DNA of 64,000 nt, taken from assembly GCA_044376085.1 (NCBI GenBank), contig JBILLN010000009.1, positions 524 through 64,523 of the forward strand. The letters run 5' to 3'. Positions 1-64,000 of the stretch are shown here, piece after piece. The position numbers and the translations under genes were made by a program. Source of the stretch: Bradymonadia bacterium. GTDB taxonomy: Bacteria; Myxococcota_A; Bradymonadia; UBA7976; UBA1532. Position 1 is the first letter of the stretch. Each line of letters starts with the position of its first letter. The notes beneath the pieces were generated by a model. The model saw nothing but the letters and a program-made list of their open reading frames with translations. It was not told the origin of the DNA and did no database searches.

Positions 1-1350
1 GTGCGCACCCGAACGGCACACGCCCTCGCCGGCCAGGGGCTTGCCGGCGCCGTCTTCTTTGCCGGGCAGTGCCTGATGCAGCCGGACACCTCCCTGCGCC
101 TGTCGAACGCCGTCAACGGCCTGATGGCGGCGGGCCTGGGGCTGGCGCTGGCCCTGCACCTCGACGCCACGCACCGGCGCGACTTCGGCCAACGGGCCCT
201 CATCGCGGAGCAGCAGGCGGCGCTGGCCGCGGGGCTCGAGCGGGTCAAGGCCCTCGCCGCGGCCGCCGAAGAGGCCAGCGCCGCCAAGAGCCGATTCATG
301 GCCAACATGAGCCACGAGGTCCGCACCCCGCTGAACGCCATCCTCGGGCTCGGCCGGTTGCTGGCCGCCGAGATCGAGCTGCCGCGTCACCGTGCGTGGC
401 TGGCCTCGCTGACCGGCGCCGGACGGACGCTCTCCGCCATGCTCGAGCGGGTGCTCGAGGCCTCGCGACTCGAGCAGGGCCCCGTGTCCTTCGAGCCGGA
501 CGAGACCGACGCGGTCCATCTCGTGCGCGAGGTCTGCGGTGCGTTCGAGCCCCACGCGGTCGAGAAGCACCTCACCCTCGACGTCGAGGTCCGGGGCGCC
601 CCGCCGCCTCCGCTGTGGCTGGACGGTCTGCGCCTGCGCCAGGTGCTGTTCAACCTGCTCGGCAACGCCTTCAAGTTCACGGAGCGCGGGGGCGTGACGG
701 TCACCGTGAGCGGCGCCGCTCGCCCGGACCGTACCTGTGACCTCCTCCTCGAGGTCGCGGACACGGGCATCGGCATTCCCGCCGAAGACCAGGCGCGCAT
801 CTTCCTGCCTTTCGTTCAGGTCGAAGGCCGCGGCCGCCCGGCGGCGGGGGGGGTGGGTCTGGGTCTCTCCATCGTCCACGGACTGGTGACGCAGATGGGC
901 GGCACGGTCCGCGTCGAGAGCACGCCGGGTCTGGGGACCCGGTTCCAGGTCGTCGTGCCGGCGCCGCTGGCCCCCGAGCCCGGCAGTCACGGGACGGGCC
1001 GCCCGCGCGATGTGCCGGCCCCGCGCGCGGTCTCCGCCGCCGCGACGCTTCCGCCGCTGCCACCGGCGGGTGGCCACTCGTGGCTGCCCGCGGCGATTCT
1101 GAAGGACTTGCGGGCCGCCCACGAGCAGTGCCGCCGGCGCCAGGAGATCGACGAGATCGCCGCCTTCGCGGACGCCACCGCGGAGGCGGGCCGGGCCCAT
1201 GGCAACCCCGCGTTCGAGGTGTTCGGCCGACGATTGCGGGCGGCGGCGGATGCGTTCGACGTCGGACCGATGTTCGAGCTGATCGAGTCGTTTCCCGCGC
1301 TCCTCGAGGCCGCGACCGACCCCGCCGACCCCGTCGAGAGTCCCCGATGA
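1..1350 (+). CDS. Sensor histidine kinase, probably 5'-truncated by the window edge
   Basis: H-box FMANMSHEVRTPLNAILG, N-box LLGNAFKFTERGG, DTGIGIP and GGVGLGLSIV ATPase motifs. Stop overlaps the next start (ATGA at 1347-1350). Confidence 0.85.
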   Translation: MRTRTAHALAGQGLAGAVFFAGQCLMQPDTSLRLSNAVNGLMAAGLGLALALHLDATHRRDFGQRALIAEQQAALAAGLERVKALAAAAEEASAAKSRFMANMSHEVRTPLNAILGLGRLLAAEIELPRHRAWLASLTGAGRTLSAMLERVLEASRLEQGPVSFEPDETDAVHLVREVCGAFEPHAVEKHLTLDVEVRGAPPPPLWLDGLRLRQVLFNLLGNAFKFTERGGVTVTVSGAARPDRTCDLLLEVADTGIGIPAEDQARIFLPFVQVEGRGRPAAGGVGLGLSIVHGLVTQMGGTVRVESTPGLGTRFQVVVPAPLAPEPGSHGTGRPRDVPAPRAVSAAATLPPLPPAGGHSWLPAAILKDLRAAHEQCRRRQEIDEIAAFADATAEAGRAHGNPAFEVFGRRLRAAADAFDVGPMFELIESFPALLEAATDPADPVESPR

Positions 1351-1892
1351 GTTCACCGACGCTCCCACCCGCCCCGCTCATCCTCGCCGTCGACGACGAG
1401 CCGCGGAATCTCCAGGTCATCGGTCCGCTGCTGAGCCGTCATGGGTTCCGGGTCTCCCTGGCCCTGAACGGGGCCCGCGCGCTCGAACTCGCGCTCGAGA
1501 CCCAACCCGACGTGGTCCTGCTCGACGTCTCGATGCCGGGCATGGACGGCTTCGAGGTCTGCCGGGCCCTCCGTGCCGACCTGCGCACCGCGGGCCTGCC
1601 GGTCATCTTCCTCACCGCCCGGACCGCCCGCGAGGACGTCCTGACCGGCTTCCGCGCCGGGGCCGTCGACTACGTGCCCAAGCCCTTCCACGACGAGGAG
1701 CTGATCGCCCGGGTGACCGTCCACGCCCAGCTCCGGCGCCTCCGCGGACTGCTCGTGGTCTGCGCGCACTGCCAACACATCCGCACCGAGGGCGAGCGCT
1801 GGGAGCGCCTCGACCACTACGTCGCCCGCCGCACGGACGCCCAGTTCAGCCATGGGCTCTGCCCGGACTGCGAGGCGAAGTTCTACCCGTGA
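1347..1892 (+). CDS. Response regulator: receiver domain plus C-terminal CxxC...CxxC tail, no classical output domain
   Basis: ILAVDDEPRN, DVVLLDVSMPGMDG and VDYVPKPF receiver motifs. Tail is VVCAHCQHIRTEGERWERLDHYVARRTDAQFSHGLCPDCEAKFYP. ATGA coupling to the upstream kinase. Confidence 0.9.
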   Translation: MSSPTLPPAPLILAVDDEPRNLQVIGPLLSRHGFRVSLALNGARALELALETQPDVVLLDVSMPGMDGFEVCRALRADLRTAGLPVIFLTARTAREDVLTGFRAGAVDYVPKPFHDEELIARVTVHAQLRRLRGLLVVCAHCQHIRTEGERWERLDHYVARRTDAQFSHGLCPDCEAKFYP

Positions 1893-1917
1893 CCCCCGCG
1901 GTGTATGCTGCGCGCGC

Positions 1918-2535
1918 ATGTTGAAGACCTTCTCCGCGGGTCAGGTCACCGCCGACGTGCTCGCCCACCTCGAGCGCCGGCGACCGGCCATCGTCCACGA
2001 CGACGCGGCCATCCGCTCGGAGGTCCTCGCGGCCCTCGAGCCCGTGCGCCGCGAGTACGCGGACATGGACCTGCCCGCCCGGTACTTCGACGCGCTCGAA
2101 AACGAGCTGCTCGGCGCCATTCCGGCGCGCTGGCGGCAGATCGCCGAGCCCTTCACGGAGGAGGAGCGCCGGGGGTTCGGCGTCTGGCGCGGCGGCGATG
2201 TCTTCGCGCGGCTGCTGTACGTCGGCGTCGGGCTGCTCGCCAGCGTCTTCGCCGCCCGCATTCTGCCGAGCTGGCAGAAGTGGCTGCCCTTCCTGTTCAC
2301 CGTGGGCGCATGGTGGCTCCCCGACCTCCAGGCGGGCTCCCGCCGGCGGCGGTACGCCCACCAGCTCGGTGAGATCGTGGCGCACATGGAGCAGGCCCAG
2401 CGCCAGCTCGAGCGCCAGGTGACGACCGAGGACCTGATCGGCGGCGACATCGATCGCCTGCGCGCCGCGCGCCGGTCCCCGACGGCCTCCGCGGCCGAGG
2501 TGTCCCACCGAGCGCCCGAGCGCGAGAAACCCTGA
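1918..2535 (+). CDS. Hypothetical membrane protein (two predicted TM helices)
   Basis: In-frame ATG at 1918 within ORF 1852..2535. Hydrophobic stretches LLYVGVGLLASVFAARIL and WLPFLFTVGAWWL. No recognised family. Confidence 0.55.
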   Translation: MLKTFSAGQVTADVLAHLERRRPAIVHDDAAIRSEVLAALEPVRREYADMDLPARYFDALENELLGAIPARWRQIAEPFTEEERRGFGVWRGGDVFARLLYVGVGLLASVFAARILPSWQKWLPFLFTVGAWWLPDLQAGSRRRRYAHQLGEIVAHMEQAQRQLERQVTTEDLIGGDIDRLRAARRSPTASAAEVSHRAPEREKP

Positions 2536-2550
2536 CCCTGGAGGTCGTGC

Positions 2551-3633
2551 ATGTCCACCCCCATCACCCCGCGCAGCGCGCCGTCCCTCGGCGGCGTCTT
2601 CCGAGGTCTCTGGGCCGTCGTCCGCTTCATCTTTGCGCGGCGCGTCCTCTGGATTCCCCTCGTCGTGGCGCTGGTCACCTTCGTCGGTTTCGGGGCCTGC
2701 ACCTACTACGTGCCACCCGGACACGTCGGGCTCATGCAGACCATCTACGGTTCCGAGGCCGGCATCCGGCCCGAGCCGCACATCGTCGGCCTGCACTTCG
2801 TCAACCCGCTCAGCGAGCGGATGCACCTCTTCCCGACGGACCTGCAGGTGGTCAACTACAGCGACTCCGCGAGCGAGACGAGCGAGGAGTTCCGCAGCAC
2901 GCCGTCCATCAAGATCCAGACGAGCGACGGGTATCAGGTGCAGCTCGACGTCTCCGTGCTGTACCGCATCAAGGACGCCCACAAGGTCTTCACCGAGGCC
3001 GGCCCCGGGCGGTCGTTCGAGGACCGTCTGGTCATCCCCCGGGCCGACCGCACCCTGCGCAAGACCCTCGGCGAGCTGAACGCCGAGCAGTTCTACCAGG
3101 GCCCGAGTCGCATCGAGAAGTCGCGCCGGGCCCACGAGGAACTCGCGGCCGATCTGGCCGGGTACGGCATCGAGGTCGACGGCGTCCTCGTCCGGAAGTA
3201 CACCTACGACCAGAAGTACCAGGAGATCATCGAGAGCCGGAAGATCAAGGACCAGACGGTCTTCCTGCGGCAGGCCGAGGCCAAGGCCGCGATCGAAGAG
3301 CGCAAACGGGACACGATCATCGCCGAGGGCAAGGCCACGGTGGGGGTCGAGGCTTCCCGCGGTGAGTCCGAGGTACGCAAGCTCGATGCCGACGCGGACC
3401 TCTACAAACGCAAGAAGGACGCCGAGGGCAAGCTGCTCGTCGAGCTCGCCGAGGCGCGCGGCACGCAGCTCGAGAACGACGCCCTCCAGGGCGCGGGCTC
3501 GGAGAACATGGTCGGCCTCAAGATGGCCGAGGTCCTCGATGGCCTGAGGGTGCTCGTCCTGCCCACGGACGGGGAGCGGGGCCTCAACCCGCTCGATCTC
3601 GGGAGCCTGCTCCAGAAGTTCGAGGTGAAGTGA
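2551..3633 (+). CDS. SPFH/band-7 (prohibitin/HflKC-like) membrane protein
   Basis: N-terminal TM (WIPLVVALVTFVGFGACTYY), SPFH-like core (VQLDVSVLYRIKDAHKVFTEAG) and coiled-coil-like C-terminal half. Confidence 0.85.
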   Translation: MSTPITPRSAPSLGGVFRGLWAVVRFIFARRVLWIPLVVALVTFVGFGACTYYVPPGHVGLMQTIYGSEAGIRPEPHIVGLHFVNPLSERMHLFPTDLQVVNYSDSASETSEEFRSTPSIKIQTSDGYQVQLDVSVLYRIKDAHKVFTEAGPGRSFEDRLVIPRADRTLRKTLGELNAEQFYQGPSRIEKSRRAHEELAADLAGYGIEVDGVLVRKYTYDQKYQEIIESRKIKDQTVFLRQAEAKAAIEERKRDTIIAEGKATVGVEASRGESEVRKLDADADLYKRKKDAEGKLLVELAEARGTQLENDALQGAGSENMVGLKMAEVLDGLRVLVLPTDGERGLNPLDLGSLLQKFEVK

Positions 3634-3634
3634 C

Positions 3635-4669
3635 ATGAAGACTCGAGGCTGCCTCGCCGCGCTCCTGCTGACCGGCGCCCTGACCCAGGGCTGCGCCACC
3701 CACTCCACCGGAGAGACCGAGGTGGGCGTGCTCGTCTGCAAGATCGGCCTCGGCTGCGCCCACCAGGGCGTCCAGTCCGTGGTCTACCCGCCCGGTTCGA
3801 CCAATTTCTTCGCCCCGTGGATTCGCGACTTCTACACCTTCGACACCAAGGTCCAGAACCTGCGGATGTCCGCCAAGACCCAGGAGGGCGTATCGGACGG
3901 ACAGAACGATCTGCAGTTCAAGACCACCGACGGCTCCGACGTCAGCATGGACGTGACGGTGGTCTGGGGCATCGACGCGCAGATGGCGCCGATGCTGCTG
4001 GAAACCGTCGGCAAGGACACCGAGGAGGTCAAGGAGAAGCTGGTCCGCCCGATGGCCCGTACCATCGTGCGAGACGTTCTGAATCGACTCGACAGCGAGT
4101 CGATCTACAACGCGGACAAACGCTTCCAGGGGGCGGAAGAAGCGCAGCGACAGCTCGGAGCGGCATTGACTGCCTACGGTATCCTGGTTTCGCAGGTGAT
4201 TCTGCACGAACACCGGTTTCCGACCGAGTACGAGAAGATCATCCACGACCGCAAGCTGGCCGAGCAACGCGCCGAGCAGCTCAAGAGCGAGGCCGAGGCC
4301 GCCCAGCAGGAAGCCCTGCGTGACCTCGAAGCCGCCCGTGGCAAGGTCGCCTCCGACCTCGCCCAGGCCCAGGGCGCCCTGAACCGCACCAAGCTCGAGG
4401 CCGACGCCCGGTACTACCAGAGCCAGCAGGAGGCCGAGGCCATCGTCGCCGAGCGTCAAGCCAAAGCCCAGGCCATCGCCAAGCGCAACGAGGCCCTTCG
4501 CGGCGCCGGCGGCCGGGCGATGGTCAAGCTGCGCATCGCCGAGGCCCTCCACGGCAAGCAGGTGGTGCTCGTCCCGGGCGGCGGGGGCGGGGGCTTGCAG
4601 CGCCTCGACGTCAACAAGCTCCTGGAGTGGTCATTGGCGACTCAGGAAGCCACGCCGGCTGGCCAGTAA
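3635..4669 (+). CDS. SPFH/band-7 domain lipoprotein
   Basis: Signal/lipobox MKTRGCLAALLLTGALTQGC, SPFH-like core (VSMDVTVVWGIDAQMAP) and a long Ala/Glu/Gln coiled-coil segment. Starts 1 nt after the previous stop. Confidence 0.85.
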   Translation: MKTRGCLAALLLTGALTQGCATHSTGETEVGVLVCKIGLGCAHQGVQSVVYPPGSTNFFAPWIRDFYTFDTKVQNLRMSAKTQEGVSDGQNDLQFKTTDGSDVSMDVTVVWGIDAQMAPMLLETVGKDTEEVKEKLVRPMARTIVRDVLNRLDSESIYNADKRFQGAEEAQRQLGAALTAYGILVSQVILHEHRFPTEYEKIIHDRKLAEQRAEQLKSEAEAAQQEALRDLEAARGKVASDLAQAQGALNRTKLEADARYYQSQQEAEAIVAERQAKAQAIAKRNEALRGAGGRAMVKLRIAEALHGKQVVLVPGGGGGGLQRLDVNKLLEWSLATQEATPAGQ

Positions 4670-4792
4670 GTCTTCCGAGCCGCTGCAGCCCCTTCCACAC
4701 ATTCCTCACAAGCTCCGAAATCCCCTCACTCAGATATCAGACGGTCCTCACACGCCGTGATTTTCTCCCGGCGGACGGGTCGTGATCCGCCT

Positions 4793-4808
4793 TGGCACGC
4801 CCCCTGCA
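4793..4808 (+). promoter_or_regulatory. Sigma-54 (-24/-12) promoter candidate
   Basis: TGGCACGccccCTGCA versus consensus TGGCACG-N4-TTGCW. GG (4794-4795) and GC (4806-4807) are exactly 12 nt apart. Lies about 60 nt upstream of the ATG at 4868. Confidence 0.55.
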
Positions 4809-4867
4809 CAAAGGCCCCGCGCACATAGTTTTCCACTCTCACTGGAAACCCACGCCCGGAGGCCCCC

Positions 4868-5005
4868 ATGATCCGCCAGACTCTTCGTGACCGCATCGTC
4901 GCCAACGTCCGCAAGCTCGACACCGACGTCAACGCCCACAAGAAGGCTCCGAAGGGCGAAGCCAAGTCCCAGGCGCCCCGCACGGTGACCCTCTTCGCCG
5001 GCTGA
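4868..5005 (+). CDS. Small ORF, 45 aa (MIRQTLRDRIVANVRKLDTDVNAHKKAPKGEAKSQAPRTVTLFAG); below the ORF-track length cut-off
   Basis: GGAGG at 4858-4862, 5 nt before the ATG. About 40 of 45 codons end in G/C, as in the flanking genes. Sits between the sigma-54 promoter and the next gene. Confidence 0.45.
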   Translation: MIRQTLRDRIVANVRKLDTDVNAHKKAPKGEAKSQAPRTVTLFAG

Positions 5006-5054
5006 ACCGCCGCCCCGGCACGCTCGACATTGACAGCGCCCCGGTGCCGGGCGA

Positions 5055-7016
5055 GTGTCGGCGCCCATGGACGCGGCCGATCTGATCCTCGTCCGGGATG
5101 CGCTGCACGCTTCGACGCGGCGACGCGTCCCGGCACCCGACCTTTGTGCCCGGCTCGAACGACGGCTCGCGCTGCTGTTCCCCGACGCGCTCGACCTCGC
5201 CGATCTGCCGCCGCCGCTCGTCGCCCATCGGGTGGCCCTGTCCCTGGGGCTCTCCCCCGGTGTCGCCGTCCCGCTGACGGAGGCGGCCTGCTACTACTAC
5301 GCGGCGGCTGATCTGGCCGACGACCTCGTCGACGAGCCCGTGCCCGGCCTCGAGGGACAGCTCGCGCTCAACGACGTCTGCGCCCTCCTGTTCCTGTTCC
5401 AGCTCGCCGCGCTGGAGATCCCCCATCCGCACGCCCCCGCGGTGGCCCGGCTCTTCCTCGAGGGCGGCCTGACGATGGCCGCCGGGCAGATGGACGACCT
5501 GCGGTTCACGGATGCCCCGGGGGGGGATCCGGTCTCCATCGCGCGCCGCAAGACGGGCGGCGAACTGGGGGCCCTCCTGGCAGCACCGGCCCTGCTCGCG
5601 GGCCTCGATCCGGCCCCCTTCGCCACCTTCGGCCGGGAAATCGGCGCGCTGGTGCAGGTGTTCACGGACTACCTCGATCTCTTCGCGAAGGAGAACAGCG
5701 ACGACTGGCGGGCCGCCAAACCGACGCTTCCCATCCGCCACGCGCTGGCGCACCCCCGCCTGGGGCCGACGGCCGCACGCCTGCTGGCCGGGGCGAGGCG
5801 CTCGGTCTCGCGCCAGCAGGCCGCGCGCTGGTGTCTGATCGCCGCCGGCACCGCCCGGGCCTGGCGCACCTTCGCCGACGAGCGGCTCCGCGCACTGGAG
5901 GCCGCGGTCCACCAAGCCGACACGCCGGCCGTGCTGCGGGCCCTGCTCGACGAGACCCGAGAGCTGACCTTCGCGGTGGACGACGCCCTCGCCGCCCTCG
6001 GCGAAGCCCCACCCCCCGAGGCGATCGATCCGGACCTGCCCGAGGAGCTCGCGGGGTGCCGCCGGGCGGCCCGGGCCTTCCTGGACGCCGATCCGTTGGC
6101 CGACGAAGCGACGGAGCACCACCGCTGGGGCCTCTTCGGCCGGGCGACGGTCGTCGCGAACCTCTTCGGCCAACTGGTCGTCGCCGAGCACCTGCGCGCC
6201 GCCGGCGAGCCCCCCGAACGGTTCGCCCGCTGCGCCGCCGCCGCCCTCTCGCGCCGCGATCCCGATGGCTGGCGCTACTATCCCGGCCAGCGCGAGATTC
6301 CGCCCGACGCGGACCTCACCGGCCTGGCGCTGCAGGTCCTCACCGCGCAGGTGCCCGGCGACGCGGAGGCCATCGCGTTCAGCCTGGCCGCGCTGCGCCG
6401 CGACCAGCTCGCGGACGGCACCCTCCCCACCTGGCTGACGAACGGCGCGCGCGAGCCCGCGGCGTCGGACGCCGATGCGCAGCCCGGCCCCCTCCCCTGG
6501 ATGGGCGAACGCTGCCCGGCCTCCATGGCCAACGCCGTGCTCGGCTGGCACCGTGCCCGGCCGGCCGACCCCGACCTGCAAAGGGCCGTCGAGCGGCTCG
6601 CCGCGTGGTACGACGCCGACGAGTCCCCCCCGTCGGCCTTCTACGGCCCCGTCGTCGTCGAGGCCCTGGGGCTGCTCTGTCTCTCCGCGTGCGCGCCGGG
6701 TCGATACGCGGCGGTCGAAGCTCGACTCGTCGCGCGCCTGCGGGCCCGACGCCAGCTCTCCGGCGAATTCGGCACCGTGCTGGAGACGGCCTTCGCGGCC
6801 ATCGCGCTCGCGGCCGTCGGGGCCCTCGACGCGCCCGAGGTCGTGCAGCGCGCGCTCGTCGACGCCCAGGGGGCCGACGGCGGATACCCGGCGTGTCCGT
6901 TCTACGTGACCGTGGGCGCCCACCACGAGCCGGGGACGTTCGGCGCCCGCTGCGTCACCACCGCGCTCGTCCTGCGGGCCCTGCGCGCCGCCGAGGGCGG
7001 GGGGGCCGCCGGTTGA
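5055..7016 (+). CDS. Fusion protein: polyprenyl-synthase-like N-domain plus prenyltransferase/squalene-cyclase-repeat-like C-domain
   Basis: N-domain: AADLADDLVD (DDxxD), AAGQMDDL, RRKTGGELGALLAAPALLAG, IGALVQVFTDYLDLF (degenerate second Asp motif). C-domain: repeated DG-aromatic motifs (DPDGWRYY, LADGTLPTW, GADGGYPA) and PPDADLTG where cyclases have DxDDTA. Start could be GTG 5055 or ATG 5067. Confidence 0.7.
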   Translation: MSAPMDAADLILVRDALHASTRRRVPAPDLCARLERRLALLFPDALDLADLPPPLVAHRVALSLGLSPGVAVPLTEAACYYYAAADLADDLVDEPVPGLEGQLALNDVCALLFLFQLAALEIPHPHAPAVARLFLEGGLTMAAGQMDDLRFTDAPGGDPVSIARRKTGGELGALLAAPALLAGLDPAPFATFGREIGALVQVFTDYLDLFAKENSDDWRAAKPTLPIRHALAHPRLGPTAARLLAGARRSVSRQQAARWCLIAAGTARAWRTFADERLRALEAAVHQADTPAVLRALLDETRELTFAVDDALAALGEAPPPEAIDPDLPEELAGCRRAARAFLDADPLADEATEHHRWGLFGRATVVANLFGQLVVAEHLRAAGEPPERFARCAAAALSRRDPDGWRYYPGQREIPPDADLTGLALQVLTAQVPGDAEAIAFSLAALRRDQLADGTLPTWLTNGAREPAASDADAQPGPLPWMGERCPASMANAVLGWHRARPADPDLQRAVERLAAWYDADESPPSAFYGPVVVEALGLLCLSACAPGRYAAVEARLVARLRARRQLSGEFGTVLETAFAAIALAAVGALDAPEVVQRALVDAQGADGGYPACPFYVTVGAHHEPGTFGARCVTTALVLRALRAAEGGGAAG

Positions 7017-8458
7017 ACACCGCGGAGCCGGCCGCCGACCCCGTCCGCGTTTCCCGCACGCGGACCTTTCTGTTCACGCACGCCCTGCTCGCCGGGCTGG
7101 TGGTGGTGGTGGCCGTCATCCAGGACCTCACGCGGGAGGGGGCCGCGCCCGCCCTCGCCCCCTGGATCGGGCCCGCCGTGGGCGCCCTCTCGGGTCTGCT
7201 CGCCTGGGCCGTCTTCGCCCGGCTCGGACCCCGGCCCTGGCTGATTCCCGGCCTGCTGGGGGTCGACAGCGCCGTCCTGACGGTCGCCAACTTTGCACAG
7301 GGCGAGGTCGAGACGCCCTGGAGCGGCATGTGCGTCCTCATGCTGGTCATGCTGCCGCTCTTCACCGGCGGACAACGCGCCGTCTGGGCGCTGGCCGCGT
7401 TCCAGATCGCCTTCTTCGGCGCGGCCATGTACCTCCGGGCGGACGGGGTGATTCCCCCGATCTTCAGCACCACCGATTTCGCCCACGATCCGGCATACGT
7501 CATGGGTTCGGTCCTGATCTTCGCGTTCGTGTGCATCGGTGGGGCCATCCTGGCCGGCCGCACGAGCGTCGACGTGCTGAACAGCCAAGACCAGCTCCGG
7601 CGCGAGATCGATCGCGCCGTGGCCGCCTTGAAGGCCGCGCAGGCGCGCCTGGTGCAGCAGGAGAAGATGCTCGGCCTCGCCAAACTCACCGCCGGCATGG
7701 CGCACGAGATCAACAATCCCCTGACCTTCACGCTGACGAATCTGCGCAGCCTGGAGCGGGACATGGAGGACATCCTGGCGCTTCAGCGCCGCTACGACGA
7801 GGCGCTCGAACACCTCGCCGCGACCGCGCCCGACCTCTACCGGCAGCTCCGGCGGGCCCGGCGCGACCTCCACATCGACGATCCGCAGGCGGTGCTCGGG
7901 GAGCTCGTCCGGGACGCGCAGACGGGCGTCACCCGCGTCCAGACGATCGTCGAGGACCTCAAGACGTTCGCGCGGATGGACGAGGCGCCCTTCAAGGCCA
8001 TCGACGCCGAGACGTTGCGGGCCGGCATCGACTCGACGCTGCGCATGCTGGAGCACGTGCTCGCGGGCCGGGCGCACCTCGTCGTCGAACACGGCGATAC
8101 CGGGACGGTCGACGTGGCCCCGGCACTCCTGAATCAGGTCGTGATGAACCTGGTGCAGAACGCCGCCGAGGCCGTGACGCCGCCCGACGGCCGGGTGCGC
8201 GTCTCGACCCGGCGCGACGGCGACGCGCTGGTGATCGAGGTCGCCGACAATGGTCCGGGGATTCCCGCCGATCTGCGCGAGCGGGTCTTCGACCCGTTCT
8301 TCACCACCAAGACCGTCGGTGAGGGGACGGGCCTGGGGCTCAGCCTCAGCTACCAGATCGTCGATCGCCACGGCGGACGCATCGAGATTGCCACGGCACC
8401 CGAGGGTGGGGCACTGTTGCGAACTGTGCTCCCGGTGGCCGGGAGGTCCCCGTCGTGA
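7013..8458 (+). CDS. Multi-TM sensor histidine kinase
   Basis: TTG 7013 is the only start-like codon upstream of about 6 hydrophobic helices and overlaps the upstream stop (TTGA). H-box [15 protein letters not shown]-box [23 protein letters not shown]. Confidence 0.8.
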
Positions 8459-8474
8459 AACGGAGTCCCAGTCC

Positions 8475-9689
8475 ATGAGCGAGCGGACCGTCACGCCTGC
8501 GCCCCCCGAGCCCGTCGATCCGGAGGCCGAGGACGACGGGCCGGCGCACACCATTCTCATCGTCGACGACGAGCCGATGACCGTCTCGGCGATGCGCCAC
8601 CATCTTCGCCGGCAGTACACCTGCCTGGGGGCCACGCAGGCCAGCCAGGCCCTCGAACTGCTCGAGAAACACGACGTCTCCATCGTCATCTGCGACGAAC
8701 GCATGCCCCACATGGCGGGGCACCAGTTCCTCGAAAAGGTCTCGTCCCGCTGGCCCCACACCAGCCGCATCCTGATGACCGCCTACGCCGACCTGCCCGC
8801 GCTCGTCCGTGCGGTGAACCACGGCCAGATCCTGGGGTATCTCTCCAAGCCATGGCACCCGGACGAGCTCGACACGGTCATCCGCAAGGCCGTCGCGGTG
8901 CAGGACATCATCCGCGAGAAGCAGCGGGTCCAGGCCGATCTGGAGCGGGCCAACGACGACCTCCGGCGCGTCGTGGGCAAGTTGCGCGACTTCACCCACG
9001 CCGTGGCCCACGACCTTCAGGAGCCCCTGCGGACGATCTCGGCGTATGCGTCGATCCTCCAGGACGACGTGGGGCCGAGCCTCGAGGCCGAACCCCGGCA
9101 GTTCCTCGCCGGGATCTCGCGGTGCAGCGAGCACCTGCGCAGCCTCATCGACGATCTCCTTCAGTTCAGCGAGATCGAGCGCCTGCCCCTGCGGCACGTC
9201 CAGGTCGGCCTCGACGACATCGTCCATCAGGCCCGGCGCCTGCTCGATGGCGTCCTGACCGCCGGAGATGCCGAGATCGAGGTCAAGGGCCCCCTGCCCG
9301 CCGTCCACGGCGACCCCGGACGTCTCATCGTGCTGTTCCAGAACCTGATGTCCAACGGTCTCAAGTTCAATCGAAGCCGACCGCGCCGGGTCGAGGTCCA
9401 CCCGGTCGTCGCGGGCCCGGGGCGCGTCGCGGTCATCGTGCGCGACAACGGCATCGGCATCGCCCCGGAGCACCACGAGCGGGTGTTCCAGATCTTCCAT
9501 CGCCTGCACACGAAGTCCGAGTACCCGGGCACCGGCGCCGGTCTGGCGATCGCGCGTCAGGTGGCCGAGGTCCACGGGGGCAGCTTGACGCTCGCCTCGG
9601 CGGTGGGTCAGGGCACCACGTTTCGCGTCGAGTTGGCGGTCAGCGGTGGCCTGCCGGACCGGGGCAGCCTCAGCGGGGTGTCACGCTGA
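8475..9689 (+). CDS. Hybrid receiver-histidine kinase
   Basis: ATG 8475. Receiver (ILIVDDEPM, IVICDERMPHMAG, YLSKPW), then H-box FTHAVAHDLQEPLRTI and ATPase motifs NLMSNGLKFN, DNGIGI, GTGAGLAIA. Confidence 0.88.
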   Translation: MSERTVTPAPPEPVDPEAEDDGPAHTILIVDDEPMTVSAMRHHLRRQYTCLGATQASQALELLEKHDVSIVICDERMPHMAGHQFLEKVSSRWPHTSRILMTAYADLPALVRAVNHGQILGYLSKPWHPDELDTVIRKAVAVQDIIREKQRVQADLERANDDLRRVVGKLRDFTHAVAHDLQEPLRTISAYASILQDDVGPSLEAEPRQFLAGISRCSEHLRSLIDDLLQFSEIERLPLRHVQVGLDDIVHQARRLLDGVLTAGDAEIEVKGPLPAVHGDPGRLIVLFQNLMSNGLKFNRSRPRRVEVHPVVAGPGRVAVIVRDNGIGIAPEHHERVFQIFHRLHTKSEYPGTGAGLAIARQVAEVHGGSLTLASAVGQGTTFRVELAVSGGLPDRGSLSGVSR

Positions 9690-10353
9690 GCACGTAGGCG
9701 CCGCGGTCGGGGTTGGCGCCCCCCGCGTGGCCGTCCACGATGATGTACAGGACCTCGCCCGCTTCGAGGGGGGTGGTGACCTGGCTGAGCGGCGGAAACG
9801 CCGCGTCGTCGTTGCAGGTGATGGCCTCGGCGTCCTGACACGTCGCCCGCACCGAGATCAGGGTGTCCCACTTCGGCTCGGTCGACTCCGTATCGATGCG
9901 CCAGTTGCCCGCGGCCGGCGCCACGAAGCGGTGGAGCACGTCCGGGGACCCGGCGCCCCCGCACGGGCTGCTCGTCGCGTCCGTGGCGCCGGTGGTGTCC
10001 CCCACGTAGCGGAAGCCCGGGCCGTCCGGGTGAGCATTGACGTCGACGGAGGTCACGACGACGTCCGGGGGGCAGTCGATGACCGTGGCATCGGGTGCGG
10101 CCGCGTCCGGCACGTCGGCATCGGGCTCGGCCCCCCCCGACGGCGTGCCGCCCGACGGCGTGCCGCCCGACGGCGTGCCGCCCGACGGCGTGCCGCCCGA
10201 CGGCGTGCCGCCCGACGGCGTGCCGCCCGACGGCGTGCCGCCCGCCGCGGCGCCGGCGTCGTTCTCGTCCGCCTCGTCGCTGCTGCAGGCGCCGGTCGGG
10301 ACGAGGGCGAACACGAGAAGGGCCGCGGTCATGGCCGTCGGGTTGAGTTGCAT
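9670..10353 (-). CDS. Lipoprotein with (GGTPS)x7 linker and a C-terminal PPC-like beta-sandwich domain (assigned by eye)
   Basis: ATG at 10353 preceded by GGAGG. Signal MQLNPTAMTAALLVFALVPTGAC. C-terminal GNWRIDT...DTLISVRATC...CNDD...GEVLYIIVDGH...GAYVLSV. Lower part of the long spurious ORF 9670..13269. Confidence 0.75.
   Translation of the reverse strand: MQLNPTAMTAALLVFALVPTGACSSDEADENDAGAAAGGTPSGGTPSGGTPSGGTPSGGTPSGGTPSGGTPSGGAEPDADVPDAAAPDATVIDCPPDVVVTSVDVNAHPDGPGFRYVGDTTGATDATSSPCGGAGSPDVLHRFVAPAAGNWRIDTESTEPKWDTLISVRATCQDAEAITCNDDAAFPPLSQVTTPLEAGEVLYIIVDGHAGGANPDRGAYVLSVTPR
10136..10240. repeat. Perfect 15-bp tandem repeat x7 (cccgacggcgtgccg), encodes GGTPS x7 on the minus strand
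   Basis: Seven identical consecutive units read directly from the sequence. Confidence 0.95.
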
Positions 10354-10518
10354 CGGTGACCTCCGCTGGTCGATGGTTGCCGCGATCGGTCGATACGATG
10401 CCGGCATGCGGTATGCAGACGCAAGCCGGGGAACGAAATCGACTCCCGATGACCGGGCGCGGCCCCTTTGCCTCGCGCTCATTCCACACCGAGCTCGGCG
10501 CTCGGAAGGAGACGTACC

Positions 10519-13125
10519 ATGAGAGACGACCCGAGAACGACGCCGTCGCCCCGAGGGGTGTCCCCCTTCGGCGCGTCGACCGGCCCGCGGAAATCCGAGG
10601 TCGACCGCCTCGGATTTCCGTCGAGAGCCGGGCTGTTCGGTGCCGGATGCCTTTTGCTGGGCCTCCTTTCGGCCTGCGACCCAGCGGATCCGGACGACAA
10701 GGTGGATGCAGGCGGCGGTGGCGCCGCGACCGGCGGTCAAACGGGCGGCGCCGGCGGCGACGTCGGCGGCAGCACCGGCGGGGGTATCGTCGGCGGCGAC
10801 ACCGGCGGCAACGTCGGCGGCAACGCGGGCGGCACCAGCGGCGGCAACGAGGGCGGCACCACCGGCGGCAGCACCGGCGGCAATACCGGCGGCAACGCGG
10901 GCGGCAGCACCGGCGGCAACGAGGGCGGCAGCACCGGCGGCAGCACCGGCGGCAACGAGGGCGGCAGCACCGGCGGGGCCGGTGGCGAAGAGCCGCCCCC
11001 TTGCCCGGACGCCGATGCGGACGGGCTGTGCGACGCCGAGGACGCCGAGTGCAACGCCGACGGGCAGCCTGCGCTGTGCGACGCGGTCTCCCCCGATTGC
11101 CGCGCGGGCACGGTGCCCGAGGTGGCCAACGGCTGCTATACGGGCCGCTGCGTGACCTGGGCCGAGTGCGGCGGGGCCCCTCCGCCACCGGTGGACCCCT
11201 GCACGCCCGTCGAACCGGGCGAGTTCGGAGACTGCCGCGCCCTCATCGGCTGGGCCGCCAATGGCGACGGCACCTGCGGCATGGTCAGCGGCTGCGGCTG
11301 TGACGACCGCTGCATCGGCCGGGTGTTCGACAGCGAGGAGGCCTGCCTGCTGGCCTGCGTCGCGCCCCCCGAGCCGGCGTTCTGTGGCGGTTTCGCGGGC
11401 ATCCCCTGCCCGGCCGGCGAGATCTGCATCGACGACCCCACCGACGACTGCGACCCGGCAGCCGGCGGCGCGGACTGCGGGGGCATCTGCGTACCGCAGG
11501 CGTGTCCGGACGCCGACTTCGACGGTCGGTGCGACGGCGAGGACGCGGAGTGTAACGCCGACGGCAGCCTCCTGATGTGCCGGCGGGCCCCCCCCATCTG
11601 TCCGCGGGGCACCGTGCCGGAGGTCCGCGAGGGGTGCTACACGGACGCCTGCGTGACCTGGGCCGAGTGCGGCGGGGGCGTCGAAGACGCGTGTGGCCTG
11701 CCCCCGGACCCGGGTCCCTGCGAAGCTGCCATTCGGCGCTTCTACCACGACGCCGCCACGGGGACCTGCCAGGTCTTCATCTACGGAGGCTGCGCCGGCA
11801 ACGCCAACAACTTCGAGACCCTCGAGGCCTGCGAGGCGGCCTGCGGCGGCGCGATGTGCGTCCGCGAACCGAGCCTCTCGCCGCGTGCGCCGATGTACGA
11901 CCGCTACGAAGGCACGGGCTTTCCCAACGCCTGCCGAACGGACGACGACTGCTTCCGCGGCGGCTGCTCGGGCGAGGTCTGCTCGGCCACGCCGGACGTC
12001 GTGACCACCTGCGAGGTGGTGCCCATGCCCGACGGCGCCTGCGGCTGCGTCGCGGGGGAGTGCCAGTGGTTCGTCGACTCGTGCAACGGGGGCTGCCCCG
12101 ACGCCGACCGCGACGGCCTCTGCGATGCCGACGACGGCGAGTGCAATGCCGACGGCAATCCGGCCCTCTGCGACCGCGTCCCGCCGCCCTGCCGCGTCGG
12201 CACGGTGCCCGAGGTCGCCAACGGGTGTTACACCGGCGCCTGCGTCACCTGGGAGGCCTGCGGCGGCGGCGTCATCGACGCCTGCGGCCTGCCCCCGGAT
12301 GCGGGCCCCTGCGACGCCGCCATCCGGCGCTGGTTCCACAACCCCGAGACCGGGGCCTGCGACGTCTTCGTCTACGGCGGCTGCGGGGGCAATGCCAACA
12401 ACTTCGAGTCTCTGGACGCCTGCGAGGCGGCCTGTGGAGGCGTCGCGCCGCCCCCGGCGATGTGCAGTCCGGTCCGCGAGGGCGAATACGGCTTCTGCCT
12501 GGCGGTGATCGGGTACGGCATCGGCGCCGACGGCACCTGCCAGGCCATCAGCGGCTGCGGTTGCGACGACACCTGCATCGGTCGTGTGTTCGAGACGCCG
12601 GAGGGCTGCGAGGCGACGTGCGGCGGGGGCGTCGTCGACGCCTGCGGCCTGCCTGCGGACCCGGGCCCCTGCGACGCGGCGATCCGACGGTGGTTCCACA
12701 ATCCCCAGACGGGTGCCTGCGAGGGCTTCGTGTACGGGGGCTGCGGTGGCAACGGCAACAACTTCGAGAGCCTCGAGGCGTGCGAAGCGGCCTGCGTCCT
12801 CGCCTGCCCGGATGCGGACGTCGACGGGGCCTGTGACGCCGAGGACAGCACCTGCAATGCGGACGGCTCGCTCTTGATGTGCCGCCGCGTGGCGCCCATC
12901 TGCCCCCGCGGCACGGTGGCCGAGGTCCGTGAGGGCTGCTACACCGACGTGTGTCTGACGTGGGCCGAGTGCGCGCGCGCGGTGGCCCCGCCCGTGGGTC
13001 AGGCCTGCGGCGGCTTCGCCGGCTTCCTCTGCCCCGAGGGACTGGCCTGCGTCGACGCTCCGAACGACGGCTGCGATCCTCGCAACGGCGGAGCCGACTG
13101 TCCCGGCGTCTGCGTCGTCCCCTGA
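10519..13125 (+). CDS. Modular Cys-rich lipoprotein with three Kunitz/BPTI domains (putative multi-headed protease inhibitor)
   Basis: AAGGAG SD (10507-10512). Lipobox LLLGLLSAC. Gly-rich (GGSTGGNE-like) linker. Module order A-B-C-A-Kunitz-E-A-Kunitz-B-Kunitz-A-C. The Kunitz domains align by eye to BPTI over all 6 Cys. Confidence 0.88.
11692..11844 (+). other. Kunitz/BPTI domain 1 (Cys1 to Cys6), P1 = Glu
   Basis: [51 protein letters not shown]. 51 residues Cys1-Cys6, as in BPTI C5-C55. GPC-x, YGGC and NNF motifs present. Confidence 0.85.
12283..12435 (+). other. Kunitz/BPTI domain 2, P1 = Asp
   Basis: [51 protein letters not shown]. Confidence 0.85.
12643..12795 (+). other. Kunitz/BPTI domain 3, P1 = Asp
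   Basis: [51 protein letters not shown]. Confidence 0.85.
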
Positions 13126-13156
13126 ACGGGGGGCACGTCGAACGCCCGGTGCCGCC

Positions 13157-14632
13157 TCAGCGGCGCTGAAGCTGCTTGGCGAAGAGGTCGCCGAGGGTGG
13201 CGGTGCCCCGCTTCTGGTCGGCGGTCTGCTGCTGCCGCCAGGCGCGGAAATCCTCGGCCTCGGAGTCACCCTTCAGGGCCTTGCGCGAGAGGCGGATCTT
13301 CTTGCGCATGCCGCCCTTCTTGCCGTCCTTGCCCTCGAAGGGGACGTCCTCCATCTCGATGATCTTGCACTCGAGCTCGGTGCCGATGGGGTAGACGTCC
13401 TCGGCCCGGGTGCCGCGCTCGTTGTCGCACTCGTTCATGGGGAGCAGGCCGCTGGTGCGCGGTCCGATGTCCACGAAGAGGCCGAAGCGCTCGATGCGCG
13501 AGACGCGGCCCTTCACGATCTGGCCGACCTCGAAGGTGACGGCCGGCGCGCCGCGCTTCTCGAAGACCTCGGGGGTGCAGAGCGCGATGCGGTTCTTCTG
13601 GAGGTCGACGCTCTCGACGACGACCTCGATCGTCTCGCCGGCCTTCAGGACCTCTTCGGGCGTGTTGATGCGCTTGGCCGTGGTGATGGCCGAGACGTGC
13701 AGCAGGCCGTCGATCTCCGGGGCGATGGTCACGAAGGCGCCGTAGGTCTGAATGCGGGCGACGGTGCCGGTGAAGCGCTGGCCGGGCTGGAGGGCCTTGG
13801 CGAACTCCACGAAGGGATCGGCCTGCTCGGTCTCGCCATCGCACAGGCGCAGCGCGATGCGGCCCTTGTCGAGCTCGATCTTGACGACCGTGACCTCGAC
13901 GGCATCCCCGACGTTGAGGCGCTCGCTGGGGTGTTTGACCCGCTTCTTGCCCATCTCGCTGACGTGGATGAGGCCCTCGACGCCCCCGATGTCCACGAAC
14001 GCGCCGAAGTCACGGATCTGCGTGACGTGGCCCTGCAGCGTCTCGCCCACCTGGACCTTGCCGGCGATGGCTTCTTTGTTCTTCTCGCGCGCGGCCTCGA
14101 GCAGCGCCCGGCGGGAGACGACCGCCCCCTTGTGGTCGTCCCACTCGGTGATGCGGAACTCGAACTCCTCGCCCACCATGGTCTGCGGGTCCTGGATGAA
14201 GCGGTCGGCGAGCTGGCTCAGCGGGCAGAAAGCGCGGACGCCTTCGATGCGGATCTCGTAGCCGCCCTTGTTGATGCCCACGACGCGGCCGCGGACGGTC
14301 TCCTGCTTCTTCCAGGCTTCCTTCAGGGCGATGCGGGCCTTGCCGGCCTGCGCGTCGCGGAAGCTCAGCCGGACGTAGCCCTTCGTCTCGGCGACGACGA
14401 AATCGAGCGTGGATCCGACGTCGTGGACCAACACGCCGTGCTCGTCCCGGAGTTCGGCGAGGTTCACCATGCCCTCGCTCTTGGCGCCGTAGTCGACGAA
14501 CGCGGCCTCCCCCGTGATCTTGACGATCTTGCCGCTGACGACGTCCCCCGTGGAGGTCGTCCGGCCGGAGAAGCTCGTCTCCATCAGTTCGTTCATCTCG
14601 TTCGTCGCATCGGGAGTAGGGCGGTACGTCAT
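13157..14632 (-). CDS. Multi-S1-domain RNA-binding protein (ribosomal protein S1-like)
   Basis: Five or more repeats of the S1 fold signature (G.VV.G.V..I....AFVD.G...EGL.H.SE.). Lys-rich C-terminal tail. Confidence 0.88.
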   Translation of the reverse strand: MTYRPTPDATNEMNELMETSFSGRTTSTGDVVSGKIVKITGEAAFVDYGAKSEGMVNLAELRDEHGVLVHDVGSTLDFVVAETKGYVRLSFRDAQAGKARIALKEAWKKQETVRGRVVGINKGGYEIRIEGVRAFCPLSQLADRFIQDPQTMVGEEFEFRITEWDDHKGAVVSRRALLEAAREKNKEAIAGKVQVGETLQGHVTQIRDFGAFVDIGGVEGLIHVSEMGKKRVKHPSERLNVGDAVEVTVVKIELDKGRIALRLCDGETEQADPFVEFAKALQPGQRFTGTVARIQTYGAFVTIAPEIDGLLHVSAITTAKRINTPEEVLKAGETIEVVVESVDLQKNRIALCTPEVFEKRGAPAVTFEVGQIVKGRVSRIERFGLFVDIGPRTSGLLPMNECDNERGTRAEDVYPIGTELECKIIEMEDVPFEGKDGKKGGMRKKIRLSRKALKGDSEAEDFRAWRQQQTADQKRGTATLGDLFAKQLQRR

Positions 14633-14679
14633 CGGTCATCCTGAGGTGCGGGGCGCCTTGCAGGCCGCAAAGCGCGCGG

Positions 14680-14708
14680 ACTATAGGGCGCACCGCGCGG
14701 CCCCGCAA
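14680..14708 (-). promoter_or_regulatory. Sigma-70-type promoter candidate for the S1-like gene
   Basis: Minus strand reads TTGCGG-N17-TATAGT, about 50 nt upstream of the ATG at 14632. Confidence 0.35.
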
Positions 14709-14873
14709 GTCGGGCACGGCCGGGGGGAGCGAATGCGTCGGTTCGCCCGGATTGATCGACGTCAAATCGTCGCCCCTCAAGCGATCCGGTGACTTTCACC
14801 GTACCCTCGGGAGAAGGCACCCTCCGCGTCGGGGAAACGCGGAAGGGGACCCCCCCGCCCGCGTCGGAATCCC

Positions 14874-15302
14874 ATGCTTCACCTCGAGTCCGCCCGAATG
14901 CCCGCCATTTCGCCTCTGGTCTGGAGTCCGGTCTACGAAACGGGCATCGCCGAACTCGACGCCCAGCACCGCCGGCTCTTCGATCTGGTCGACGAGGTGG
15001 GCGCGCGGGCCCTGCTGCCCGGGGGCGATCGGGCGGCCACCTTCGAAGAGGTCTTCGACCGCCTCACGGACTACGCCCAGTTCCACTTCGACTACGAGGA
15101 GGAGCTGCTCGCGGCGTCGAATCTGCCGCGGGCGGAGCACGACGCCCACCTGGCCACCCATCGGGCGTTCATCCGTCAACTCCAGGTCCTGTGGAGCGAA
15201 CGGCACGGGTTCGAGCACGTCGGCGAGTCCCTGCACCGGTTCCTCGGGGCGTGGCTGACGGACCACGTCCTGCGGGACGACCTCGCCGGGATGCTCCGGT
15301 AG
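14874..15302 (+). CDS. Hemerythrin-like metal-binding protein (bacteriohemerythrin)
   Basis: WSPVYETGIAELDAQHRRLFDLV, HFDYEEELL, HDAHLATHRAF and WLTDHV match the His/Glu/Asp ligand pattern. Start could be 14874 or 14898. Confidence 0.85.
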   Translation: MLHLESARMPAISPLVWSPVYETGIAELDAQHRRLFDLVDEVGARALLPGGDRAATFEEVFDRLTDYAQFHFDYEEELLAASNLPRAEHDAHLATHRAFIRQLQVLWSERHGFEHVGESLHRFLGAWLTDHVLRDDLAGMLR

Positions 15303-15320
15303 TCCGGGGTCCGCGTCCCG

Positions 15321-16820
15321 TCAGGGGCACGGTACGAGCAGTTCGACGTCGTCGACGTCCGCCCGGTCGAGGTCGTAGCTGATGCTGCCGTCCTTGTCGT
15401 AGCGGAACGTCAGCGTGTGTCGGCCGGCCGGGACGACCCCTTCGTAGACCGTCCAGCCGCGCACGCCGGAGGCCGTGACCACGTCCGCTCCGTCGAGTCG
15501 ATACCGGAAGTAGTCGTAGTTGACCTCCGAGGTGACGCGGTACCGGAACCGGAACGGGGTCGGCGCCGCGAGTTCGACCGTCCGGGTGATCTCGCTCACT
15601 TCGTCGTCGTCGATCCGTGCGCTCCGGGCGACGCCGCCGTCGGGCGCGCCCGCGTCGACCCGGACCCAGCCCGCATTCCCGCCGCTGACCCAGGCGGCGC
15701 CCAGGGCGGGGGCATCGAACGCCTCCCGGAAGCCGGGCGTCGGCTGGCAGAGGCCGGCGGCATCGCAGACCCCGGCCCCGCCGTGACACGGCGTACAGGC
15801 CGGCGCCGGATCGAAGACACACCCCGCGAAGGCATCACACCGCCCGACGGTGCAGGCCGGCGCGGCCGTCTGGCAGTCCACGGGCTGGGGTTCGGTGCAC
15901 GCCCCGGCCCGACACAGGCGTTCGGTGCAGAGGTCCGCCCCGTCGTCGCAACGCTCCCCATCGGGGTGGGGCAACACGACGCAACCGCCGGCCGCGCGGT
16001 CGCAGATGGCGTCGGCACACGCGCCGGCGAGGTCGCGGCAATCCAGGGCACCGCCCCCCCCGCAGGTACCGTCCGTGCAGACCTCGCCGACGGTGCAGGC
16101 GTCGGCGTCGTCGCAGGCCTCTCCATCCGGCCGCGCCTGGCCCTGACAGCCGAGTCCGGGCACGCAGGCGCCGATCCGGCACGCGTCACCCGCGGCCGAG
16201 CAGTCCGTCGGTCCGCCGGGTACGCAGGCGCCGCCCTCGCAGACGTCGCCGTCGGTGCAAGGCTCGGCGTCGTCACAGGGGGTGTCGTCGGGCCGCGGAC
16301 GCTCGATGCAGGCCCCGGTGCCGGGCTCGCAGACGCCGACGACACAGGGGCCGTCGAGCGCCGAGCAATCCGGGGGGGCGAGGCGGCAGGGGTCGGGCGC
16401 GGCGTCGGGGGCCACGAAAGCATCCGGTCCGAGGGGCAGGTCCGCGGGCGGCGGGGCAGCGTCCACGGGGGGCGGCCGAGCGGCGTCGGAGCCCGAATCG
16501 GGCACGGCGGCGTCGGCGTCCGGCTGCGCATCGGGGGTCGCCGGCGCCCCATCGGCGGTGGCGCGCGCCGCGTCGGGGCGGTCCGGCGGGGGCGGCGTCC
16601 CGTCGCTCGGGGCCGGGACCTCCGCGTCGACGGCGACCACCCCGCCCCCGAGATCCCGCGAGACGAACGCGTCGCCGATGGTGGTGACGGTCCCATCGGG
16701 AGCGGGCGGCGCGCTGGTGGTCTCCGACGGCACCGTCCCGTCGGCACAGGCGCCGAGGAGCAGAACCAGAGCGAGGCCGGGGCCGAAGGGGGCCGCCGGT
16801 GCGAGGCGAAAAGCAGACAT
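15321..16820 (-). CDS. Cys-rich secreted lipoprotein with C-terminal beta-sandwich-like domain
   Basis: ATG at 16820. Signal/lipobox MSAFRLAPAAPFGPGLALVLLLGAC. Pro/Asp/Ala linker. Repeats of the type D(D/G)xxCDDxxxCTxGxxCxxGxC. Confidence 0.75.
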   Translation of the reverse strand: MSAFRLAPAAPFGPGLALVLLLGACADGTVPSETTSAPPAPDGTVTTIGDAFVSRDLGGGVVAVDAEVPAPSDGTPPPPDRPDAARATADGAPATPDAQPDADAAVPDSGSDAARPPPVDAAPPPADLPLGPDAFVAPDAAPDPCRLAPPDCSALDGPCVVGVCEPGTGACIERPRPDDTPCDDAEPCTDGDVCEGGACVPGGPTDCSAAGDACRIGACVPGLGCQGQARPDGEACDDADACTVGEVCTDGTCGGGGALDCRDLAGACADAICDRAAGGCVVLPHPDGERCDDGADLCTERLCRAGACTEPQPVDCQTAAPACTVGRCDAFAGCVFDPAPACTPCHGGAGVCDAAGLCQPTPGFREAFDAPALGAAWVSGGNAGWVRVDAGAPDGGVARSARIDDDEVSEITRTVELAAPTPFRFRYRVTSEVNYDYFRYRLDGADVVTASGVRGWTVYEGVVPAGRHTLTFRYDKDGSISYDLDRADVDDVELLVPCP

Positions 16821-16956
16821 GGGCGCACTCTGAACCCGGCCGCGGGGTGCTGACAAGTCGGGGGTGCGCGCGCCGACGGCGCTTGACCCCATGCGCGGGG
16901 CGGGGTCATGGTACGGACGCGCCAGTCCGGAAACGTGTCAGGAGACCCGAAAGCCC

Positions 16957-19005
<2,049 letters not shown>

Positions 19006-19027
19006 GCCCGCTGGAGAGCCCACACCC

Positions 19028-20146
19028 ATGTCCCGGATCAAACAGGATCACAGCCGGTTCCGGCAGATCGTCCGCGGGAAGATTCGCCAGAATCTCAAGA
19101 AGTACATTTCCCGGGGCGAGCTGATCGGCAAGCAGGGCAAGGACGTCGTGTCCATTCCCCTGCCGCAGATCGACACGCCGCGGTTCAAGTACGATCCCAA
19201 GGACACCGGCGGCACGGGACAAGGCGACGGCAAACCGGGCGACAGCCTCGGCCCCGGCAACCAGCAGCCGGGGCAAGGCAAAGAGAAGGCCGGCGAGGGC
19301 GAGGGCGAGAAGTCCGTCGAGGTGGACGTCACCCTCGACGAACTTGCCGAAATCCTCGGCGAGGAGCTGCAACTGCCCCGCATCGAGCCCAAGGGGCAGA
19401 AGCAGGTCGTCACCGAACGGGACCGCTATACCGGCATCCGCCCCGTCGGCCCCGACTCGCTGCGACACTTCAAGCGCACGTTCAAACAGGCGCTCAAGCG
19501 AACGGTCGCGACGGGGCAGTACGACGCCGCGAACCCCATCGTGGTGCCCATCCGGCACGACATGCGCTACCGCACGTGGAACACCATCTCGTCGCCCCAG
19601 AGCAATGCCGTCGTCATCTACATGATGGACGTCTCGGGCTCCATGGGCGACGAACAGAAAGAGATCGTCCGCATCGAGTCTTTCTGGATCAACACCTGGC
19701 TGCGCAGTCAGTACAAAGGCATCGCGACGCGGTACATCGTGCACGACGCGACCGCGCGCGAGGTGGACGAACACACGTTCTTTCACACCCGCGAGTCGGG
19801 TGGCACGATGATCTCCAGCGCCTACAAGCTCTGCGCCCAGATCATCAAGGACGAGTATCCCAGCGCGGACTGGAACATCTATCCGTTCCACTTCAGCGAC
19901 GGCGACAACTGGTCCGTCGATGACACCGCGGCCTGTGTGCGCATCCTGAAAGAAGACGTCGTGCCGGCCAGCAACCAGTTCAGCTACGGGCAGGTGGAGA
20001 GCCCCTACGGCAGCGGACAGTTCATCAAGGACCTGCGCGAGCAGTTCAAGATCTCCGATCCCGACTGCAAGGTCGTCGTCAGCGAGATCAAGGACAAAGA
20101 GGCCATCATCCGGTCCATCAAAGACTTCCTCGGCGCGGGACGCTAG
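19028..20146 (+). CDS. yeaH: YeaH/YhbH family protein (DUF444, vWA-like)
   Basis: [27 protein letters not shown]..., [18 protein letters not shown] (MIDAS-like DxSxS). Position directly after prkA. Confidence 0.92.
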
Positions 20147-20157
20147 GAGACCGAGCC

Positions 20158-21684
20158 ATGATTCAATATCTCCACGTCCGCCCCCTGCCGCCCGAACTCT
20201 GGGAGTGGAAGGTCAAGATCGAGAAGATCGCCCGCGACTGCGGTCTCGACTTCTTCGAGACCATCTTCGAGGTCATCGACTACGACAAGATGAACGAGAT
20301 CGCGGCTTACGGCGGGTTTCCCACCCGCTACCCGCACTGGCGCTTCGGCATGGAGTACGAGCAGCTCTCCAAGTCGTACTCCTACGGTCTCAGCAAGATC
20401 TACGAACTGGTCATCAACACGGACCCCTGCACGGCCTACCTGCTGGAGGGCAACGAGATGATCGACCAGAAGCTCGTGATGGCCCACGTCTACGGCCACT
20501 GCGACTTCTTCAAGAACAACTACTACTTCAGCGGCACCAACCGGAAGATGATCGATGTGATGGCGAACCACGCGACCCGCGTGCGCAATTACATGGATCT
20601 CCACGGGCCGAACCAGGTCGAAGAGTTCATCGACGTCTGTCTCTCGCTGGAAAACATGATCGACCGCATGCGGCCCTACATCCGGCGAACCCCCGCCGAG
20701 CCGCAGCGCAAACGCAAGGAAGACCTGCCCGACGAGCTGCTCGGCGAGGTCGTCGTCCCTCGGCTGAAGGCCAAGGAATACATGGACGACTTCGTCAACC
20801 CCGAGGCCTATCTGGAAACCCAGAAGAAGAAGGCCGTCGAGGAAGCCGCGAAACAGGCACGGTTTCCGGCCCACGCCGAGCGTGACGTGCTCTGGTTCCT
20901 GATGGAGCACGCCCCCCTGCAGAAGTGGCAGCGCAACCTGCTCGGCATGATCCGGGAAGAGGCCTACTACTTCGCGCCCCAGGGCATGACGAAGATCATG
21001 AACGAGGGCTGGGCCAGCTACTGGCATGCTCACATCATGACCCGCAAGGTCTGCGACGACAGCGAGATCATCGACTTCGCGGACCGCCACAGCGGCACCA
21101 TGGCGACCTCCAAGGGCCGTCTGAACCCCTACAAACTCGGCATCGAGCTCTTCCGCAACATCGAGGACCGCTGGAACAAGGGTCAGTTCGGCAAAGAGTA
21201 CGACGAATGCGACGACATGGCCGAGCGCGCCCACTGGGACCGCCGCCTCGGCCTCGGGCGACAGAAGATCTTCGAGGTGCGGCGGCTCTACAACGACGTG
21301 ACGTTCCTCGACGAGTTCCTCACCCCCGAGTTCTGTCAGGAGCAGAAACTCTTCACGTTCCAGCACAATCGCAAGGCCGACGAGTGGCAGATCGCCACCC
21401 GTGAGTTCAAAGAGGTGAAGAAGAAGCTCCTCTTCCAGCTCACCAACATGGGTCAGCCGGTCATCGAGGTCGAAGACGCCAACTTCGAGAACCGCGGTGA
21501 GCTCCTGCTGCGGCACCTGCACGAAGGCATCGACCTGCACGACGAGTACGCCCGCGAGACGATGAGCAATCTGTTCAAGATCTGGAAACGGCCCGTGCAC
21601 GTGGCCACCCGGAAGGGCACCAAGGGCATGCTCTTGACCCACGACGGCCAGAAGCACACCGAGCGCGCGTTCGAGGTGGCATGA
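20158..21684 (+). CDS. spoVR: SpoVR/YcgB family protein
   Basis: [53 protein letters not shown]: characteristic SpoVR sequence. Third gene of the conserved triad. Confidence 0.93.
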
Positions 21685-24600
21685 CACCGCGGCGTCGCGC
21701 CCGCGCGGTCTGGCTGGCCACGCTCGTGCTGGCCTGCGAGACGGGGGGCGGCGGCCCGGGGTCCGTCGGTACGGACGCGCGTCCCCCCCGAACCTCCGTG
21801 CCGGCGGACGCCGAAACGCCCGAGGGGGCGGCCCCCGACGCCGAGACCGGACCGACGCTCGCCTGCGAGCCGCTCGGCCGTCCGCCCTACACGAGCGCGC
21901 CATACCAGGGCGTCCACGCCGGACCGGGCAACAACGACCTCGTCGCCTGCACGGCGGCGCCGGCCTATGCACCGCGCTGGCATGCCCTGCAGGGCCATGG
22001 CGTGGCGCAGCCCAATACGTTCTCGCCCGATCTCGCGACGATCTACGTGACGACGACCCAGCCGACGCCGGAGGCCTGCACGCTGCACGCCCTCGACGCC
22101 GCCACGGGAGAGACGCGATGGTGTGCGCGGGTCCCCGATGCGGTGGGCGCCTCCGCGGACGTCGACGCGGACGGCCACCTCTACCTCGCGGCCCGGGGCG
22201 AGGTCGTCTCGTTCACGGCGGAGGGGACGCGGCGCTGGGCTTTCCCCCTCGACGCGGCCGAGAACGAGGCCGCGTACGGCTCGCACTTCGATCCCGACGG
22301 GTATCTCGTCACGGCGACCTCGGCCGGGCGTCTGTTGTTTCTGGACCGGGCGGACGGACATGCCGTCGCGTCCCTGGATCTCGTCGAGGCGTTCGGCCTG
22401 ACCCGTCCGCCGCCGGCGCCGGCGCTGGGCCTCGCCAACCTCGTGCCGCCCGCCGTGCTGGCAGACATGGAGCGCGTCTACGGGCCGGGTGAAGCCTTGC
22501 TGGCCATCTTCGGCGGGGCCGGCGCGGGGTATACGGACAATACCGTCGGCATCGCCCCGGATGGCACCGTCTATGTCATCGGGTGGGGGGTCGCCGAAGG
22601 GCGCGGCGCCGTGGTTCAGGTGCGCGTCGACCGGACCGGCGGCACGCTGCGGCTCGTCCCCGGTTGGCGGATGGACACCGAAAAGGGGAGCGCCTCGAGC
22701 CCGGCGATCAGCCCGGACGGCCGGTGGCTCAAGATCACCGATGGCAACGCGACGCCGGCGCTCCTCGCACCGGCGGCCTTTCCCGGCTCGGCCCGCCTGG
22801 CGGACATCACGGCCTGCGACACCCAGGCCGATGCCGATCCGGATCCGACGGTGTGCGCGCCGGCGTTCGTCTTGCCGTTGGCTTCGGGGCCCGCGCTCGG
22901 CGCGTCTCCCGTGCTCGACGACGCCGAGCATTATCAGTGGGAGGTCCAGCTCGCGACGCTGGTGCAACCGAATACGGTGCCGGACCTTGCACGATATCGG
23001 GGCGACACGTTGGTCTGGGAGACACACCTGCCCGACGACGCGGCCTGGACGAGCGTCCTGACCGTGACCCGCGATGCCATCATCGGTACGGCGAGCCGCT
23101 TCACCCGCGGCGAGACCCGCATTCTGGGGGTCGCGATTCCAGAAACCGCGACGCACGAACTGGTGGTCCTCGAGCGGGAGACGGGGGCGGTGCGATTCAC
23201 GGCGTCGCTGACGGACGATTCGACCTCGACGGTCACCGTCGGCCCCGACGGCGCTCTGTACGCAAATCTTCTCGGTCTCGTTTCGGCTTTCGCGGCCGCG
23301 ACGCCCATCACCGGCGGTGTCGTGCGGTTCGACCCCCGGGCGGAAGCGCCGGAGGTCGAGGACCCGCCCGCCGCGATCCCGGACGCACCGGGCACGCCGG
23401 CACGCCCCATTCCGTCCATCGGCCCGCTGCCCCCGTTCGTCGGTGCCCCCTGGGCAGGCGGTGCGTTTCCCGGTCGGTCGCCGCCGGCCCATCCGTTCCT
23501 CGCGCCGGACGGCCGGAGCAACATCCACAACGACGGTCACATGACCGATGCGTACGACCGGCCCGGCCCCCGCGGCCGCGCGCCGGTCGCCACCTCGGCC
23601 CGCCTCGGCGGCCTCTGCGGGACCATGACCTTCGATGCGCGCGGGCGGATTGTCACGATCTGTGCAAGCCCGGGTGCGGCCACCCTCTACCTGCTCGACG
23701 CCACCACCCTGGCGACGCTCGCCTCGCATGCCCTCCCCGAGAGGCCGCCGGCGGCGCCGGGGCAGAACCCCCTGCAGGACTTCACCGGGGGCGGGTATTT
23801 CTACCTCGATGCGCGCGACCGTGCGGTCGTCTCCACGGGCGCCGGAACGCTCGACATCATCGCCGTCCGCGAGGGCGCAGCCGGGGCGCTCCCGCAGTTC
23901 GAAGTGGAGCGCCGGATCGACGTCACGGCCGACCTCCCCGAGGGCGAACGCCTGACGGGCGCGCTGCCCGACGCGCACGGGCGCCTGTGGTTCGTGGGAC
24001 GGGATGCCGGGGTCATCGGCGTGGTGCCCGCCGATGCCGACGGGCCCATCCGGTCGCTCACCCTCGGCGAACGGGTTCAGAATTCGTTCGCGGTCGATAC
24101 CGATGGCGCCGTTTTCGTCGTCTCCGACACGGCGCTCTATCGACTCGAAGCCGACGCCGACGGGGCCCCGACGGTGGTGTGGCGCGAGGTCTACCCGAAC
24201 ACGGGCCTGCGGAAACCGGGGCAGGCCGATGCCGGCTCCGGGACGACGCCCACCCTGGTCGACGGCGGGTTCGTCGCCATCACCGACAATGCGGACCCCA
24301 TCTCCGTCGTCGTCTACCACCGCGCCGCGGCGCACGAAGGCCCCCGCGAAGTCTGTCGGGTGCCCGTGTTCGAACCGGGCGCGAGCGCGACCGAGAACTC
24401 GCTGATCACGTCGGCCCGGGCCCTCTTCGTCGAGAACAACTTCGGCTACGAGGGCGTCGCCAGCGTGTCCGGCGCCACCACCGTCCCGGGGTTCGCCCGC
24501 ATCGACGTCCTGGCGGACGCCTCGGGCTGCGAACGCGTCTGGCAGACGACGGCCGTGAGCGCCCCCTCGGTCGTGCCGAAGCTCTCGCGGGCGACCGGTC

Positions 24601-24806
24601 TGATCTACACCTATACCAAGGCCGCGGACGACGACGCCTGGTACTTCACCGCCCTCGACGCGAAGACGGGCGGGGTGGCGTGGCAGGCCCCGGCCGGCGT
24701 CGGCCCGGCGTTCAACAACAACTACGCCGGCATGGCCATCGGGCCCGACGGCGCGTTGTATCTCGGTGTCCTGCTCGGCCTCGTGCGGCTCGCCGACGGC
24801 CCCTGA
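21681..24806 (+). CDS. Large lipoprotein with PQQ-like beta-propeller repeats
   Basis: ATGA overlap with the spoVR stop. Lipobox [11 protein letters not shown]. Repeats such as [28 protein letters not shown] and [16 protein letters not shown]. Confidence 0.75.
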
Positions 24807-24822
24807 GCGAGGTTCATCGCCC

Positions 24823-25368
24823 TCAGGGCAGGCAGCCGTTCGCGTACCCGGCGCACGACGGCGGACAGTCGTCCCGCGTGCACGCGGTCTCCCCCGACAC
24901 ACCGCACGGCGGCACACAGTAGCTCGACTGGCACGCGGCCAGGTCGGCGAACGGCCCGTACGTCTCGAACGCCTCGGGGGTCTGTTCCGTGCACGCGTCG
25001 GCGTTGTTCACGGGATCCGCCATGCAGGCGAGGCAGCGTTCGTCGCCGTCGCAGATCTGCAGGGCCTCGCAGCAGGCCTGCGCCATGCAGTCGAAACACG
25101 CATCCAGGCCGGGTGACGGAACGATGTTGACGAGTTCGCACGTCGGGGCGCCGCCGGCGGCGCCGGGCTCGCCCCCACCCACGCCCGGCGTCCCGCCTTC
25201 GGGTCCGCCCCCCTCGCCACCGCTCGTCACACCGCCCGTGCCCGATCCGCCCGCGCCGGCGTCCGCGCCGCCGTCGTCCTCGAGCCCGCAGCCCGCGCAG
25301 AGCACGAGCACCGCGAGCGTGGCCGCGACCGGCCCGTTCGGTTCCGTGCGTCCGTTCGCTTCTTTCAT
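24823..25368 (-). CDS. Small Cys-rich lipoprotein
   Basis: ATG 25368 preceded by GGAGGGGGA. Signal ATLAVLVLCAGC. Gly-rich linker, then a 20-Cys C-terminal domain. Confidence 0.65.
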   Translation of the reverse strand: MKEANGRTEPNGPVAATLAVLVLCAGCGLEDDGGADAGAGGSGTGGVTSGGEGGGPEGGTPGVGGGEPGAAGGAPTCELVNIVPSPGLDACFDCMAQACCEALQICDGDERCLACMADPVNNADACTEQTPEAFETYGPFADLAACQSSYCVPPCGVSGETACTRDDCPPSCAGYANGCLP

Positions 25369-25587
25369 GTCGTCCCCCTCCGTTTTCGTTCGACCCGGTC
25401 GTGTTCTCCGGCCGGCACGACGGCCACCCGGCCGCGCCCCGACACTCCCCGTCCCGAGGGTATCGTCAGAACCCCGGTCGCGGTCGAGTCGGCAGCCCGA
25501 CGGCCCGGCCCACGGTCCGGATCCGTGGCAATGCACCGGCCGGTCCGGTAGCGTGCGCGCGCAGTTGCTCGCCTTCTGGAGTTCCGC

Positions 25588-28101
25588 ATGCCCGTACCGA
25601 CCCGGACGCACCACCGACACGGGTGGTCACCCACGATCGTCACCTTCTTCGCCCTGCTGGCCCTCCCGGGCTGTCTCCCCGGCGAGTCCGAGTCGGACCC
25701 CGACGGCGGTACGCCGGCCCCGACGGGCGGGACGCCCGCGACCGGGGGTACGCAGCCCGATGCCGGCGGCCTGCAGGCCTGTACGGTCGACACGGACTGC
25801 ACGCTGCCGAACTCGATCTGCGGTGCGGGCTTCTGTCGCGAACTGCCGGGCGGTGCGTGCACGACCGATCGCGACTGCCCCATCGGGACGCTCTGCGCGG
25901 CCGGCGCGTGCGTCCGCGAACCCGTCCGCTGCGATACCGACCGGGACTGCCCCGAGCCCGGGACGACCTGCGAGAACGGCGTCTGCGCGGCGGCTCCGCC
26001 GGACGGGTGCCAGACCGACCGCGAGTGCCCGCCCGGCCAGGTCTGCGACGCCGGCGCCTGCGTGCCTGCCGAGCCCGAGTGCAGCGTCGACGACGACTGT
26101 GGCCCGGGGCGCGCGTGCCGCGAGGGGATCTGCGTGGGCGACGGGCCCGAGTGCAGCACCGACGAGGACTGCCCCGAGGGCCGCACCTGCCGCGACGGCC
26201 GCTGCCTCGCGAACGGCGCCTGTGAGGGTGACTTCGAATGCGCGCCCGACGAGTCCTGTGACGCCGGTGTCTGCGTGCCGCGCGCCCCCGCCTGCGAGGG
26301 GGACGCCGACTGCGGTCCCGGCGAAGTCTGCCGGGACGCCGCGTGCGTACCCGATCTGCCGCCGTGCGGCCAGGACTCGGACTGCCCCGGGGCGCTCGTC
26401 TGTCGCGAGGGTCTGTGCGTTCCCGACGACGCGGAGTGCCTCGTCGACGCGGATTGTCCGGAGGGCGGGACGTGCGAGGCCGGCGCCTGCGTGCCGGTCA
26501 CCCCGGCCTGCGGGCCGGATGCGGAGTGCCCGCCCGACAGCCGCTGCGAAGACGGCGTGTGCGTCCTCGTCGAGCCGGGGTGCGCGGTCGACGCCGACTG
26601 CGGCGCCGGCGGGCGATGCGTCGCCGGCACCTGCGAGGCGGCGCCCGCGGACTGCGTCGGCGATGGCGACTGCGCAGCGAACGAGATCTGCCGGGACGGC
26701 GCCTGCGTGCCGGACCTGCCCGAGTGCGTGGCCGATGCCGACTGCGGCGCCGGCCGCATCTGTTCGAACAACGTCTGCGTCGACGCCCCCGAGGAGTGCC
26801 GCGTGGACGCCGATTGCCCCGCCGGCGAGATCTGTACCCGGGGCGCGTGCGTGGCCCCCCCGCCGGAGTGCGTCGCCGACCGGGACTGTCCCGCCGGGGA
26901 GACCTGCCGGGCCGGGGTCTGTGTCGGCGCCCCCGTCGGCTGCACGGGTGACCTCGGCTGTCCGCTCGGACAACTCTGTCTCGCGGGCGCCTGCCGCGCC
27001 CCCGGGCCCGCCCCGGCCCCCGTCCGCTGCAATCCGCGCGCGGTCGACCCCGGCTGCCCGGACACCCAGCTCTGCGTCCCGACCCAGGCCTGTGCGCTCG
27101 ACGCCGCCAACTGCGCCGGTGTCTGCGCGCCGAGCACCTGCGACCCCTGCCTGACCGGTGACGCCTGCGGCGACCAGCTCGCGAGCTGTATTCCCGGCTA
27201 CCCCGCGGCGTTCTGTGTTTCGGCCGGCGTCGCCGACGAGGGAGAGCCCTGCGACCTCGACGGCGCCGTTCATTGCCGCGCCGGCCTGACCTGTCTGGGT
27301 GGCGTCTGTTCGGCCCCGTGCGGCGGCGCCGCATGCGGTGCCGGTGCCCGGGACTGCGCCGCCGGTCGTGCCTGCGTCGACTTCGACCACCTCAACGGCA
27401 ATGCGCCCCTGGCGCTTTGCGTCGATGACTGCGACCTCTTCGGGCAGCGCGGCTGCGCGGCCGGTGAAACCTGCGCGTACTCGACGGTCCAGCCCGACAC
27501 GCTCACCGTCGTCGGCCTGTGCACGGACGCCGCACCGTCGGGCCGCCTCGTTCAGGGCCAGGCCTGTGTGCCCGGTGAGGCCGCGTACTGGGGCAACTGC
27601 CGCTCGGACCACTTCTGCGCCGAGGGCGTCGACCCCGATGGCGCCCAGTGTTTCGGGATCTGTACCGTCGAAGACCAGCGCAACTGTACCGGGCTTTCCT
27701 ACTGCGTCATCGGGGCCATCGACCCCCGCCTCCCGGTGGGCGCCTGTGTCGGTGAGTGCGATGTCTTCGGCGGCGGTTGCGGAGGCGGGCAGGTCTGTCG
27801 ATACGCGGGTGTGGGTCAGGACGAGCAGGGCACGGACGTCTTCACCGGCCTCTGCGAATTCTCGGCCGCCGATCTCCAGACCGAGTCCTTCTGCGAAGTG
27901 GCCGCCGACGGCTCGAGCGGATGCCCCCTCGGCACACTGTGCGCCGACACGGGGGACTTCTTCGGCGCGACGTGCGTCCAGCTCTGCGACGTGTCGCCCG
28001 GCAGCGCCCGGGGATGCCCCGACGGGCGCACCTGTACGACGAACGTCTTCGCCGCCGACCGGACGGGCGGCGCCAGTCAGACGCTGGGGGCGTGTCTCTG
28101 A
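25588..28101 (+). CDS. Lipoprotein with 17 tandem 4-Cys repeats plus a Cys-rich C-terminal domain
   Basis: GGAG SD. Lipobox FFALLALPGC. Repeat unit C-x3-(D/E)-C-x5-C-x4-C, about 25-27 aa (for example CSVDDDCGPGRACREGICV). Confidence 0.8.
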   Translation: MPVPTRTHHRHGWSPTIVTFFALLALPGCLPGESESDPDGGTPAPTGGTPATGGTQPDAGGLQACTVDTDCTLPNSICGAGFCRELPGGACTTDRDCPIGTLCAAGACVREPVRCDTDRDCPEPGTTCENGVCAAAPPDGCQTDRECPPGQVCDAGACVPAEPECSVDDDCGPGRACREGICVGDGPECSTDEDCPEGRTCRDGRCLANGACEGDFECAPDESCDAGVCVPRAPACEGDADCGPGEVCRDAACVPDLPPCGQDSDCPGALVCREGLCVPDDAECLVDADCPEGGTCEAGACVPVTPACGPDAECPPDSRCEDGVCVLVEPGCAVDADCGAGGRCVAGTCEAAPADCVGDGDCAANEICRDGACVPDLPECVADADCGAGRICSNNVCVDAPEECRVDADCPAGEICTRGACVAPPPECVADRDCPAGETCRAGVCVGAPVGCTGDLGCPLGQLCLAGACRAPGPAPAPVRCNPRAVDPGCPDTQLCVPTQACALDAANCAGVCAPSTCDPCLTGDACGDQLASCIPGYPAAFCVSAGVADEGEPCDLDGAVHCRAGLTCLGGVCSAPCGGAACGAGARDCAAGRACVDFDHLNGNAPLALCVDDCDLFGQRGCAAGETCAYSTVQPDTLTVVGLCTDAAPSGRLVQGQACVPGEAAYWGNCRSDHFCAEGVDPDGAQCFGICTVEDQRNCTGLSYCVIGAIDPRLPVGACVGECDVFGGGCGGGQVCRYAGVGQDEQGTDVFTGLCEFSAADLQTESFCEVAADGSSGCPLGTLCADTGDFFGATCVQLCDVSPGSARGCPDGRTCTTNVFAADRTGGASQTLGACL
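25780..26995 (+). repeat. Coding tandem array: 17 copies of an approximately 78-bp 4-Cys repeat (diverged at DNA level)
   Basis: Counted from the translated protein between CTVDTDC... and ...CLAGACRAP. Confidence 0.7.
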
Positions 28102-28103
28102 CC

Positions 28104-29309
28104 ATGGGCGAGAAGCGTTTCGTTCACATCGACGGGGTGGCTTACGACGTCGAACACTGGGCCCGCAAACACCCCGGCGGCGAGGTCATGTTGCGCTTTC
28201 TGGGCAAGGACGCGACGGCGGCGTTCCTGGCCTTCCATCAGCGGCGCAGCCACAAGACGCTGAAGGCGTTTCGCGTCCGCACGGCGACCCCCGAGGCGCC
28301 CGAGGCGGAGTCCACCCATCCCGTGGAGCGCGAGTTCGCCGCCCTCCGGGAGGCGGTCGAGGCCGCGGGCGCCTTCGTCGCGCGCAAGGGATACTTCCTG
28401 CTGCGAGGCGGGGCCATCATCGGTCTCGTCCTGGGCGCCGTGGCGTCACTCGCCTTCGCGCCGGCCTTCTGGCCGCTGGCCGCACTGGCCGTGGGTCTCG
28501 CCTGGCAGCAGTGCGGCTGGTTCGCCCACGACCTGCTGCACCACTCCGTCTTCGACCGCCGGGCCTCCGGCGATCGCTACGGGCTGCTCATGGGTGGGGT
28601 CATCCTCGGCTTCTCCGCCGATTGGTGGAAGCGCAAACACAATACCCACCACGCGCTGCCCAACGTGCTCGGCACGGACCCGGACATCGACGTCCTGCCC
28701 CTGCTGGCGTTCGACGAGCGGCAGCGTCTCCGGGCGCCCGCCTTCGTGCGGGCCACGTTTCTTCGCCTCCAGCCGCTCACCGTCCTGCCCATCCTGGCCT
28801 TCGCGCGCTTGAACTGGGTCGTCCAGAGCATTCTGTGGACGCTGTTCGCGCCCGGGGTCCGGCATCGCCGTGCCGAGATGCTCGCCCACCTGGCGCACCA
28901 GGCCTGGTCCCTGGGCATCTTGGCGCTTTTGCCCACCTGGGGTGAACGCCTGGGGTTCTTTCTGGTCGCGCACTTGTCCTCCGGTCTCATGACCGGGGCG
29001 GTGTTCATGGTCGGCCACAATGCCCGACCCATGCTGGCCGAGGCCGGCGAGGCCCCCGGTTTCTATGCGCTTCAGGTGATGACGACGCAGAACGTGCGGA
29101 CGAACGCGCTCACGGGCTGGTTCTTCGGCGGCCTCGACCACCAGATCGAGCACCATCTCTTCCCGAGCCTGCCCCGGCATGCCCACGCGGGCATCGCCGC
29201 CCGAGTCCGCGAAATCTGCGCCCGCCATGGCATCGAGTACGTCGAGCGCGGCTTCTTCGTGGGCCTCGTCGACGTCTGGCGCGTGCTCTTCCGCGTCGCC
29301 CGGGCCTGA
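28104..29309 (+). CDS. Cytochrome b5-fused front-end fatty-acid/sphingolipid desaturase
   Basis: b5 heme motif HPGGEVML...FLAFH. His boxes HDLLHH, HNTHH and QIEHH (Q-type third box is typical of front-end desaturases). ATG is 2 nt after the upstream stop. Confidence 0.88.
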   Translation: MGEKRFVHIDGVAYDVEHWARKHPGGEVMLRFLGKDATAAFLAFHQRRSHKTLKAFRVRTATPEAPEAESTHPVEREFAALREAVEAAGAFVARKGYFLLRGGAIIGLVLGAVASLAFAPAFWPLAALAVGLAWQQCGWFAHDLLHHSVFDRRASGDRYGLLMGGVILGFSADWWKRKHNTHHALPNVLGTDPDIDVLPLLAFDERQRLRAPAFVRATFLRLQPLTVLPILAFARLNWVVQSILWTLFAPGVRHRRAEMLAHLAHQAWSLGILALLPTWGERLGFFLVAHLSSGLMTGAVFMVGHNARPMLAEAGEAPGFYALQVMTTQNVRTNALTGWFFGGLDHQIEHHLFPSLPRHAHAGIAARVREICARHGIEYVERGFFVGLVDVWRVLFRVARA

Positions 29310-29315
29310 CGCGCC

Positions 29316-30083
29316 TCAGGCGTTCTCGTATCGGATGAGAATCACCGTGATGTTATCGGTGCCGCCGTTCTCGTTGGCGGCGTCGATCAGCCGCTCCGCC
29401 TTCTTGTCGAGGTCCGGATCGGCGTCCGACAGGATGCGCGCCATGTTGTCGTCGGTGACCATGCCGGAGAGGCCGTCCGAGCAGAGCAGGTAGACGTCTC
29501 CCGGCTCGGGGACCTCGTGGTAGACGTCCACCTGGACCGTCTCCTTCATGCCGAGGGCGCGCACGATGACGTTCTTGTGCGGGAACGCCTCGATCTCCTC
29601 CGGCGTGAGGTTCTTCATCTTGATGTAGTCGTTGAGCAGCGAGTGGTCTTCCGTGAGCTGCGTCAACTTGCCGTTGCGGTGCCGATAGACCCGGCTGTCG
29701 CCCACGTGGCCGACGTAACACCCGCCGTTGACGAAGAACGTCACGACGATGGTCGTGCCCATGCCCTTGAGCTTGGAGTCCCGGCTCGCCGACTCGAAAA
29801 TCTTCCGGTTCGACAGCTTGATGCCCGTGATGACCCGGTTCTCTTCGTACTTGCGGCCCTTGTCCATCTTGTAGGGCCAGGTGACCTCGTCGTCCTCGGC
29901 CGTGGCCCGGAAGAACTCGGCCAGCGTCTCGACGGACATCTGGCTGGCGACTTCGCCCGAGGCGTGCCCGCCCATGCCGTCCGCGACGATGAAGAGGTTC
30001 TCCTCGCGGAACAGCCGGAGGCTGTCCTCGTTGTGAGCGCGCTTCATGCCGACGTGGGTGCGACCCGCGGAGGTCAGACGCAT
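29316..30083 (-). CDS. PP2C-family Ser/Thr protein phosphatase
   Basis: GRTHVGMKRAHNEDS, ADGMGGH, LLCSDGL and GGTDNITVI motifs. Confidence 0.92.
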   Translation of the reverse strand: MRLTSAGRTHVGMKRAHNEDSLRLFREENLFIVADGMGGHASGEVASQMSVETLAEFFRATAEDDEVTWPYKMDKGRKYEENRVITGIKLSNRKIFESASRDSKLKGMGTTIVVTFFVNGGCYVGHVGDSRVYRHRNGKLTQLTEDHSLLNDYIKMKNLTPEEIEAFPHKNVIVRALGMKETVQVDVYHEVPEPGDVYLLCSDGLSGMVTDDNMARILSDADPDLDKKAERLIDAANENGGTDNITVILIRYENA

Positions 30084-30095
30084 GCGGAACGTCCC

Positions 30096-31001
30096 CTACT
30101 CGTTTGCCGGGCTCGCGGGGATCTGCACGACGGCGAGATCCCGCGAGACGAAGAAAAGATCGACGGCCGCGAGGCCGGCCACCGCCACCGGGCGCCGGGT
30201 GATCTCGCCCACGGAGAGGGAGGCCTCGCCCGGACCGAACTCGGCGAGCCGCTCGGCGGGCACGACGATGCGCCCCCCGGCCGGCGCGCGACACTGAATG
30301 CCCCACGTCTCGGCACCGCTGGCGCGGGACAGCGTCAGCACGGCGTCGTGCTCGCCCTGCCAGCGGACCTCCAGACCGGTCTCGTCGAAAGACGTGCCCA
30401 GGAGGCGAACCTCACCCGGGGCGGAGATCTCGGCCGCCAACGCGCCGAGTTCGTCGCCGGGCGCGCCCACGCGATAGCGACCGTGCGGGACGAACGGCAG
30501 GGCGTCGGGATCATCGGCGTCGTAGGCCACGCCGCCGAGGGAGAAGAGAACGCGCGGGAACGGGCGCGGCTGCAGGCGCAACACCTCGCCCGACGCCGAA
30601 GCGGCCGTGCCCGGCGTCTTCGGCGCGGCGACCGTGAGCTCGCCGATGCTCAAGAGCTCGATGTGACCCGCGGCGCCATCGGCCACCCGCTGCCGCGGAG
30701 CCGCGACGGACCGGCACCGCCCCGTGGGCGGCACCGCGGACACCAGCCAGGCCATGTCGGGCAGGGCCAGGGCGTGCAGCACCTCGGCCCGGCGCTGGTC
30801 CGTCCAGGCGGCGAACTGGCCGCTGACCGAGACCCCGCGCTCGCCGTGATCGTGGGTCATGACCAGCAGCCCGTACCGCCCGAGCCCCCCCGCCTCCGGC
30901 GCCTCGGCCTCGGCGCGCGGCAGCGCGGGCTCGTCGGTCGGGGACGAGCAGCCGGCGGCCAGTGCGACGGCGGCCAGGGCGAGGGCAGGGCGGACGAACA
31001 T
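30096..31001 (-). CDS. Hypothetical lipoprotein, co-directional and 12 nt upstream of the PP2C gene
   Basis: ATG 31001. Signal/lipobox MFVRPALALAAVALAAGC. No recognised family. Confidence 0.62.
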   Translation of the reverse strand: MFVRPALALAAVALAAGCSSPTDEPALPRAEAEAPEAGGLGRYGLLVMTHDHGERGVSVSGQFAAWTDQRRAEVLHALALPDMAWLVSAVPPTGRCRSVAAPRQRVADGAAGHIELLSIGELTVAAPKTPGTAASASGEVLRLQPRPFPRVLFSLGGVAYDADDPDALPFVPHGRYRVGAPGDELGALAAEISAPGEVRLLGTSFDETGLEVRWQGEHDAVLTLSRASGAETWGIQCRAPAGGRIVVPAERLAEFGPGEASLSVGEITRRPVAVAGLAAVDLFFVSRDLAVVQIPASPANE

Positions 31002-31087
31002 CCGGCGTACTGTATGCCCGTGCTCTCGCGGCGCGCAAGATCCGGGACCGTCCGGCGACCGTCTTGGTGACCACTCGTGGGGCCCGG

Positions 31088-32443
31088 TCACCCCGGCGCT
31101 CCGGCGAACCGCCGCCAGACCCACTGCGCCGGAAACCCGAGCGCCATGACGAGCAGCGCGAACAGCGCCGTCCGGTCGGCGTCGAGCAGGGCGCCGGTCA
31201 TCAGGCAACCCGCCCCGAGCAGGAAGACCAGCGGCACCCACGGATACAGCGGCACGCGGAAAGGCCGCGGGAGCGCGGGTTCCGTCCGCCGCAGGCGCAT
31301 CACCGCCACGACGGCCAGGATGTAGAACGGGAAGAACCCGACGACGAAGGCCTCCGTGAGCTGCTCGAACGTGCGGGACGAGACGTAGGCCATGCCCACC
31401 AGGGCGGCGACCAGGGTCGCCCGCACCGGCACCCCGTGCCGCTCCGAGACGCGTCCGAGCCCGGCCGGAAAGAGGCCGTCGGCCCCCAGGGCGACGAAGA
31501 TGCGGGGCGCCGTCAGCAGCGACGTCAGGCAGGCCCCCACGCACGAGACGAAGACGAGCGCCCCCAAGAGGCGCAGGCCCGTCTCTCCGAGCGTGAGGCG
31601 AGCCAGGTTCGCGGCGGGCATGTTCTCCCCCACCGTCGACCGTTGCAGCCCTTCGAGGTTCAGGGCGTTCAGATACCCGGCGTTGATCAGCAGGTACACC
31701 CCCACGATGGCCACCGTCCCGCCGACGAGCGCGCGGGGCAGGGTGCGCTCGGGGTCGCGGACCTCACCGGCGATGCGCGCCAGATCGGCCCAGCCATCGT
31801 AGGCCCACATGACCGAGACCAGGGCCGCGAAGACCCCGGCCAGGGCGGGTCCGCTCGCGACCGGAGGCAGTTCGGCCGGCATCGGCACCGTCGCGCCGCC
31901 CGTGCTCACCACCAGACCGACGACCGCCAAACCGGCGACGCCGACGTACTTGGCCGCCGCCACCGCCGACTGCGTCCGGGCCGAGGTGCGCATCCCGAAG
32001 AGATTGGCCGCGGCGCAGGCCGCCAGCACGCCCACGGCCCAGACGGTGTCTCGCACGCGGTCGGGCGGGGCGCCGAGCAGGGCCGACAGGGCCTCCGCGG
32101 CCAGCCGGGCGAACCCGCCGAGCGCACTCGGCATCAGCAGCACCAGCATCGTCCACCCGAAGAGGAACGCCACGGGCCGGCCCCAGGCCCGCCGCAGGCC
32201 CTCGTAGATGCCCCCCGTCCGGGGCAGCGCCGCCGAGAGTTCGGCCAGGGTCAGCGCGCCGCACAGCGCGATGACCCCGCCGGCGACCCAGACCGACAGG
32301 TACGCGCCCACGTCGCCGGTGAGGCGGGCCACCTTGGCCGGCGTCTTGAAGATGCCGGTGCCGATCGTGGCGTTGACCACGATCAGGGCCCCGAGCCAGG
32401 GGCCCACCACCCGCGTCAGCCGCAGTTCGTCCCGATTCGACAT
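31088..32443 (-). CDS. APC-superfamily amino-acid permease
   Basis: ATG 32443. About 12 hydrophobic segments. N-terminal signature GALIVVNATIGTGIFKTPAKVA...LCGALTLAELSAALPRTGGIYEG. Confidence 0.88.
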   Translation of the reverse strand: MSNRDELRLTRVVGPWLGALIVVNATIGTGIFKTPAKVARLTGDVGAYLSVWVAGGVIALCGALTLAELSAALPRTGGIYEGLRRAWGRPVAFLFGWTMLVLLMPSALGGFARLAAEALSALLGAPPDRVRDTVWAVGVLAACAAANLFGMRTSARTQSAVAAAKYVGVAGLAVVGLVVSTGGATVPMPAELPPVASGPALAGVFAALVSVMWAYDGWADLARIAGEVRDPERTLPRALVGGTVAIVGVYLLINAGYLNALNLEGLQRSTVGENMPAANLARLTLGETGLRLLGALVFVSCVGACLTSLLTAPRIFVALGADGLFPAGLGRVSERHGVPVRATLVAALVGMAYVSSRTFEQLTEAFVVGFFPFYILAVVAVMRLRRTEPALPRPFRVPLYPWVPLVFLLGAGCLMTGALLDADRTALFALLVMALGFPAQWVWRRFAGAPG

Positions 32444-32581
32444 CGGGCCATCATGGCCGGGACGCTCGCCGCGCGCGAGGGGTGCGCGCCGTTCGATGTC
32501 GTGCGAATGTCCCGGGCGTCGCCTGCGTCGATGTCGGCGCCCGATCCGTGCGCGCCCCCAACGTCCCGTCGAGGAGATCCG

Positions 32582-33274
32582 ATGCCCGTCCGTCACCGAA
32601 GCCGAAACATCGTCGCCCGCCTCGGCCTGTTCGTCTCGATCGCCGCGGCGGCCTCGCCCGCCGCCGCTGCGGACCGAGCGACGGTCAAGCCCTCCGCAGC
32701 CCAGACCGTCTCCCTCGCCGGCAAGCTCGCGCCCAAACCCATCGGTCGCTACTACGTCGCCGCGCTCGGCGGATACGTCACCGGGGCCGACACGCGGGTC
32801 ACGCTGGACTTCGCCTCCGCCGGCGATGCGGACAAGATCCGCGTCGTCCTGCGCAATCTGGCGACGGGCGCGGCCAAGCTGGCCACCGTCTCCGGCAATA
32901 CGGCCCGCCGCCAGTTCGCGATCGACGGCTACGGGCCCTGCCCGGCCGGGATCGACCCGGTCGTGTCCGGCACCGTCGCCCAGATCCCCACCAAGAACCT
33001 CTGGGAGATCGACCTCTACACGACGGCGCAGGTGCCCGATCCGGCCAAGCTCCCGGCCGCGGACGGCACCCGCGGCGTCATCAAGGCGGCGGTGACGGTG
33101 AACCGGGCGGCGGGCCTGCGGTTCTTCGACCCCGCGACCCCCCCGGACGGCGGGGCCAACTGGAACCCGGATACGCACAAGGCCATCGACATCGCCTGCT
33201 GCGACCCCACGAAGCGCCCGGGGCCCGAGCCCTGGCCCGAGCCGGAGCCCGCGGGGACGAGCATCGCGCCCTGA
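32582..33274 (+). CDS. Hypothetical secreted protein
   Basis: GAGGAGA SD before ATG 32582. Signal peptide ARLGLFVSIAAAASPAAAADR. No recognised family. Last 231 codons of ORF 30962..33274. Confidence 0.6.
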   Translation: MPVRHRSRNIVARLGLFVSIAAAASPAAAADRATVKPSAAQTVSLAGKLAPKPIGRYYVAALGGYVTGADTRVTLDFASAGDADKIRVVLRNLATGAAKLATVSGNTARRQFAIDGYGPCPAGIDPVVSGTVAQIPTKNLWEIDLYTTAQVPDPAKLPAADGTRGVIKAAVTVNRAAGLRFFDPATPPDGGANWNPDTHKAIDIACCDPTKRPGPEPWPEPEPAGTSIAP

Positions 33275-33289
33275 AGCAGCGGTCGGGGA

Positions 33290-36200
33290 TCAGGGGAAGG
33301 CGCAGGTCAGCGGATTGCCGGCCGGGCGCTGCCCGTTTGGACAGAGCGTGGCCGCGCTCAGGGTGTTGCCGAGGAAACTCGCCACGGGTCCGGTGACCCA
33401 GCGCAGGTTGGCGCCGGAGAAGTTGCTCGACCCGAATGAGGTCCCGGCAAAAATGCCGTACTGAAGATCACAGGCCGCGAAGTTCGTCCGCAGGACAAAC
33501 GCCCGACTGAAAGAGGCCGCGTACAGACCGCAGCGGCCGTTCCCCCCAAGGTCGTTGAAGTCGGAATCTATCAACGTCGCGTCGCCGAAGTCCGGACCCG
33601 AGTTGCGGTCATCGGACCATACGGCCCCGGCGAAGTGGGCCCGTGTGAGGTTGCTGCCCCGGAACGAGGGCCCCCCTCCCAAATCGCTGGCCCAGGTGTT
33701 ACCGGCGTCGACGTCGGTGAGCTCACAGTCAGTGAACTGGGTCCCAGTGACGAGCGCGCCGGTCAGGCGCGAGTCCCTGAGGTAGCAGGCGTCGAAGGAC
33801 GCGCCCCCCAGGTGCGCCGAATCGAAGCGCGTCTCCACGACGAACGTCCCGTCGAGCATGGCCTGCTCCAACCGGGCGTGGGTGAAGTCCACCCCCGCCA
33901 GGACGTTGCCGGACAGATCCACCCGGTCGAGGATGGCGGCCGTGCCGACCTCCGAAGCGTCGAAGCGGGCCCCGGTCAGCGAGCACTGCGGGCAAGACAC
34001 GCCGCGCATCTTGACCCGCCCGAACCAGGCCCCGCGCAGGTCCACGTGGTCGAGCGTCGCGCCGGCCAGGTTGGCCGAGCGGAGAGTCGCGTCCGTCAGG
34101 CGCGTGCGCCACACGAAGCAGCCGTCGTCGACGTGCGCGAACGCGGTCTCGCAGTTGGCATCAGCGCTCGGCGGACAAACTGCATCCAGTTCCAGGCAAT
34201 CGATCGGCCGCGGCATGAAGGCGTCATAGTTGGCGTCCCCGGCCATGAGCCCGACCAGGTTCGCCGAGCTCAGATCGGCCCCGTCGAGATCGGCCCCCGA
34301 GAGCACCGCCCCGGAGAGGTTTGCGCCCCGAAGGGTGCTGCACGCGGCCGGGTCGGCGACTCGTGTCCAGTTGTTGCGGTTGTCGCGGGTCCGGATGGTG
34401 AGCTCGTAAGGCAACCGGATGACCGCGTTACCGGGGAACGCCTGACGGGTGACCGAGACCCGGAACGTCTGGAGACCCACGCCATTGTAGGTCGTGCGCG
34501 CTCGGGTCCGGCCGCTGACCGAGGTGTTGTTGGGCAACGTCAGCGTCACCGTGACCCCGAGTTGTTGGGCGAAACCGTCTTCCTCGTAGATCAACCGGGT
34601 CAGAACGGGATCCTCGTAGCGGCTGACGACGACCTCGATCTCACGGGCGGCCGTCGCCGTGAAGGTGAAGTGGTCGGCGAGGTCGTTGGGGGCGCAGAGG
34701 CCCAGGTTGCGCGTCGAGCCCACCGGCAAGGCGGCGGCGTGCGCGGCGTCCTGATTGGGCTCGAAGCGATCTGCGCAGAAGTCATCATCCACGAGCGGCG
34801 GGACGTCGCAGCCCAGCCGGGTGCGGTCGAGCACGGCCCCTTGAAGTTGGGCACCCTCGAGGTTCACCGCCTTCATGGAGGCCCTCGTGAGGTTGCTGTT
34901 GATCAGGTTCGCGCCGGACAGGTAGGCCCGGTCGAAGATGGCCCCCGTCAGGTTGGAGAGCGAGAGGTTCGCGCTGTTCAGGTTGGCCCGATCGAACGTG
35001 GCCCCGGTGAGGTTGGAGAGCGAGAGGTCCGCCTCCGCGAGGCAGGCCCGGGTGGCGTGGACGCCGGCCAGCAGCGCGCTGGAGAGGTTGGCCCCTCGGA
35101 GCCACACGCCCTCCAGATAGGCCCCGCTCAGATCGGTCTGCGTGAAGAGCGCCTCCGCGAGATCGATCGGCGCATGGCCCGCGCCGGCGCAGGGAGTCGC
35201 CGGGGCGGCGCCCCGACCCAGGACGGCGCCGCGCAGGTTCGCGCCGGTGAAGTCCGCGGCGGTCAGCACGGCCCCCGAGAGGTCGGCCCCGCTCAGGTTC
35301 GCCGAGAAGAAGACCGCGCCGGGCAGGCTCTGACCGACCAGGCCGGTGCCCGCCAGATTCGCGAACGAGAAGTCCACGCCGGCCCACCCCCCGGGCAATG
35401 CCAGCCCGGAGAGGTCCTGCCCCGACAGGTCGACGCCGGCCAGGCGGCCGCCGGCGAAGACCGTACCGGCCGCCGCCGCCGCGTCCAGGTCCGCGCGCGT
35501 CAGTCGCACGCCCAGCGTGTCCAGCCGCGCCTCGGGCAGAGACTGCAGCCCGATGGCCAGCACGACCGCCTCCGACGCCCCCTCCGCGAGCGTCACGCTG
35601 CGCTCCGCGAGGCTGAACCCGGGCCGCTCGACGTGCAGCCAGTACTCCCCGGCGGGCAGGGCCTCGAACGTCGTCCCGCCCGCGGGTCCGTCGCGCACCC
35701 CGGCCACGACGCGGCTGAGGCCGGGGCCGTCGAGGCGGACGCTCACCGCCCGGTCCACGGGTTTGACCCAGTGCGGGCCGACCTCGACGGTCACCTGGAT
35801 TCGACCGGTGGGGGGCGGCCGGTCCAGGTCGAGCTCCGCCGGCGCCCCCGCCGCCGTCTCGAAGCGCGCGTCCGCCGGATCCCAGCTCAGGGGGCCGAAG
35901 GGCGCCGGCGCCACGAAGCCCGCCCGCTGCACGTGCAGGACGTACGCCTCGTCCGGGGCCGCCGGCAGCGTGAAGGCCCCCGCCGCGTCCGTCACGGTCC
36001 GGCCGAGGGTCAGCGCCGTCCCCGCGAGGTCGGCCCGGATGGTCGTGCCCCCGTGGTCGACCGCGCCGGCGAGGCGCACGCGCCCCGAGAGCAGGACGGC
36101 GTCGGGCGTCTCCGAGCCGTGGACGAGCAGGAGCGTCCCGGCGTCGAGGCTCTGGCCGGGCCCCAGCGCCTGCGGCTGCTCGGCCGCCCCGTACCCCGTG

Positions 36201-39200
36201 GCCTGCGCCGTGAGCCGATATCGACCGGGGCCGATGCCGGCCAGCGCGAACCGGCCGTCGCCGTCGGGTCGGGTGGTGGCCACGAGCGGGCCGTCCGGCC
36301 CTTCGGTGAACAGGCTCAGCGTCACGGCGGCCAGCCGCCCCGGGGTCTCGAATCGGCCCAGATGCACGGCACCGGTGACCGCCCCCGGCTGCGCGACGAG
36401 CAGCACGTCGTCCACGCGCCGGCTCTCCCCCTCGGTAACGAAGCCCAGATCGACCGTCTGGAGCCCGTAGCCCTCGGCTCGGAAGGCGAGCAGGCTCGGC
36501 CCCGGCGTCACGGTCAACCGGTAGCGGCCCTCGCTCGTGGACACGGTGGCGTGCGGCGTCCCGTCGACCTCGACCAGGATCCCGCCGTGACCGTCCGCGT
36601 CCGCCACGCCGGCCCGCCGGACCGTGCCCTCGAGCAGCGTCTCGCCCACCCCCGGCAGTTGCAGCGCGTCGAGACGAACGAAACCGAGGTCGAGCACCTG
36701 CCCGACCTCGAGCACGACGGGCAGCGGCGGCGCCGTGAAGCCGGCGAGCTCGAACGCGAGCCAGTGGTCGCCGAGGCCCAGACCATCGACCTCGAAACGA
36801 CCGTCCTCGCCGGGCACGACCGCCGGCAGCGGCGCGCCACCGGCGGGCGTGGCCACGACCCGCACCCGCGGGGCCCACTCCTCGACGCGGTATCCGTCGG
36901 GGAAGACGAGCGCGCCCCGCACCCGGCCCAGCTCCCCCTGGAGCTCCACCGCCCCGGGATCGGTCCCGGCGCCGGCCCGGATGCGCACCGAAGCCCGCGT
37001 CTCGGGTCTGTACCCCGCGCGTCGATAGGTGAGGTCCCAAGTGCCCGCGGGCAGCTCCAGGCGGTAACGGCCTGCGGCCGTCGTCTGCGCCGAGTAGCCC
37101 GTCCCCGCCGCCTCCACCGTGATGCCGGCGTGGACCGCCCCCGCCGCGCGCTCCAGGGTGGCCGTCCCCTCCGCCCACCCCGGCGCCAGTGGGGTCAAGG
37201 CCATGAGCCCCACGTCGGCGTCCTCGCCCACCTCCAGGGCCACCGAACGCACCTCGGGGCCGAACCCCTCGAGCGTCGCGCGGACCTCGAAGCGTCCGGC
37301 CGCCACGCCGGCGAAGACGAAGCGACCGTCGGCGCCCGGCGCGCCTTGCTGAAGGGGCTCGGCGCCCGGCGGAGCGTCCTCGAGGTTCAAGGTCACCTGC
37401 ACCGCCCGCAGCCGGGCCGGATCGTCCAGCCCGGGCAGGCTGACCCGACCCCGGACGACACCCGGCTGGCCGACGAGGACGACCTCCGGGACCGCGGCGG
37501 TCGCCCCGGCCTCGACGCGCACCGCCTCGGACGACGCCTGCCCGTAGCCGCGCCGCGTGAAGGTCAGGGTCACCCGCCCGGCGGGGAGGGTCAGCCGGTA
37601 CTGCCCGGCCGCCGTGGTCTCGGTGAAGTACGGCGTGCCCACGGCCTCGACGCGCGTGCCGCCGTGGGCGCCCTCCGCCGCACCGAGCAGGAGCGCGCGG
37701 CCTTCCAGCGCCCCGAAGAATTCGGGCTCGTCGGCCCGCTCCGGCGGGAAGAGCGAGACGATCCCCAGATCGAGCGCGCCGCCCACCGGGAGCACGACCT
37801 CCCGCCGCTCCGGGACGAAACCCTCCGCCCGGAACTCCAGGCGATGGTCCCCGGCCCCCAGACCGTCGAGGAGAAACGCGCCGCTCCCGTCCGGCGACGT
37901 GCGTGCCGTCGGCGGCGCCGCGCCGTCCGCATCGCCCGACCACACCGCGATCTCCACCCCCTGCAGGCGCACCGGATCGTCGAAGCCGGCGAGCCGGACC
38001 TGCCCGCCGACCCGGCCCGGCTGCCCCGTGAGTCGAACCGGGGGCGCGTCCGTCACCGACTGCGGCGAGACCTGCAGCCCCGACAGCGCCTCCGTGCCGT
38101 ACCCGGCGTGAAGGAAGACCAGGTCGTATCCCCCCTCCGGCACCCGGAGCTCGTAGGTGCCGTCGGAGACCGTCTCGGTCCAATACGGGGTGCCCCGGGC
38201 CTCGATCCGCGTGCCCCCGTGCGCGCCGTCGGCGGCCGCGTCCAGGACCGCGACCCCCCGGAGCGTGCCGAACATCTCGGGGGCCGAGTCCTCGCGCGGC
38301 GGGAAGAGCGAGACGATCCCCAGATCGATCGCACCGCCCACCGGGAGCACGATCTCCCGCCGCTCCGGGACGAAGCCCTCGGCCCGGAACTCCAGGCGAT
38401 GGGCCCCGGCGCCCAGACCGTCGAGGAGAAACGCCCCGCTCCCGTCCGGCGACGTGCGTGCCGTCGGCGGCGCCGCGCCGTCCGCATCGCCCGACCACAC
38501 CGCGATCTCCACCCCCTGCAGGCGCACCGGATCGTCGAAGCCGGCGAGCCGGATCTGCCCGCCGACCCGGCCCGGCTGCCCCGTGAGTCGAACCGGGGGC
38601 GCGTCCGTCACCGACTGCGGCGAGACCTGCAGCCCCGACAGCGCCTCCGTGCCGTACCCGGCGTGGAGGAAGACCAGGTCGTATCCCCCCTCCGGCACTC
38701 GGAGCTCGTAGGTGCCGTCCGAGACCGTCTCGGTCCAGTACGGGGTGCCCCGGGCCTCGATCCGCGTGCCCCCGTGCGCGCCCTCGGCCGCAGAGTCCAG
38801 GACCGCGAGCCCCCGGAGCGTGCCGAACTTCTCCGGGGCCGAGTCCTCGCGCGGCGGGAAGAGCCAGATCCGGCCCACCTCGACGTGTTCGCCCACCGGG
38901 AGCGTCACCTCGCGCGTGTCCTCGGTGAACCCCCGCGCGCTCGTCACGAGCCGGTAGCGGCCGGCCGGCAGCCCGGAGAAGGTGAAGCCGCCATCGGGCA
39001 CGGTCGGGACCGTCTCGTCCAGCACGTCGGCGTCCGGCGCCCCCGCAGGCGTCAGCCGAACGGCCACCTCGAGCAGGGCCTCCGGATCGTCGTAGCCGGA
39101 CAGGGCGACGCTGCCCGAAACGGTGCCCGGAGCCCCGACGAGCTGCACCGCCTCGGGGAGTCGCACGAGCGCCCGCGGGCCGACGACGAAGCCTTCGATC

Positions 39201-39793
39201 GCGACCGACTCGTAGCCCGGGTGGTGGAAGAGCAGATCGTGCGTGCCCTCCGCCAATGCCAGGTGGAACTGTCCGTCCGAGCCGCTGACGGCCGCGTAGG
39301 GCGTGTTGCGGGCCTCGATCACCGTCCCGCCGTGGAGACCCTCCCCGGCGCCGGCCAGCCGCACCGTCCCTTCGACCGCGGCGCCGACATCCGGCACCAG
39401 CGTCAGGGGGTCGAGGACCACGTCCTGCCCGATGGCCAAGACGATCGTGGCCGGCTCGGCGCGGAAGCCCGCCAGGAGGGCCGTCACTTCATAGGCGCCC
39501 GCCGGGACGTCGCCGAAGACGAAGGTGCCGTCCCCCTCCGGCGCGACCTGTTGGTCGGCGGCCTGAAGCCCAGAGAGTGAGGTGAGGCGGACGACGATCT
39601 CCGCAGAACGGGCAGGATCGAAGGGCTCGGGCAGGCGGACCGTGCCCCGGATGCCCCCCTTGGCCTGCTGGGCCGAGGCCGTCTCGGTGTCATAGGGGTT
39701 GCCGGGCCCGATCTCGGCGCACCCGAGAAAGACGAGCAGCCCACAGAGCACCCGAAGAACACGCCGAAGATACGGGGGACGGAGGACGGTCAT
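33290..39793 (-). CDS. Giant (2167 aa) surface/lipoprotein: carboxypeptidase-regulatory-like beta-sandwich array, pentapeptide repeats and a PPC-like domain
   Basis: ATG 39793. Signal LRVLCGLLVFLGC. More than 12 repeats of the G.V.L...G.HGGT.IEA.GTPY...T...G.Y.L....G type. C-terminal third holds A(D/N)LxG pentapeptide runs (ANLSGADLSGAVLTAADFTGANLRGAVL). Confidence 0.85.
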   Translation of the reverse strand: MTVLRPPYLRRVLRVLCGLLVFLGCAEIGPGNPYDTETASAQQAKGGIRGTVRLPEPFDPARSAEIVVRLTSLSGLQAADQQVAPEGDGTFVFGDVPAGAYEVTALLAGFRAEPATIVLAIGQDVVLDPLTLVPDVGAAVEGTVRLAGAGEGLHGGTVIEARNTPYAAVSGSDGQFHLALAEGTHDLLFHHPGYESVAIEGFVVGPRALVRLPEAVQLVGAPGTVSGSVALSGYDDPEALLEVAVRLTPAGAPDADVLDETVPTVPDGGFTFSGLPAGRYRLVTSARGFTEDTREVTLPVGEHVEVGRIWLFPPREDSAPEKFGTLRGLAVLDSAAEGAHGGTRIEARGTPYWTETVSDGTYELRVPEGGYDLVFLHAGYGTEALSGLQVSPQSVTDAPPVRLTGQPGRVGGQIRLAGFDDPVRLQGVEIAVWSGDADGAAPPTARTSPDGSGAFLLDGLGAGAHRLEFRAEGFVPERREIVLPVGGAIDLGIVSLFPPREDSAPEMFGTLRGVAVLDAAADGAHGGTRIEARGTPYWTETVSDGTYELRVPEGGYDLVFLHAGYGTEALSGLQVSPQSVTDAPPVRLTGQPGRVGGQVRLAGFDDPVRLQGVEIAVWSGDADGAAPPTARTSPDGSGAFLLDGLGAGDHRLEFRAEGFVPERREVVLPVGGALDLGIVSLFPPERADEPEFFGALEGRALLLGAAEGAHGGTRVEAVGTPYFTETTAAGQYRLTLPAGRVTLTFTRRGYGQASSEAVRVEAGATAAVPEVVLVGQPGVVRGRVSLPGLDDPARLRAVQVTLNLEDAPPGAEPLQQGAPGADGRFVFAGVAAGRFEVRATLEGFGPEVRSVALEVGEDADVGLMALTPLAPGWAEGTATLERAAGAVHAGITVEAAGTGYSAQTTAAGRYRLELPAGTWDLTYRRAGYRPETRASVRIRAGAGTDPGAVELQGELGRVRGALVFPDGYRVEEWAPRVRVVATPAGGAPLPAVVPGEDGRFEVDGLGLGDHWLAFELAGFTAPPLPVVLEVGQVLDLGFVRLDALQLPGVGETLLEGTVRRAGVADADGHGGILVEVDGTPHATVSTSEGRYRLTVTPGPSLLAFRAEGYGLQTVDLGFVTEGESRRVDDVLLVAQPGAVTGAVHLGRFETPGRLAAVTLSLFTEGPDGPLVATTRPDGDGRFALAGIGPGRYRLTAQATGYGAAEQPQALGPGQSLDAGTLLLVHGSETPDAVLLSGRVRLAGAVDHGGTTIRADLAGTALTLGRTVTDAAGAFTLPAAPDEAYVLHVQRAGFVAPAPFGPLSWDPADARFETAAGAPAELDLDRPPPTGRIQVTVEVGPHWVKPVDRAVSVRLDGPGLSRVVAGVRDGPAGGTTFEALPAGEYWLHVERPGFSLAERSVTLAEGASEAVVLAIGLQSLPEARLDTLGVRLTRADLDAAAAAGTVFAGGRLAGVDLSGQDLSGLALPGGWAGVDFSFANLAGTGLVGQSLPGAVFFSANLSGADLSGAVLTAADFTGANLRGAVLGRGAAPATPCAGAGHAPIDLAEALFTQTDLSGAYLEGVWLRGANLSSALLAGVHATRACLAEADLSLSNLTGATFDRANLNSANLSLSNLTGAIFDRAYLSGANLINSNLTRASMKAVNLEGAQLQGAVLDRTRLGCDVPPLVDDDFCADRFEPNQDAAHAAALPVGSTRNLGLCAPNDLADHFTFTATAAREIEVVVSRYEDPVLTRLIYEEDGFAQQLGVTVTLTLPNNTSVSGRTRARTTYNGVGLQTFRVSVTRQAFPGNAVIRLPYELTIRTRDNRNNWTRVADPAACSTLRGANLSGAVLSGADLDGADLSSANLVGLMAGDANYDAFMPRPIDCLELDAVCPPSADANCETAFAHVDDGCFVWRTRLTDATLRSANLAGATLDHVDLRGAWFGRVKMRGVSCPQCSLTGARFDASEVGTAAILDRVDLSGNVLAGVDFTHARLEQAMLDGTFVVETRFDSAHLGGASFDACYLRDSRLTGALVTGTQFTDCELTDVDAGNTWASDLGGGPSFRGSNLTRAHFAGAVWSDDRNSGPDFGDATLIDSDFNDLGGNGRCGLYAASFSRAFVLRTNFAACDLQYGIFAGTSFGSSNFSGANLRWVTGPVASFLGNTLSAATLCPNGQRPAGNPLTCAFP
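37745..38854. repeat. Direct tandem duplication, 2 x 555 bp, about 97% identical, inside the giant gene
   Basis: Line-by-line comparison of 37745-38299 with 38300-38854 shows only scattered mismatches. The period equals 185 codons, so the frame is preserved. Confidence 0.85.
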
Positions 39794-40175
39794 GGGTGAA
39801 TCCTCGACCGCGCGCGGGTCGGGAACACACCCGGGCTGCCGCGGCGGCGTCGACGAGCCGGAATGTCTGCCGCTGGCGACCGCTCGGCGTGCAACGGACT
39901 CGACCTTCCGGCGAGTCGTCACAGGGTCGCGCGACGGTTCGGGTCGACGGTAGGCGTGGGTCCGGGGAGCGTCAACCCGTGGCGGGGTCACGCATCTCAC
40001 CGGTCACACCGCCTCCGGCGCGGAACCCATTGAATCAACTCATGAATTCGCCCAATCTGCCGAACTGGCCATTGACCTCGATCAAGCGACACACGACGAC
40101 AGATCCGAATTCGTTGCCGGGTGGCACACGTGTATGGGATGGGCAGGGTCCGGGGGAGCAATGGGAGGTGTGCAC

Positions 40176-40715
40176 ATGAAACTCCGGTGGGTCTTCATCG
40201 CAGTGGGTCTGTTCGTCACGACGTCGGCCGATGCCGGGCCACAGGCGAAAAAGCCCCTCAAGCAGGTCCTCAACATCACCCACGTGGGCGACCACGTGAT
40301 CGCCCCGTCGACCTCCCAAGGCGCGGAAGGCCGCGCGAGGTCGGTCTATCTCGGCCACCGACTGGAATGCATCGCCAAACCGAGTGAGCAGCGCTTCGTC
40401 AACGCGCACGCATCCCACCCGCTCCGCCACGTCGACGGCACCGTCGACGAGGGCATCACGGTCTGTGTCGACACGGCGCACAAGTACACCCTGGCCAAGG
40501 ACGTCGCGCCCGATCCGGCCGCCCTGACCGTCGGGACCCTCGTCTACACGCCGGATCCGACCGGCAAGGCGTTCTTCCACCTGGGTCGCATCAAGGCGGT
40601 CGGTGCCATGCTCACCGTCGGCTCTTCCGAATGCGGGGGCGCGGGCAACATCCCGGACCGGCAGGTCGCCCCGAGCGCCGTGCGTCTGCCCCTGACCAAA
40701 CTGCCCTGTGAGTAG
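40176..40715 (+). CDS. Hypothetical secreted protein
   Basis: GGGAGGTG SD before ATG 40176. Signal peptide MKLRWVFIAVGLFVTTSADA. Confidence 0.6.
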   Translation: MKLRWVFIAVGLFVTTSADAGPQAKKPLKQVLNITHVGDHVIAPSTSQGAEGRARSVYLGHRLECIAKPSEQRFVNAHASHPLRHVDGTVDEGITVCVDTAHKYTLAKDVAPDPAALTVGTLVYTPDPTGKAFFHLGRIKAVGAMLTVGSSECGGAGNIPDRQVAPSAVRLPLTKLPCE

Positions 40716-40773
40716 TCGTCACTTCGTGCGACGACGACACATCCCCGGTCCCGACACTGGAAGGAGAGTCCCC

Positions 40774-41112
40774 ATGAACGCGAAACGGTGGATCCGATGC
40801 CTCGTCGCGGGCGCCGCGGCGGTCTTGTTGGCAGCCTCGGCGGCGGACGCGAAGCCGCCGCCCGGCGATCCGGGACGGAACGGCCACGGGAGCGTCTACA
40901 GCATCAACGACCCGGTCGCGAGGCTTCCGTCCGCCACCACCTCGGTCGTCACCAGCCTCGATCACGTGGGTGTCCGCAAGGTGATCGAGGTCGTTCAGCA
41001 GCAGGTCCTGGTCATCAAGACGCTCGGCAAGTCGACCGGCGAGAAACTCGTCATCGAGGCCAAGGTCCACGCCGCGAAGGCGGAGCCCTCTCCGATGCCT
41101 GCGCCGAAGTGA
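40774..41112 (+). CDS. Hypothetical small secreted protein
   Basis: AAGGAG SD (40761-40766). Signal peptide MNAKRWIRCLVAGAAAVLLAASAADA. The 3' end overlaps the convergent kinase gene by 62 nt. Confidence 0.55.
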   Translation: MNAKRWIRCLVAGAAAVLLAASAADAKPPPGDPGRNGHGSVYSINDPVARLPSATTSVVTSLDHVGVRKVIEVVQQQVLVIKTLGKSTGEKLVIEAKVHAAKAEPSPMPAPK

Positions 41113-44100
41113 CGGGGGCCCACCGTCGCCGCTCGAGGGCGGGTTCCGCGCCGAGCGTCCGCAGTTCGGTCTCGAGGGACGCGGTCGGTGTCCCGGTCAG
41201 CGTGGCCAGGGCCAGTCGGGTCACGGCACTCTCGTAGGCGTCGCTCGCCGCCACCCGCACGACGGCCGCCTCGAGCAGTGCGCGCGCGGCGGCCGGGCGT
41301 CCCGAGGCGGCCTCCACCAGGGCGCGGACGCGCGCGGCGTGGGCGTCGGCCGCCGGTGACCCCGTGAGCCTCGCCTCGACCACGCCGCGGTCGGCCTGCT
41401 CGGCCGCACGCGCCCGGTCTCCCCGACGAAGGGCCACGCGAGCCAGACCGCCGCGGGTCTCGAAGAGCACGCCCCGCGCGCGGCAGCGCTCGGCCAGCGC
41501 GGCCGAGGACTCGAACGCCGCCTCGGCCTCGTCGAGGCGGTCCTGGTCGAGGCGGATCAGGCCCAGGTTGTTCGCCGCGATGACACGTCGGGTATCGATG
41601 CCAGCCAGCGCGGCCAGCTCCAAGGCGGCGTTCGTCTGTTGGGCGGCCTCCTCCAGTCGACCCCGGTTGTGGAGACAGACCCCGAGGTTGATGTGACCCC
41701 GGATGCGACCCGCCGTGTCCCCCGCCTCGGTCGCCAGCGCCAAGGCCCGTTCGTTCGCGGCGAGCTGATGGTCCCAGCGGCCCGCGCGCAGCTCGACGGC
41801 CCCGAGGTTGGACCACGTCTGGGCAGCCACCGCCGGAGCGTCCAGCTCGCCGAGCAGGCGGAACGCCGCCTCCACGTCCGCACGGCCGGCGTCCGGTCGT
41901 CCGAGCACGTACCCGACGAGCCAGCCGCGCCGCCCGAGCAGCAGCGCGCGCATGATCCGGTCCCCGCCGGACCCGAGCTCGTCGAGGGCGGCGTCGAGGT
42001 GGTGCACGGCCAGCGCGTGCTCGCCGCCCGTCCAGTGGATCTCGGCGAGCAGTCGCCGCGCCTCCGCCCGGACGAGCGAGCGGCCCGGCTCGTTCCGCAG
42101 GAGGGCGCGAGCGGCCCATCGGCCGGCGTCGTCCATCTCACCTTGCTCGAACGCGGCGCGGGCGCCCGCCACGAGCAGGCCGGCCACATCGACGGGCAGC
42201 TCCCGCGGGAACGCCGCGTCGGGCTCGGCCAACGCGGGCCACAGGCGGTCCAGCTCGGCGACCACGGCGCGGTAGATCTCCAGCGCACCGGGGACGTCAC
42301 CCTGAACCTCCAGGCGCCGGCCGGCCCGGAGATGCCATGCCATTGCCCGGCGCCAACGGCCCGACGCGCGGCAGAGTTCACCGAGCGCCCGCAGACCCAG
42401 GGGGGTGAGCGCAGCGGCCCGCGCGTCGAGCCACGCCTCGGCGGCCACCTGCACCCCGGTCATCTCCTCGACCGGACACTCGGCCCGCAGGGCCCGGCGT
42501 TCCTCCCCCCCCGCGAACTGGAGCGCAGCCGTGCCGGCCACGACGGCGACGTGGGTGGTCACCAGATGGCGTCCCGCGAGCAAGCGGTCGATGTCTTCCG
42601 GCGCCCCACCGACCGCCTCGAGCAACGCCCGGGGAAAGATCTCGCCCAGGCAGGCGGCCATCCTCAGCGTTCGGCGGGCTCGCTCGTTCGGGACCCCGGC
42701 GATGCCCGACGACCCCTGGGGCACCGATTCCACCGCCGCGAGCGAGAGTCGCTCGACGGCGCCCTCGGCGTCGCCGGGTGGTGCGAGCTCGGCGAGCAGG
42801 GCCGGAGCCTCGCACAGGCGCTCGGCGGCGAACGCCAGGAAGCGCCGGACGCGGGACCGTGTCGTCTCGCCCCCGCCGAGCAGAACCAGCACGGGCCGTC
42901 GCTTCGCCAGTGTCTCCACGAGGCGCATGAGCAGGACGACCTCGTCCGGCGGTGGACACAGCGCGGGGGCGAGGGTGAGCTCGTAGGCGTCCCGCTCCCC
43001 GGCGAACCCGGCCATCTCGCGGGCGAGCGCCGGCTCCGCGGCGAGGTCGTCCGGTGCCCCGGGCCGACGCGCCTCCTCCGCGGCCCGGGCGGACCAGCGG
43101 CCGAGCGCATCTCCGAAGGGGCCACGGGACCGCGGCGCCCCGGCGGCCGACGCGTCGACCCCCGCGCCCCCGACCAGGCACGCCCAGCCTTCGGCCTCGA
43201 GCGCGCCGACCCAGCCCGAGGCGAGCGCGTCGCGTCGCTCACCGGGCGTGCCGACCAGGGTCAACCGCGCCGCCCGACCGGAGGCGGCCACCGCCCTGGC
43301 CCGCTCCACCAGCCCCGCGAGGGCCTCGGCCGTTCGGCCGGTGAGCTCGTGGCCGGCGAGCTCGGGGGTCAACTCGACCGCCGTGGCCTCGCCGAGCGCC
43401 GTCGGCGAGACCGCGAGCAGCATCGTGGGCTGCGCGACCTCGACCGTCTCGCGCGGGGCAGCCGATGGGACGGGATGATCGGTCCGCCGCAGGATGTCCG
43501 CGAGCTCGGCATCCACGGCCGAGGCGCTCGGCGGGCGGTCGAGCGGGTGAGTCGCCAGCAGCCGGGCGACGAGCTCGGCCAGGCCCGGCGGGAGGGGGCG
43601 GTCCGGCGCCGCCACCAGGGGCGGGGCGGGGGCCCGGGTCTTGGCGACGATCACCTGCAACGGCGGACCCTCGAACGGCAGTCGGCCCGCGAACGCCTGA
43701 AAGATCATCACGCCGAGCGCGTACAGGTCCGCCTCCGGGCCCACCGGGCCGCCCCGCGCCTGCTCCGGCGCCATGTAGGCCGGCGTTCCCGGCACGCCCC
43801 GCCGACCGTCGTCTCGGCCGCCGTCGGCGCCCAGCGTCTGGGCCGGAGCGATGGTCGCGATCCCGAAGTCCATGAGCCAGGCGTGGGGCGCACCCGAGGC
43901 CGACGTCGCCACGATGACGTTCTCGGGTTTCAGATCGCGATGCACGACGCCCCGGTCGTGGGCGTACGCCAGCGCGTCGAGGAGCTGCCGAACGACGACG
44001 AGGCGCGCCGGCGCCGACAGCTTCGGGAACACCTCGTTCAGGGAGCGCCCGGTGATCCGCGGCATGGCAATCCAGAGCAGGTCGCCGACCGTCCCCCACG

Positions 44101-44374
44101 CCTCGACCCCCACGATGTGCGGATGCCCGAGTCGCGCCGCGGCCTGGATCTCGTGGAGACCCGTCGGATCCCCCGGGACCGTGCGCAGAAGCTTCACCGC
44201 GAACGAGCGCGCGTCCTCCGCGCGCGTCGCGGCATGGACCACCCCCATGCCCCCCCGGCCGAGGAGGTCGCCGAGGCGGAAGGGGCCCACGTGTTCGACC
44301 GGTGGGGTCGCCGAAGCGGCGCCCGTCGGCGTGCGGCCGTCGGCCGGAGGACCCTTCTTTGCGGCGTCCGTCAT
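41051..44374 (-). CDS. Ser/Thr protein kinase fused to a degenerate STAND/AAA-like region and TPR repeats
   Basis: GRGGMGVVHAA...FAVKLL, HRDLKPENV, DFG and GTPAYMAPE. Then LVGTPGERRDAL where related kinases have a Walker A motif. The C-terminal half has TPR-like Ala/Leu-rich repeats. ATG 44374 is preceded by GGGAG. Confidence 0.9.
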   Translation of the reverse strand: MTDAAKKGPPADGRTPTGAASATPPVEHVGPFRLGDLLGRGGMGVVHAATRAEDARSFAVKLLRTVPGDPTGLHEIQAAARLGHPHIVGVEAWGTVGDLLWIAMPRITGRSLNEVFPKLSAPARLVVVRQLLDALAYAHDRGVVHRDLKPENVIVATSASGAPHAWLMDFGIATIAPAQTLGADGGRDDGRRGVPGTPAYMAPEQARGGPVGPEADLYALGVMIFQAFAGRLPFEGPPLQVIVAKTRAPAPPLVAAPDRPLPPGLAELVARLLATHPLDRPPSASAVDAELADILRRTDHPVPSAAPRETVEVAQPTMLLAVSPTALGEATAVELTPELAGHELTGRTAEALAGLVERARAVAASGRAARLTLVGTPGERRDALASGWVGALEAEGWACLVGGAGVDASAAGAPRSRGPFGDALGRWSARAAEEARRPGAPDDLAAEPALAREMAGFAGERDAYELTLAPALCPPPDEVVLLMRLVETLAKRRPVLVLLGGGETTRSRVRRFLAFAAERLCEAPALLAELAPPGDAEGAVERLSLAAVESVPQGSSGIAGVPNERARRTLRMAACLGEIFPRALLEAVGGAPEDIDRLLAGRHLVTTHVAVVAGTAALQFAGGEERRALRAECPVEEMTGVQVAAEAWLDARAAALTPLGLRALGELCRASGRWRRAMAWHLRAGRRLEVQGDVPGALEIYRAVVAELDRLWPALAEPDAAFPRELPVDVAGLLVAGARAAFEQGEMDDAGRWAARALLRNEPGRSLVRAEARRLLAEIHWTGGEHALAVHHLDAALDELGSGGDRIMRALLLGRRGWLVGYVLGRPDAGRADVEAAFRLLGELDAPAVAAQTWSNLGAVELRAGRWDHQLAANERALALATEAGDTAGRIRGHINLGVCLHNRGRLEEAAQQTNAALELAALAGIDTRRVIAANNLGLIRLDQDRLDEAEAAFESSAALAERCRARGVLFETRGGLARVALRRGDRARAAEQADRGVVEARLTGSPAADAHAARVRALVEAASGRPAAARALLEAAVVRVAASDAYESAVTRLALATLTGTPTASLETELRTLGAEPALERRRWAPVTSAQASERAPPSRRGPWPR

Positions 44375-44617
44375 CCTGCTCCCGGGACGAACGACGGCAC
44401 GAGACATCCGGTCCTCGACGCCCGCCGTCGTTCGGCGTCGCGGCGCCCGGGGCAGGGCCCTGACGGTCCGGTCCGGCTGACCCGAACGGTCTTTCGCGTA
44501 CCACGGTCGGGGATGCCGGACAACGAGCCCCACGCCGTCCGCGACTGGGCGACCGACGTCGCGTGACGCGGGTCAAGTCGCCCCTGCGCTTCGTGGAGGG
44601 CACCCGCGCGACACCTC

Positions 44618-44642
44618 GGAACTTTTCCGGTGATGCCGCGTT
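44618..44642 (+). promoter_or_regulatory. ECF-sigma-type promoter candidate (GGAAC-N16-CGTT)
   Basis: GGAAC (44618-44622), a 16-nt spacer, then CGTT (44639-44642). About 50 nt upstream of ATG 44693. Confidence 0.3.
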
Positions 44643-44692
44643 CCAAGGCGAGTAGTTCTGGACACGGTCGATTCATCGGAAGGTGAGGGGAC

Positions 44693-47600
44693 ATGAGCAC
44701 GCAGCGTTTGCGGCCGGAGGCTCGAGCGAATCACGATGCGTTCGCCCGGACGGGCCACGGCCAGGCCTTGCGCGATTGGCTCGGAGCGCATGGTGGGGTG
44801 TGCGCCGCGCTCCTGAGGGACGCCGGCGCGCCCGATCCGGACGCCGCCCTGGTGACCAGCCTGTCCGGGTTCTTGGCCCGGCGTCACCGGAATCCGGACG
44901 CGCAGTGGCCGCTGGACCTGCTGCGGGCGCTCTTCGATGCGGCCCCGACCGCCACGGCCGGCGAGCTCGGCCGCCGGGCGCTCGCCCTCGCCGGGCGGAT
45001 CGGGCTCGACCTCGACGGCCTCGCCCACGTGCTGCGGCGGCCCCACGACGAGGTCCGGGCCGCGCTCTCGTCGACGTGCCATCGCCTGCTGCCGTCGGAG
45101 CGCTCGCTGGTCGACGGTGCGTTTCACCCGAGTCCCGAAGACCGGATCGCGCTGGCGACGGGGACGCTGCCCGCGGCCCATCTCCCGGCCGTCTCGACTC
45201 ACCTGACGACGTGCACCGCCTGCCGCGTCGACGTGGAGGCCGTGCGCGAGGTCGTCGCCCGGGCCCTGCCGGAAGCGACGGCGACCCTGGCCCCCGAGCT
45301 CGTGGACCGGGTCGTTCAGGCCGCCCTCACGGCGCGCCTGGCCCATGCCGCGGTGCCCCGCGCGCTGCGGTTCACCGGCCTGACCCCCGGCGCGCCCCGC
45401 CGGCCGCTCCGGCTGGGCATCGTGGGCGTGCTGGCGCTGCTCACGCTGGTCACCGGCGTCACCTGGGCCTGGCAGGCCCGCCTCGCCGCGCAGACCATCG
45501 AGACCGAGCTCGTGCTCCTCGACGCGCCCGAACTGCTCGCGGGGGCCTCGACGGCCGTCTCCGTGCAGCTCCGCCCGGTACCATCCGCCGAGGCCCCGAC
45601 CGCGCCCCGAAACCCGCCCGAACCGACCGAGGTGCGCGTCGTCCTGCGGGGGCCGGCCGGTCGCGAACTGGCTCGTGGAGCGGTGAAGACCGACGCGAAC
45701 GGCCTCGCCATCGTGCCCCTGACCGTCGGCGGTCTCGACGAGGGGCAGGTCTCGGCCTCCCTGGAAGCGGAAGCCGACGTCGACGGCGAACGCCGCCGGT
45801 TCTCGACCCCGGTGAACGTCGTCCGGCGCCTGCGACAGGTGATCTCGGCGGACAAACCGACCTACCAGCCCGGCCAGACCGTGCATCTTCGCGGCCTGAG
45901 CCTGGACGAGGGCAGCGGCAAACCCCTCGCCGGCCGGCCCGCCCGCCTCGAACTGCGGGATCCGCGCGGCAACCGGCTCGTCGACGTCCAGACCACCGTC
46001 TCGCCCCATGGCGTGACGGCCACCGATGTCGAACTTTCCGCCGGGGCCGCGCTCGGCCGGTACACCGCGCGGCTGATTCTCGAGGGCCAGAACGGCACCG
46101 CCGAGACGAGCTTGCTCGTCGAACGCTACACCCTGCCGCCGTTCGCGGTCTCCGTGAAGGCCGGCGTGCCCTCGACGGACGGGCGCGAGCCCTTCGACGT
46201 GGACGTCGAGGCGAAGTTCACCACCGGCGTGCCGATGGCCCGGGGCATGGCCCGCCTGACCGTCTTCGCCGACGGCCAGGAGGTCTTTACCGGCACCCGC
46301 CGCATCGAAGCCGGCAAGGCCCGCCTGACGGTGCGCCTGCCCGACTGGCTCGCCTCGCAGACCTACCGTCCGCCGACGACGCTGGTGCTGCACGCCGCCG
46401 TGCGGGACCCGGCCGGCCGCGCCGAGGAGGGCCGCGGGGGCCTCGAACTCCAGGGCGACGCGATGACCGTGACGCTGCTGAGCGAGGCGCCGAGCGTGCG
46501 CCGGTCCCTGCCGCGCCTGAACCGCCTCATCGTGCGCACGCAGCGACCGGACGGCACGCCGGTCTCCGCCCCGGTCGTTCTCTTCTCGCCCGGGGAGGGC
46601 GAACTCGAAACCGTCGGTGCGGGCGAGCGCCTCGGCGAGACCACGACCAACGCCGACGGTCTCGCCTTCCTGGACCTGCCGACCGCCTACTTCGGCCGCC
46701 CGCTGGCCGTCCTGGCGACGGATCCGCAGGACAGGAAGGCCTACTGGACTTCGATGCCGGCGCCGGCCATGCGGGAGGGCGCCCTGGTGCTCGGCTGCGA
46801 GAAGGCCCTCGTGCGGGCCGGTCGGCCGCTGCGCTGCGAGGTCTTCGTGCCCTCGCCGCGCGCGCGCACGGTGCGTGCCGAACTCGGCGGGCGGATCATC
46901 GCCCTGGCCGCCACCCCGGCCATGCAGGGCATCTATCCGGTCGAGCTCGCCCTGCCGGCCAGCGCGCCCGGCCTCGTCCGCATCACGATGGAGGACGCAC
47001 CGACGGAGGATGCGGTGCACGTCCTCGTGGCCCCCCACGACGGCCTGCGCATCGAGCTCTCTGGCCTCGACGGCACGCGCGAGCCCGGCGCCGAGATCGG
47101 CCTGGGCCTGAAGGTCACCAACGCCGCCGGTCAGCCCCGGGCGGCCAGCGTCGGCCTCGCCGTGGTGGACGCGGCCGTCTTCGCCCGCGTGGCCGGGGCG
47201 ACGCCGAAACAGATCATCTCGCGGCTCTTCGAGCAGCCGGGCCTCGCGCCCGCAGGCATGGCGCTGCTGTTCGCCGAGCGCACCGAGAGCGGAGGCGCGC
47301 CCGATGCCGACCCCTGGTCGGCCCTGCAGCAGACCGAGGCGCGGTGGCTGCTGGCCGGCGCGCGGGCCCCGGTCGCCGCCGTCCGCACCGGTTCTTCGCT
47401 GCCGAGCGATGCCATGGCGCTCTCGAGCCGGATCTGGTCGGCCCGCAGCACCGCGCAGACGTCGTTGGGTCTGACGATGCTGGCCTTCACGGCCGCCCTG
47501 CTGCTCACGTTCCTGGTCGTCTCGTTCTGGTTCCGGGCGACGTTCGTGGCCCTGTGCGCCGCGCTGTTGACGGCCGTCGGCCTCAAGTTCCTGCTCGGTG

Positions 47601-50335
47601 AGGTGCTCGACGTGCGGGCGCAGACGGTGGACCCCGTGGCGCTCCTGCTCGGGCTGTTCGCCTTCGCCGGGGTGATCTTCCTGGCCCGGGGGCGGCGCGG
47701 CGAGATCGCTCGGGGGGTCGTGCGCGGCGGGGGCTGGCTCAACTGGGCGGCGCCCGTCGGGGCGCTGGTCGTGCTGCTGGGGCTGATGACGCTGGGTACG
47801 CGGCGGTACGAGAAGGCGTACGCGCCGTCGGCGACCAGCGCCTCGGACGGCCCGGGGTACTTCGCCGAGAAGGCCGAAGAGGGCCGCATGGGCGATGCGT
47901 CGCCGAAGTCCGTCGCCGCCGCGCCCGTCCCGGCCCCGCCGGCCCCCGCCTCCGAGGCACCGACCGGCGGATTCTCCGAAAACCAGCGGTTCTCGGCCAA
48001 GGGGGTCGCGGGTGGCGGTCGACGAACGGGCATGGGGTTCTCCCTGTCGGCCCGCGACGAGGCCGAAAGTGCCCTCCAGGGTCGTTCCGGCGAGCGGGTC
48101 GCCGCCGAGGCCGCCCCCAAGGACGCCGCCGCGGCCGAGCCGCTGGTGGCCCTGCGCCAGGAGTTCCCCGAGACGCTCTACTTCAACCCGGCGGTGGTCG
48201 TCGGCGAGGACGGGCGGGGCGAGGTCCGGTTCCGCGCGGCCGACTCCATCACGACCTGGGAGGCCTACGCCCTGGCCAGCGACGCGGGGGGCCTGCTCGG
48301 CGCCGGGTCCGGTCGGTTGGTCGTCCACAAGCCCTTCCACGTCGATCTCGACGTCCCCATGGACCTGACCGTCGGCGACGACGTGACGCTCCAGATCGCC
48401 GTCTCGAACGACCGCGACGTCCCGGGGTCCGCGCGCCTCACGGCCACGGCGGATCGCGGCCTCTCGCTCGACGTGAAGCCCCTGGAGGCCCCCGTCGCCC
48501 TGGCCGCCCGCGGGCTCGCCGGCCGGTTGGTCGACCTGAAGGCCGTCGCCGCCGGCGAGCTCGCGGTCACGCTCTCCGGCGAGCTGCTGGGCGGTGGCGC
48601 CGGCGCGAAAGACGCCCTGAAGCGCCCCATCTCGGTCAGCCCCGACGGGCGCGAGGTGCAGCAGACGTTCTCGGGCCTGGTGGTCGACTCGGTCCAGCGC
48701 ACCATCGACCTGCCCGCCGACGCCTTCCCCGACGGCAGGTCCGTGGTGCTCACGCTGCTCGGGAGCCCGCTGGCGGCGGCGCTCGACGGGCTGCACCTCC
48801 TGACTCGCGCGCCGCGCGGCGCCTTCGAGCAGCAGCTCTCCACCGCGTACGCCAATGCGCTCATCCTGCAGGCGCTGCGGGCCACCGGCCGCATCGACCA
48901 GGCCCAGGAGTCGCAACTGCTGCGGTTCCTGCGCCTGTCCTACCAGGACGTCCTCGGGTACGAGTCGCCCGGGGGCGGGTACTCGGAGTTCGGCGGGGCC
49001 ATGCCCGTGCGCACCGTGTCGACCGCCTACGGCCTGATGGTGCTCTCGGAGCTCGGCCGGTTCACCTACGTGGACGCCGACGTCGTCGCCCGCGCCCGCT
49101 CGGCGCTGCTGCGGGCCCAGGTCGCCGACGGCGGCTTCGCCGGGCCGACCGAGACGGCCTTCGTGGCGCTGGCGCTGGCGACCCACGACCCCGAGTGTCT
49201 CGCCACGGAGGACCCGCAGAAGCCGTGGGGACCCGAGCTGCGCCTCGCCCGCGAAGCCTGCCGCAAGGTGTTCGCCCGCCTGAGCGACGCCTTCGCGCGG
49301 GTCGAGGGGGTCGATCCCTACACGCTCGCGCTCGCCGCCGACGCCCTCGTGCTGGGCGGACCGACGCATCGGACCCGCGCCGAGAGCCTGCTCGACGAGC
49401 TCGACCGGCGTGCTGCGGTGGTGGGCGAGGGCCGGTACCGCCGCGTGACGTTCCAATCCCGCTCCGCCTCGCTCTACGGCGCCCGGGGTCGGGCCGCCGA
49501 GGTCGAGACCACCGCGCTCGTCACCCACGCGCTCGTCACCCACGGCGGGCGACAGGACAAGGCCCGCGAGGCCCTGCGCTCCCTCCTCGTGCTGCGCGAC
49601 GATGGGGGCGGGTTCCATTCGGCGCACGGCACGGCCCTGGCGCTGCGGGCGCTGCTCGCCGCCGCCCGGGGCGGCCAGGCGGGCGGGCGGGCGCGCGTGC
49701 AGCTCGACGGCACCGAGGTGGCACTCGTCGAGTTCGACCCGGTCAACATCAACGAACCCCGCCGTCTGGACCTGACGGACAAGGTCCGTCCCGGCGCCGC
49801 GCTCACCCTTTCCGTGGACGGCTGGGACGGCGCCGCGGACCTCGCCTACAGCCTGACGACGCACCACTTCGAGCCGTGGACGCGACCGCCCGCCCGCCCC
49901 GTCAGCGCCCCGGGCGACGACGCGGTCTGGATGGCGGTGCGGCAGTCGATGGACGCGCCGAGCTACGGGCTCGGCGACACCGCCGAACTGACCGTGGACA
50001 TCGACCGCTACGGCGGCCGCGCGGCCAACGGTCTGCTCATCGCGCAGATCGGCCTGCCCCCCGGGTTCCGGACGGCCCCCGACGCCTTCGAATCCGGGGT
50101 CATCGGTCCGACTCTGCGCGTCGAACCCGCCGCGCGGGGGCTGACGGTCTACCTCGACGACCCCGGGATGGGCCGCACGACCCTGACGGTGCCCCTCGTG
50201 GCCGCCCGCGCCGTGCGCCGCGTGGTCGTGCCGCGCAGCCGCGTCTACTTCGCCTACCAGCCGTATATCGAAGCCCAGGCCGCCCCGGTCCCGGTCTTCG
50301 TCAAGCGACTGCTCGGCGACCGTACCGGCGGCTGA
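44693..50335 (+). CDS. Anti-sigma (HxxxCxxC) / TM / alpha-2-macroglobulin-like fusion protein, thioester Cys absent, internal 4-TM insertion
   Basis: SD GGAAGGTGAGGGG. HLTTCTAC at aa 170-177. TM at aa 241-259. MG-type repeats (DKPTYQPGQTVHLRGL). A2M core FPETLYFNPAVVV...DSITTWEAYALA. Thioester context LTRAPRGAFEQQ. Confidence 0.85.
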   Translation: MSTQRLRPEARANHDAFARTGHGQALRDWLGAHGGVCAALLRDAGAPDPDAALVTSLSGFLARRHRNPDAQWPLDLLRALFDAAPTATAGELGRRALALAGRIGLDLDGLAHVLRRPHDEVRAALSSTCHRLLPSERSLVDGAFHPSPEDRIALATGTLPAAHLPAVSTHLTTCTACRVDVEAVREVVARALPEATATLAPELVDRVVQAALTARLAHAAVPRALRFTGLTPGAPRRPLRLGIVGVLALLTLVTGVTWAWQARLAAQTIETELVLLDAPELLAGASTAVSVQLRPVPSAEAPTAPRNPPEPTEVRVVLRGPAGRELARGAVKTDANGLAIVPLTVGGLDEGQVSASLEAEADVDGERRRFSTPVNVVRRLRQVISADKPTYQPGQTVHLRGLSLDEGSGKPLAGRPARLELRDPRGNRLVDVQTTVSPHGVTATDVELSAGAALGRYTARLILEGQNGTAETSLLVERYTLPPFAVSVKAGVPSTDGREPFDVDVEAKFTTGVPMARGMARLTVFADGQEVFTGTRRIEAGKARLTVRLPDWLASQTYRPPTTLVLHAAVRDPAGRAEEGRGGLELQGDAMTVTLLSEAPSVRRSLPRLNRLIVRTQRPDGTPVSAPVVLFSPGEGELETVGAGERLGETTTNADGLAFLDLPTAYFGRPLAVLATDPQDRKAYWTSMPAPAMREGALVLGCEKALVRAGRPLRCEVFVPSPRARTVRAELGGRIIALAATPAMQGIYPVELALPASAPGLVRITMEDAPTEDAVHVLVAPHDGLRIELSGLDGTREPGAEIGLGLKVTNAAGQPRAASVGLAVVDAAVFARVAGATPKQIISRLFEQPGLAPAGMALLFAERTESGGAPDADPWSALQQTEARWLLAGARAPVAAVRTGSSLPSDAMALSSRIWSARSTAQTSLGLTMLAFTAALLLTFLVVSFWFRATFVALCAALLTAVGLKFLLGEVLDVRAQTVDPVALLLGLFAFAGVIFLARGRRGEIARGVVRGGGWLNWAAPVGALVVLLGLMTLGTRRYEKAYAPSATSASDGPGYFAEKAEEGRMGDASPKSVAAAPVPAPPAPASEAPTGGFSENQRFSAKGVAGGGRRTGMGFSLSARDEAESALQGRSGERVAAEAAPKDAAAAEPLVALRQEFPETLYFNPAVVVGEDGRGEVRFRAADSITTWEAYALASDAGGLLGAGSGRLVVHKPFHVDLDVPMDLTVGDDVTLQIAVSNDRDVPGSARLTATADRGLSLDVKPLEAPVALAARGLAGRLVDLKAVAAGELAVTLSGELLGGGAGAKDALKRPISVSPDGREVQQTFSGLVVDSVQRTIDLPADAFPDGRSVVLTLLGSPLAAALDGLHLLTRAPRGAFEQQLSTAYANALILQALRATGRIDQAQESQLLRFLRLSYQDVLGYESPGGGYSEFGGAMPVRTVSTAYGLMVLSELGRFTYVDADVVARARSALLRAQVADGGFAGPTETAFVALALATHDPECLATEDPQKPWGPELRLAREACRKVFARLSDAFARVEGVDPYTLALAADALVLGGPTHRTRAESLLDELDRRAAVVGEGRYRRVTFQSRSASLYGARGRAAEVETTALVTHALVTHGGRQDKAREALRSLLVLRDDGGGFHSAHGTALALRALLAAARGGQAGGRARVQLDGTEVALVEFDPVNINEPRRLDLTDKVRPGAALTLSVDGWDGAADLAYSLTTHHFEPWTRPPARPVSAPGDDAVWMAVRQSMDAPSYGLGDTAELTVDIDRYGGRAANGLLIAQIGLPPGFRTAPDAFESGVIGPTLRVEPAARGLTVYLDDPGMGRTTLTVPLVAARAVRRVVVPRSRVYFAYQPYIEAQAAPVPVFVKRLLGDRTGG

Positions 50336-50405
50336 ATCGCCGGGAACAAGTGAGGCCGGCCCGGCGGTTGGGCCGAACGACCCGAGAATCCTCCGGAGAT
50401 TTCCC

Positions 50406-51323
50406 ATGCCCGACGACGACGACCGAGAGAACACCGACGGCGAGCCCCACAGCGTCTCGTCGGTGGTCCGCAAGGACAACGGCGACATCCACATCGCCAT
50501 CACCATCAACAACAACAACAGCAACGACCGCGGGGCGACGATCTCCGGGGACGAAATCGGCGACGAGTACGGCGGCGGCGCTCCGGCGGCCTCGGCCCAC
50601 GTCCATCCCGCAGCCGGCCCGGGCTTCGCCCCGACGCTCGACGCGGCCGTGCCGTCGCCCTTCGTGCGCGGCGCCCTCGACGACGCCTTCGCCGCGGCTC
50701 CGGTCTACACCAAGGGTCTCGCGCCGTTTTCGGCGGACCCGGCCGCGACCGGCGAACGCCCCACCGCGCGGCTCACCGTCGGCGGCCTCGTCGCGCACGG
50801 GCGAGCGGCCCTCTTCACGCCGGCGCGCGTTCACGAGGCGCTGGCCATCTACCAGGGTCTCTGCATCGTGGAGGTCGGGGCCGGCAACGCCCCGGACACC
50901 GTGACGCTCGTCCCCGGCCCCGCCTCGCCCGACGCCGTCTGGACCCATGCCGCCCACGCCCTGCGGACGGGCCTCGTCGGCGGCCACTACCGGCTCGCGG
51001 TCGCCCCCGCCCGCGAAATGAAGGGCAAACGCGGTGCCGGTGAAGCGGCCTTCGCGGTCACCCTGACCCCGGTCGGAGACCCGCTCGGCGGATTCCTCAA
51101 CGTCATCCCGGCCAAGGCGGCCGCCGTGGCGAGCCTCGAGGCCTACGGCGCGCGCGCCGCCTGCGTCCCGGTTCCGGCGAGCGGTGGCCCGCTGACCGTT
51201 CCGCGCCCGGCCGGGGCCGCCGACGACGACGCGTTCTTCTTCGTCGTCACCAGCACCCGCCCGGACGCCGTGTCTCCGCCGTTGCTCGAGGTGCGCTCCA
51301 ACGTCGCCTGCGTGGGTCCCTGA
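50406..51323 (+). CDS. Hypothetical protein (acidic, Asn-rich N-terminus, no signal peptide)
   Basis: GGAGA SD 7 nt upstream. 305-codon ORF. No recognised motifs. Confidence 0.5.
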   Translation: MPDDDDRENTDGEPHSVSSVVRKDNGDIHIAITINNNNSNDRGATISGDEIGDEYGGGAPAASAHVHPAAGPGFAPTLDAAVPSPFVRGALDDAFAAAPVYTKGLAPFSADPAATGERPTARLTVGGLVAHGRAALFTPARVHEALAIYQGLCIVEVGAGNAPDTVTLVPGPASPDAVWTHAAHALRTGLVGGHYRLAVAPAREMKGKRGAGEAAFAVTLTPVGDPLGGFLNVIPAKAAAVASLEAYGARAACVPVPASGGPLTVPRPAGAADDDAFFFVVTSTRPDAVSPPLLEVRSNVACVGP

Positions 51324-51342
51324 CCGGAGACCGGTCGCGCTT

Positions 51343-51996
51343 TCACCGGGCCGCGATGTGCCCGAGCTTCTCGGACTGACTCATGCGCCAGAAGCGACGC
51401 ACCTCGGGCAGCAGCGCGTCGAGGCGCGCGCGCTCCAGGTACGTCCGGGTCAACCAGGTGCAGTAGCGCTCGGCCTGACGGCTCGCCTCGCGGTAGCGGG
51501 GCATCGCCTCCGGCGCGGCCTCGTAGGTGCAGTCGCGGAAGAGGCGGTGCCGCAGCGTCAGCGGACAGACCTCGACCCCCGCCAGCCGGCGCATGACGAA
51601 CGTGCCCAGGAATTTGTCGACCTCGGCTTGCAGCTCCAGCTCCAGCCGCGACACCGGCCGTCCGGTCCGTGCGCGATCGACGACGTAGAGCAGGTGGCTG
51701 ACCCCTTCGAGCAGCGCGCAGTGCTCGTCGAGGCCCGCATCATCGCAGGGGTCCGACGTCGTCAGGCGATCCTCCAGCAACAGGGCCAGATTGAGCGCGT
51801 CGTCCTCCTCGTGGATCAGCAAGGCCTCCCGCCCGGCCGACGGGGCGCCCGAGGGCTGCGCTCCGAGGGCGGCCATCAACTCCGGTCGGGCGGCGTCGTC
51901 GACCACGAAGTCGCGAACGCTCACCCCCGGCGTGAGCGCGTAGAGCTCGCAGAGCCGGGCCTCGAGGGCAGCGAGCGCGTCCCGAGGGGCGCTCAA
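51343..51996 (-). CDS. Hypothetical protein (start uncertain)
   Basis: TTG at 51996-51994 overlaps the upstream TGA (TTGA coupling). The region upstream of that overlaps the better-supported gene 51993..52613. Confidence 0.5.
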   Translation of the reverse strand: MSAPRDALAALEARLCELYALTPGVSVRDFVVDDAARPELMAALGAQPSGAPSAGREALLIHEEDDALNLALLLEDRLTTSDPCDDAGLDEHCALLEGVSHLLYVVDRARTGRPVSRLELELQAEVDKFLGTFVMRRLAGVEVCPLTLRHRLFRDCTYEAAPEAMPRYREASRQAERYCTWLTRTYLERARLDALLPEVRRFWRMSQSEKLGHIAAR

Positions 51997-52613
51997 TGGT
52001 CGAACCGCGTGCGCGCTCCGACCGCGACCCCCATCTGCGCCAGCCGCGCCGCGACGCGCGGGCTGCCCGTGGCCGCGAACCGGTCGCACAGGCGCAGAAC
52101 GTCCTGCTCCCGATTGAAGCACCGTTCGCTCACGTCGTTGAGCAGGTCGACGAAGTGTACGAACCGGGTACCGAGATCCTCGAGCAGGCGCCGGAACGGG
52201 TTGCCGTCGCCCCCGCGGGTCAGGGCCGACGCGGCGCCGCGGTACGCCCCCTGCCCGAGATCGATGAAGTACTTCTCGTCGTTCAGGGTCCGACTGATCG
52301 AATCCGCGAAGAACCCGGTCATGTACAGGCTGTAGTCACCGAGCTGCTTCAGCGATTGGAAGCGCTTGGTCGGTGGGGCCTGCATGGCCTTCAGAACCTG
52401 GAGACCGATGGGCTCGGCCATCAGATCATCGAGATTCTCGGTCAGGAGCGACTCTCGACCCGAGAAAGAGGTCAGAAGCTGCACCAGATATTCACGCGTC
52501 GGATCGTCCAGCTGGACCTTCTGCCGCGTAGCCGCCTCGTTCAGGCCTTCTCGGAAGTAGGCGTCGAGGTGACCCGGGCTGAGGGTCGGTTTCGGGTGGT
52601 CATCGGCCTCCAT
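51993..52613 (-). CDS. Hypothetical protein
   Basis: ATG 52613 preceded by AAGGGAG. 206 aa with balanced composition (MEADDHPKPTLSPGHLDAYFREGLNEAATRQ...). Confidence 0.6.
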   Translation of the reverse strand: MEADDHPKPTLSPGHLDAYFREGLNEAATRQKVQLDDPTREYLVQLLTSFSGRESLLTENLDDLMAEPIGLQVLKAMQAPPTKRFQSLKQLGDYSLYMTGFFADSISRTLNDEKYFIDLGQGAYRGAASALTRGGDGNPFRRLLEDLGTRFVHFVDLLNDVSERCFNREQDVLRLCDRFAATGSPRVAARLAQMGVAVGARTRFDH

Positions 52614-52674
52614 GCGACTCACTCCCTTTCTGGGTCCCTCTCCGGTGCATCGGACGAGGTCCCTTGGTGCTTGA

Positions 52675-54474
52675 ATGCGATCTTTCGTCTTGCGTCGGGT
52701 GTCTCTGCGGTCCGTCGGGGTGAATGTCTTCGAATGTACGGACGCGCGCCGGGTCCTCGCAAATTCTCTGCGCGGCGCGTATGGTCGGCCGGTGCCGGCC
52801 CTCGACCCTCGACCCCGCCCGCCGGCGGCTTCGTGCCGCTCTGCCGTCCGCGCGCTCGCGGCGCTGCTCCTCACGGGCACGTTCGCCTGCGGCGCGGACC
52901 CCGGCACGCGAGCCGCGACGCCGCCCCGGGGGCCGTCACCCGCCGCCGTCGCCGCCTACACCGAGGCCACCCGGGCCGGCCAGGAAGGGCGAAAGGCCGA
53001 TGCCGCCGCGGGGTTCGACGAGGCCACGCGTCTCGATCCGGAGGCCGCTCAGGTCTGGCTGGCAGCCGCCCGCGCCCACGCCGCGCTCGACGCGCACGAT
53101 GCCGCCGCCGAGCGGGCCCGCGAAGCGCTGAAGCGCGCCCCCGGCGATGCCGATGTCGCCGACGATGCGGCCGGGCTGCTCGCCGGTGCTGGGTACGTCG
53201 ACGAAGCCCGGCAGATTCACCTCGAGCGTGCTCAGCGGGCGCCGACCGACGCGACGCCGTGGATCCGCCTCGCCGAGATCGCCACCGAGCGGAACGAGCT
53301 CGAAGAGGCCGAGGAAGCGCTGAACCAGGCGACCCGTCGCGATCCCGAGAACCCCGACGCCTGGGAGCGCCTGGGGCAGATCCGCACGCGCCAGGGCCGT
53401 CACGCGCAGGCTGCGCAGGCCTTCGACCAGTCCATCGAGCAGGATCCCCGCCGCCGGGGCCTCGCGGCGCTCGTCCTGCGCCTCGCCCTGGAGGGCGGTG
53501 ACTTCGACGTGGCTCGGCGGGCGCTCCGCCGCCTCGGGGGCGCCGATACGACCGAGTCGCAGGCGTCGATCCTGCTGGCCGGCATGCTCGAAGAGCGCGG
53601 CGACCCCTTGAGCGCCGTGGCCGAGCTCGAACGCACGGTGGCCCGGGACCCGGACAACGCGCTGGCGCGAATGCGCCTGGCCGGCCTGCTCATCGAATCG
53701 AAACGCTGGGCGGACGCGGAGACGGCGCTCGCTCCGCTGCCGGCGAGCGGCGAGCACGGGGCCAACGCCCGCCGCCTCCGTGCCTACGTCGCCGTGGAGC
53801 AGGATCGCCTCGACGACGCCGTGCGTCTGCTCGACGAAGCCCGTGCGGCCGGGGCGGACACCCCCGAGGTCCTCGCGCAGAAGGTCCGCATCCGGCGGCG
53901 CCAGAACCGCCTGCCCGACGCGCGCGCCCTGCTCGACGAAGGGCTCGCCCGGTTCCCGGAGAGCCCGGACCTCGCGTTTCTGTCCGCCATGGTCCACCAG
54001 GACGCCGGCGCCGAAGAGCGCGCACTCGAAGAGATGATCGCCGTGGTCCGGCGTTTCCCGAAACACGCCGGGGCCCTGAACTTCGTCGGGTTCACCTGGG
54101 CCGAACAGGGGGTCCGGCTCTCCGAGGCCGAGGACTACATCCGACGGGCGCTCGAGGTCGAACCGGAGGACGCCGCCATCATCGACTCCCTGGGGTGGGT
54201 GCTCTTCAAACGCGGCGACCTCGACGGCGCCGAGCGTCACCTGCGCCGGGCGCTGGAACGCATGCCCGACGAGGGGGAGCTGCACTACCACCTCGGCGAG
54301 GTCCTGTGGGCGAAGGGTGACCGCACGGCCGCCCTGGCGGCCTTCGAGAAGGCCGTCGCCCTGACGGACCCCGCGGTGCCGGGTGCCGCGGCGTACCGCG
54401 CCCGCTTCGAGAAGCGGCTGGCTGCGGTCCGTCGGGCGCTCCCCAAGGCCCGACGCCCGAAGAAACCCCGATGA
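52675..54474 (+). CDS. TPR-repeat (lipo)protein
   Basis: Signal VRALAALLLTGTFAC. Many TPR-like units (for example PDAWERLGQIRTRQGRHAQAAQAFDQSIEQDP). Start could be ATG 52675 or in-frame GTG 52792. Confidence 0.8.
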   Translation: MRSFVLRRVSLRSVGVNVFECTDARRVLANSLRGAYGRPVPALDPRPRPPAASCRSAVRALAALLLTGTFACGADPGTRAATPPRGPSPAAVAAYTEATRAGQEGRKADAAAGFDEATRLDPEAAQVWLAAARAHAALDAHDAAAERAREALKRAPGDADVADDAAGLLAGAGYVDEARQIHLERAQRAPTDATPWIRLAEIATERNELEEAEEALNQATRRDPENPDAWERLGQIRTRQGRHAQAAQAFDQSIEQDPRRRGLAALVLRLALEGGDFDVARRALRRLGGADTTESQASILLAGMLEERGDPLSAVAELERTVARDPDNALARMRLAGLLIESKRWADAETALAPLPASGEHGANARRLRAYVAVEQDRLDDAVRLLDEARAAGADTPEVLAQKVRIRRRQNRLPDARALLDEGLARFPESPDLAFLSAMVHQDAGAEERALEEMIAVVRRFPKHAGALNFVGFTWAEQGVRLSEAEDYIRRALEVEPEDAAIIDSLGWVLFKRGDLDGAERHLRRALERMPDEGELHYHLGEVLWAKGDRTAALAAFEKAVALTDPAVPGAAAYRARFEKRLAAVRRALPKARRPKKPR

Positions 54475-55265
54475 TGTATCGCCGTCGGACGTTGCGCGCG
54501 CTCGCCCTCTGCCTTGCCCTCGCCGCCCTCGGGGCCGCCAGCGGGTGCGGCGGGTCGTACCCCCGACCGGCGGACGCCCCGACGGAGCCCGGGCCCATCC
54601 TCGCGCGACTCGCAGAGCGGGCGGCCGCCGTCCGCAGCCTCTCCGGCATGCTCGCCCTCGAGGTCTGGCGCGGGGACGAGCGCGTCCGCCTTCGGCAGCT
54701 CCTGCTCGTCGTCCGGCCCGACAAGGTGCGGGTGGACACCCTCTCCCCCTTCGATCAACCCCTGGCCATGATGGCCTCGGACGGGCAGACGCTGACCATC
54801 TACTCCCTGGAGCAGAAACGCTTCGAGCAAGGTCCGGCGACGTCGGGGAACCTGGCTCGTCTGCTGCGGCTGCCGCTCTCCGGGGAGGAGCTGACCGCCG
54901 TGCTCGCCGGGGGTGTCCCGATGCCCGCGGGCGTGACGCCGACGCTGGGCTGGGACTCGGAGGTCGGCGCCCACATTCTCGAGTTCGTCGACGGCCGACG
55001 CCGGCAACGCGTCTCCCTGGAGCCCGCCGCGTTCCGGCTGGTCGAACTCCGTGCGTGGGAGGGCGAGACGCCCCGATACGTCGCCCGTTTCGGCGACTAC
55101 GATGGCGAGGGACCGACGGCCGTGCCCCGACGGATGCGGTTCGAGGTGCCGTCCGAGGCCCTGCGCGTCGACGCCCGCTTCGAAGACCACACGCTCAACG
55201 TGACCCCGCCGGAGGACGCCTTTACGATCCCCGCTCCCCGGGGCATCTCCGTACACCCTCTGTGA
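54471..55265 (+). CDS. LolB/LolA-like (DUF4292-like) outer-membrane lipoprotein
   Basis: ATGA overlap with the TPR gene. Lipobox LALAALGAASGC. Size and beta-rich pattern (LALEVWRGDERVRLRQLLLVVRPDKVRVDTLSPFDQP) resemble the LolB fold family. Confidence 0.65.
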   Translation: MMYRRRTLRALALCLALAALGAASGCGGSYPRPADAPTEPGPILARLAERAAAVRSLSGMLALEVWRGDERVRLRQLLLVVRPDKVRVDTLSPFDQPLAMMASDGQTLTIYSLEQKRFEQGPATSGNLARLLRLPLSGEELTAVLAGGVPMPAGVTPTLGWDSEVGAHILEFVDGRRRQRVSLEPAAFRLVELRAWEGETPRYVARFGDYDGEGPTAVPRRMRFEVPSEALRVDARFEDHTLNVTPPEDAFTIPAPRGISVHPL

Positions 55266-55330
55266 AACACGATATGTTCGCGTGCGGTGCGGGCGGACGA
55301 TAGAATTCCCGGACCCTGCGGAGCACGGCC

Positions 55331-57154
55331 GTGAGCGATAAACTCCGATTCGGCGAGATCCTGGTACGCGCCGGCGTGCTCGACCGCAGCATGCTCGACG
55401 GTGTCATGCGCGAGCAGGACACCATGGGAGGCGATCTCGGCGAGCTCCTGGTCGCCCGCGGCTGCCTGGACGAAGCCTCCATGCTCACCGCGATCAGCAA
55501 GGCGCTCAACCGGCCGATCGTCTCCCTGGAGCAGGCGCAGCCGGATCCGCGGGCCCTGCAGCTCCTCGGCCGGGACACCTGCATCGAGCACCTTCTGTTT
55601 CCGATCGAAATCGAGCGCAGCAAGTCGGGCGAGCATCTGCACGTCGCGATGGCCAATCCGCTCGACGTGCGCGCCATCAAGCTCGTCATGCAGCAGGCGC
55701 GCCTGCGCATTCAGCCGCTGGTCTGCTCGGCGCGCGAAATCAAGGGCGCCATCGCTCGGTATTACGGTGGCCCCGTCCCGGGGGTCGAGCCTCCGCCCCG
55801 GGCCCGTCCCGCCCCGCCGACGGGCCTCATCGCGGCCCCGCCCCCGCCGCCTCCCTCCCTGACTTCCCCGGCGCCGAGCGTGGGCGTCGTGCGCGCACCG
55901 AGTGCCCCCGCGCAGCCGCCGGTGCGGGCCCCGAGCGCCCCGAGCCTCGGCGGCGGCCCCCCGCCCGGCTCTCAACCGCAAATGCCGGCGGCGCGTCCTT
56001 CCGGCGGTGCCGAGGCCATGTTCGACTTCGCGGTCATGGACCTCTCGCAGTACGACGAGAGCGAGCCTCCGCCGCCCCCCCCGGGCCCCCCCGGCCCCTC
56101 CCCGCTGTTCGGTCAGGCCCCGCCTCCGCCGGCGGCGCCCCCGTCGGGTCCCTCACCGCTCTTCGGTCAGGCGCCGCCCCGCGCCGCGACGGCCGGTACG
56201 TCCCCGCTCTTCGGTCAGGCCCCGCCCGGCCCGGCCCCGTCGGCCCCAGCGTCCGTCTTCGGCGCGGCGCCGGCCCCGGCCCTCGACGCCGACGTCGTCG
56301 ACCTTCTCGACAATACCTCCGACGACAGCCTCGTTCCGACGAGCGATCTCGGCCGCCCGCCCGCGCACCGGGGCGGGGCGTCGCGGAGCGAGCTCGAACC
56401 CCAGGCGTCCTCACCGGGGTTTGGTGCCCTGCGCGGCCGCCGGCACGCGCCGGAGCCATTGCCCGAACCACCGCCCCCCGCGCGGCCGCCGATGGCGGCC
56501 CAGGCCCCGCTGCCCCCGCCGCGGACCTCGGGTTCGGCGCTGCCACCCCTCCCCGCCCTGCCCGGTCGCGGCGGTCAGACCGCCCCACCCGGAGCGCAGG
56601 CGCCGGTGACCCAGCGCCCTCTGCCGCCCCTGCCGCCCCTGCCGGGCGCGGCCTCGCTTTCGGCGGTGCCGACTTCGAAGCCGATGCCGCCGCTTCCGCC
56701 GGCCTTGCGCACCAGCCGACCCAAGGGTGTCGATTCCGAGCCCCTGCTGCAGAGCCGTCCTTCGATGCCGGCGACGCCCCCGGCCCTGCAGCGCAGCGGC
56801 TCCCTCCCGAGCCCCGCGGGCGGCGCGATGCCCAGCGGGGTGATCGACGACGTCGGCGGCGAGGTCGAGCTCAAGTCGATCCTCGAGCGCTACACCCAGG
56901 CCCTCGAGGAGGGCAACGACGCCTCGGACGTCCTCATCGCCCAGTTCGTGCAGCGCTACGGCGCCCGCCGGCCGGTGCGACCCGTCGAGACGCTCCTGGG
57001 CACGCTCGACCTCCAGATGGACCGCGTCGGTCCCGGCCTGGCCCGGCTGGTGCTGGGGCTGGTGCGACACCTCGCGGAGCGCGGCCTGATCGATCTCGCG
57101 GAACTCCTCGCCGAATGTGGCGAAGATCAGACCGTTCCGCCGCGTCAATCGTAA
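55331..57154 (+). CDS. MshEN (T2SS-E N-terminal) domain protein with a long Pro-rich region
   Basis: GTG start. RFGEILVRAGVLDRSMLDGVMREQ-DTMGG-DLGELLVARGCLDEASMLTAISKA. Then a GspE-N-like fold (LLFPIEIE...LHVAMANPLDVRAIKLV). About 350 aa of Pro/Ala-rich sequence follows. Confidence 0.8.
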   Translation: MSDKLRFGEILVRAGVLDRSMLDGVMREQDTMGGDLGELLVARGCLDEASMLTAISKALNRPIVSLEQAQPDPRALQLLGRDTCIEHLLFPIEIERSKSGEHLHVAMANPLDVRAIKLVMQQARLRIQPLVCSAREIKGAIARYYGGPVPGVEPPPRARPAPPTGLIAAPPPPPPSLTSPAPSVGVVRAPSAPAQPPVRAPSAPSLGGGPPPGSQPQMPAARPSGGAEAMFDFAVMDLSQYDESEPPPPPPGPPGPSPLFGQAPPPPAAPPSGPSPLFGQAPPRAATAGTSPLFGQAPPGPAPSAPASVFGAAPAPALDADVVDLLDNTSDDSLVPTSDLGRPPAHRGGASRSELEPQASSPGFGALRGRRHAPEPLPEPPPPARPPMAAQAPLPPPRTSGSALPPLPALPGRGGQTAPPGAQAPVTQRPLPPLPPLPGAASLSAVPTSKPMPPLPPALRTSRPKGVDSEPLLQSRPSMPATPPALQRSGSLPSPAGGAMPSGVIDDVGGEVELKSILERYTQALEEGNDASDVLIAQFVQRYGARRPVRPVETLLGTLDLQMDRVGPGLARLVLGLVRHLAERGLIDLAELLAECGEDQTVPPRQS

Positions 57155-57179
57155 TGAGTACCCGGAAGACGATCTCTCG

Positions 57180-57866
57180 ATGCTCGCCCTCGTCCTGATG
57201 GTGTTCGGCCGCCGCGCGTCCGGTGACTCGCCCGGCCGCCCGTCCGGCGACGCGGACGAGGATCTGATGGAGCGCTTCCGGGACGGCGACGCGCGGGCCT
57301 TCGAGGTGCTCCTCGAACGGCACGAGCGAGGCGTGTTCCACTTCATTCTCCGGTTCGTGCAGGACCGCGAGCTGGCCAACGATCTGCTGCAGGAGTGCTT
57401 CCTGCGGGTGGTGAAGAACGCGAAGAGTTACAGCCGCAAGGCACGGTTCACGACATGGCTCTACACGATCGCCCGCAATCAGTGCATCGACGCCGCCCGC
57501 AAGGCCCGGCATCGGCGCGCGGACAGTCTGGACGCCCCCGTGGCCGGTGATCCCGACGGCCGCCCCCTGGGCGAGACCATCGCCGGCCACAGCGACGCCG
57601 GTTTCGAGCGGACGGACGCGCGTGAAATGAAGACGCGCATCGAAGCCGCCATCGCCCAGTTGAGTGACGAACAACGAGAGGTCTTCGTGATGCGCGAACT
57701 CATGCAGCTCCAGTTCAACGAGATCGCCGAGATCGTCGGCATCTCCGAGAACACCGTGAAGAGCCGCATGCGCTACGCTCTCGAAAACCTGCGCCTGCGC
57801 CTGGCCGACTACGCGCCCGACGTGCCCAACGCCGCGGACCCCGTCGCCGCGCGCCACCGAGCCTGA
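57180..57866 (+). CDS. ECF (RpoE-like) sigma-70 family factor
   Basis: Region 2 (FEVLLERHERGVFHFILRFV...DLLQECFLRVV...FTTWLYTIARNQCIDAAR). Region 4 HTH (QREVFVMRELMQLQFNEIAEIVGISENTVKSRMRYAL). Start could be 57117, 57180 or 57198. Confidence 0.88.
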   Translation: MLALVLMVFGRRASGDSPGRPSGDADEDLMERFRDGDARAFEVLLERHERGVFHFILRFVQDRELANDLLQECFLRVVKNAKSYSRKARFTTWLYTIARNQCIDAARKARHRRADSLDAPVAGDPDGRPLGETIAGHSDAGFERTDAREMKTRIEAAIAQLSDEQREVFVMRELMQLQFNEIAEIVGISENTVKSRMRYALENLRLRLADYAPDVPNAADPVAARHRA

Positions 57867-57868
57867 CC

Positions 57869-59425
57869 GTGTCCGACGACCGCCCCGATTCCGAGAACCT
57901 GCTCGATCTGCTCTACCCCGAAGGGCAGGATCCCGCGCACCTCGAGCGCCTGCGTCGAGCCGTCGCGGCCGATCCGCAGGCGACCGAGCGGCTGCGCGGT
58001 TACCAGGAGGTCCGGCGCATGGTCGCCGAGCTCCCCGTGCCCGAACCCGAGCGGGCCGTTCACTATGAGATTCTGCGGCAGGCGCGGGCGGCTGCGGCCG
58101 CGTCGAGCGCCGATTCGTCGCGACGCGGGTGGAGGGCCTGGCTCTCCGGCGGGCACTTCGGCCCGGCACTGGCGGGGGCCCTGGGCCTCGTGCTGGCCGT
58201 GGGCGGCACGATGATGCTCACCCGGGAGGACGCCGCCGAAGCGCCCTCGCCGGTCGAAACCGCGGCGGCCCCGGCCCATGTCTCGCCACACGGAGCGGTC
58301 TCGGCGGACCGGGCCACCGGTGCGGGCGATGCCCCCGCCGTCGCCGCCGCCCCGTCACCGGCCAAGGAGGCGCCGCCGGTCGCCCAGACGTGGGCCAACG
58401 CCCCCGCCGCGGCCGCCCCGGCGTTGGAGCTCGCCGAGGGCGCCTCGGACAAGGCCGTCGCTCGCCGAGGCCCGGGTAGCAATACCGGCGACGGGCTCGG
58501 CGTGCTCGGCGGCAAGGGCGGCGGCGGGTACGGTCGGGGTGCGGGCGCGACGGCGACCTCCGCCGACCCCCGCGCCGAGTCGAAGGCCGAGGCGAGCGCC
58601 GATCCGTTTCCGTCCGGTGGGGATGCCCCGGCCGGTGCCGGCGCTGCGCGGGGCTTCGCGCCCCCGCCCAAGAGCGCCGAAAGCGAGACGACCCGCGGGC
58701 CGGCCGACGAGGCCCCGATGCGGGACGCCTACGAGGCGGACGACGGCATCATCGGCGGTGTGGCCCCGAAGGCCCCCGCCCCCGAGGAAGAAAGGCGCCG
58801 CGAGTCGGCCAAACCGATGGCTCGGCGACCCGCGGAGGACCAGGAGAAGGCGTCGGCCGACGTGGACGACCTGCTCGGCGCCGAGCCGGCCGCTCAGCCC
58901 GTGCAGGCCGCCGCTGCGCCCGCCGCCCCACCGCCCCCGCCGGCCGCCGCCGCGCCCGCCCCGACGCGACCGGAGCCCGCCAAGAAGGCCAAGTCGGCGG
59001 AGCGGGCCTCGGCCTCGGCGCGAGCGGACGAGAACGCCGAAGTCGCGGAGAGACGGCCGGAGGCCGGCGCCGGGGACCCCCTGGCGCTCGCCCGCGTGGC
59101 GCGCAAGGTCCAGCAGTGGCGGGTGGCCGTGCGCCACTACCAGGACTACCTCGACCGCATCCCCGAGGCGCAGCGCATGCCCGCGGTGCTCTTCGAGACG
59201 GCCGACGCATACGAACGCGCGGGGGAGACGGCCCGAGCCCTCGAGCTCTATCGGCTGGTCGCACGCAGCGGCGGACCCCAGGCGGGCGCCGCCGAGAAGC
59301 GCATCGCCGCTCTGGAAGCGGCCCGTCGCCCGCAGGCGGCGCCTCCCAAGGCCAGCCCCCAAGCCGCTCCACCCGCCCAGGACGAAGTGCAGGCCGAGCC
59401 GGCGACCCCCGCGGAACGCAAGTAG
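57869..59425 (+). CDS. Putative anti-sigma factor: single TM, Ala/Pro-rich region, TPR-like C-terminus
   Basis: GTG 2 nt after the sigma gene stop. N-terminal approximately 90 aa cytoplasmic segment. TM GPALAGALGLVLAVGGTMML. Assignment rests on position and architecture only. Confidence 0.62.
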   Translation: MSDDRPDSENLLDLLYPEGQDPAHLERLRRAVAADPQATERLRGYQEVRRMVAELPVPEPERAVHYEILRQARAAAAASSADSSRRGWRAWLSGGHFGPALAGALGLVLAVGGTMMLTREDAAEAPSPVETAAAPAHVSPHGAVSADRATGAGDAPAVAAAPSPAKEAPPVAQTWANAPAAAAPALELAEGASDKAVARRGPGSNTGDGLGVLGGKGGGGYGRGAGATATSADPRAESKAEASADPFPSGGDAPAGAGAARGFAPPPKSAESETTRGPADEAPMRDAYEADDGIIGGVAPKAPAPEEERRRESAKPMARRPAEDQEKASADVDDLLGAEPAAQPVQAAAAPAAPPPPPAAAAPAPTRPEPAKKAKSAERASASARADENAEVAERRPEAGAGDPLALARVARKVQQWRVAVRHYQDYLDRIPEAQRMPAVLFETADAYERAGETARALELYRLVARSGGPQAGAAEKRIAALEAARRPQAAPPKASPQAAPPAQDEVQAEPATPAERK

Positions 59426-59432
59426 ACCGCGC

Positions 59433-60974
59433 TCAGGGGGCGGACGGCGGCGCGACGGGTGACGCGAGCGGTGGTCGCAGGGTTCCGGTCGTGGGATCGA
59501 ACGCGCCGAGCAGCGCCAGCATCTGTTCGTGGACCCGCCACACCTCCCAGCCGCGCCCCGTGACCTCATTGGTCAGAATCGAGAACGCCGCCAGGGTGCC
59601 GTCGGCGAACGGGGCGTAACCCGACAACGCCACGACGCCGTCGAGCGTGCCGGTCTTGGCGCGGATGGTGTACGGCTCGAAGCTGCGCGCGCGTTTCCAC
59701 ATCGTGCCGTCCAGGCCGCCGATGGCCAGCGAGGCGGCGAACTCGGGCAGGGCCGGGCGGCGGGTCTGCATGTAGGTCAGCACCCGGACCAGGTCGCGGG
59801 GGGACATCGCCGTGTCTCCGAAAAGTCCCGAGCCGTTCGCGTATCTCAGGATTTCGCGACGCAGCTCCGTACGAGCCCACTCCAGAACGACCGCCCGTCC
59901 CGCCGTCCAGTCGCCGCGCCCCCGCCGGACCGCACCGAGCGTCCGGACGAGCTGCTCGGCCATGAAGTTGTTCGAGTACTTGTTCACGTCGCCGACGATG
60001 ACCGCCAACGGGCGCGAGGCCGTCCGTCCGAGCAGCGTGGCGCTCGCGGGCGCCGTGCCGGTCTTCACCTGACCCCTCACGGGAATGCCCATCTGCGCGA
60101 GCAGGTGCCGGGCCGTCGTCCCGAGGAACACCGCCGGATTCTCGATGCGCCGGCGCGTGGTGAACGGCGGCGCGTCGAGCGGGAGGCTCCCGGTCAATAC
60201 GACCTCCACCCGCTCCCCCTTCGGAACGACCTTGACGTTGAGTTTCGAGCGTCCCTTGGCGCGGGTGCGCGTGGCGTTCTTCACCGTCGCGTAGCCGCCT
60301 TCGGGCGACAGCCGGACCACCGCGGGGGCCCCCACGGTCGCGCCCGGCGTCACCGTGAGGCTCACCTGATTGAAGTTCAGGCTCGCCGCCCCGGATGGCG
60401 CCCGAAAGGCCTCGTCCGTGCGCTGGGACTCGAATCCGGGCGGCGTGTGCTCCTTCGTGAAGAAGCTCTCGTCGACGACGAGGTCGCCGGCGACCTCCCG
60501 CAGCCCGGCGACCCGCGCTTCGTCCAGCAACTTCCACAGGTTTTCGGTCATGAACGTCGGATCGCCGCGCCCGACGAGGAACAGCGTCGGCGCGACACCG
60601 TCGACGAGGGGCTCGGGGGTGACGACGTCCGTGGTGAAGACGTACGTGGGTCCGAGGGTCACGAGCGCCGCCGCGGTGGTGAGCAGCTTGGTGTTCGAGG
60701 CCGGATGCAAGGCCTCGTCCGCCGCGAGGGCGTAGACGGGCTCGCCCGAGCCGTCGGCGCGGGTGATGAGCACGCCGATTCGGGCGCCCGCCAGCGCCCG
60801 GTCGGAGAGCAGGGGAGCGATGGCCTCGACGAGCGCCGGTGCCCCCGCGGCCGACGGGGCCGACGCATCATCGGCCACCGCCTTTGCCGGTGGGGACGCG
60901 ACGCTCGCGTTCAGGGGCACGAGCGTCCAAGCCAGCGCCACGGTGAGCGCTCGAGGTGGGAGAAATGCGGACAT
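59433..60974 (-). CDS. dacB: D-alanyl-D-alanine carboxypeptidase/endopeptidase (PBP4, peptidase S13)
   Basis: SxxK (ASNTK), SxN (YSNN) and KTG (AKTGTL) motifs in the S13 order. Signal peptide present. Start could be 60974 or 61010. Confidence 0.88.
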   Translation of the reverse strand: MSAFLPPRALTVALAWTLVPLNASVASPPAKAVADDASAPSAAGAPALVEAIAPLLSDRALAGARIGVLITRADGSGEPVYALAADEALHPASNTKLLTTAAALVTLGPTYVFTTDVVTPEPLVDGVAPTLFLVGRGDPTFMTENLWKLLDEARVAGLREVAGDLVVDESFFTKEHTPPGFESQRTDEAFRAPSGAASLNFNQVSLTVTPGATVGAPAVVRLSPEGGYATVKNATRTRAKGRSKLNVKVVPKGERVEVVLTGSLPLDAPPFTTRRRIENPAVFLGTTARHLLAQMGIPVRGQVKTGTAPASATLLGRTASRPLAVIVGDVNKYSNNFMAEQLVRTLGAVRRGRGDWTAGRAVVLEWARTELRREILRYANGSGLFGDTAMSPRDLVRVLTYMQTRRPALPEFAASLAIGGLDGTMWKRARSFEPYTIRAKTGTLDGVVALSGYAPFADGTLAAFSILTNEVTGRGWEVWRVHEQMLALLGAFDPTTGTLRPPLASPVAPPSAP

Positions 60975-61008
60975 GGTGCCATCCTGCCGCACCCGGGCCC
61001 GGCGCGCC

Positions 61009-61611
61009 ATGGGCAACGAATCATTGAAGCAGCGGGGTGGCCTGACGCATCTTCCCTGCGTGGACTCCCTGCGCCCCGTTTTCCGCTGGCTCGCCCTCAT
61101 CGCCCTCGTCGGGCTGGTCGTTCAGTCCCTCGCGGGGGGTCGGGGCGGTCCCCCGGCCGGCAGTGCCGCCCCCGACATCCGGGCGCCGCTGCTCGGCGCG
61201 AACGCACCGTTCGAGCTCTCGGCCTACAGGGGCAAGACCATCGTCCTCGACTTCTGGGCGACGTGGTGCCCACCCTGCCAGCGCACGCTGCCCGCCCTGC
61301 AGACGCTGCACGAGCGGTACGCGGGCACGGACGTCGCCATCTACAGCGTCAATACGGACGACGGCCGCGACCGCGCCGGCGCCATTTCGCGCTTCGTGAA
61401 CGAGCGGGGTTACCGGTTTCCGGTCATCCTCGACGACGGCGCCATCTCCCGCGACTACCGCGTGGAGGCCATCCCCACGCTGGTCGTCATTCGCCCCGAC
61501 GGCCTCGTGGAAGAGGCGCACGTCGGCCTGCTGCACCAGGACGCGAACGCCATCGCCGAGAGCATCGGTGAGATGATCGAAGCGGCCCGCAAGGCCGGCC
61601 CCGGCGCCTGA
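61009..61611 (+). CDS. TlpA/ResA-like thiol:disulfide oxidoreductase (membrane-anchored thioredoxin fold)
   Basis: TM FRWLALIALVGLVVQSL. Active site FWATWCPPCQ. Start uncertain. Confidence 0.85.
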   Translation: MGNESLKQRGGLTHLPCVDSLRPVFRWLALIALVGLVVQSLAGGRGGPPAGSAAPDIRAPLLGANAPFELSAYRGKTIVLDFWATWCPPCQRTLPALQTLHERYAGTDVAIYSVNTDDGRDRAGAISRFVNERGYRFPVILDDGAISRDYRVEAIPTLVVIRPDGLVEEAHVGLLHQDANAIAESIGEMIEAARKAGPGA

Positions 61612-61614
61612 GGC

Positions 61615-62709
61615 CTACTTGCCGTCCTTGAGGCGGCGGGCGATGCGCTGGTGCTCGCGATTGCCGAGGACCTCGCGGGCGTGCACCCGGTCGACCGTGC
61701 GCACCACCCGGAAGTGTCGGGCCTTGAGGTCGCGGATGCGATTGAACGAGCGTTCCCAGAGGTGCTTGGGGTAGCTGCCGGTTTCGGCCTCTTTGAGCAG
61801 GGTCTCGAGCACGGCGACCTGCCGGTCGATGGAGTGGCACACGAGGAAGAGGTCGAGACCGGCGTCGAGGGCGAGCAGCGTCGCGCCCTCGATGGTGTAG
61901 TGGTCCACGATGGCCTTCATCTCGAGGTCGTCGCTGATCGTGAGGCCCTTGTACCCGAGGTCCATGCGGAGGAGGTCCTGCAGGATCGGCCGGCTCAGGG
62001 TCGCGGGGTGCTCCGGATCGATCTTGGGGTACTTGACGTGGGCCGTCATCACCAGATCGAGCACGGGCGACTTGTGGAACGCCGTGTGGAACGGGATGAG
62101 CTCGCAGCTCTTCAACCGTTCCATGTCCGCCTCGCTGTAGGCCATCTCGAGGTGGCTGTCCTGCCGGGTGTCGCCGTGACCGGGGAAGTGCTTGCCGCAG
62201 GCGACGACCGAGTTGTCGTGCAGCCCGCGCACCACCGCGCGCCCGAGGCTGGCCACCTGCTGCGCATTGTTGGAGATGGCCCGTCGCCCGATGACCGGGT
62301 TGGCCGGGTTGGTGTTGACGTCGAGCACCGGGGCGAAGTTCAGATTGAACCCCGCCGCCGTCAGCTCCCGACCCACGACGGCGCCCACCTCGTAGGCGAG
62401 CGAGACGGAGCCGACCTGGCCCAGATGTGCCATGTCCGGGAAGACCGTGAATGGCTTGGGCAGCCGATGAACGAGCCCGCCCTCCTGGTCGACGCCGATG
62501 AAGGGCGGCACCCCGCCCCCGAGTGCCCACAGGCCCTCGGTCAGATCGAGGACCTGCTCGAAGGTGGGCAGGTTGCGCTTGAAGAGAATGAACCCGCCGA
62601 GGCCCCATTCTTCATCGAGACGCAGGACCTCCTGGGGGATCTTCGGGCCGTCGAACCCGACGATCAACCGTTGGCCAATGCGTCGTTTGAGGGTCCGCAG
62701 ATCCGACAT
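61615..62709 (-). CDS. nagZ: Beta-N-acetylhexosaminidase (GH3, NagZ)
   Basis: GGFILFKRN, VDQEGG.V.RL and KHFPGHGDTRQDSH: characteristic NagZ motifs. GGAG SD. Confidence 0.9.
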   Translation of the reverse strand: MSDLRTLKRRIGQRLIVGFDGPKIPQEVLRLDEEWGLGGFILFKRNLPTFEQVLDLTEGLWALGGGVPPFIGVDQEGGLVHRLPKPFTVFPDMAHLGQVGSVSLAYEVGAVVGRELTAAGFNLNFAPVLDVNTNPANPVIGRRAISNNAQQVASLGRAVVRGLHDNSVVACGKHFPGHGDTRQDSHLEMAYSEADMERLKSCELIPFHTAFHKSPVLDLVMTAHVKYPKIDPEHPATLSRPILQDLLRMDLGYKGLTISDDLEMKAIVDHYTIEGATLLALDAGLDLFLVCHSIDRQVAVLETLLKEAETGSYPKHLWERSFNRIRDLKARHFRVVRTVDRVHAREVLGNREHQRIARRLKDGK

Positions 62710-62855
62710 GGGGGCTCCAGGCGAGCGACGAGGGCATACGAGGGCAGAGAACGAGGGCGCAGATTCGGGCGTCGGAATCTAGCAGTAGCGGCCGCCGCTG
62801 ACAACGGAAGATTCTCGCGTGGCCCCGGTCGAGGGCGGTCCCCGCGAATTTCTGC

Positions 62856-62884
62856 TTGACCGTCTCCGTCGACGTCCCTATAGT
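62856..62884 (+). promoter_or_regulatory. Sigma-70 promoter of the tRNA gene
   Basis: TTGACC-N17-TATAGT. The -10 element ends 13 nt before tRNA position 1. Confidence 0.6.
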
Positions 62885-62897
62885 GCCGGCCGTCCCT

Positions 62898-62970
62898 GGG
62901 GCTGTAGCTCAGCTGGGAGAGCGCTAGAATCGCACTCTAGAGGTCAGGGGTTCGATCCCCCTCAGCTCCA
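62898..62970 (+). tRNA. tRNA-Ala (anticodon CGC); CCA not encoded
   Basis: Cloverleaf folded by hand. Acceptor GGGGCTG/CAGCTCC with the G3:U70 Ala identity pair. D-arm GTAGCTCAGCTGGGAGAGC. Anticodon loop aTCGCAc. T-arm AGGGGTTCGATCCCCT. Confidence 0.93.
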
Positions 62971-62983
62971 CACTCTCGAGAAG

Positions 62984-63009
62984 CCCGCCGATGACCTCGG
63001 CGGGTTTTT
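62984..63009 (+). terminator. Rho-independent terminator after the tRNA
   Basis: CCCGCCG-atgacct-CGGCGGG stem-loop followed by TTTTT. Confidence 0.7.
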
Positions 63010-63088
63010 CGTTTCAGGGCACTCCTCGGGCGTCGTTCGCTCGACCCCTTGACCCTCCGGCGCGACGCGCGCACCGTTCGCTTCCGAC

Positions 63089-63970
63089 ATGCGCATCCAC
63101 CGCCGCACCCTCATCGCCGCGGACGGTTCGCGCCTCGCCTGGGACATCGCCGGCGAGGGGCACCGCACCGGCCGCCCGCCCGTGCTCCTGTGCAATGGGC
63201 TCATCACCAACACCATTTTCTGGCGCGAACTGCTGCCCGACCTCGAGGCCGGACACACGGTCGTGAGCTGGGACCTCAAGGGCCACGGGGACTCGGGGCC
63301 GGCCCGGACGCCGGGCGGCGCGACCATCGCGGCGGCGGCGGACGACGCGCTGGCGGTGCTGGACGCGGCAGGGCTCCGCGAGGCCGTGGTGGTGGGGTTC
63401 TCCATGGGGTGTCAGGTCGCGGCGGAGATTCATCGACGGGCGCCGACCCGGGTCCGGGGGCTCGCGTTCGTGTTCGGTCCGGTGGGGCCCGTCTTCGAGA
63501 CGGCCTTCGGGCCTTTCGGCCCCTTGCTCGGCGGCCTCACGCGCGCGACGCACCCGCGGGTTCTGATGGCGCTGCTCCACGCGGCCGCCCGGCTCGGGGC
63601 CCCTCCCCTGGGGCCCATCGTCGCGTCGCGGCTCGGCCTCATCGGCCCCACGATGAGTCCGAACGATCTCGCCGGCATCCTGGCGCACTGGCGGCAGCTT
63701 CACGGGCCCACCGTCCGCCGTCTGGCGCTGGACGCCGGCCGGTACGATGCCCGGCCGCACCTGCCGTCCGTCCGCGTGCCGACCCTGGTGCTCGCCGGCG
63801 ACCGCGACGTCTTCGCGCCGCCCCGGAAAGTCGGGCTGCCCCTGCACGCGGCCCTGCCCGGGGCCCGCCTCGTCCGGTTGCCCCACGGCACCCACTCCAG
63901 CACGCTGGAGCACACCGACGACGTCCGCGAGGCCCTGCTGGACTTCCTCGGCGCGATCCCGTCGGCCTGA
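63089..63970 (+). CDS. Alpha/beta-fold hydrolase
   Basis: HG-type oxyanion region (VLLCNGL), DLKGHGDS, nucleophile elbow GFSMG, and C-terminal HGTH (catalytic His context). Confidence 0.85.
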   Translation: MRIHRRTLIAADGSRLAWDIAGEGHRTGRPPVLLCNGLITNTIFWRELLPDLEAGHTVVSWDLKGHGDSGPARTPGGATIAAAADDALAVLDAAGLREAVVVGFSMGCQVAAEIHRRAPTRVRGLAFVFGPVGPVFETAFGPFGPLLGGLTRATHPRVLMALLHAAARLGAPPLGPIVASRLGLIGPTMSPNDLAGILAHWRQLHGPTVRRLALDAGRYDARPHLPSVRVPTLVLAGDRDVFAPPRKVGLPLHAALPGARLVRLPHGTHSSTLEHTDDVREALLDFLGAIPSA

Positions 63971-64000
63971 GGGCGGCGAGCGCGTCCCGGGCCCTGGCGA

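Follow-up and report, generated by a model that had tools for sequence, protein, structure and literature searches.

A putative ComQXP-like lipopeptide signaling module built on a fused prenyltransferase-cyclase in Myxococcota

The ComQXPA system of Bacillus consists of the prenyltransferase ComQ, the pheromone ComX, the polytopic kinase ComP and the regulator ComA. To our knowledge, ComX-type prenylated-peptide pheromones were long known from Bacillus only, and kinase-linked relatives (PalPXQ) and fused prenyltransferase-cyclase maturases of RiPPs have been known only since 2023 to 2024, all of them acting on Trp. The hallmark of ComQ and StheQ is a FARM combined with a pseudo-SARM, QxxNDxxD (PMC10853753; bioRxiv 10.64898/2026.08.29.745113). 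In Paenibacillus alvei, PalP, PalX and PalQ form a conserved trio of histidine kinase, precursor and trans-IDS-like peptide prenyltransferase (PMC10853753). StheQ, which acts with StheX and is a Chloroflexus protein according to the title of the preprint, carries Q-x-x-N-D-x-x-D and binds Mg2+ at the FARM only (bioRxiv 10.64898/2026.08.29.745113). ChrPC (Hubrich et al., Chem 2024), as presented in section 2.4 of a 2026 review, is a maturase in which a trans-IDS-like P domain is fused to an MstE-like C domain; it prenylates a RiPP (C10-C20) and the prenyl group is then cyclized (PMC13290415). The same review states that every characterized trans-IDS-like peptide prenyltransferase targets Trp (PMC13290415).

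Here we describe a locus from a Myxococcota genome in which four genes lie tightly packed in one direction within the window, the whole 64-kb stretch of DNA that was analyzed. Re-reading the ORFs of the window confirmed every gene coordinate given by a first-pass annotation, with 49 nt between the peptide ORF (ending at 5005) and the enzyme ORF (starting at 5055), as well as its TTGA coupling of kinase to enzyme and the position of its sigma-54-like promoter, a unique match that is conserved in orthologous loci. The features are as follows.

4704 to 4751, forward strand: three direct CCTCAC repeats (starts at 4704, 4724 and 4746), 47 to 89 nt upstream of the -24 element
4793 to 4808, forward strand: sigma-54-type promoter element, TGGCAC-N5-CTGCA (-24 GG at 4794-4795, -12 GC at 4806-4807)
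4829 to 4850, forward strand: inverted repeat TTTCCA-N-TGGAAA in the 5'-UTR
4868 to 5005, forward strand: putative precursor peptide gene, 45 aa, MIRQTLRDRIVANVRKLDTDVNAHKKAPKGEAKSQAPRTVTLFAG
5055 to 7016, forward strand: fused enzyme, 653 aa
5055 to 5999, forward strand: P domain of the fused enzyme (aa 1-315), trans-isoprenyl-diphosphate-synthase fold
6036 to 7016, forward strand: C domain of the fused enzyme (aa 328-653), predicted class II terpene cyclase, monodomain, not beta-gamma
7013 to 8458, forward strand: sensor histidine kinase, with a TTG start overlapping the enzyme's TGA
8475 to 9689, forward strand: REC-HisKA-HATPase hybrid kinase, phospho-acceptors D74 and H179

A 16-nt gap separates the kinase from the REC-kinase hybrid, and a convergent minus-strand gene terminates near 9670, placing the operon end at 9689. 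The database entry for the enzyme (P0001) uses the ATG at 5067 as its start and gives 649 aa.

On sequence evidence, the 45-codon ORF is a genuine gene. Its GC content at codon positions 1/2/3 is 0.63/0.46/0.87, matching the coding signature of the genome, which is absent from the overlapping antisense ORFs. The peptide has an N-terminal helix motif (IRQTLRDRIVANVRK), a variable basic linker and a C-terminal RTVTLF followed by AG. Across the family these correspond to an N-terminal helix motif, (I/L)(K/R)xx(I/V)(L/V)xN(L/V)(R/K), and a near-invariant C terminus, RTV(T/S)L(F/Y), plus 1 to 2 residues. We found 31 peptide clusters of 34 to 45 aa, all adjacent to the enzyme wherever the context is known, and in at least 12 distinct Myxococcota lineages a member of the family immediately precedes the enzyme. 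A six-frame motif scan and an HMM scan placed the peptide beside the enzyme in the window and in the comparison loci L001 to L004, L007 to L016 and L019 to L026. Within the clade of the window it occurs at every sufficiently sampled locus, directly upstream on the enzyme strand except in L007, where it is close to the enzyme on the opposite strand. The codons of RTV(T/S)L(F/Y) vary synonymously between loci, which supports selection at the protein level. The small ORF thus proved to be conserved, with synonymous variation, and it is often tandemly amplified: five loci (L011, L013, L016, L019 and L020) carry arrays of 3 to 10 copies, each with its own RBS and near-identical to one another rather than diversified. 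Tandem precursor arrays are typical of RiPP and pheromone precursors, and the invariance of RTV(T/S)L(F/Y) together with tandem amplification is what a stoichiometric substrate, rather than a regulator, would be expected to show. The caveat raised in the first-pass annotation, that the peptide lacks Trp and Cys, holds across the family: no Trp occurs in any of the 13 + 26 peptide sequences, nor any Cys or His except for one His in the linker of the window peptide. No RTVTL-type peptide was found within the available flanks of the sister clades L005 and L017/L018, which retain the enzyme-kinase pair, so that the partner of the kinase may be a terpenoid rather than a peptide.

The AF2 model of the enzyme shows two domains (pLDDT, 89.7). 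Its N-terminal half had been annotated as polyprenyl-synthase-like, and three approaches agree on this: Pfam polyprenyl_synt matches aa 105 to 233 (34 bits; cut-off, 27), PDB profile searches align the P domain with 4lob and 3wjk (E ~1e-13), and Foldseek returns GGPPS and FPPS structures (TM ~0.7). The NCBIfam octaprenyl synthase model reaches only 12 bits on the enzyme against a cut-off of 412. The FARM, D89-D90-x-x-D93 (nt 5319-5333), is invariant in the family, while the FQxxDDxxD motif is replaced by a pseudo-SARM, Q201-x-x-T204-D205-x-x-D208 (nt 5655-5678). In the profile-to-PDB alignments, the P domain lacks the IPP-binding GGKRxR (ADLPPP stands where GGKRMR is expected), the RRG after the FARM and the canonical DDxxD SARM (TDYLD at that position). 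Because GGKRxR and RRG are lost and a pseudo-SARM of the ComQ type stands in place of the SARM, an identity as an ordinary chain-elongation enzyme can be rejected, and the motifs support a ComQ-like trans-prenyltransferase. This likeness is one of motifs and fold and implies no sequence membership of the ComQ family (IPR033965).

The extra domain previously described as alpha/alpha-toroid-like is identified as a class II terpene cyclase domain by Foldseek and profile alignment; the assignment rests on an acid motif, a QW-type motif and a modeled alpha/alpha-barrel fold. The acid motif is P416-P-D418-A-D420-L-T-G (nt 6300-6323; DADD in many relatives), and the QW-like motif is Q605-x-x-D-G-G-Y (nt 6867-6887). 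In the profile alignment D420 falls on D333 of AsDMS (DxDTT), the residue changed to N in mutant entry 9m7d, and it is invariant in all 17 family sequences. Foldseek matches of the C domain include 8pak and 8paj (TM ~0.71 to 0.72), MstE (6sbg, 0.67) and SsDMS. The P-C fusion is invariant across the family, and a family profile search of representatives retrieved many distant proteins of 600 to 680 aa with the same layout.

The kinase carries HisKA and HATPase_c domains according to Pfam, and the hybrid carries Response_reg, HisKA and HATPase_c. The N terminus of the former has about six hydrophobic segments or TM helices in aa 16 to 189 without a large periplasmic loop. Its H-box, AHEINNPL (H231), is of the NtrB/AtoS type, and its best full-length family matches are AtoS, ZraS and PgtB-type kinases, which pair with sigma-54 (NtrC-type) activators. 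An orthologous TM kinase lies directly 3' of the enzyme in every locus with downstream sequence (18/18 distinct kinase sequences); the TM domain of these orthologs is conserved at 28 to 41% identity, and polar residues within it are conserved. Such conservation suggests that an all-membrane, ligand-less sensor domain co-evolves with the locus. Enzyme-seeded and peptide-seeded searches both recovered the order peptide, enzyme, multi-TM kinase down to ~40% enzyme identity, so that the synteny seen in the window extends to its relatives. The REC-kinase hybrid adjoins this core in most loci: it is adjacent downstream of the core in seven loci (L001, L003, L008, L009, L012, L025 and L026), upstream in five (L002, L011, L013, L019 and L020) and absent beside it in L006, L007, L010 and L022 to L024. 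Neither the cluster nor the ~18 scanned window ORFs yielded a DNA-binding response regulator, HTH protein or sigma-54 activator, and no transporter or exporter, leader protease, immunity gene or tailoring gene consistently accompanies the core across the loci compared.

The promoter element, TGGCACgccccCTGCA, lies ~60 nt 5' of the ATG of the peptide gene. TGGCAYN5YTGCW has a single match on both strands of the window, against 0.11 expected by chance, and at least one match occurred in 9 of 100 shuffles. The element recurs at the equivalent position in L001, L008 and L014, and in L009, whose enzyme is 62% identical, it takes the form TGGCATaggcgTTGCT. The GG and GC positions are invariant in L001, L014 and L009 whereas the spacer differs (alignment A4 among the comparisons). 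The strict motif is confined to these closer relatives and is absent from more distant loci, L010 having TGGCACgacaaTCGCA. Canonical -24/-12 spacing and the phylogenetic footprint support a sigma-54-type promoter. A non-exhaustive scan of the ~18 window ORFs returned no Sigma54_activat domain, the mark of a cognate enhancer-binding protein.

How does this locus compare with known systems? Like ComQXPA, it has a small precursor with its proposed core in the last few C-terminal residues, a trans-IDS-fold enzyme that keeps the FARM and has a pseudo-SARM in place of the SARM, and an adjacent polytopic membrane histidine kinase, and neither operon has a dedicated exporter or protease. It differs in gene order (X-Q-P rather than Q-X-P), in its Trp-free precursor, in the added class II cyclase domain, in a pseudo-SARM of TDxxD rather than NDxxD, in having a REC-kinase hybrid instead of the NarL-type ComA, and in its sigma-54-type promoter and Gram-negative Myxococcota host. 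In PalPXQ and StheQ/StheX the acceptor lies at or beside the peptide C terminus, as proposed here, and the Q-x-x-N-D-x-x-D of StheQ parallels Q201-x-x-T-D-x-x-D; however, both systems are without a cyclase domain, PalPXQ comes from Firmicutes, and the PalX precursor ends in Trp and carries a long leader of the NHLP type. ChrPC and NctPC, compared by their described architecture only, also place a P domain N-terminal to an MstE-like monodomain class II cyclase, and the general-acid Asp of the cyclase is present here as D420. Those enzymes are described as modifying Trp, whereas the precursors here are Trp-free peptides of 34 to 45 aa, and the kinase is obligatorily linked here whereas the reviewed literature reports no sensor-kinase link for ChrPC or NctPC. 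MstE and myxobacterial monodomain class II cyclases (6sbg, 8paj and 8pak) and the drimenyl diphosphate/drimenol synthases (7xq4 and 9mhs) share with the C domain the single alpha/alpha-barrel fold (TM, 0.67 to 0.72), the QW-type motif and the aligned catalytic Asp. They are stand-alone or HAD-fused enzymes acting on small molecules (FPP, geranylgeranyl-dihydroxybenzoate), in contrast to a cyclase fused to a peptide-type prenyltransferase. The eukaryotic CaaX system and fungal a-factor offer an analogy only: a lipophilic isoprenylated C-terminal peptide signal would be common to both, and T-L-(F/Y)-X positionally recalls C-a-a-X in having the recognition motif 1 to 2 residues from the C terminus, but the CaaX enzymes have an unrelated fold (alpha/beta heterodimeric zinc enzymes) and use a Cys thiolate nucleophile.

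The ComQXPA-like logic suggested by the first-pass annotation is supported by comparative genomics, in the form of a conserved peptide, ComQ-type motifs and a linked kinase, and on balance we lean toward reading the locus as a ComQXP-like lipopeptide signaling module built on a fused prenyltransferase-cyclase. The 45-aa product of 4868 to 5005 would be the ribosomal precursor, its N-terminal amphipathic motif serving as the recognition element and its C-terminal RTV(T/S)L(F/Y)xx as the core to be modified. The FARM/Mg2+ site of the P domain would bind an allylic prenyl diphosphate, probably C15 to C20. As the IPP site is lost, the P domain would transfer the prenyl group to a core residue without chain elongation, as the motifs and the ComQ, PalQ and ChrPC precedents suggest. 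D420 of the C domain would then protonate the distal double bond and cyclize the prenyl chain, a step suggested by the conservation of the class II acid motif and the QW motif and by the precedents of ChrPC, NctPC and MstE. After proteolysis and export, the hydrophobic terpenyl-peptide may be sensed within the membrane by the 6-TM kinase, for which strict synteny is the argument. The kinase, with its NtrB/AtoS-type DHp, and the REC-kinase hybrid would feed an unlinked NtrC-type activator, and its firing of the sigma-54 promoter that precedes the precursor gene would result in autoinduction. Points that weigh against this reading are the Trp-free precursors, the missing DNA-binding regulator, the restriction of the strict promoter motif to closer relatives, the loci that lack the REC-kinase hybrid and the sister clades that keep enzyme and kinase but show no RTVTL-type peptide in their available flanks.

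Which residue would accept the prenyl group? Candidates are the Phe/Tyr close to the C terminus, at the position where ComX, PalX and StheX carry Trp, a conserved Thr/Ser hydroxyl and the invariant Arg. Attachment in a pheromone would correspondingly be to a Thr/Ser oxygen, an Arg nitrogen or a Phe/Tyr ring. Indole chemistry is impossible with a Trp-free precursor, and since the characterized trans-IDS-like peptide prenyltransferases all target Trp, the chemistry here would be unprecedented for the fold. Taken as a whole, the fuller picture of an uncultured Myxococcota pheromone, a peptide bearing a cyclized terpene on a non-Trp residue, perceived by a six-helix kinase and amplified through sigma-54, is put forward tentatively, at somewhat less than an even chance.

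The same components could instead form a RiPP natural-product cluster, with the terpenylated peptide acting as an antibiotic, surfactant or membrane-active lipopeptide and the kinases regulating its production or sensing envelope stress rather than serving as receptors. ChrPC and NctPC do come from RiPP clusters, which the review's account of them does not describe as quorum-sensing systems (PMC13290415); RiPP antibiotic clusters commonly contain arrays of several precursor copies, and the cluster here is without a DNA-binding output regulator. This explanation nevertheless appears unlikely, given a conserved set of peptide, enzyme and kinase only, lacking an exporter, leader protease, immunity or tailoring gene, tandem copies that have stayed near-identical, and a kinase that is translationally coupled to the enzyme and whose all-membrane sensor domain seems to co-evolve with the locus.

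We give still less credence to a free terpenoid or meroterpenoid signal, or a prenylated small molecule, sensed by the kinase, with the peptide acting, for example, as a modulator of kinase or enzyme. Such a signal would fit the sister clades that keep the enzyme-kinase pair with no detectable RTVTL peptide nearby, the L005 pair that adjoins polyprenyl synthase and menaquinone genes, the use of small-molecule meroterpenoids by class II monodomain cyclases such as MstE, and a peptide that lacks a good aromatic nucleophile such as Trp. Against it, no sufficiently sampled locus of the window's clade is without the peptide, which has an invariant C-terminal hexapeptide and occurs in tandem copies, and the P domain carries ComQ-type substitutions linked to peptide acceptors (bioRxiv 10.64898/2026.08.29.745113). 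An ordinary isoprenoid enzyme beside unrelated two-component genes, with a spurious small ORF, is effectively refuted by the comparative data and highly improbable, even though Pfam and some source annotations name a polyprenyl or geranylgeranyl diphosphate synthase. An ordinary pathway enzyme is contradicted by the missing IPP-binding motifs, the missing canonical SARM and the invariant cyclase fusion; the coding-type GC pattern and the conservation with synonymous variation in at least 12 lineages argue against a spurious ORF, and strict enzyme-kinase synteny argues against unrelated two-component genes.

Myxococcota are a Gram-negative phylum with known social behavior, and this locus family unites in it a kinase-linked peptide, putatively prenylated, with a fused prenyltransferase-cyclase. 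The first-pass annotation supposed such a system to be undescribed. That was too broad for the fused enzyme (ChrPC) and for the trio of kinase, precursor and prenyltransferase (PalPXQ), both published, but the Trp- and Cys-free precursor, the obligatory kinase link, the sigma-54 promoter and the Myxococcota host are new. If the pheromone reading is true, the locus would be the first ComX-like lipopeptide quorum-sensing system from any Gram-negative phylum, and its enzyme the first peptide prenyltransferase of the biocatalytically attractive trans-IDS fold with an acceptor other than Trp. It would also define a new class of terpenyl-peptide signals, with a Myxococcota peptide-receptor pair open to heterologous expression. 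Should this model fail, the strict conservation of the enzyme-kinase pair would still indicate a novel terpenoid-sensing two-component system.

Two further elements flank the promoter. The first two of the three CCTCAC repeats are kept in L001 and L014 (alignment A4), and the repeats may, speculatively, be an activator binding region. The inverted repeat in the 5'-UTR is conserved in the same alignment and has a fold z-score of -2.3.

The operon at window positions 4793-9689 (+) comprises a precursor peptide gene, a fused enzyme, a sensor kinase with six predicted transmembrane (TM) helices, and a receiver (REC)-kinase hybrid. The first-pass annotation had placed all four open reading frames (ORFs) exactly, and Pfam and NCBIfam upheld the domain calls of the encoded proteins.

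4704-4751 (+): three CCTCAC direct repeats with 20- to 22-nt spacing, just 5' of the sigma-54 element
4829-4850 (+): inverted repeat TTTCCA...TGGAAA in the predicted 5' untranslated region of the peptide gene (fold z-score of -2.3)
4868-5005 (+): small ORF, precursor peptide, 45 aa (ORF check)
5055-7016 (+): fused enzyme, 653 aa (ORF check); its database twin, P0001, begins at the ATG at 5067
7013-8458 (+): sensor kinase, 481 aa, with a TTG start overlapping the TGA stop of the enzyme
8475-9689 (+): REC-HisKA-HATPase hybrid, 404 aa (Pfam, NCBIfam)

Same-strand genes lie 5' of the operon (window 1-4669, +), encoding a kinase, a stand-alone receiver, a hypothetical protein and two SPFH/Band_7 proteins. 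Among the related loci fetched for comparison (L001 to L026), this set recurs in L001, L008, L025 and L026, all from the window's own clade, and thus falls outside the conserved core. A terminator-like hairpin (4741-4758) follows these genes and a convergent gene ends near 9670 downstream, delimiting 4793-9689 as the operon unit. The stand-alone receiver carries a Cys-rich C-terminal tail. A hairpin in the 49-nt peptide-enzyme intergenic region was considered as an attenuator and dropped, its fold being no better than that of shuffled sequences (z = -0.54).

Is the small ORF a gene? Its codon-position GC (0.63/0.46/0.87) resembles that of the neighboring genes in this window of 72% GC, and the overlapping antisense ORFs show no coding-type GC pattern. 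Both a six-frame scan for the motif and a hidden Markov model of the peptide located a 34- to 45-aa ORF adjoining the enzyme in the window and in L001 to L004, L007 to L016 and L019 to L026. The aligned peptides share an N-terminal motif, (I/L)(K/R)xx(I/V/M)(L/V)xN(L/V)(R/K), a variable basic linker, and a near-invariant C-terminal R-T-V-(T/S)-L-(F/Y) followed by 1 to 2 small residues and the stop codon; Trp and Cys are absent from all peptides in the alignments. Codons of the hexapeptide vary synonymously between lineages (CGC/CGG, ACG/ACC, GTG/GTC, ACC/ACG/AGC, CTC/CTG), indicating selection on the protein. Several loci encode near-identical tandem copies of 34 to 36 aa at a period of about 160 to 178 nt, and a GGAG-type ribosome-binding site precedes every copy:

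L011, 4654-5684: six copies
L013, 3964-5575: about ten copies
L016, 1-360: at least three copies
L019/L020, 6471-7111: three to five copies

A profile search gathered 31 peptide clusters, every one annotated "hypothetical." These results mark the small ORF as a genuine conserved gene, and the first-pass reading, which hinged on its conservation, gains from both the protein-level selection and the tandem copies.

The fused enzyme belongs to a rare family of 17 clusters in a word-indexed search, all of 634 to 671 aa. Locus contexts were compiled from look-ups starting from enzyme relatives, one scan each of a genome and a metagenome collection, and look-ups starting from peptides; the collection scans used 11 closer enzyme sequences, and the full 17-sequence alignment lacked a conserved stretch. 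In an exhaustive search of representatives, the family grades into a far larger set of 600- to 680-aa proteins that share its layout and number 223 clusters at E ≤ 1e-30; HDDLIDGD and LPPDIDD motifs occur in examples of this set. The AlphaFold model (pLDDT of 89.7, pTM of 0.89) has an all-helical domain on either side of a junction at about aa 316-327. For the N-terminal half (P domain), the family profile matched long-chain trans-prenyl diphosphate synthases (E about 1e-13), and Foldseek returned GGPPS and FPPS at about 0.7. The first Asp-rich motif (FARM), D89-D90-x-x-D93, is invariant. In elongating synthases, the GGKRxR and RRG motifs hold IPP; both are absent from the P domain, replaced by ADLPPP and nonbasic residues, and the second Asp-rich motif (SARM) reads Q201-V-F-T204-D205-Y-L-D208. 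Judged by sequence, this motif set is a ComQ-family signature. The sole matches from cultured organisms, P0016 and P0017 of Sorangium sp. So ce260 and So ce834 (669 to 671 aa), are alike in length and retain the cyclase motifs (PPDADD, QxxDGSW) while the FARM is lost (AAGDAAVAV), which makes an inactive or repurposed P domain probable.

For the C-terminal half (C domain), a single sequence was too weak in the PDB search and the family profile was needed; it matched class II cyclases, namely, drimenyl-PP and drimenol synthases and the QW repeats of squalene-hopene cyclase. Foldseek hits for this half include monodomain cyclases of 345 aa from Cystobacter and Archangium (8pak/8paj; TM score of 0.71 to 0.72), MstE (0.67) and SsDMS. 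The motif P-P-D418-A-D420-(L/D/C)-(T/A)-G aligned with P-D-D-L-D333-T-T of drimenol synthase, and the D420 position is Asn in the mutant entry 9m7d in the profile alignment. D418, D420 and the QW-like Q605/D608/G609 do not vary across the 17 family members. The class II terpene cyclase fold and profile matches, with the acid Asp aligned, ruled out two other readings of this domain, as LanC-like and as a protein-prenyltransferase beta subunit. Based on the motifs, folds and profile matches of both halves, we read the enzyme as a predicted nonelongating prenyltransferase fused to a predicted active protonation-type cyclase.

Wherever a locus extends past the enzyme, an orthologous kinase comes directly 3' of it (tblastn, window proteins as queries), so the enzyme-kinase synteny on which the first-pass reading also hinged is kept elsewhere. 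About six hydrophobic helices span aa 16-189 of the kinase, which lacks a large loop. The orthology extends to this membrane domain, at 28 to 41% identity (tblastn within the fetched loci, on which sensor-domain specificity rests). With later loci included, the kinase sequences number 18 distinct ones, and they show conserved polar residues in or beside the helices (an R..R..FL.tH stretch, DS, E..W and R..G pairs) and a conserved juxtamembrane stretch, S.DVlNSQ. The H-box reads AHEINNPL; among NCBIfam models, AtoS, ZraS, PgtB and EspA/C match best over the full length. AtoS/ZraS/PgtB-like kinases usually partner NtrC-type regulators, and the grouping of this kinase with them by sequence fits a predicted sigma-54 promoter. 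The REC-kinase hybrid adjoins the core, upstream or downstream, in most but not all loci. In the loci compared, the core has no conserved companion gene for a transporter, a protease, an immunity function or a DNA-binding regulator. In two lineages, a TIR_2-nSTAND1 (STAND NTPase) gene stands beside the core (L007, 1-1529, -; L022 to L024, 10849-13875, +).

The promoter element itself, TGGCACgccccCTGCA at 4793-4808, is the sole match to TGGCAYN5YTGCW within 64 kb, where chance alone would give 0.11. It lies about 60 nt 5' of the peptide start, as it does in L001, L008 and L014. At the same position in L009 (62% enzyme identity), it reads TGGCATaggcgTTGCT, and comparison of these loci shows an invariant GG and GC with a variable spacer; the counterpart in L010 is TGGCACgacaaTCGCA. 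The strict motif was not found in loci more distant than these close relatives. The inverted repeat TTTCCA...TGGAAA is conserved as far as L009. The CCTCAC repeats, two of three of which are kept in the closest relatives, overlap the terminator-like hairpin and may be a candidate activator site. Neither a sigma-54 activator nor a DNA-binding regulator turned up in the cluster or among the window ORFs scanned.

How new is this arrangement? ComQ has a FARM but no SARM (PMC10853753). In the crystal structure of its homologue StheQ, Mg2+ is bound only at the FARM, and the degenerate SARM (pseudo-SARM), Q212-x-x-N215-D216-x-x-D219, serves the acceptor (bioRxiv 10.64898/2026.08.29.745113); the Asn position is Thr (T204) in the window enzyme. 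As excerpted from PMC13290415, ChrPC is a bifunctional RiPP maturase with trans-IDS-like prenyltransferase and MstE-like cyclase domains (Hubrich et al., Chem 2024) that uses C10-C20 donors to prenylate an internal Trp, after which it cyclizes the prenyl group; NctPC performs the same reactions, its P domain having the ABBA fold. In Paenibacillus, the genes for PalQ, the histidine kinase PalP and the NHLP-type precursor PalX form a conserved cluster of three (PMC10853753). Together with the larger same-layout set, these systems mean that the architecture and general logic are already published; the first-pass annotation had held that such a signal system in a GC-rich Gram-negative lineage would be undescribed. 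The literature searched, with ChrPC represented by PMC13290415, contains no description of a Trp-free 34- to 45-aa precursor family, of obligatory 6-TM kinase coupling in Myxococcota, or of sigma-54 control of such loci. All characterized trans-IDS-like peptide prenyltransferases target Trp, according to a 2026 review (PMC13290415), and ComX, PalX and StheX have Trp at the position that is Phe/Tyr in the present family.

The first-pass annotation read the operon as ComQXPA-like, and every in silico test proposed there supported this. We lean toward lipopeptide signaling, at slightly better than even confidence: the P domain would prenylate the C-terminal core of the precursor, the C domain would cyclize the prenyl chain via D420, and the coupled kinase would detect the released lipopeptide inside the membrane and signal back to the sigma-54 promoter. 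Observed here are the conservation, the synteny, the motifs, the fold and the promoter footprint; peptide transfer, acceptor atom, prenyl length, processing/export, ligand-receptor pairing and autoinduction we infer. The acceptor may be the Phe/Tyr at the Trp-equivalent position, Phe being a poor nucleophile; alternative candidates are the position tolerating only Thr/Ser, the invariant Thr and the invariant Arg.

A RiPP natural product, with kinases that merely regulate it, is rather unlikely. Quite unlikely is a signal consisting of a free terpenoid, with some other role for the peptide, a reading favored by sister clades in which enzyme and kinase are retained with no detectable peptide: the RTVTL-type peptide was not found in L005, where the enzyme lies beside menaquinone genes, or in L017 and L018 (L006 has no upstream sequence). 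An ordinary isoprenoid enzyme next to a spurious ORF, a possibility weighed in the first-pass annotation, is extremely improbable, as GGKRxR and RRG are replaced and the SARM is degenerate.

In L005 (1055-13072), the sister-clade enzyme shares 31% identity and has an intact DADD motif. Its gene overlaps the end of a TM-HisKA-HATPase-REC kinase gene located upstream, and after it come a canonical polyprenyl synthase gene and a set of menaquinone genes (UbiE-like, MenF, MenD, MenH, MenB, MenA, MenC-like). L017 (1283-3220) and L018 (5848-7848) form an enzyme subclade of 36 to 38% identity, still with a kinase downstream, an altered cyclase acid motif (CTETT in L017, CIDTT in L018) and the pseudo-SARM SDAFD; they share a conserved upstream stretch including a 22-codon ORF, MRRPAVRKYRKTVRA(N/K)SSAPRG.

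Further along the window, an 885-aa ORF (10468-13125, +; GC3 of 0.90) encodes three or more Kunitz/BPTI protease-inhibitor domains (Pfam E = 2e-57), a domain more typical of animals and unusual for a bacterium. A PrkA-type serine protein kinase gene (16834-19005, +; AAA_PrkA and PrkA) precedes a run of unannotated large ORFs, such as those at 33290-40003 (-; 2237 aa) and 44687-50335 (+; 1882 aa).

Follow-up and report, generated by a model that had tools for sequence, protein, structure and literature searches.

A cysteine-rich mosaic lipoprotein with Kunitz-type domains from a Bradymonadia bacterium, a putative tethered inhibitor of serine endopeptidases

The multi-Kunitz inhibitors of metazoans (MEROPS family I2), such as bikunin, TFPI, boophilin, and papilin, carry several inhibitory heads with differing P1 residues on one chain. 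Their domains show a 51-residue layout with six cysteines, the PROSITE signature PS00280, and the loop elements G-P-C-P1-A and Y-G-G-C. Papilins are extracellular-matrix proteins with Kunitz arrays. Ecotin and bacterial A2M are periplasmic or membrane-anchored broad-range inhibitors that protect the envelope, typically without an adjacent cognate protease gene; ecotin acts by dimeric chelation and A2M by thioester trapping. To our knowledge, proteinaceous protease inhibitors have been poorly explored in bacteria, and few inhibitors of this kind are known for Glu/Asp-specific endopeptidases. A canonical Kunitz array annotated as bacterial is F6W77 of Acinetobacter baumannii, a secreted protein of ∼300 aa with five Kunitz domains, three of which are reported as anticoagulant, with two of these inhibiting factors XIa and Xa (PMC11511053, Toxins 2024).

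The mosaic lipoprotein described here is encoded on contig JBILLN010000009.1 of a Bradymonadia bacterium, in a stretch of 64,000 nt that was analyzed as a whole and is called the window below. Its three canonical Kunitz domains (K1 to K3) share the layout, signature, and loop elements of the metazoan inhibitors, and it likewise combines several heads of differing P1 on one chain. In contrast to them, it has a bacterial host, a lipobox anchor, a Gly-rich tether, acidic P1 residues in the canonical heads, interleaved modules of types A, C, and E, which are absent from animals as far as known, and two predicted four-disulfide heads invisible to the Pfam Kunitz model. Compared by description, F6W77 is also an array of canonical Kunitz domains, whereas it comes from a pathogen and lacks the lipobox, the Gly linker, and the A/B/C/E modules; the mosaic protein is of environmental Myxococcota origin, with acidic residues at P1. 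The likeness to ecotin and A2M is a functional analogy between envelope-located inhibitors: the folds are unrelated, and the mosaic protein would use the canonical loop of the standard mechanism.

Kunitz domains are less exceptional in bacteria than the initial annotation, made from the window alone, had assumed when it called bacterial examples rare. Among the results of the homology search are multi-Kunitz proteins encoded in metagenome-assembled genomes (MAGs) of Acidobacteriota, Gammaproteobacteria, and Myxococcota and on many metagenome contigs, some of them fused to Kazal domains, and the closest homologue is named [quoted passage not shown] at NCBI. P0018 (Acidobacteriota), P0036 and P0037 (Gammaproteobacteria), P0118, P0040, and others share one bacterial Kunitz subgroup with the mosaic K domains, at 67 to 75% identity. 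An acidic P1 residue is found in 17 of 25 named-bacterial Kunitz domains. Proteins of this type are plain tandem arrays or Kunitz-Kazal fusions, and none of those inspected shows the A/B/C/E mosaic or the synteny of the mosaic gene. The mosaic protein is real, and its novelty is moderate.

The gene starts with ATG, and the MRDD start of the protein is common to the syntenic orthologue P0003. GC contents of 0.69, 0.63, and 0.90 at the three codon positions are typical of real genes in this window of 72% GC. Module HMMs seeded with repeats of the window itself recover exactly the order A-B-C-A-K-E-A-K-B-K-A-C read in the initial annotation, giving 12 modules (four A, two B, two C, one E, and three K), and detect no A, B, C, E, or K copy elsewhere in the window (Table 1). 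All 90 cysteines are assigned: Cys44 lies in the signal peptide, Cys53 in the lipobox, and the remaining 78 + 10 in modules, with eight in each A and B, six in each C and K, and 10 in E. The even count and the placement of each cysteine in a module imply a probable oxidizing, extracytoplasmic location. Of the 12 modules, three are textbook Kunitz domains, two are cryptic Kunitz variants, and seven are Cys-rich modules of other types.

Table 1. Features of the mosaic lipoprotein gene and its divergent neighbor, in window positions
Feature	Positions	Strand	Basis and remarks
Small lipoprotein, divergent, 227 aa	9670..10353	-	Conserved neighbor of the mosaic gene; (TPSGG)7 linker, ∼130-aa C-terminal domain
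Ribosome-binding site GGAAGGAGA	10504..10512	+	Sequence read; 6 nt 5' of ATG
CDS, Cys-rich mosaic lipoprotein precursor	10519..13125	+	ORF; 868 aa; stop codon included
Signal peptide, aa 1-53	10519..10677	+	Pattern match; long charged n-region, hydrophobic core, lipobox
Gly-rich flexible linker, aa ∼62-157	10702..10989	+	Translation; GGxxGG-type repeats
Module A1	11002..11169	+	Module HMM, 87.2 bits; 8 Cys; CPDADxDGxCDxxDxxC half, then GTVPEVxxGCYTxxCVTWxxC
Module B1	11197..11358	+	hhalign, PDB profile, AF2, Foldseek; 8 Cys; GDC-R-A-LIG (P1-equivalent Arg, P1' Ala)
Module C1	11383..11490	+	Module HMM, 53.9 bits; 6 Cys; CGGFAGxxCPxGxxCxDDPxDxCDPxxGGADCxGxC
Module A2	11503..11670	+	Module HMM, 91.5 bits
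Kunitz K1	11692..11844	+	PF00014, Cys spacing, PS00280; loop GPC-E-AAIR (P1 Glu), second loop IYGGC
Module E	11857..12084	+	Module HMM, 120 bits; 10 Cys, ∼76 aa; “eight-cysteine-cluster”-like
Module A3	12094..12261	+	Module HMM, 86.7 bits
Kunitz K2	12283..12435	+	PF00014, Cys spacing, PS00280; loop GPC-D-AAIR (P1 Asp)
Module B2	12460..12621	+	Module HMM, 79.4 bits, family of B1; GFC-L-A-VIG (P1-equivalent Leu, P1' Ala)
Kunitz K3	12643..12795	+	PF00014, Cys spacing, PS00280; loop GPC-D-AAIR (P1 Asp)
Module A4	12805..12972	+	Module HMM, 87.9 bits
Module C2, C-terminal module	13006..13113	+	Module HMM, 57.5 bits

The three Kunitz/BPTI domains claimed in the initial annotation are genuine. Its proposed check of the translation against Kunitz_BPTI (PF00014, gathering cutoff of 21 bits) yields significant matches in three stretches, with 191.7 bits, an E value of 1.9e-57, and profile positions 1-52/53. 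The exact spacing C-8-C-15-C-7-C-12-C-3-C is found by regular expression three times (aa 392 to 442, 589 to 639, and 709 to 759), and PS00280 also matches three times (aa 420 to 438, 617 to 635, and 737 to 755). The binding-loop determinants are intact in K1 to K3 (GPC[E/D]AAIR, [IV]YGGC, and GN[AG]NNF), each domain having Gly12-Pro13-Cys14-P1-Ala16, Tyr35-Gly36-Gly37-Cys38, Asn43, and Phe45. The disulfides are assumed to be 1-6, 2-4, and 3-5, as taken from this very strong match. The acidic P1 residues of K1 to K3 (Glu, Asp, and Asp) are atypical yet allowed for the Kunitz family, and every K head across the mosaic family has Asp, Glu, or Asn at this position. Variants of BPTI and OMTKY3 with an acidic P1 are poor binders of trypsin, chymotrypsin, and elastase, so the K heads may be binding modules that do not inhibit, as is the case for some metazoan Kunitz domains.

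The N terminus shows the lipobox and the Gly-rich linker noted at the outset. The lipobox L-S-A-C (aa 50 to 53, nt 10666 to 10677; LLGLL-S-A-C at aa 46 to 53) follows a hydrophobic stretch. It fits, as a pattern match, [LVI][ASTVI][GAS]C at the end of the hydrophobic signal-peptide core, with the basic residues Arg30 and Arg36 before it, and leaves a predicted mature N terminus of C-D-P-A-D-P-D-D. Most of the full-length homologues examined have an equivalent lipobox (e.g., P0003, P0009, P0020, P0131, and P0025), and comparable Gly-rich linkers occur in P0003, P0004, P0009, P0020, and P0021. The linker DNA is a degenerate tandem repeat of 12/36 nt (positions 10744 to 10976). In Myxococcus xanthus, lipoprotein sorting depends on Lys at +2 for the inner membrane and Ala at +7 for the matrix (PMC3222651). 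The mosaic lipoprotein matches neither signal, with Asp at both +2 and +7, and since these residues fit neither the inner membrane nor the matrix, an outer membrane location is inferred by elimination under the rules of this distant myxobacterium. Of the earlier description as surface tethered, the lipid anchoring is indicated by the sequence; the surface face is not.

Module B is predicted to be a cryptic Kunitz-fold domain of a previously unrecognized four-disulfide subtype, on the basis of profile-profile comparison, PDB profile matches, an AlphaFold2 (AF2) model, and Foldseek. Neither B1 nor B2 matches Kunitz_BPTI in Pfam even at an E value of ≤10, and homologues with B only have no precomputed PF00014 match. 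The hhalign comparison of B with Kunitz, marginal alone, gives a probability of 74% and an E value of 2.8e-5 over 46 columns, with Cys2 to Cys6 and a Phe in register. Against the PDB, the B profile has boophilin (E value of 0.061) and BPTI (E value of 0.1) as its sole matches, each marginal singly, and the B HMM weakly matches K1 to K3 (E values of 0.03 to 0.075). Structure prediction, as suggested in the initial annotation, is confident for B: the AF2 model, computed on an alignment of B sequences only (pLDDT, 92.5; pTM, 0.78), has strands at residues 19 to 24 and 30 to 34 and a helix at residues 50 to 58, i.e., a hairpin and a C-terminal helix. All 50 of the 50 PDB matches listed by Foldseek for this model are Kunitz domains, with probabilities of up to 0.98 and TM scores of 0.46 to 0.66, mostly 0.57 to 0.66; the E values of 0.04 to 0.7 are marginal, as expected for a domain of ∼55 aa.

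The positional orthologue P0009 adds evolutionary evidence. It aligns colinearly with the mosaic protein at 63% identity, and a B module, flanked by conserved A and E modules, lies opposite K1. This sharing of one slot suggests that B is positionally and functionally equivalent to a canonical Kunitz module. The P1-equivalent residues of B across the family are Arg (17), Asp (12), Glu (9), Leu (2), and Ala (1), and P1' is Ala in 32 of 41 B modules. Because B is thereby limited to a few residue types at P1 and K to Asp, Glu, or Asn, the restricted pattern is suggestive of selection for specificity, not of decay. As B1 and B2 join K1 to K3 as Kunitz-fold modules, the mosaic protein is predicted to have five Kunitz-type heads with P1 residues of Glu, Asp, Asp, Arg, and Leu and with P1' Ala throughout.

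The modules A, C, and E are structurally more obscure. Neither A nor C matches Pfam at an E value of ≤10, as single modules or as sets of 38 C and 36 A members, and their profiles, like module E, find no relative in the PDB. In contrast to B, E-A-C gives a poor model (pLDDT, 64.9) for which Foldseek finds no fold match, the best being IGFBP-type domains with probabilities of ≤0.12. Module E, initially credited with 8 or 9 cysteines, contains 10 over its ∼76 aa. It matches the eight-cysteine-cluster model TIGR04289 with 40.7 bits (E value of 2.8e-10; profile positions 1-52/52), below the curated NCBIfam cutoff of 50 bits, and is likely a distant relative of that domain; JGI labels homologues “eight-cysteine-cluster” proteins. 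In the literature, the E-type domain has drawn a single comment, a speculation about biofilm (PMC10667668). The Asp-rich motif D-x-D-x-D-G of module A shows faint echoes of TSP3_bac and EF-hand. Companion domains of the A and C modules are Kazal in 6 of 10 cases and Antistasin in 2 of 10, as well as PrcB_C, and both modules occur together with Kunitz in P0120 and P0131. Module C, a candidate partner of Kazal and Kunitz domains in bacteria, is present in >1000 representative proteins.

Syntenic orthologues of the mosaic gene are found at the loci L001 to L003, L005, and L028. Between orthologous loci, the mosaic gene is 62% identical, compared to 87 to 96% for the flanking genes, and whole modules have been gained and lost. 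The mosaic gene is a member of a lipoprotein family of uncultured Myxococcota/Bradymonadia that evolves fast and shuffles its modules. Other members from these groups (P0004, P0009, P0020, P0021, P0010, and others), annotated as “eight-cysteine-cluster-containing protein” or hypothetical, likewise have a lipobox, a Gly-rich linker, and shuffled A/B/C/E modules but lack canonical Kunitz domains and have B in the K1 slot; P0009 shares the gene neighborhood of the mosaic gene. The canonical K modules have been acquired or retained only in the subclade of the window protein, P0002, and P0003 (and P0131). The family offers a clean natural case of module gain, loss, and swapping within a positional orthologue.

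The mosaic protein is probably a lipid-anchored, disulfide-rich envelope protein and a putative tethered, multispecific inhibitor of serine endopeptidases. The multiheaded inhibitor proposed in the initial annotation is still the best reading and is strengthened by B as a predicted Kunitz fold, which raises the heads to five, and by the occurrence of A and C with Kazal and Antistasin elsewhere. We infer lipidation, location, inhibitory activity, target classes, and whether foreign or own proteases are the targets. Following Sec export, the protein would be lipidated at Cys53, and the Gly-rich linker of ∼95 residues would extend the 12 modules with their ∼44 disulfides. Each of the five heads, the canonical K1 to K3 and the four-disulfide B1 and B2, would present a canonical Cys-P1-Ala loop and inhibit a single protease molecule in the substrate-like manner of the standard mechanism. 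Here, the K heads (Glu, Asp, and Asp) would act on Glu/Asp-specific S1 endopeptidases, B1 (Arg) on trypsin-like enzymes, and B2 (Leu) on chymotrypsin-, elastase-, or subtilisin-like enzymes. A, C, and E would serve as spacer or accessory modules, and A and C may also inhibit or bind Ca2+ in their own right. Counted against inhibition are the lack of a consistently adjacent protease gene and the 7 of 12 modules (A, C, and E) without a recognized fold.

The protein might instead be a structural or adhesive component of the matrix or envelope, a papilin-like, Ca2+-stiffened, disulfide-rich stalk whose Kunitz-fold and other modules bind protein or polysaccharide or act as spacers and do not inhibit. 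This is a clearly weaker candidate, although papilins are the highest-scoring named non-bacterial matches, the acidic P1 of the family's canonical heads is unfavorable for most proteases, and the Asp-rich motif of module A, the seven modules without recognized function, the biofilm speculation, and the missing protease neighbor all fit it. Against a stalk speak the full conservation of the canonical and second-loop residues, a P1 limited to charged residues or Leu without drift, the B heads with Arg and Leu, which resemble ordinary inhibitors, and the fact that A and C are accompanied specifically by inhibitor domains (Kazal, Antistasin, and Kunitz). Less probable again is that the protein inhibits proteases that the cell itself secretes or keeps in the periplasm, for self-protection or for a timed release in predation or development. 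Myxobacteria secrete many proteases; on one related contig, the gene of a 376-aa Kunitz protein, unrelated to the mosaic family, adjoins a Trypsin_2 gene; an M6 InhA-like peptidase is encoded two genes from P0021; and the hybrid histidine kinase conserved upstream of the mosaic gene could regulate. However, the conserved syntenic block contains no cognate protease at three orthologous loci, and rapid evolution with module turnover is a better fit to antagonists from outside than to a fixed partner within the cell.

An effector role, with heads acting dendrotoxin-like on channels or receptors of prey or eukaryotes after membrane release or on vesicles, is very unlikely. Kunitz scaffolds are channel blockers in animal venoms, the beta-bungarotoxin B chain and huwentoxin-XI are among the Foldseek matches, and myxobacteria are predators, but the protein is strongly acidic, without the basic surface signature of such toxins, its lipid anchor and long linker speak for a role on the cell, and no secretion-system or immunity genes lie near the mosaic gene in the window. 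Metazoan contamination or a misassembled chimera would account for a mostly metazoan domain whose best metazoan counterparts are 61 to 65% identical to the K domains. This origin is effectively ruled out by synteny and composition and has a negligible probability: the GC content of 72% and GC3 of 0.90 resemble those of the neighboring genes, a ribosome-binding site and lipobox are present, the gene recurs in the same bacterial synteny on contigs obtained independently from several metagenomes and MAGs, and none of 135 bacterial Kunitz domains has a metazoan nearest neighbor.

A wider proposal, put forward tentatively, regards the A/B/C/E(/K) lipoproteins as an undescribed set of combinatorial, rapidly reshuffled inhibitor cassettes in bacteria, with B as a novel Kunitz subfamily of four disulfides, new small inhibitor folds in C and possibly in A and E, and the acidic-P1 heads as natural high-affinity inhibitors of Glu/Asp-specific endopeptidases. 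Should the family indeed act as tethered inhibitors, predatory soil bacteria would carry membrane-tethered inhibitor arrays with exchangeable heads, some hidden from standard models, and the known range of the Kunitz fold would be enlarged. The abundant Cys-rich modules A, C, and E would then be candidates for new inhibitor or Ca2+-binding folds, and the heads would provide natural scaffolds with Asp/Glu, Arg, and Leu at P1, of practical use in engineering selective inhibitors.

The gene neighborhood does not bear out a protease-defense theme shared with the A2M-like gene, as initially suggested. The A2M gene is genuine (positions 44693 to 50335; MG2, A2M, and TED domains), but it is unlinked, lying 31 kb from the mosaic gene with unrelated genes for a kinase, PrkA/SpoVR, a desaturase, a permease, and others between them, and the 64-kb window contains no gene for a secreted endopeptidase. 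Protease genes are also absent next to P0009, P0018, and P0118. The divergent 227-aa lipoprotein, which has no Pfam match, is encoded in the same position at L001, L002, and L028 with 62 to 65% identity, compared to 80 to 96% for the flanks, and its gene contains a perfect 15-nt repeat of 7.3 copies (positions 10136 to 10244). The fast change and module turnover of the mosaic gene and this neighbor are typical of an antagonistic interface, and a functional link between the two lipoproteins is possible.

The Cys-rich lipoprotein precursor P0001 is probably a tethered serine-protease inhibitor of several specificities, as predicted from its module content. The protein has 868 amino acids, of which 90 are Cys (10.4%). 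GGAAGGAGA lies 6 nt 5' of the ATG, the MRDD start is common to the protein and an orthologue, and the GC3 of the frame is 0.90, as in the window's other real genes (window GC content, 72%). Pfam Kunitz_BPTI matches three times (191.7 bits against a cut-off of 21; E 1.9e-57), and both the exact spacing C-8-C-15-C-7-C-12-C-3-C and PROSITE pattern PS00280 also occur three times, bearing out the three Kunitz/BPTI domains of the initial annotation. The claimed order of twelve modules, A-B-C-A-K-E-A-K-B-K-A-C (K1 to K3 being canonical Kunitz domains and A, B, C, and E other Cys-rich types), is reproduced exactly by HMMs built on the protein's own repeats; regular expressions written by hand failed to detect most copies of B and E. 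Module E is present as described, with 10 Cys over ~76 aa instead of the 8 or 9 counted initially. All 90 Cys residues are assigned: 1 to the signal-peptide core, 1 to the lipobox, and 88 to the twelve modules. The module HMMs find zero further copies of any module elsewhere in the window, and an exact look-up of the protein returns no database record. Scans of the gene's flanks show no promoter or terminator, as expected for an organism with 72% GC and a non-sigma-70 consensus.

Features of the mosaic gene and its surroundings (positions within the window)
Feature	Position	Strand	Remarks
Hybrid response-regulator/histidine kinase	8250-9689	+	
Small divergent lipoprotein	9670-10353	-	divergent from mosaic gene
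Tandem repeat in small lipoprotein gene	10136-10244		perfect, 15 nt x7.3; encodes (TPSGG)7 linker
Mosaic ORF	10519-13125	+	ATG at 10519; stop codon ending 13125
Linker DNA of mosaic gene	10744-10976		degenerate 12/36-nt tandem repeat
Five-S1-domain protein	13157-14632	-	convergent
Hemerythrin	14793-15302	+	
PrkA-DUF444-SpoVR	16864-21684	+	downstream three-gene cluster
Second Cys-rich lipoprotein	25588-28098	+	837 aa, 113 Cys; lipobox LLALPGC
Giant protein	33290-40000	-	2236 aa; 13 CarboxypepD_reg-like domains, then long pentapeptide-repeat regions
A2M-like gene	44693-50335	+	MG2, A2M, TED domains; 1880 aa
ORF after A2M	50406-51320		no Pfam match

Module B shows no Pfam match, even at E <= 10. 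On iteration, the B HMM came to include Kunitz sequences (488 "B" domains), which was taken as a lead only and retested with strictly separated sets of B and K. The profile of 27 B modules matches the Kunitz profile with 74% probability (E 2.8e-5), with Cys2 to Cys6 and the conserved Phe in register, and among all PDB sequences it matches only boophilin (E 0.061) and BPTI (E 0.1). The AlphaFold2 model of B1, made from a 41-row alignment containing zero canonical Kunitz sequences, reaches a pLDDT of 92.5 and a pTM of 0.78 and shows a beta-hairpin and then a C-terminal helix, as in Kunitz domains. All 50 matches listed in a Foldseek search of this model against the PDB are Kunitz domains, including PN2-KPI, BPTI and its P1 variants, APPI, boophilin, HAI-2, collagen VI C5, and Kunitz-type toxins, with TM-scores of 0.46 to 0.66 (mostly 0.57 to 0.66), probabilities up to 0.98, and marginal E-values of 0.04 to 0.7, as expected at ~55 residues. 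A colinear alignment with P0009, a positional orthologue, covers 376 columns at 63% identity and places K1 opposite a B module, with conserved A and E modules on either side. We conclude that B is a predicted Kunitz-fold module with two extra Cys residues, which presumably form a fourth disulfide; the predicted partners are the first Cys of GCGC and the Cys of C-x-G-R-V-F. With B1 and B2 beside K1 to K3, the protein would thus carry five Kunitz-type heads.

The reactive sites of these heads differ in P1, the residue after Cys14 in BPTI numbering. P1 is Glu in K1 (loop GPC-E-AAIR), Asp in K2 and K3 (both GPC-D-AAIR), Arg in B1 (GDC-R-ALIG), and Leu in B2 (GFC-L-AVIG), and P1' is Ala in five of five heads. 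K1 to K3 retain an intact second loop, (V/I)YGGC, and an intact N-N-F motif. Throughout the mosaic family, canonical K heads always have Asp, Glu, or Asn at P1, and the B modules have Arg (17), Asp (12), Glu (9), Leu (2), or Ala (1), with Ala at P1' in 32 of 41. An acidic P1 (Asp or Glu) is found in 17 of 25 named-bacterial Kunitz domains, compared to 10% of 360 metazoan domains, which mostly contain Arg or Lys. The main rival explanation is a non-inhibitory role in matrix or adhesion, which is unlikely. The restriction of P1 to charged residues beside an invariant small P1' looks, at the level of sequence, like selected specificity and not decay. P1 variants of BPTI and OMTKY3 show that an acidic P1 binds poorly to trypsin, chymotrypsin, and elastase and fits Glu-specific S1 endopeptidases. 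Given this P1-variant work and the P1 identities, an inhibitory protein would direct its K heads at Glu/Asp-specific enzymes, B1 at trypsin-like enzymes, and B2 at chymotrypsin-, elastase-, or subtilisin-like enzymes. A literature search for Kunitz inhibitors of glutamyl endopeptidases found nothing.

Animals provide the classic multi-headed Kunitz inhibitors. In bacteria, automatic annotation already labels Kunitz proteins as such, and the one relevant paper that literature searches on bacterial Kunitz turned up reports active Kunitz domains of a five-Kunitz protein of A. baumannii (PMC11511053). New here are the predicted architecture of a lipid-anchored mosaic on a Gly-rich tether; the identification of B as a Kunitz subtype with four predicted disulfides, invisible to Pfam; the bias toward acidic P1; the finding that K and B replace each other in one slot of positional orthologues; and the association of modules A and C, abundant and so far unassigned, with Kazal, Antistasin, and Kunitz proteins. 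The K domains of the window are 67 to 84% identical to bacterial or metagenomic domains, compared to 61 to 65% with the best metazoan (papilin-like) domains. For 27 named-bacterial Kunitz domains, 0 of 135 nearest neighbors from other proteins are metazoan, and the mean identity is 61% among bacteria and 48% between bacteria and metazoa; the bacterial domains therefore form a coherent subgroup of their own, occurring in Myxococcota, Acidobacteriota, and Gammaproteobacteria and on many unbinned contigs. Nothing in this biased sample of 51-residue domains points to a particular animal lineage as the source of a recent transfer. Metazoan contamination was rejected on composition, synteny, and nearest-neighbor analysis.

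The lipobox and Gly-rich linker described initially are both found: a hydrophobic core at residues 37 to 53 ends in L-S-A-C and is followed by a linker of ~95 residues. Equivalent lipoboxes occur in most full-length homologues examined, e.g., P0003, P0009, P0020, P0131, and P0025. In Myxococcus xanthus, Lys at +2 of the mature lipoprotein specifies the inner membrane and Ala at +7 the matrix, and the A27D change at +7 of FibA leads to retention in the outer membrane (PMC3222651). The predicted mature N-terminus of the mosaic protein, C-D-P-A-D-P-D-D, fits neither signal, and by elimination under the rules of this distant relative, the protein is a putative outer-membrane lipoprotein, for which the surface tethering proposed initially is a possibility.

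The closest homologues stem from uncultured Myxococcota. They include P0002 (65% identity), named [quoted passage not shown] at NCBI, and P0003 from JGI metagenomes; Kunitz-free homologues from Myxococcota and Bradymonadia include P0004, P0009, P0020, P0021, and P0010. The module orders are A-B-C-A-K-E-A-K-A-B-A-K-C in P0002, A-C-A-K-E-A-K-A-K-C in P0003, B-C-A-B-E-A-C in P0009, and C-A-B-E-A-C in P0020. P0003 shares the neighborhood of the window's gene (with hybrid kinase, small divergent lipoprotein, orthologue, five-S1-domain protein, hemerythrin, 509-aa protein, and PrkA), and so does P0009 (Band_7, polyprenyl synthase, kinases, small lipoprotein, orthologue, and S1). Compared with the P0003 locus, the flanking proteins are 87 to 96% identical (S1, 94%; PrkA, 96%; kinase, 87%), whereas the mosaic protein is 62% identical with indels of whole modules and the small lipoprotein is likewise 62% identical; the mosaic gene is thus fast evolving and shuffles modules within a conserved neighborhood. 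At this locus, canonical K modules are confined to the subclade formed by the window, P0002, and P0003 and are absent from P0009, which indicates that an existing A/B/C/E gene acquired or lost K. By sequence, the window's K1 (P1 Glu) most resembles the second K in P0002 and P0003 (84%), and its K2 most resembles their first K, so heads have been swapped or converted between slots among orthologues. The B-like modules of the related protein P0137 are intermediate between B and canonical Kunitz, e.g., GGCPAECDDACRARNF and GGCPAEC...ARNF.

The proposed regional protease-defense theme with the A2M-like gene is not supported. That gene is genuine, yet 31 kb and unrelated genes separate it from the mosaic gene, and no secreted endopeptidase gene is found within the window. 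In the neighborhoods surveyed, no protease gene recurs consistently beside other family members or beside independent bacterial Kunitz proteins. The mosaic gene looks like a putative stand-alone inhibitor, by analogy with ecotin. The only leads to a protease neighbor are an M6 peptidase gene two genes from P0021 and a Trypsin_2 gene beside an unrelated Kunitz gene. The latter two lie on the JGI 3300059473 contig, ~4 kb from P0004, a Kunitz-free mosaic gene; there, a 376-aa Kunitz_BPTI protein directly adjoins a 464-aa Trypsin_2 (PF13365) protease gene, and the two may form an inhibitor-protease pair in a related genome. The small divergent lipoprotein may be a functional partner of the mosaic protein. 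It occupies the same position in the related loci L001, L002, and L028, yet it is 62 to 65% identical and so evolves as fast as the mosaic gene; its C-terminal domain of ~130 aa has no Pfam match and contains a PPC-like "..CNDDA.." motif. The PrkA, DUF444, and SpoVR cluster is kept in L001. No PBP1c-type partner of the A2M-like gene is seen. The second Cys-rich lipoprotein comprises ~20 tandem hairpin-like repeats, "C..D.DCP.G..C..G.CV" (Pfam DUF7107 x4; E 3.7e-30); DUF7107 is also precomputed for the mosaic-family protein P0033, and P0059 and P0025 contain interspersed hairpins of a similar type.

Single modules of types A, C, and E match no Pfam family at E <= 10, alignments of all 36 to 38 members of A and C show no consistent family at this threshold, and the A, C, and E profiles find no meaningful relative among PDB sequences. 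Module E scores 40.7 bits against TIGR04289 ("eight-cysteine-cluster domain"), under the cut-off of 50; in the only paper found that mentions this domain, a role in biofilm is offered as speculation (PMC10667668). The N-terminal half of module A, C-P-D-A-D-x-D-G-x-C-D-x-x-D, shows faint, nonsignificant echoes of TSP3_bac and EF-hand, a sequence pattern that suggests putative Ca2+ binding. Large TSP_3/Cu-binding MopE-like proteins are encoded near family members (L028, 9662-12769, minus strand; L030, 6161-7916, plus strand), and their Asp-rich, Ca-binding-type extracellular repeats recall this half of A. Structure prediction, proposed earlier for the modules, yields a Kunitz fold for B and leaves E-A-C without a significant fold match. 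The E-A-C model, of the natural segment P0020 aa 325 to 514 with an alignment tiled from natural E-A, A-C, and E-A-C segments, has moderate confidence (pLDDT 64.9), and the top rows of its fold search, IGFBP-type N-terminal domains at probability <= 0.12, are a weak lead.

With a Kunitz-free member of the family as the query, an exhaustive search by phmmer finds 1049 representative proteins at E <= 1e-3, many of them small proteins of 2 to 16 tandem C modules and others A/B/C/E mosaics. P0099 and P0135 are examples of tandem-C proteins. Ten larger relatives with unexplained sequence contain Kazal (6 of 10), Antistasin (2 of 10), and PrcB_C (1 of 10) domains. Modules A and C thus appear associated with serine-protease-inhibitor domains, which is guilt by association and not proof. 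The linkers of P0120 (C-C-K-K) and P0211 (Kazal x5 and C x3) are rich in Ser/Thr, and both proteins have a C-terminal transmembrane anchor and look eukaryotic (protist-like), so that module C may cross domains of life.

Follow-up and report, generated by a model that had tools for sequence, protein, structure and literature searches.

Pairs of ECF sigma and anti-sigma factors are a major signalling system of bacteria, and to our knowledge the stimuli of most of them are unknown. The zinc anti-sigma (ZAS) factors, such as ChrR of Rhodobacter sphaeroides, RslA, RsiW, and RsrA, share an N-terminal four-helix domain with the zinc site H-x24-HxxxCxxC; in their membrane forms a single transmembrane (TM) helix follows this domain, and the known sensors respond to redox, singlet oxygen, or envelope stress and not by way of an alpha-2-macroglobulin (A2M). 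Membrane anti-sigmas are usually inactivated by regulated intramembrane proteolysis (PMC8999054). Sigma and anti-sigma can also be joined in one chain, as in IutY of P. putida (ECF243), SCO4117 of S. coelicolor (ECF52), and the ECF48/53 groups, in the order sigma, anti-sigma, TM, extracytoplasmic sensor; the anti-sigma part of ECF48/52/53 is a ZAS domain, and proteolytic activation has been proposed or shown for such fusions, IutY and SCO4117 among them (PMC8999054). In PhyR, from the general stress response of alphaproteobacteria, the ECF-sigma fold is degenerate and its binding partner is an anti-sigma factor and not RNA polymerase.

Bacterial A2Ms have, as far as we know, been regarded only as passive protectants of the envelope, and the A2M family also has non-inhibitor roles, in complement and in CD109. 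The bacterial proteins ECAM/YfhM, SaA2M, and MagD have a common MG-BRD-MG7-CUB-TED-MG8 body that faces the periplasm at the inner membrane, where they protect the envelope (PMC5764988, PMC4498604, PMC3735191). Cleavage of the bait leads to a conformational change of the A2M by bait retraction (PMC9352918).

The protein described here is encoded at positions 44693-50335 (+ strand) of a 64,000-nucleotide stretch of a Bradymonadia contig (JBILLN010000009.1), referred to as the window. It is best explained as a derived representative of the A2M-type anti-sigma factors, a family that is widespread but has yet to be characterised.

Reading frame, relatives, and domain order

The gene is a single ORF of 1880 codons and a stop, uninterrupted as the sequence-only reading had described it, and ATG 44693 is the first start codon past the upstream stop. 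Third positions of the frame have a GC of 0.85-0.99 over the entire ORF, the N terminus and the internal hydrophobic cluster included, and falls to 0.5-0.6 immediately past the stop, a pattern that indicates one coding frame and neither a high-GC artefact nor a frameshifted pair. At least nine full-length orthologues from uncultured Myxococcota (42–83% identity) have the same architecture, and the same fusion is present in independent assemblies from NCBI, ENA, JGI, and Logan; the fusion is therefore not unique to the window protein. It had been stated that characterised bacterial A2Ms are not known to be fused to cytoplasmic anti-sigma modules. This is correct for characterised A2Ms and for the searchable literature, in which no paper on anti-sigma-A2M fusions was found, but many proteins with both zf-HC2 and A2M are present in databases under the automatic names 'anti-sigma factor RsiW' or 'zf-HC2 domain-containing protein', and in metagenomes such fusions are common, with automatic annotation only.

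The order of zinc anti-sigma domain, TM helix, and A2M given by the sequence-only reading was confirmed and is kept among the orthologues. Hydropathy agrees that nothing hydrophobic precedes residue 241, where TM1 begins (aa 241-260, nt 45413-45472; N-in by hydropathy, AF2, and loop charges). TM1 is the one TM helix that had been recognised (aa 241-259), but the total is five, and the product is best explained as a predicted five-pass inner-membrane protein. In the domain searches suggested for this ORF, the MG2, A2M, and TED_complement matches are significant, whereas zf-HC2 (E 0.015-0.06) stays below the Pfam cut-off for the single window sequence.

The cytoplasmic region

Residues 1-135 (nt 44693-45097) comprise a degenerate, compacted domain derived from an ECF sigma factor. 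In the AF2 model (pLDDT 90, pTM 0.79), in which the N-terminal 260 residues form one confident unit, sigma2-like helices are located at residues 8-20, 23-43, 49-61, and 69-82 and sigma4-like helices at residues 89-103, 107-114, and 118-132. By hhalign the domain is collinear with bona fide ECF sigmas of A2M operons (probability 89%, E 2e-6) and also matches the separate small gene of the relative L005 (94%, E 2e-7) and P0076, a protein with Pfam Sigma70_r2, r4_2, and zf-HC2 matches (97%, E 6e-11). The helix-turn-helix reminiscent of sigma region 4 that had been noted is thus sigma-related, but it is only a part of a region that is sigma2-sigma4-derived over all of its 135 residues.

Although homologous to ECF sigma factors, as judged from these alignments, the domain is not an intact sigma. 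Relative to the operon sigmas, it lacks ~45 residues, which cover the sigma2-sigma4 linker and region 4.1, and the connector between the two parts is only ~6-10 residues in the AF2 model. Residues 1-260 gave no Pfam sigma match, even at E<=10, and no NCBIfam sigma match. At the recognition-helix position the consensus is RxxxExVxxAM as compared with GTVKSRM, and the conserved basic and Thr/Ser residues are absent. The domain is among the least conserved of the folded parts (35% pairwise identity), and its length is held narrowly among the orthologues (128-135 residues). Sensible Foldseek matches of the N-terminal model are restricted to PhyR, CnrH, and SigW; PhyR structures are at the top, with poor E-values (>0.1) that signify a weak likeness and not membership. 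The loss of the linker and region 4.1, of the Pfam sigma signatures, and of the thioester Cys (see below), together with the fusion of the sigma part, suggests a tethered pseudo-sigma, that is, a PhyR-like mimic or occupant of the anti-sigma domain that would not recognise promoters. By analogy with PhyR it may bind the anti-sigma domain, but in contrast to PhyR the window protein has no receiver domain and carries mimic and anti-sigma domain on one chain. It differs likewise from the IutY/SCO4117-type proteins, whose bona fide sigma2/sigma4 domains are recognised by ECF models and whose FecR-like or carbohydrate-binding sensors are combined with one or two TM helices, whereas the window protein has a compacted domain under every Pfam sigma threshold, an A2M, and five TM helices.

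The segment that follows (aa 144-215, nt 45122-45337) can be assigned to the ZAS/ChrR-type anti-sigma domains by its motif and by significant similarity. Direct reading bears out the HxxxCxxC motif reported at residues 170-177 (nt 45200-45223), and a further His lies ~25 residues before it; the four predicted zinc ligands, His145 (nt 45125-45127), His170, Cys174, and Cys177, are invariant in 10 sequences. The NCBIfam model of the ChrR-family N terminus matches with E 1.3e-5, and the best PDB sequence match of the orthologue profile is the ChrR anti-sigma domain (E 2.5e-7). A search of 1.84 billion representative proteins gave 542 matches, and among the best 150 of these most matches outside the A2M-fusion family cover the anti-sigma part only; five such proteins were scanned with Pfam, and zf-HC2 was found in all five, above the cut-off in four. 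AF2 places four helices in the domain, at residues 148-155, 161-173, 175-191, and 201-227, and its length among orthologues is 69-75 residues. The juxtamembrane segment between this domain and TM1 (aa 216-240, nt 45338-45412; PRxLRFxGLxPGAxxRPxRL) is the best-conserved cytoplasmic segment, with 62% mean pairwise identity and 11 invariant residues, and its net charge of +5 fits the cytoplasmic side. The position of TM1 is that of the single TM helix in membrane-bound ZAS factors. Unlike these, the window protein has a sigma-derived domain fused in cis, an extracytoplasmic A2M of ~1600 residues, and four further TM helices.

The A2M body and its bait region

The remainder of the protein had been called A2M-like, and Pfam, PDB profiles, and AF2/Foldseek agree. 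Residues 261-900 (nt 45473-47392) are the periplasmic MG1-MG6 half, with a Pfam MG2 match at residues 384-472 (E 6e-16), weak matches to MG3, MG4, and BRD, beta-sandwiches at residues 699-826 in the AF2 model, and profile similarity to the N-terminal MG domains of human A2M, C3, and TEP1. After the bait region follow MG7 (Pfam A2M, aa 1161-1244, E 1e-12) with the first half of CUB (aa 1153-1345, nt 48149-48727), the TED domain (aa 1346-1660, nt 48728-49672; Pfam TED_complement, aa 1350-1654, E 6e-27), and the second half of CUB with an MG8/receptor-binding-like beta domain (aa 1661-1880, nt 49673-50332; pLDDT ~90). With this domain order the protein is a member of the A2M/thioester-containing protein superfamily. 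By sequence it is much nearer to metazoan A2M, A2ML1, and CD109 than to YfhM: in the PDB profile comparison human A2M gave E 3e-54, and for YfhM E is 1e-13. In Foldseek searches with the entire C-terminal model, the matches to native-state A2ML1, CD109, and A2M have E-values of 2e-40 to 1e-35, and TM-scores are 0.48-0.51 to native A2ML1, CD109, A2M, TEP1, and SaA2M as compared with 0.21-0.31 to protease-induced forms, so that the body is predicted to be in the native, spring-loaded conformation.

The thioester-site context that had been pointed out is present, but the Cys is replaced: the site is degenerate, Gly1376-Ala-Phe-Glu-Gln1380 (nt 48818-48832), and reads GAFEQ, GSFEQ, or GTFEQ in the clade of the window protein. 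Relatives outside this clade, more distant ones among them, keep the Cys, as GCAEQ in P0009 and as GCFEQ in P0010, P0011, P0034, P0042, L015, and L027. Loss of the thioester weakens covalent trapping, and the window protein could have stopped acting on proteases. MagD (type II) also has no thioester. The protein does not belong to the bacterial type I A2Ms (ECAM/YfhM/SaA2M), as it lacks a signal peptide or lipobox, the thioester Cys, and a pbpC/PBP1C neighbour, and, judging from the descriptions of its neighbouring genes, it is probably no member of a six-gene magABCDEF operon like type II either. ECAM/YfhM, SaA2M, and MagD do not have its TM anchor, TM hairpins in the bait, or cytoplasmic sigma/anti-sigma module. 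The best matches in sequence and fold are the eukaryotic A2M, A2ML1, CD109, TEP1, and C3/C5, with which it shares the native-state-like body and an insert at the bait/ANA position and, in the case of CD109, which modulates signalling, also attachment to the membrane; it differs from them in being prokaryotic and membrane-integral, with a cytoplasmic transcription-factor module and no thioester Cys.

The insert consists of the four TM helices that had been overlooked (aa 923-1036, nt 47459-47800) and a linker of 116 residues (aa 1037-1152, nt 47801-48148). The hydropathy of the TM cluster is retained in all orthologues, loop charges fit an out-in-out-in-out path, and AF2 builds helices at residues 904-943, 945-971, 976-1006, and 1014-1042 with pLDDT 66-87; no Pfam family matched them. 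ZAS-A2M relatives have TM hairpins at the same position in even number (2 or 4 helices), and we found no report of TM hairpins within the bait region of any A2M-family protein. The linker, rich in A/G/S/P/E, is disordered (pLDDT ~30) and hypervariable, with a mean pairwise identity of 19% and lengths of 93-124 residues as compared with 56–63% identity in the A2M domains. It ends where the post-bait sequence of human A2M aligns, at residue ~1155 (VRKYFPETW to RQEFPETLY). Helices and linker therefore appear from alignment and model to occupy the position of the bait (A2M) or ANA (C3), and the linker is a candidate bait with predicted susceptibility to proteases. The presence of these four helices changes any mechanistic model.

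Gene context, mechanism, and alternatives

In nine of nine canonical relatives with the order anti-sigma domain, TM, A2M (P0034, P0042/L006, L015, L017, L018, L027, L105, L106, and L107, from Myxococcota and Planctomycetota), an ECF sigma gene lies directly upstream on the same strand, usually with an overlap of 4 bp. Like the genes of ZAS factors, those of the canonical A2M-type anti-sigmas directly follow an ECF sigma gene, and they are translationally coupled to it. In two split intermediates, L005 and L011, the sigma-like domain is a separate gene of ~137-157 codons directly upstream of the A2M gene; the frame of the L011 gene ends 4 bp inside the A2M ORF, and the L005 product has a weak PhyR_sigma-like Pfam match. 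P0058 and P0060 are further small proteins of this separate type. No ECF sigma gene adjoins the fused orthologues in any contig examined, and their gene neighbourhood varies; in the window, too, no separate sigma is adjacent to the A2M gene, the sigma-derived domain being fused instead. This context strongly supports the earlier proposal of a connection between an A2M trap and an ECF sigma, and the protease and relay steps of that proposal form part of the mechanism that we infer below.

Upstream of the gene, at 44618-44642 (+ strand), is a candidate ECF-type promoter, GGAAC-TTTTCCGGTGATGCCG-CGTT, in which a -35 GGAAC and a -10 CGTT are separated by 16 nt; it lies ~50 nt before ATG 44693. The exact 14-mer GAACTTTTCCGGTG followed by N6-CGT[AT] is located upstream of the orthologous gene in the window, L001, L004/L007, L012, and L052, whereas the surrounding intergenic DNA cannot otherwise be aligned between orthologues. 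The motif occurs once in the window, and nowhere but at this gene, as compared with 0.05 occurrences expected by chance. Its shape and conservation are best explained by a conserved ECF-type promoter that drives the A2M gene. A strong Shine-Dalgarno-like sequence, GAAGGTGAGGG, is at 44679-44689, and orthologues have GGAGGGTGAG or GGGAGGCAGAG at equal distance from the start. The same promoter motif is also found 24 nt upstream of L068, the gene of an unrelated sigma-ZAS-TM fusion.

We favour, with a probability of roughly 55%, the interpretation as an A2M-type anti-sigma factor that senses proteases, here as a derived single chain with a tethered pseudo-sigma. In the cytoplasm, the ECF-sigma-derived domain would be held in cis by the ChrR-type zinc anti-sigma domain; in the periplasm, a full A2M-family protease trap would have two TM hairpins at the position of the bait, and after them the ~115-residue disordered, hypervariable linker. 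Any endoprotease entering the periplasm could cut the exposed linker and so cause the A2M conformational change, and after the cut the last hairpin helix, which is oriented N-in/C-out as in RseA, may keep no more than a short stub on the periplasmic side. Either a rearrangement of helices or intramembrane proteolysis would then carry the signal through the membrane to the anti-sigma domain, altering sigma availability. Because TM1 keeps the large MG1-6 domain after bait cleavage, simple RseA-like intramembrane proteolysis of TM1 is not expected. The degenerate sigma-like domain and its connector of ~6-10 residues make the output of the pathway in the clade of the window protein hard to predict.

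A bolder generalisation, which we regard as speculative and rather unlikely in its full form, is that of a general bacterial 'protease alarm' with the spring-loaded A2M body as receptor. The promiscuous bait just past the TM hairpin would provide a universal site-1 cleavage site, and cleavage there would expose the last hairpin helix to intramembrane proteolysis in the manner of RseA. In the clade of the window protein the fused pseudo-sigma would serve as a built-in PhyR-like mimic; a free ECF sigma would have to compete with it for the zinc anti-sigma domain of the same chain, and proteolysis in the periplasm would thereby operate an intramolecular partner switch.

It is improbable, although worth serious consideration, that the protein is a one-component ECF sigma, in which a working N-terminal sigma is tethered to the membrane, released by proteolysis, and transcribes its own gene among other targets. 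The collinear homology to sigma2-sigma4, the lack of a separate sigma gene near the fused orthologues, and the ECF-type promoter directly upstream, a typical signature of autoregulation, would all fit, as would the L068 fusion that follows the same motif and the precedents of IutY and ECF48/52/53 (PMC8999054). Against this stand the absence of any Pfam Sigma70_r2 or r4 signal at E<=10, the ~45 missing residues, the recognition-helix position without its basic and Thr/Ser residues, and the low conservation of the domain; moreover, in the established holoenzyme geometry, the connector is too short for sigma2 and sigma4 to span their separate sites on RNA polymerase.

Somewhat less probable still is a purely protective membrane-anchored trap, with the sigma/anti-sigma module a relic that serves as a folded cytoplasmic anchor and gives no signal. 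The sigma part is degenerate and has no adjacent sigma gene, and ECAM, SaA2M, and MagD do protect the envelope at the inner membrane (PMC4498604, PMC3735191, PMC5764988). A relic should decay or vanish, but the four zinc ligands and 11 residues of the juxtamembrane segment do not vary among orthologues of 42–83% identity, the N-terminal 260 residues are a confident unit with conserved domain lengths, and it is the covalent trapping device, the thioester, that has been lost instead. This loss, the non-inhibitor roles in the A2M family, and the large surface or repeat proteins and divergent Ser/Thr kinase encoded nearby could point to a sensor of something other than proteases, with an A2M/TEP-like body that lacks the thioester and would bind a surface, a ligand, or a partner protein, and with a linker that is only a spacer; this is quite unlikely, given a predicted fold in the native trap state, a linker that resembles a bait in its position, its disorder, and its hypervariability, and GCFEQ kept in close relatives. 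Spurious long ORFs do arise in high-GC DNA, and the opposite strand here holds one of 1983 codons, but the idea of a chance frame in DNA of 74% GC, or of separate genes joined through a chimeric or frameshifted assembly, is refuted by the codon-position GC of this frame, the significant domain matches, and the search for and alignment of orthologues from independent assemblies.

The A2M-type anti-sigma family, to return to the favoured interpretation, looks like an undescribed route by which bacteria convert a protease attack on their envelope into a transcriptional signal. If this is true, a complete A2M acting as an anti-sigma sensor would for the first time connect protease trapping directly with bacterial transcription and would be a prokaryotic analogue of the 'guard' logic of innate immunity, and it would offer a generic, testable input (any endoprotease) for orphan ECF systems of Myxococcota and Planctomycetota. 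The fused compacted domain would be the second candidate, after PhyR, for a sigma fold reused as an anti-sigma ligand, and the modular design could serve in engineered protease-responsive gene switches.

Within the window, the ECF sigma gene at 57180-57866 (57117-57866 in our annotation) had been suggested to encode the partner sigma. This is unlikely because its own membrane-spanning candidate anti-sigma follows 3 nt later (57869-59425), and it does not share the promoter motif. The neighbours of the A2M gene are the divergent Ser/Thr kinase gene and a gene of unknown function for a 305-residue protein, and many genes for large surface or repeat proteins are present in the neighbourhood.

Reading frame and orthologues

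The open reading frame at 44693–50335 (+) runs for 1880 codons without interruption, and its ATG at 44693, preceded by GAAGGTGAGGG, is the earliest start codon after the in-frame stop upstream. Codon-position composition was checked because the window, at ~72% GC, has long ORFs on both strands, including one of 1983 aa antisense to the α2-macroglobulin (A2M) gene over the same region. In the frame of the A2M gene, GC3 is 0.85–0.99 and GC2 is 0.45–0.66 in every 300-nt window of codons 1–1850, and this coding pattern is lost directly past the stop codon; the antisense and other-frame ORFs have the inverse, non-coding pattern. A search of 5.8 billion proteins for the same fusion recovered nine full-length orthologues (1840–1912 aa, identity 42–83%, coverage 95–100%) from NCBI, ENA, JGI and Logan assemblies, and a full-length-alignment scan of GTDB genomes assigns the hosts to uncultured Myxococcota or Myxococcales MAGs. 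The single frame described in the sequence-only reading is thus borne out by a coding GC3 pattern along its whole length and by full-length orthologues, which together rule out a chance ORF or a frameshift. An artefact, to which the long ORFs on both strands and the antisense ORF would lend some color, is left with a negligible probability by a coding GC pattern confined to one frame and by orthologues from independent assemblies.

In the alignment of the 10 sequences, His145, His170, Cys174 and Cys177 are invariant, as are 11 residues of a juxtamembrane cytoplasmic motif, PRxLRFxGLxPGAxxRPxRL (residues 222–240). All 10 members also share the first transmembrane helix (TM1) and, at residues ~920–1040, four clustered hydrophobic helices.

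The anti-sigma and sigma-derived domains

The HxxxCxxC motif lies at nt 45200–45223, where the sequence-only reading had located it, within the zinc anti-sigma domain (residues 144–215). The accompanying expectation of a zf-HC2 match was disappointed with the single sequence: zf-HC2 is the only Pfam match to the isolated N terminus and is below threshold (E 0.015–0.06). The domain matches the NCBIfam ChrR-family N terminus (E 1.3e-5), and the orthologue profile finds the ChrR anti-sigma domain in the PDB (E 2.5e-7), with RslA and RsiW matching more weakly. His145 is aligned with His6 of ChrR, so that all four ChrR-type zinc ligands are predicted to be present. The N-terminal profile has 542 matches among 1.84 billion representative proteins; among the best 150 of these, outside the A2M fusion family, most align to the anti-sigma part only. 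All five of the non-family matches scanned with Pfam contain zf-HC2, above the cut-off in four of the five.

The AF2 model of the N-terminal region, computed from the 10-sequence alignment, is a single all-helical body (pLDDT 90, pTM 0.79) that comprises four helices at residues 8–82, three helices at residues 89–132, the four-helix anti-sigma domain at residues 148–227 and the TM helix. A helix-turn-helix stretch previously likened to sigma region 4 is indeed sigma-related but belongs to a larger sigma-derived unit, residues 1–135. Four lines of comparison show this unit to be a probable descendant of an ECF sigma. (i) P0076, a 220-aa database protein consisting by Pfam of Sigma70_r2, Sigma70_r4_2 and zf-HC2, was matched collinearly over profile positions 16–210 in the library search, and hhalign of the N-terminal profile with it gives a probability of 97% (E 6e-11, 188 columns). 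(ii) The domain profile is collinear with those of the bona fide ECF sigmas whose genes precede related A2M genes (probability 89%, E 2e-6), relative to which the window domain lacks ~45 residues, corresponding to the linker and region 4.1. (iii) In two split relatives, P0011/L005 and L011, the A2M protein begins directly with the anti-sigma domain and a separate gene of ~137–157 aa lies directly upstream, its reading frame in L011 ending 4 bp inside the A2M ORF; the product is homologous to window residues 10–134 (probability 94%, E 2e-7) and has a weak match to Sigma70_r4_2 (E 0.004). (iv) The sole biologically sensible Foldseek matches to the N-terminal model are PhyR, CnrH and SigW (probability 0.8–0.9), all with E>0.1 and used as supporting evidence only.

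The sigma similarity of residues 1–135 is seen only with better profiles. The N-terminal profile has no significant hhalign match to the window's own ECF sigma (57117–57863; probability 0.3%), and Pfam gives no sigma match to the domain even at E≤10. Judged by its sequence, the domain is therefore a sigma homologue that does not qualify as a sigma, which sets the protein apart from the ECF sigma factors. It is predicted to work like the ZAS anti-sigma factors, and in its fused form it resembles IutY and SCO4117 (PMC8999054).

The A2M body and the membrane-threaded bait position

The A2M-family matches anticipated by the sequence-only reading were recovered with significance and in order: MG2 at residues 384–472 (Pfam E 6e-16), A2M (MG7) at residues 1161–1244 (E 1e-12) and TED at residues 1350–1654 (E 6e-27). 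MG3, MG4 and BRD are weak Pfam matches. The protein belongs to the A2M superfamily, and its A2M body matches metazoan A2M, A2ML1, CD109, TEP1 and C3 with E 3e-54 to 1e-27, the match to Escherichia coli YfhM/ECAM being more distant (E 1e-13). The AF2 model of residues 681–1880 superimposes on native-state A2ML1, CD109, A2M, TEP1 and SaA2M with TM-scores of 0.48–0.51, as compared with only 0.21–0.31 for protease-induced forms. The thioester site is present, as had been proposed, but has lost its cysteine and reads G1376-A-F-E-Q1380. Members of the window clade have GAFEQ, GSFEQ or GTFEQ; the motif is GCFEQ in the other anti-sigma–A2M relatives and in the database protein P0010, and GCAEQ in P0009.

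The alignment with human A2M picks up again at VRKYFPETW, just after the bait, opposite RQEFPETLY of the window protein (residue ~1155), and the stretch from MG6 to residue ~1155 is therefore at the position of the bait (or of the C3 ANA domain). The single TM helix of the sequence-only reading is the earliest hydrophobic segment (residues 241–260), and four more follow downstream, at residues 904–943, 945–971, 976–1006 and 1014–1042 of the AF2 model (pLDDT 66–87). The loop charges obey the positive-inside rule for an out-in-out-in-out path, with a charge of +5 before TM1 and +4 in the loop 1000–1016. Pfam has no match in residues 936–1169. The linker that follows the helices (residues 1037–1152) comprises 116 residues rich in Ala, Gly, Ser, Pro and Glu and is disordered (pLDDT ~30). 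Pairwise identity in the linker is 19% and its length 93–124 aa, compared with 56–63% identity in the MG and TED domains; no other long stretch of the chain varies nearly as much. The predicted four-helix topology thus places both halves of the A2M body in the periplasm, and the disordered, hypervariable linker is bait-like.

At the bait position, other anti-sigma–A2M relatives have an even number of TM helices, either 2 or 4, and A2Ms that lack an anti-sigma domain have larger clusters. These include L016, a locus from Verrucomicrobia, and the proteins P0015, P0016, P0019, P0022, P0035 and P0039, with ~5–9 predicted hydrophobic (TM-like) segments, so that membrane threading of the bait region is not confined to the anti-sigma fusions. 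The window protein fits neither type I (ECAM/SaA2M) nor type II (MagD) of the bacterial A2M classes (PMC5764988), because it has no lipoprotein signal, pbpC or mag operon, or thioester and is closer to metazoan sequences.

Family context, candidate promoter and proposed signaling

An ECF sigma gene is immediately upstream, on the same strand, in nine of the nine canonical relatives examined, in which the anti-sigma domain is N-terminal: P0034, P0042/L006, three Myxococcales loci (L015, L017 and L018) and loci from Pirellulaceae (L027), Phycisphaerae (L105) and Sedimentisphaerales (L106), together with L107. In at least five (P0034, P0042/L006, L015, L106 and L107), a 4-bp overlap joins the sigma and A2M genes. 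The canonical arrangement is a classical sigma/anti-sigma operon, and these operons and the split relatives therefore define an evolutionary series from a separate sigma with an anti-sigma–TM–A2M protein, through a diverged small sigma-like gene beside such a protein, to the fused window protein. Within this family, the window copy is derived and partly degenerate. Proteins with zf-HC2 and A2M form at least 25 clusters among the top 120 matches to P0034; they are mostly from Planctomycetota, are common in metagenomes and have only automatic names ("anti-sigma factor RsiW", "zf-HC2 domain-containing protein"). P0209–P0224 (1005–1147 aa) have zf-HC2, MG2, MG3, BRD and A2M but no TED domain; either they are shortened forms of A2M-type anti-sigmas, or their genes are split in the bait/TM region. 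In L017 (4634–5134) and L018 (4583–5149), a conserved small ORF of ~166–188 codons, stop to stop, closely precedes the ECF sigma gene; its product has a hydrophobic, signal-peptide-like N terminus and may be a third component of the Myxococcales operons.

Among the neighbors of the fused orthologues, no partner gene, be it an ECF sigma or a protease, is conserved beyond close relatives. The ECF sigma at 57117–57866 (+), which has Pfam regions 2 and 4 and had been proposed as the partner, is followed after 3 nt by a candidate anti-sigma of 518 aa (57869–59425, +) with a ~95-aa cytoplasmic N terminus, one TM helix (residues ~98–117), a Pro/Ala-rich region and a C-terminal TPR, an arrangement common for cognate anti-sigmas. 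The sigma is consequently not an obvious orphan. Nothing in the analysis connects it with the A2M gene, and as the A2M promoter motif is also absent nearby, we judge the partnership unlikely; sigma and candidate anti-sigma look like a regular pair that stands apart from the A2M gene.

The candidate promoter GGAAC-TTTTCCGGTGATGCCG-CGTT (44618–44642) is ~50 nt upstream of the A2M ATG. A −35 element GGAAC/AGAAC, a 16-nt spacer and a −10 element CGTw give the motif the shape of an ECF promoter. The 14-mer GAACTTTTCCGGTG followed by N6-CGT[AT] is kept exactly upstream of the orthologues in L001, L004/L007, L012 and L052, whose proteins are 57–82% identical and whose intergenic regions are otherwise not alignable; the motif occurs once in the window, with 0.05 matches expected by chance. 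This conservation shows that some ECF sigma probably still drives the A2M gene. A relaxed search found no match upstream of distant orthologues, split forms or canonical operons, which limits the motif to the subclade of the window protein. In a metagenome scan, 67 of 69 matches were chance occurrences in unrelated, often low-GC DNA, and no regulon could be derived from the 69; the remaining two were L052, another orthologue, and L068, an unrelated high-GC metagenome contig. There, GGAACTTTTCCGGTG-N6-CGTT lies 24 nt upstream of a gene (291–1955) for a 538-aa one-component fusion of ECF sigma, ZAS, TM helix and a Ser/Thr/Ala-rich region, which may reflect a promoter specificity shared among sigma–ZAS fusions, or chance.

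We read the protein as a protease-sensing A2M-type anti-sigma whose clade carries a tethered pseudo-sigma, a functional assignment to which we give a probability of roughly 55%. The disordered periplasmic linker would serve as a promiscuous protease substrate, and when it is cut the spring-loaded body of the A2M would be released; the bait of human A2M, once cleaved, can withdraw from a central channel (PMC9352918). Since TM hairpins beside TM1 hold the bait at its N-terminal end, the event could be relayed to the anti-sigma domain, either by helix rearrangement via the highly conserved juxtamembrane motif or by leaving the last hairpin helix, N-in/C-out like RseA, with a short periplasmic stub. 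Helices of this kind are substrates of site-2 proteases by the general logic of regulated intramembrane proteolysis (PMC8999054). In the canonical family, the output would be release of the upstream ECF sigma.

Holoenzyme geometry requires a long σ2–σ4 connector. For the window clade, we favor a tethered, PhyR-like pseudo-sigma over a working sigma, because this connector and the sigma family signatures have been lost. The same losses make it rather unlikely that the domain is a still-functional one-component sigma freed by proteolysis. A purely protective trap, in which the sigma/anti-sigma module is a relic anchor, appears somewhat less probable again, and a sensor of something other than proteases is improbable. 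Full-text searches found no literature linking macroglobulins with anti-sigma or ECF factors in a relevant way; A2M is not mentioned in a review of non-canonical ECFs or in the ECF re-classification paper (PMC7826278) outside its supplementary tables, where an unremarked listing is possible. We rate the sensor as unprecedented for an ECF anti-sigma factor, and the TM hairpins in the bait and the transcription-factor module as setting the protein apart from known A2Ms.

Several other genes of the window were noted. Kunitz/BPTI domains are eukaryote-type serine-protease inhibitor modules that are rare in bacteria; three are present in an 890-aa protein (10453–13125, +; Pfam E 2e-57), whose gene is the second of protease-inhibitor type in the window. 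The 2236-aa product of 33290–40000 (−), with 13 CarboxypepD_reg-like domains and then long pentapeptide-repeat regions, is a very large protein of surface or repeat type. Divergent from the A2M gene, and sharing with it the 160-nt intergenic region that contains the candidate promoter, is a gene (41051–44533, −) whose 1160-aa product, a Ser/Thr protein kinase, has TPR/MalT-like repeats at its C terminus. The kinase does not recur as a conserved neighbor of the orthologues, and L001 and L004 have PP2C phosphatase genes upstream. Next after the A2M gene, 50406–51323 (+) encodes a 305-aa protein that has no Pfam match and could be co-transcribed with it; an unannotated 307-aa gene (13911–14834), likened to it by size and place alone, occupies the same position in L004, the contig of the closest orthologue.
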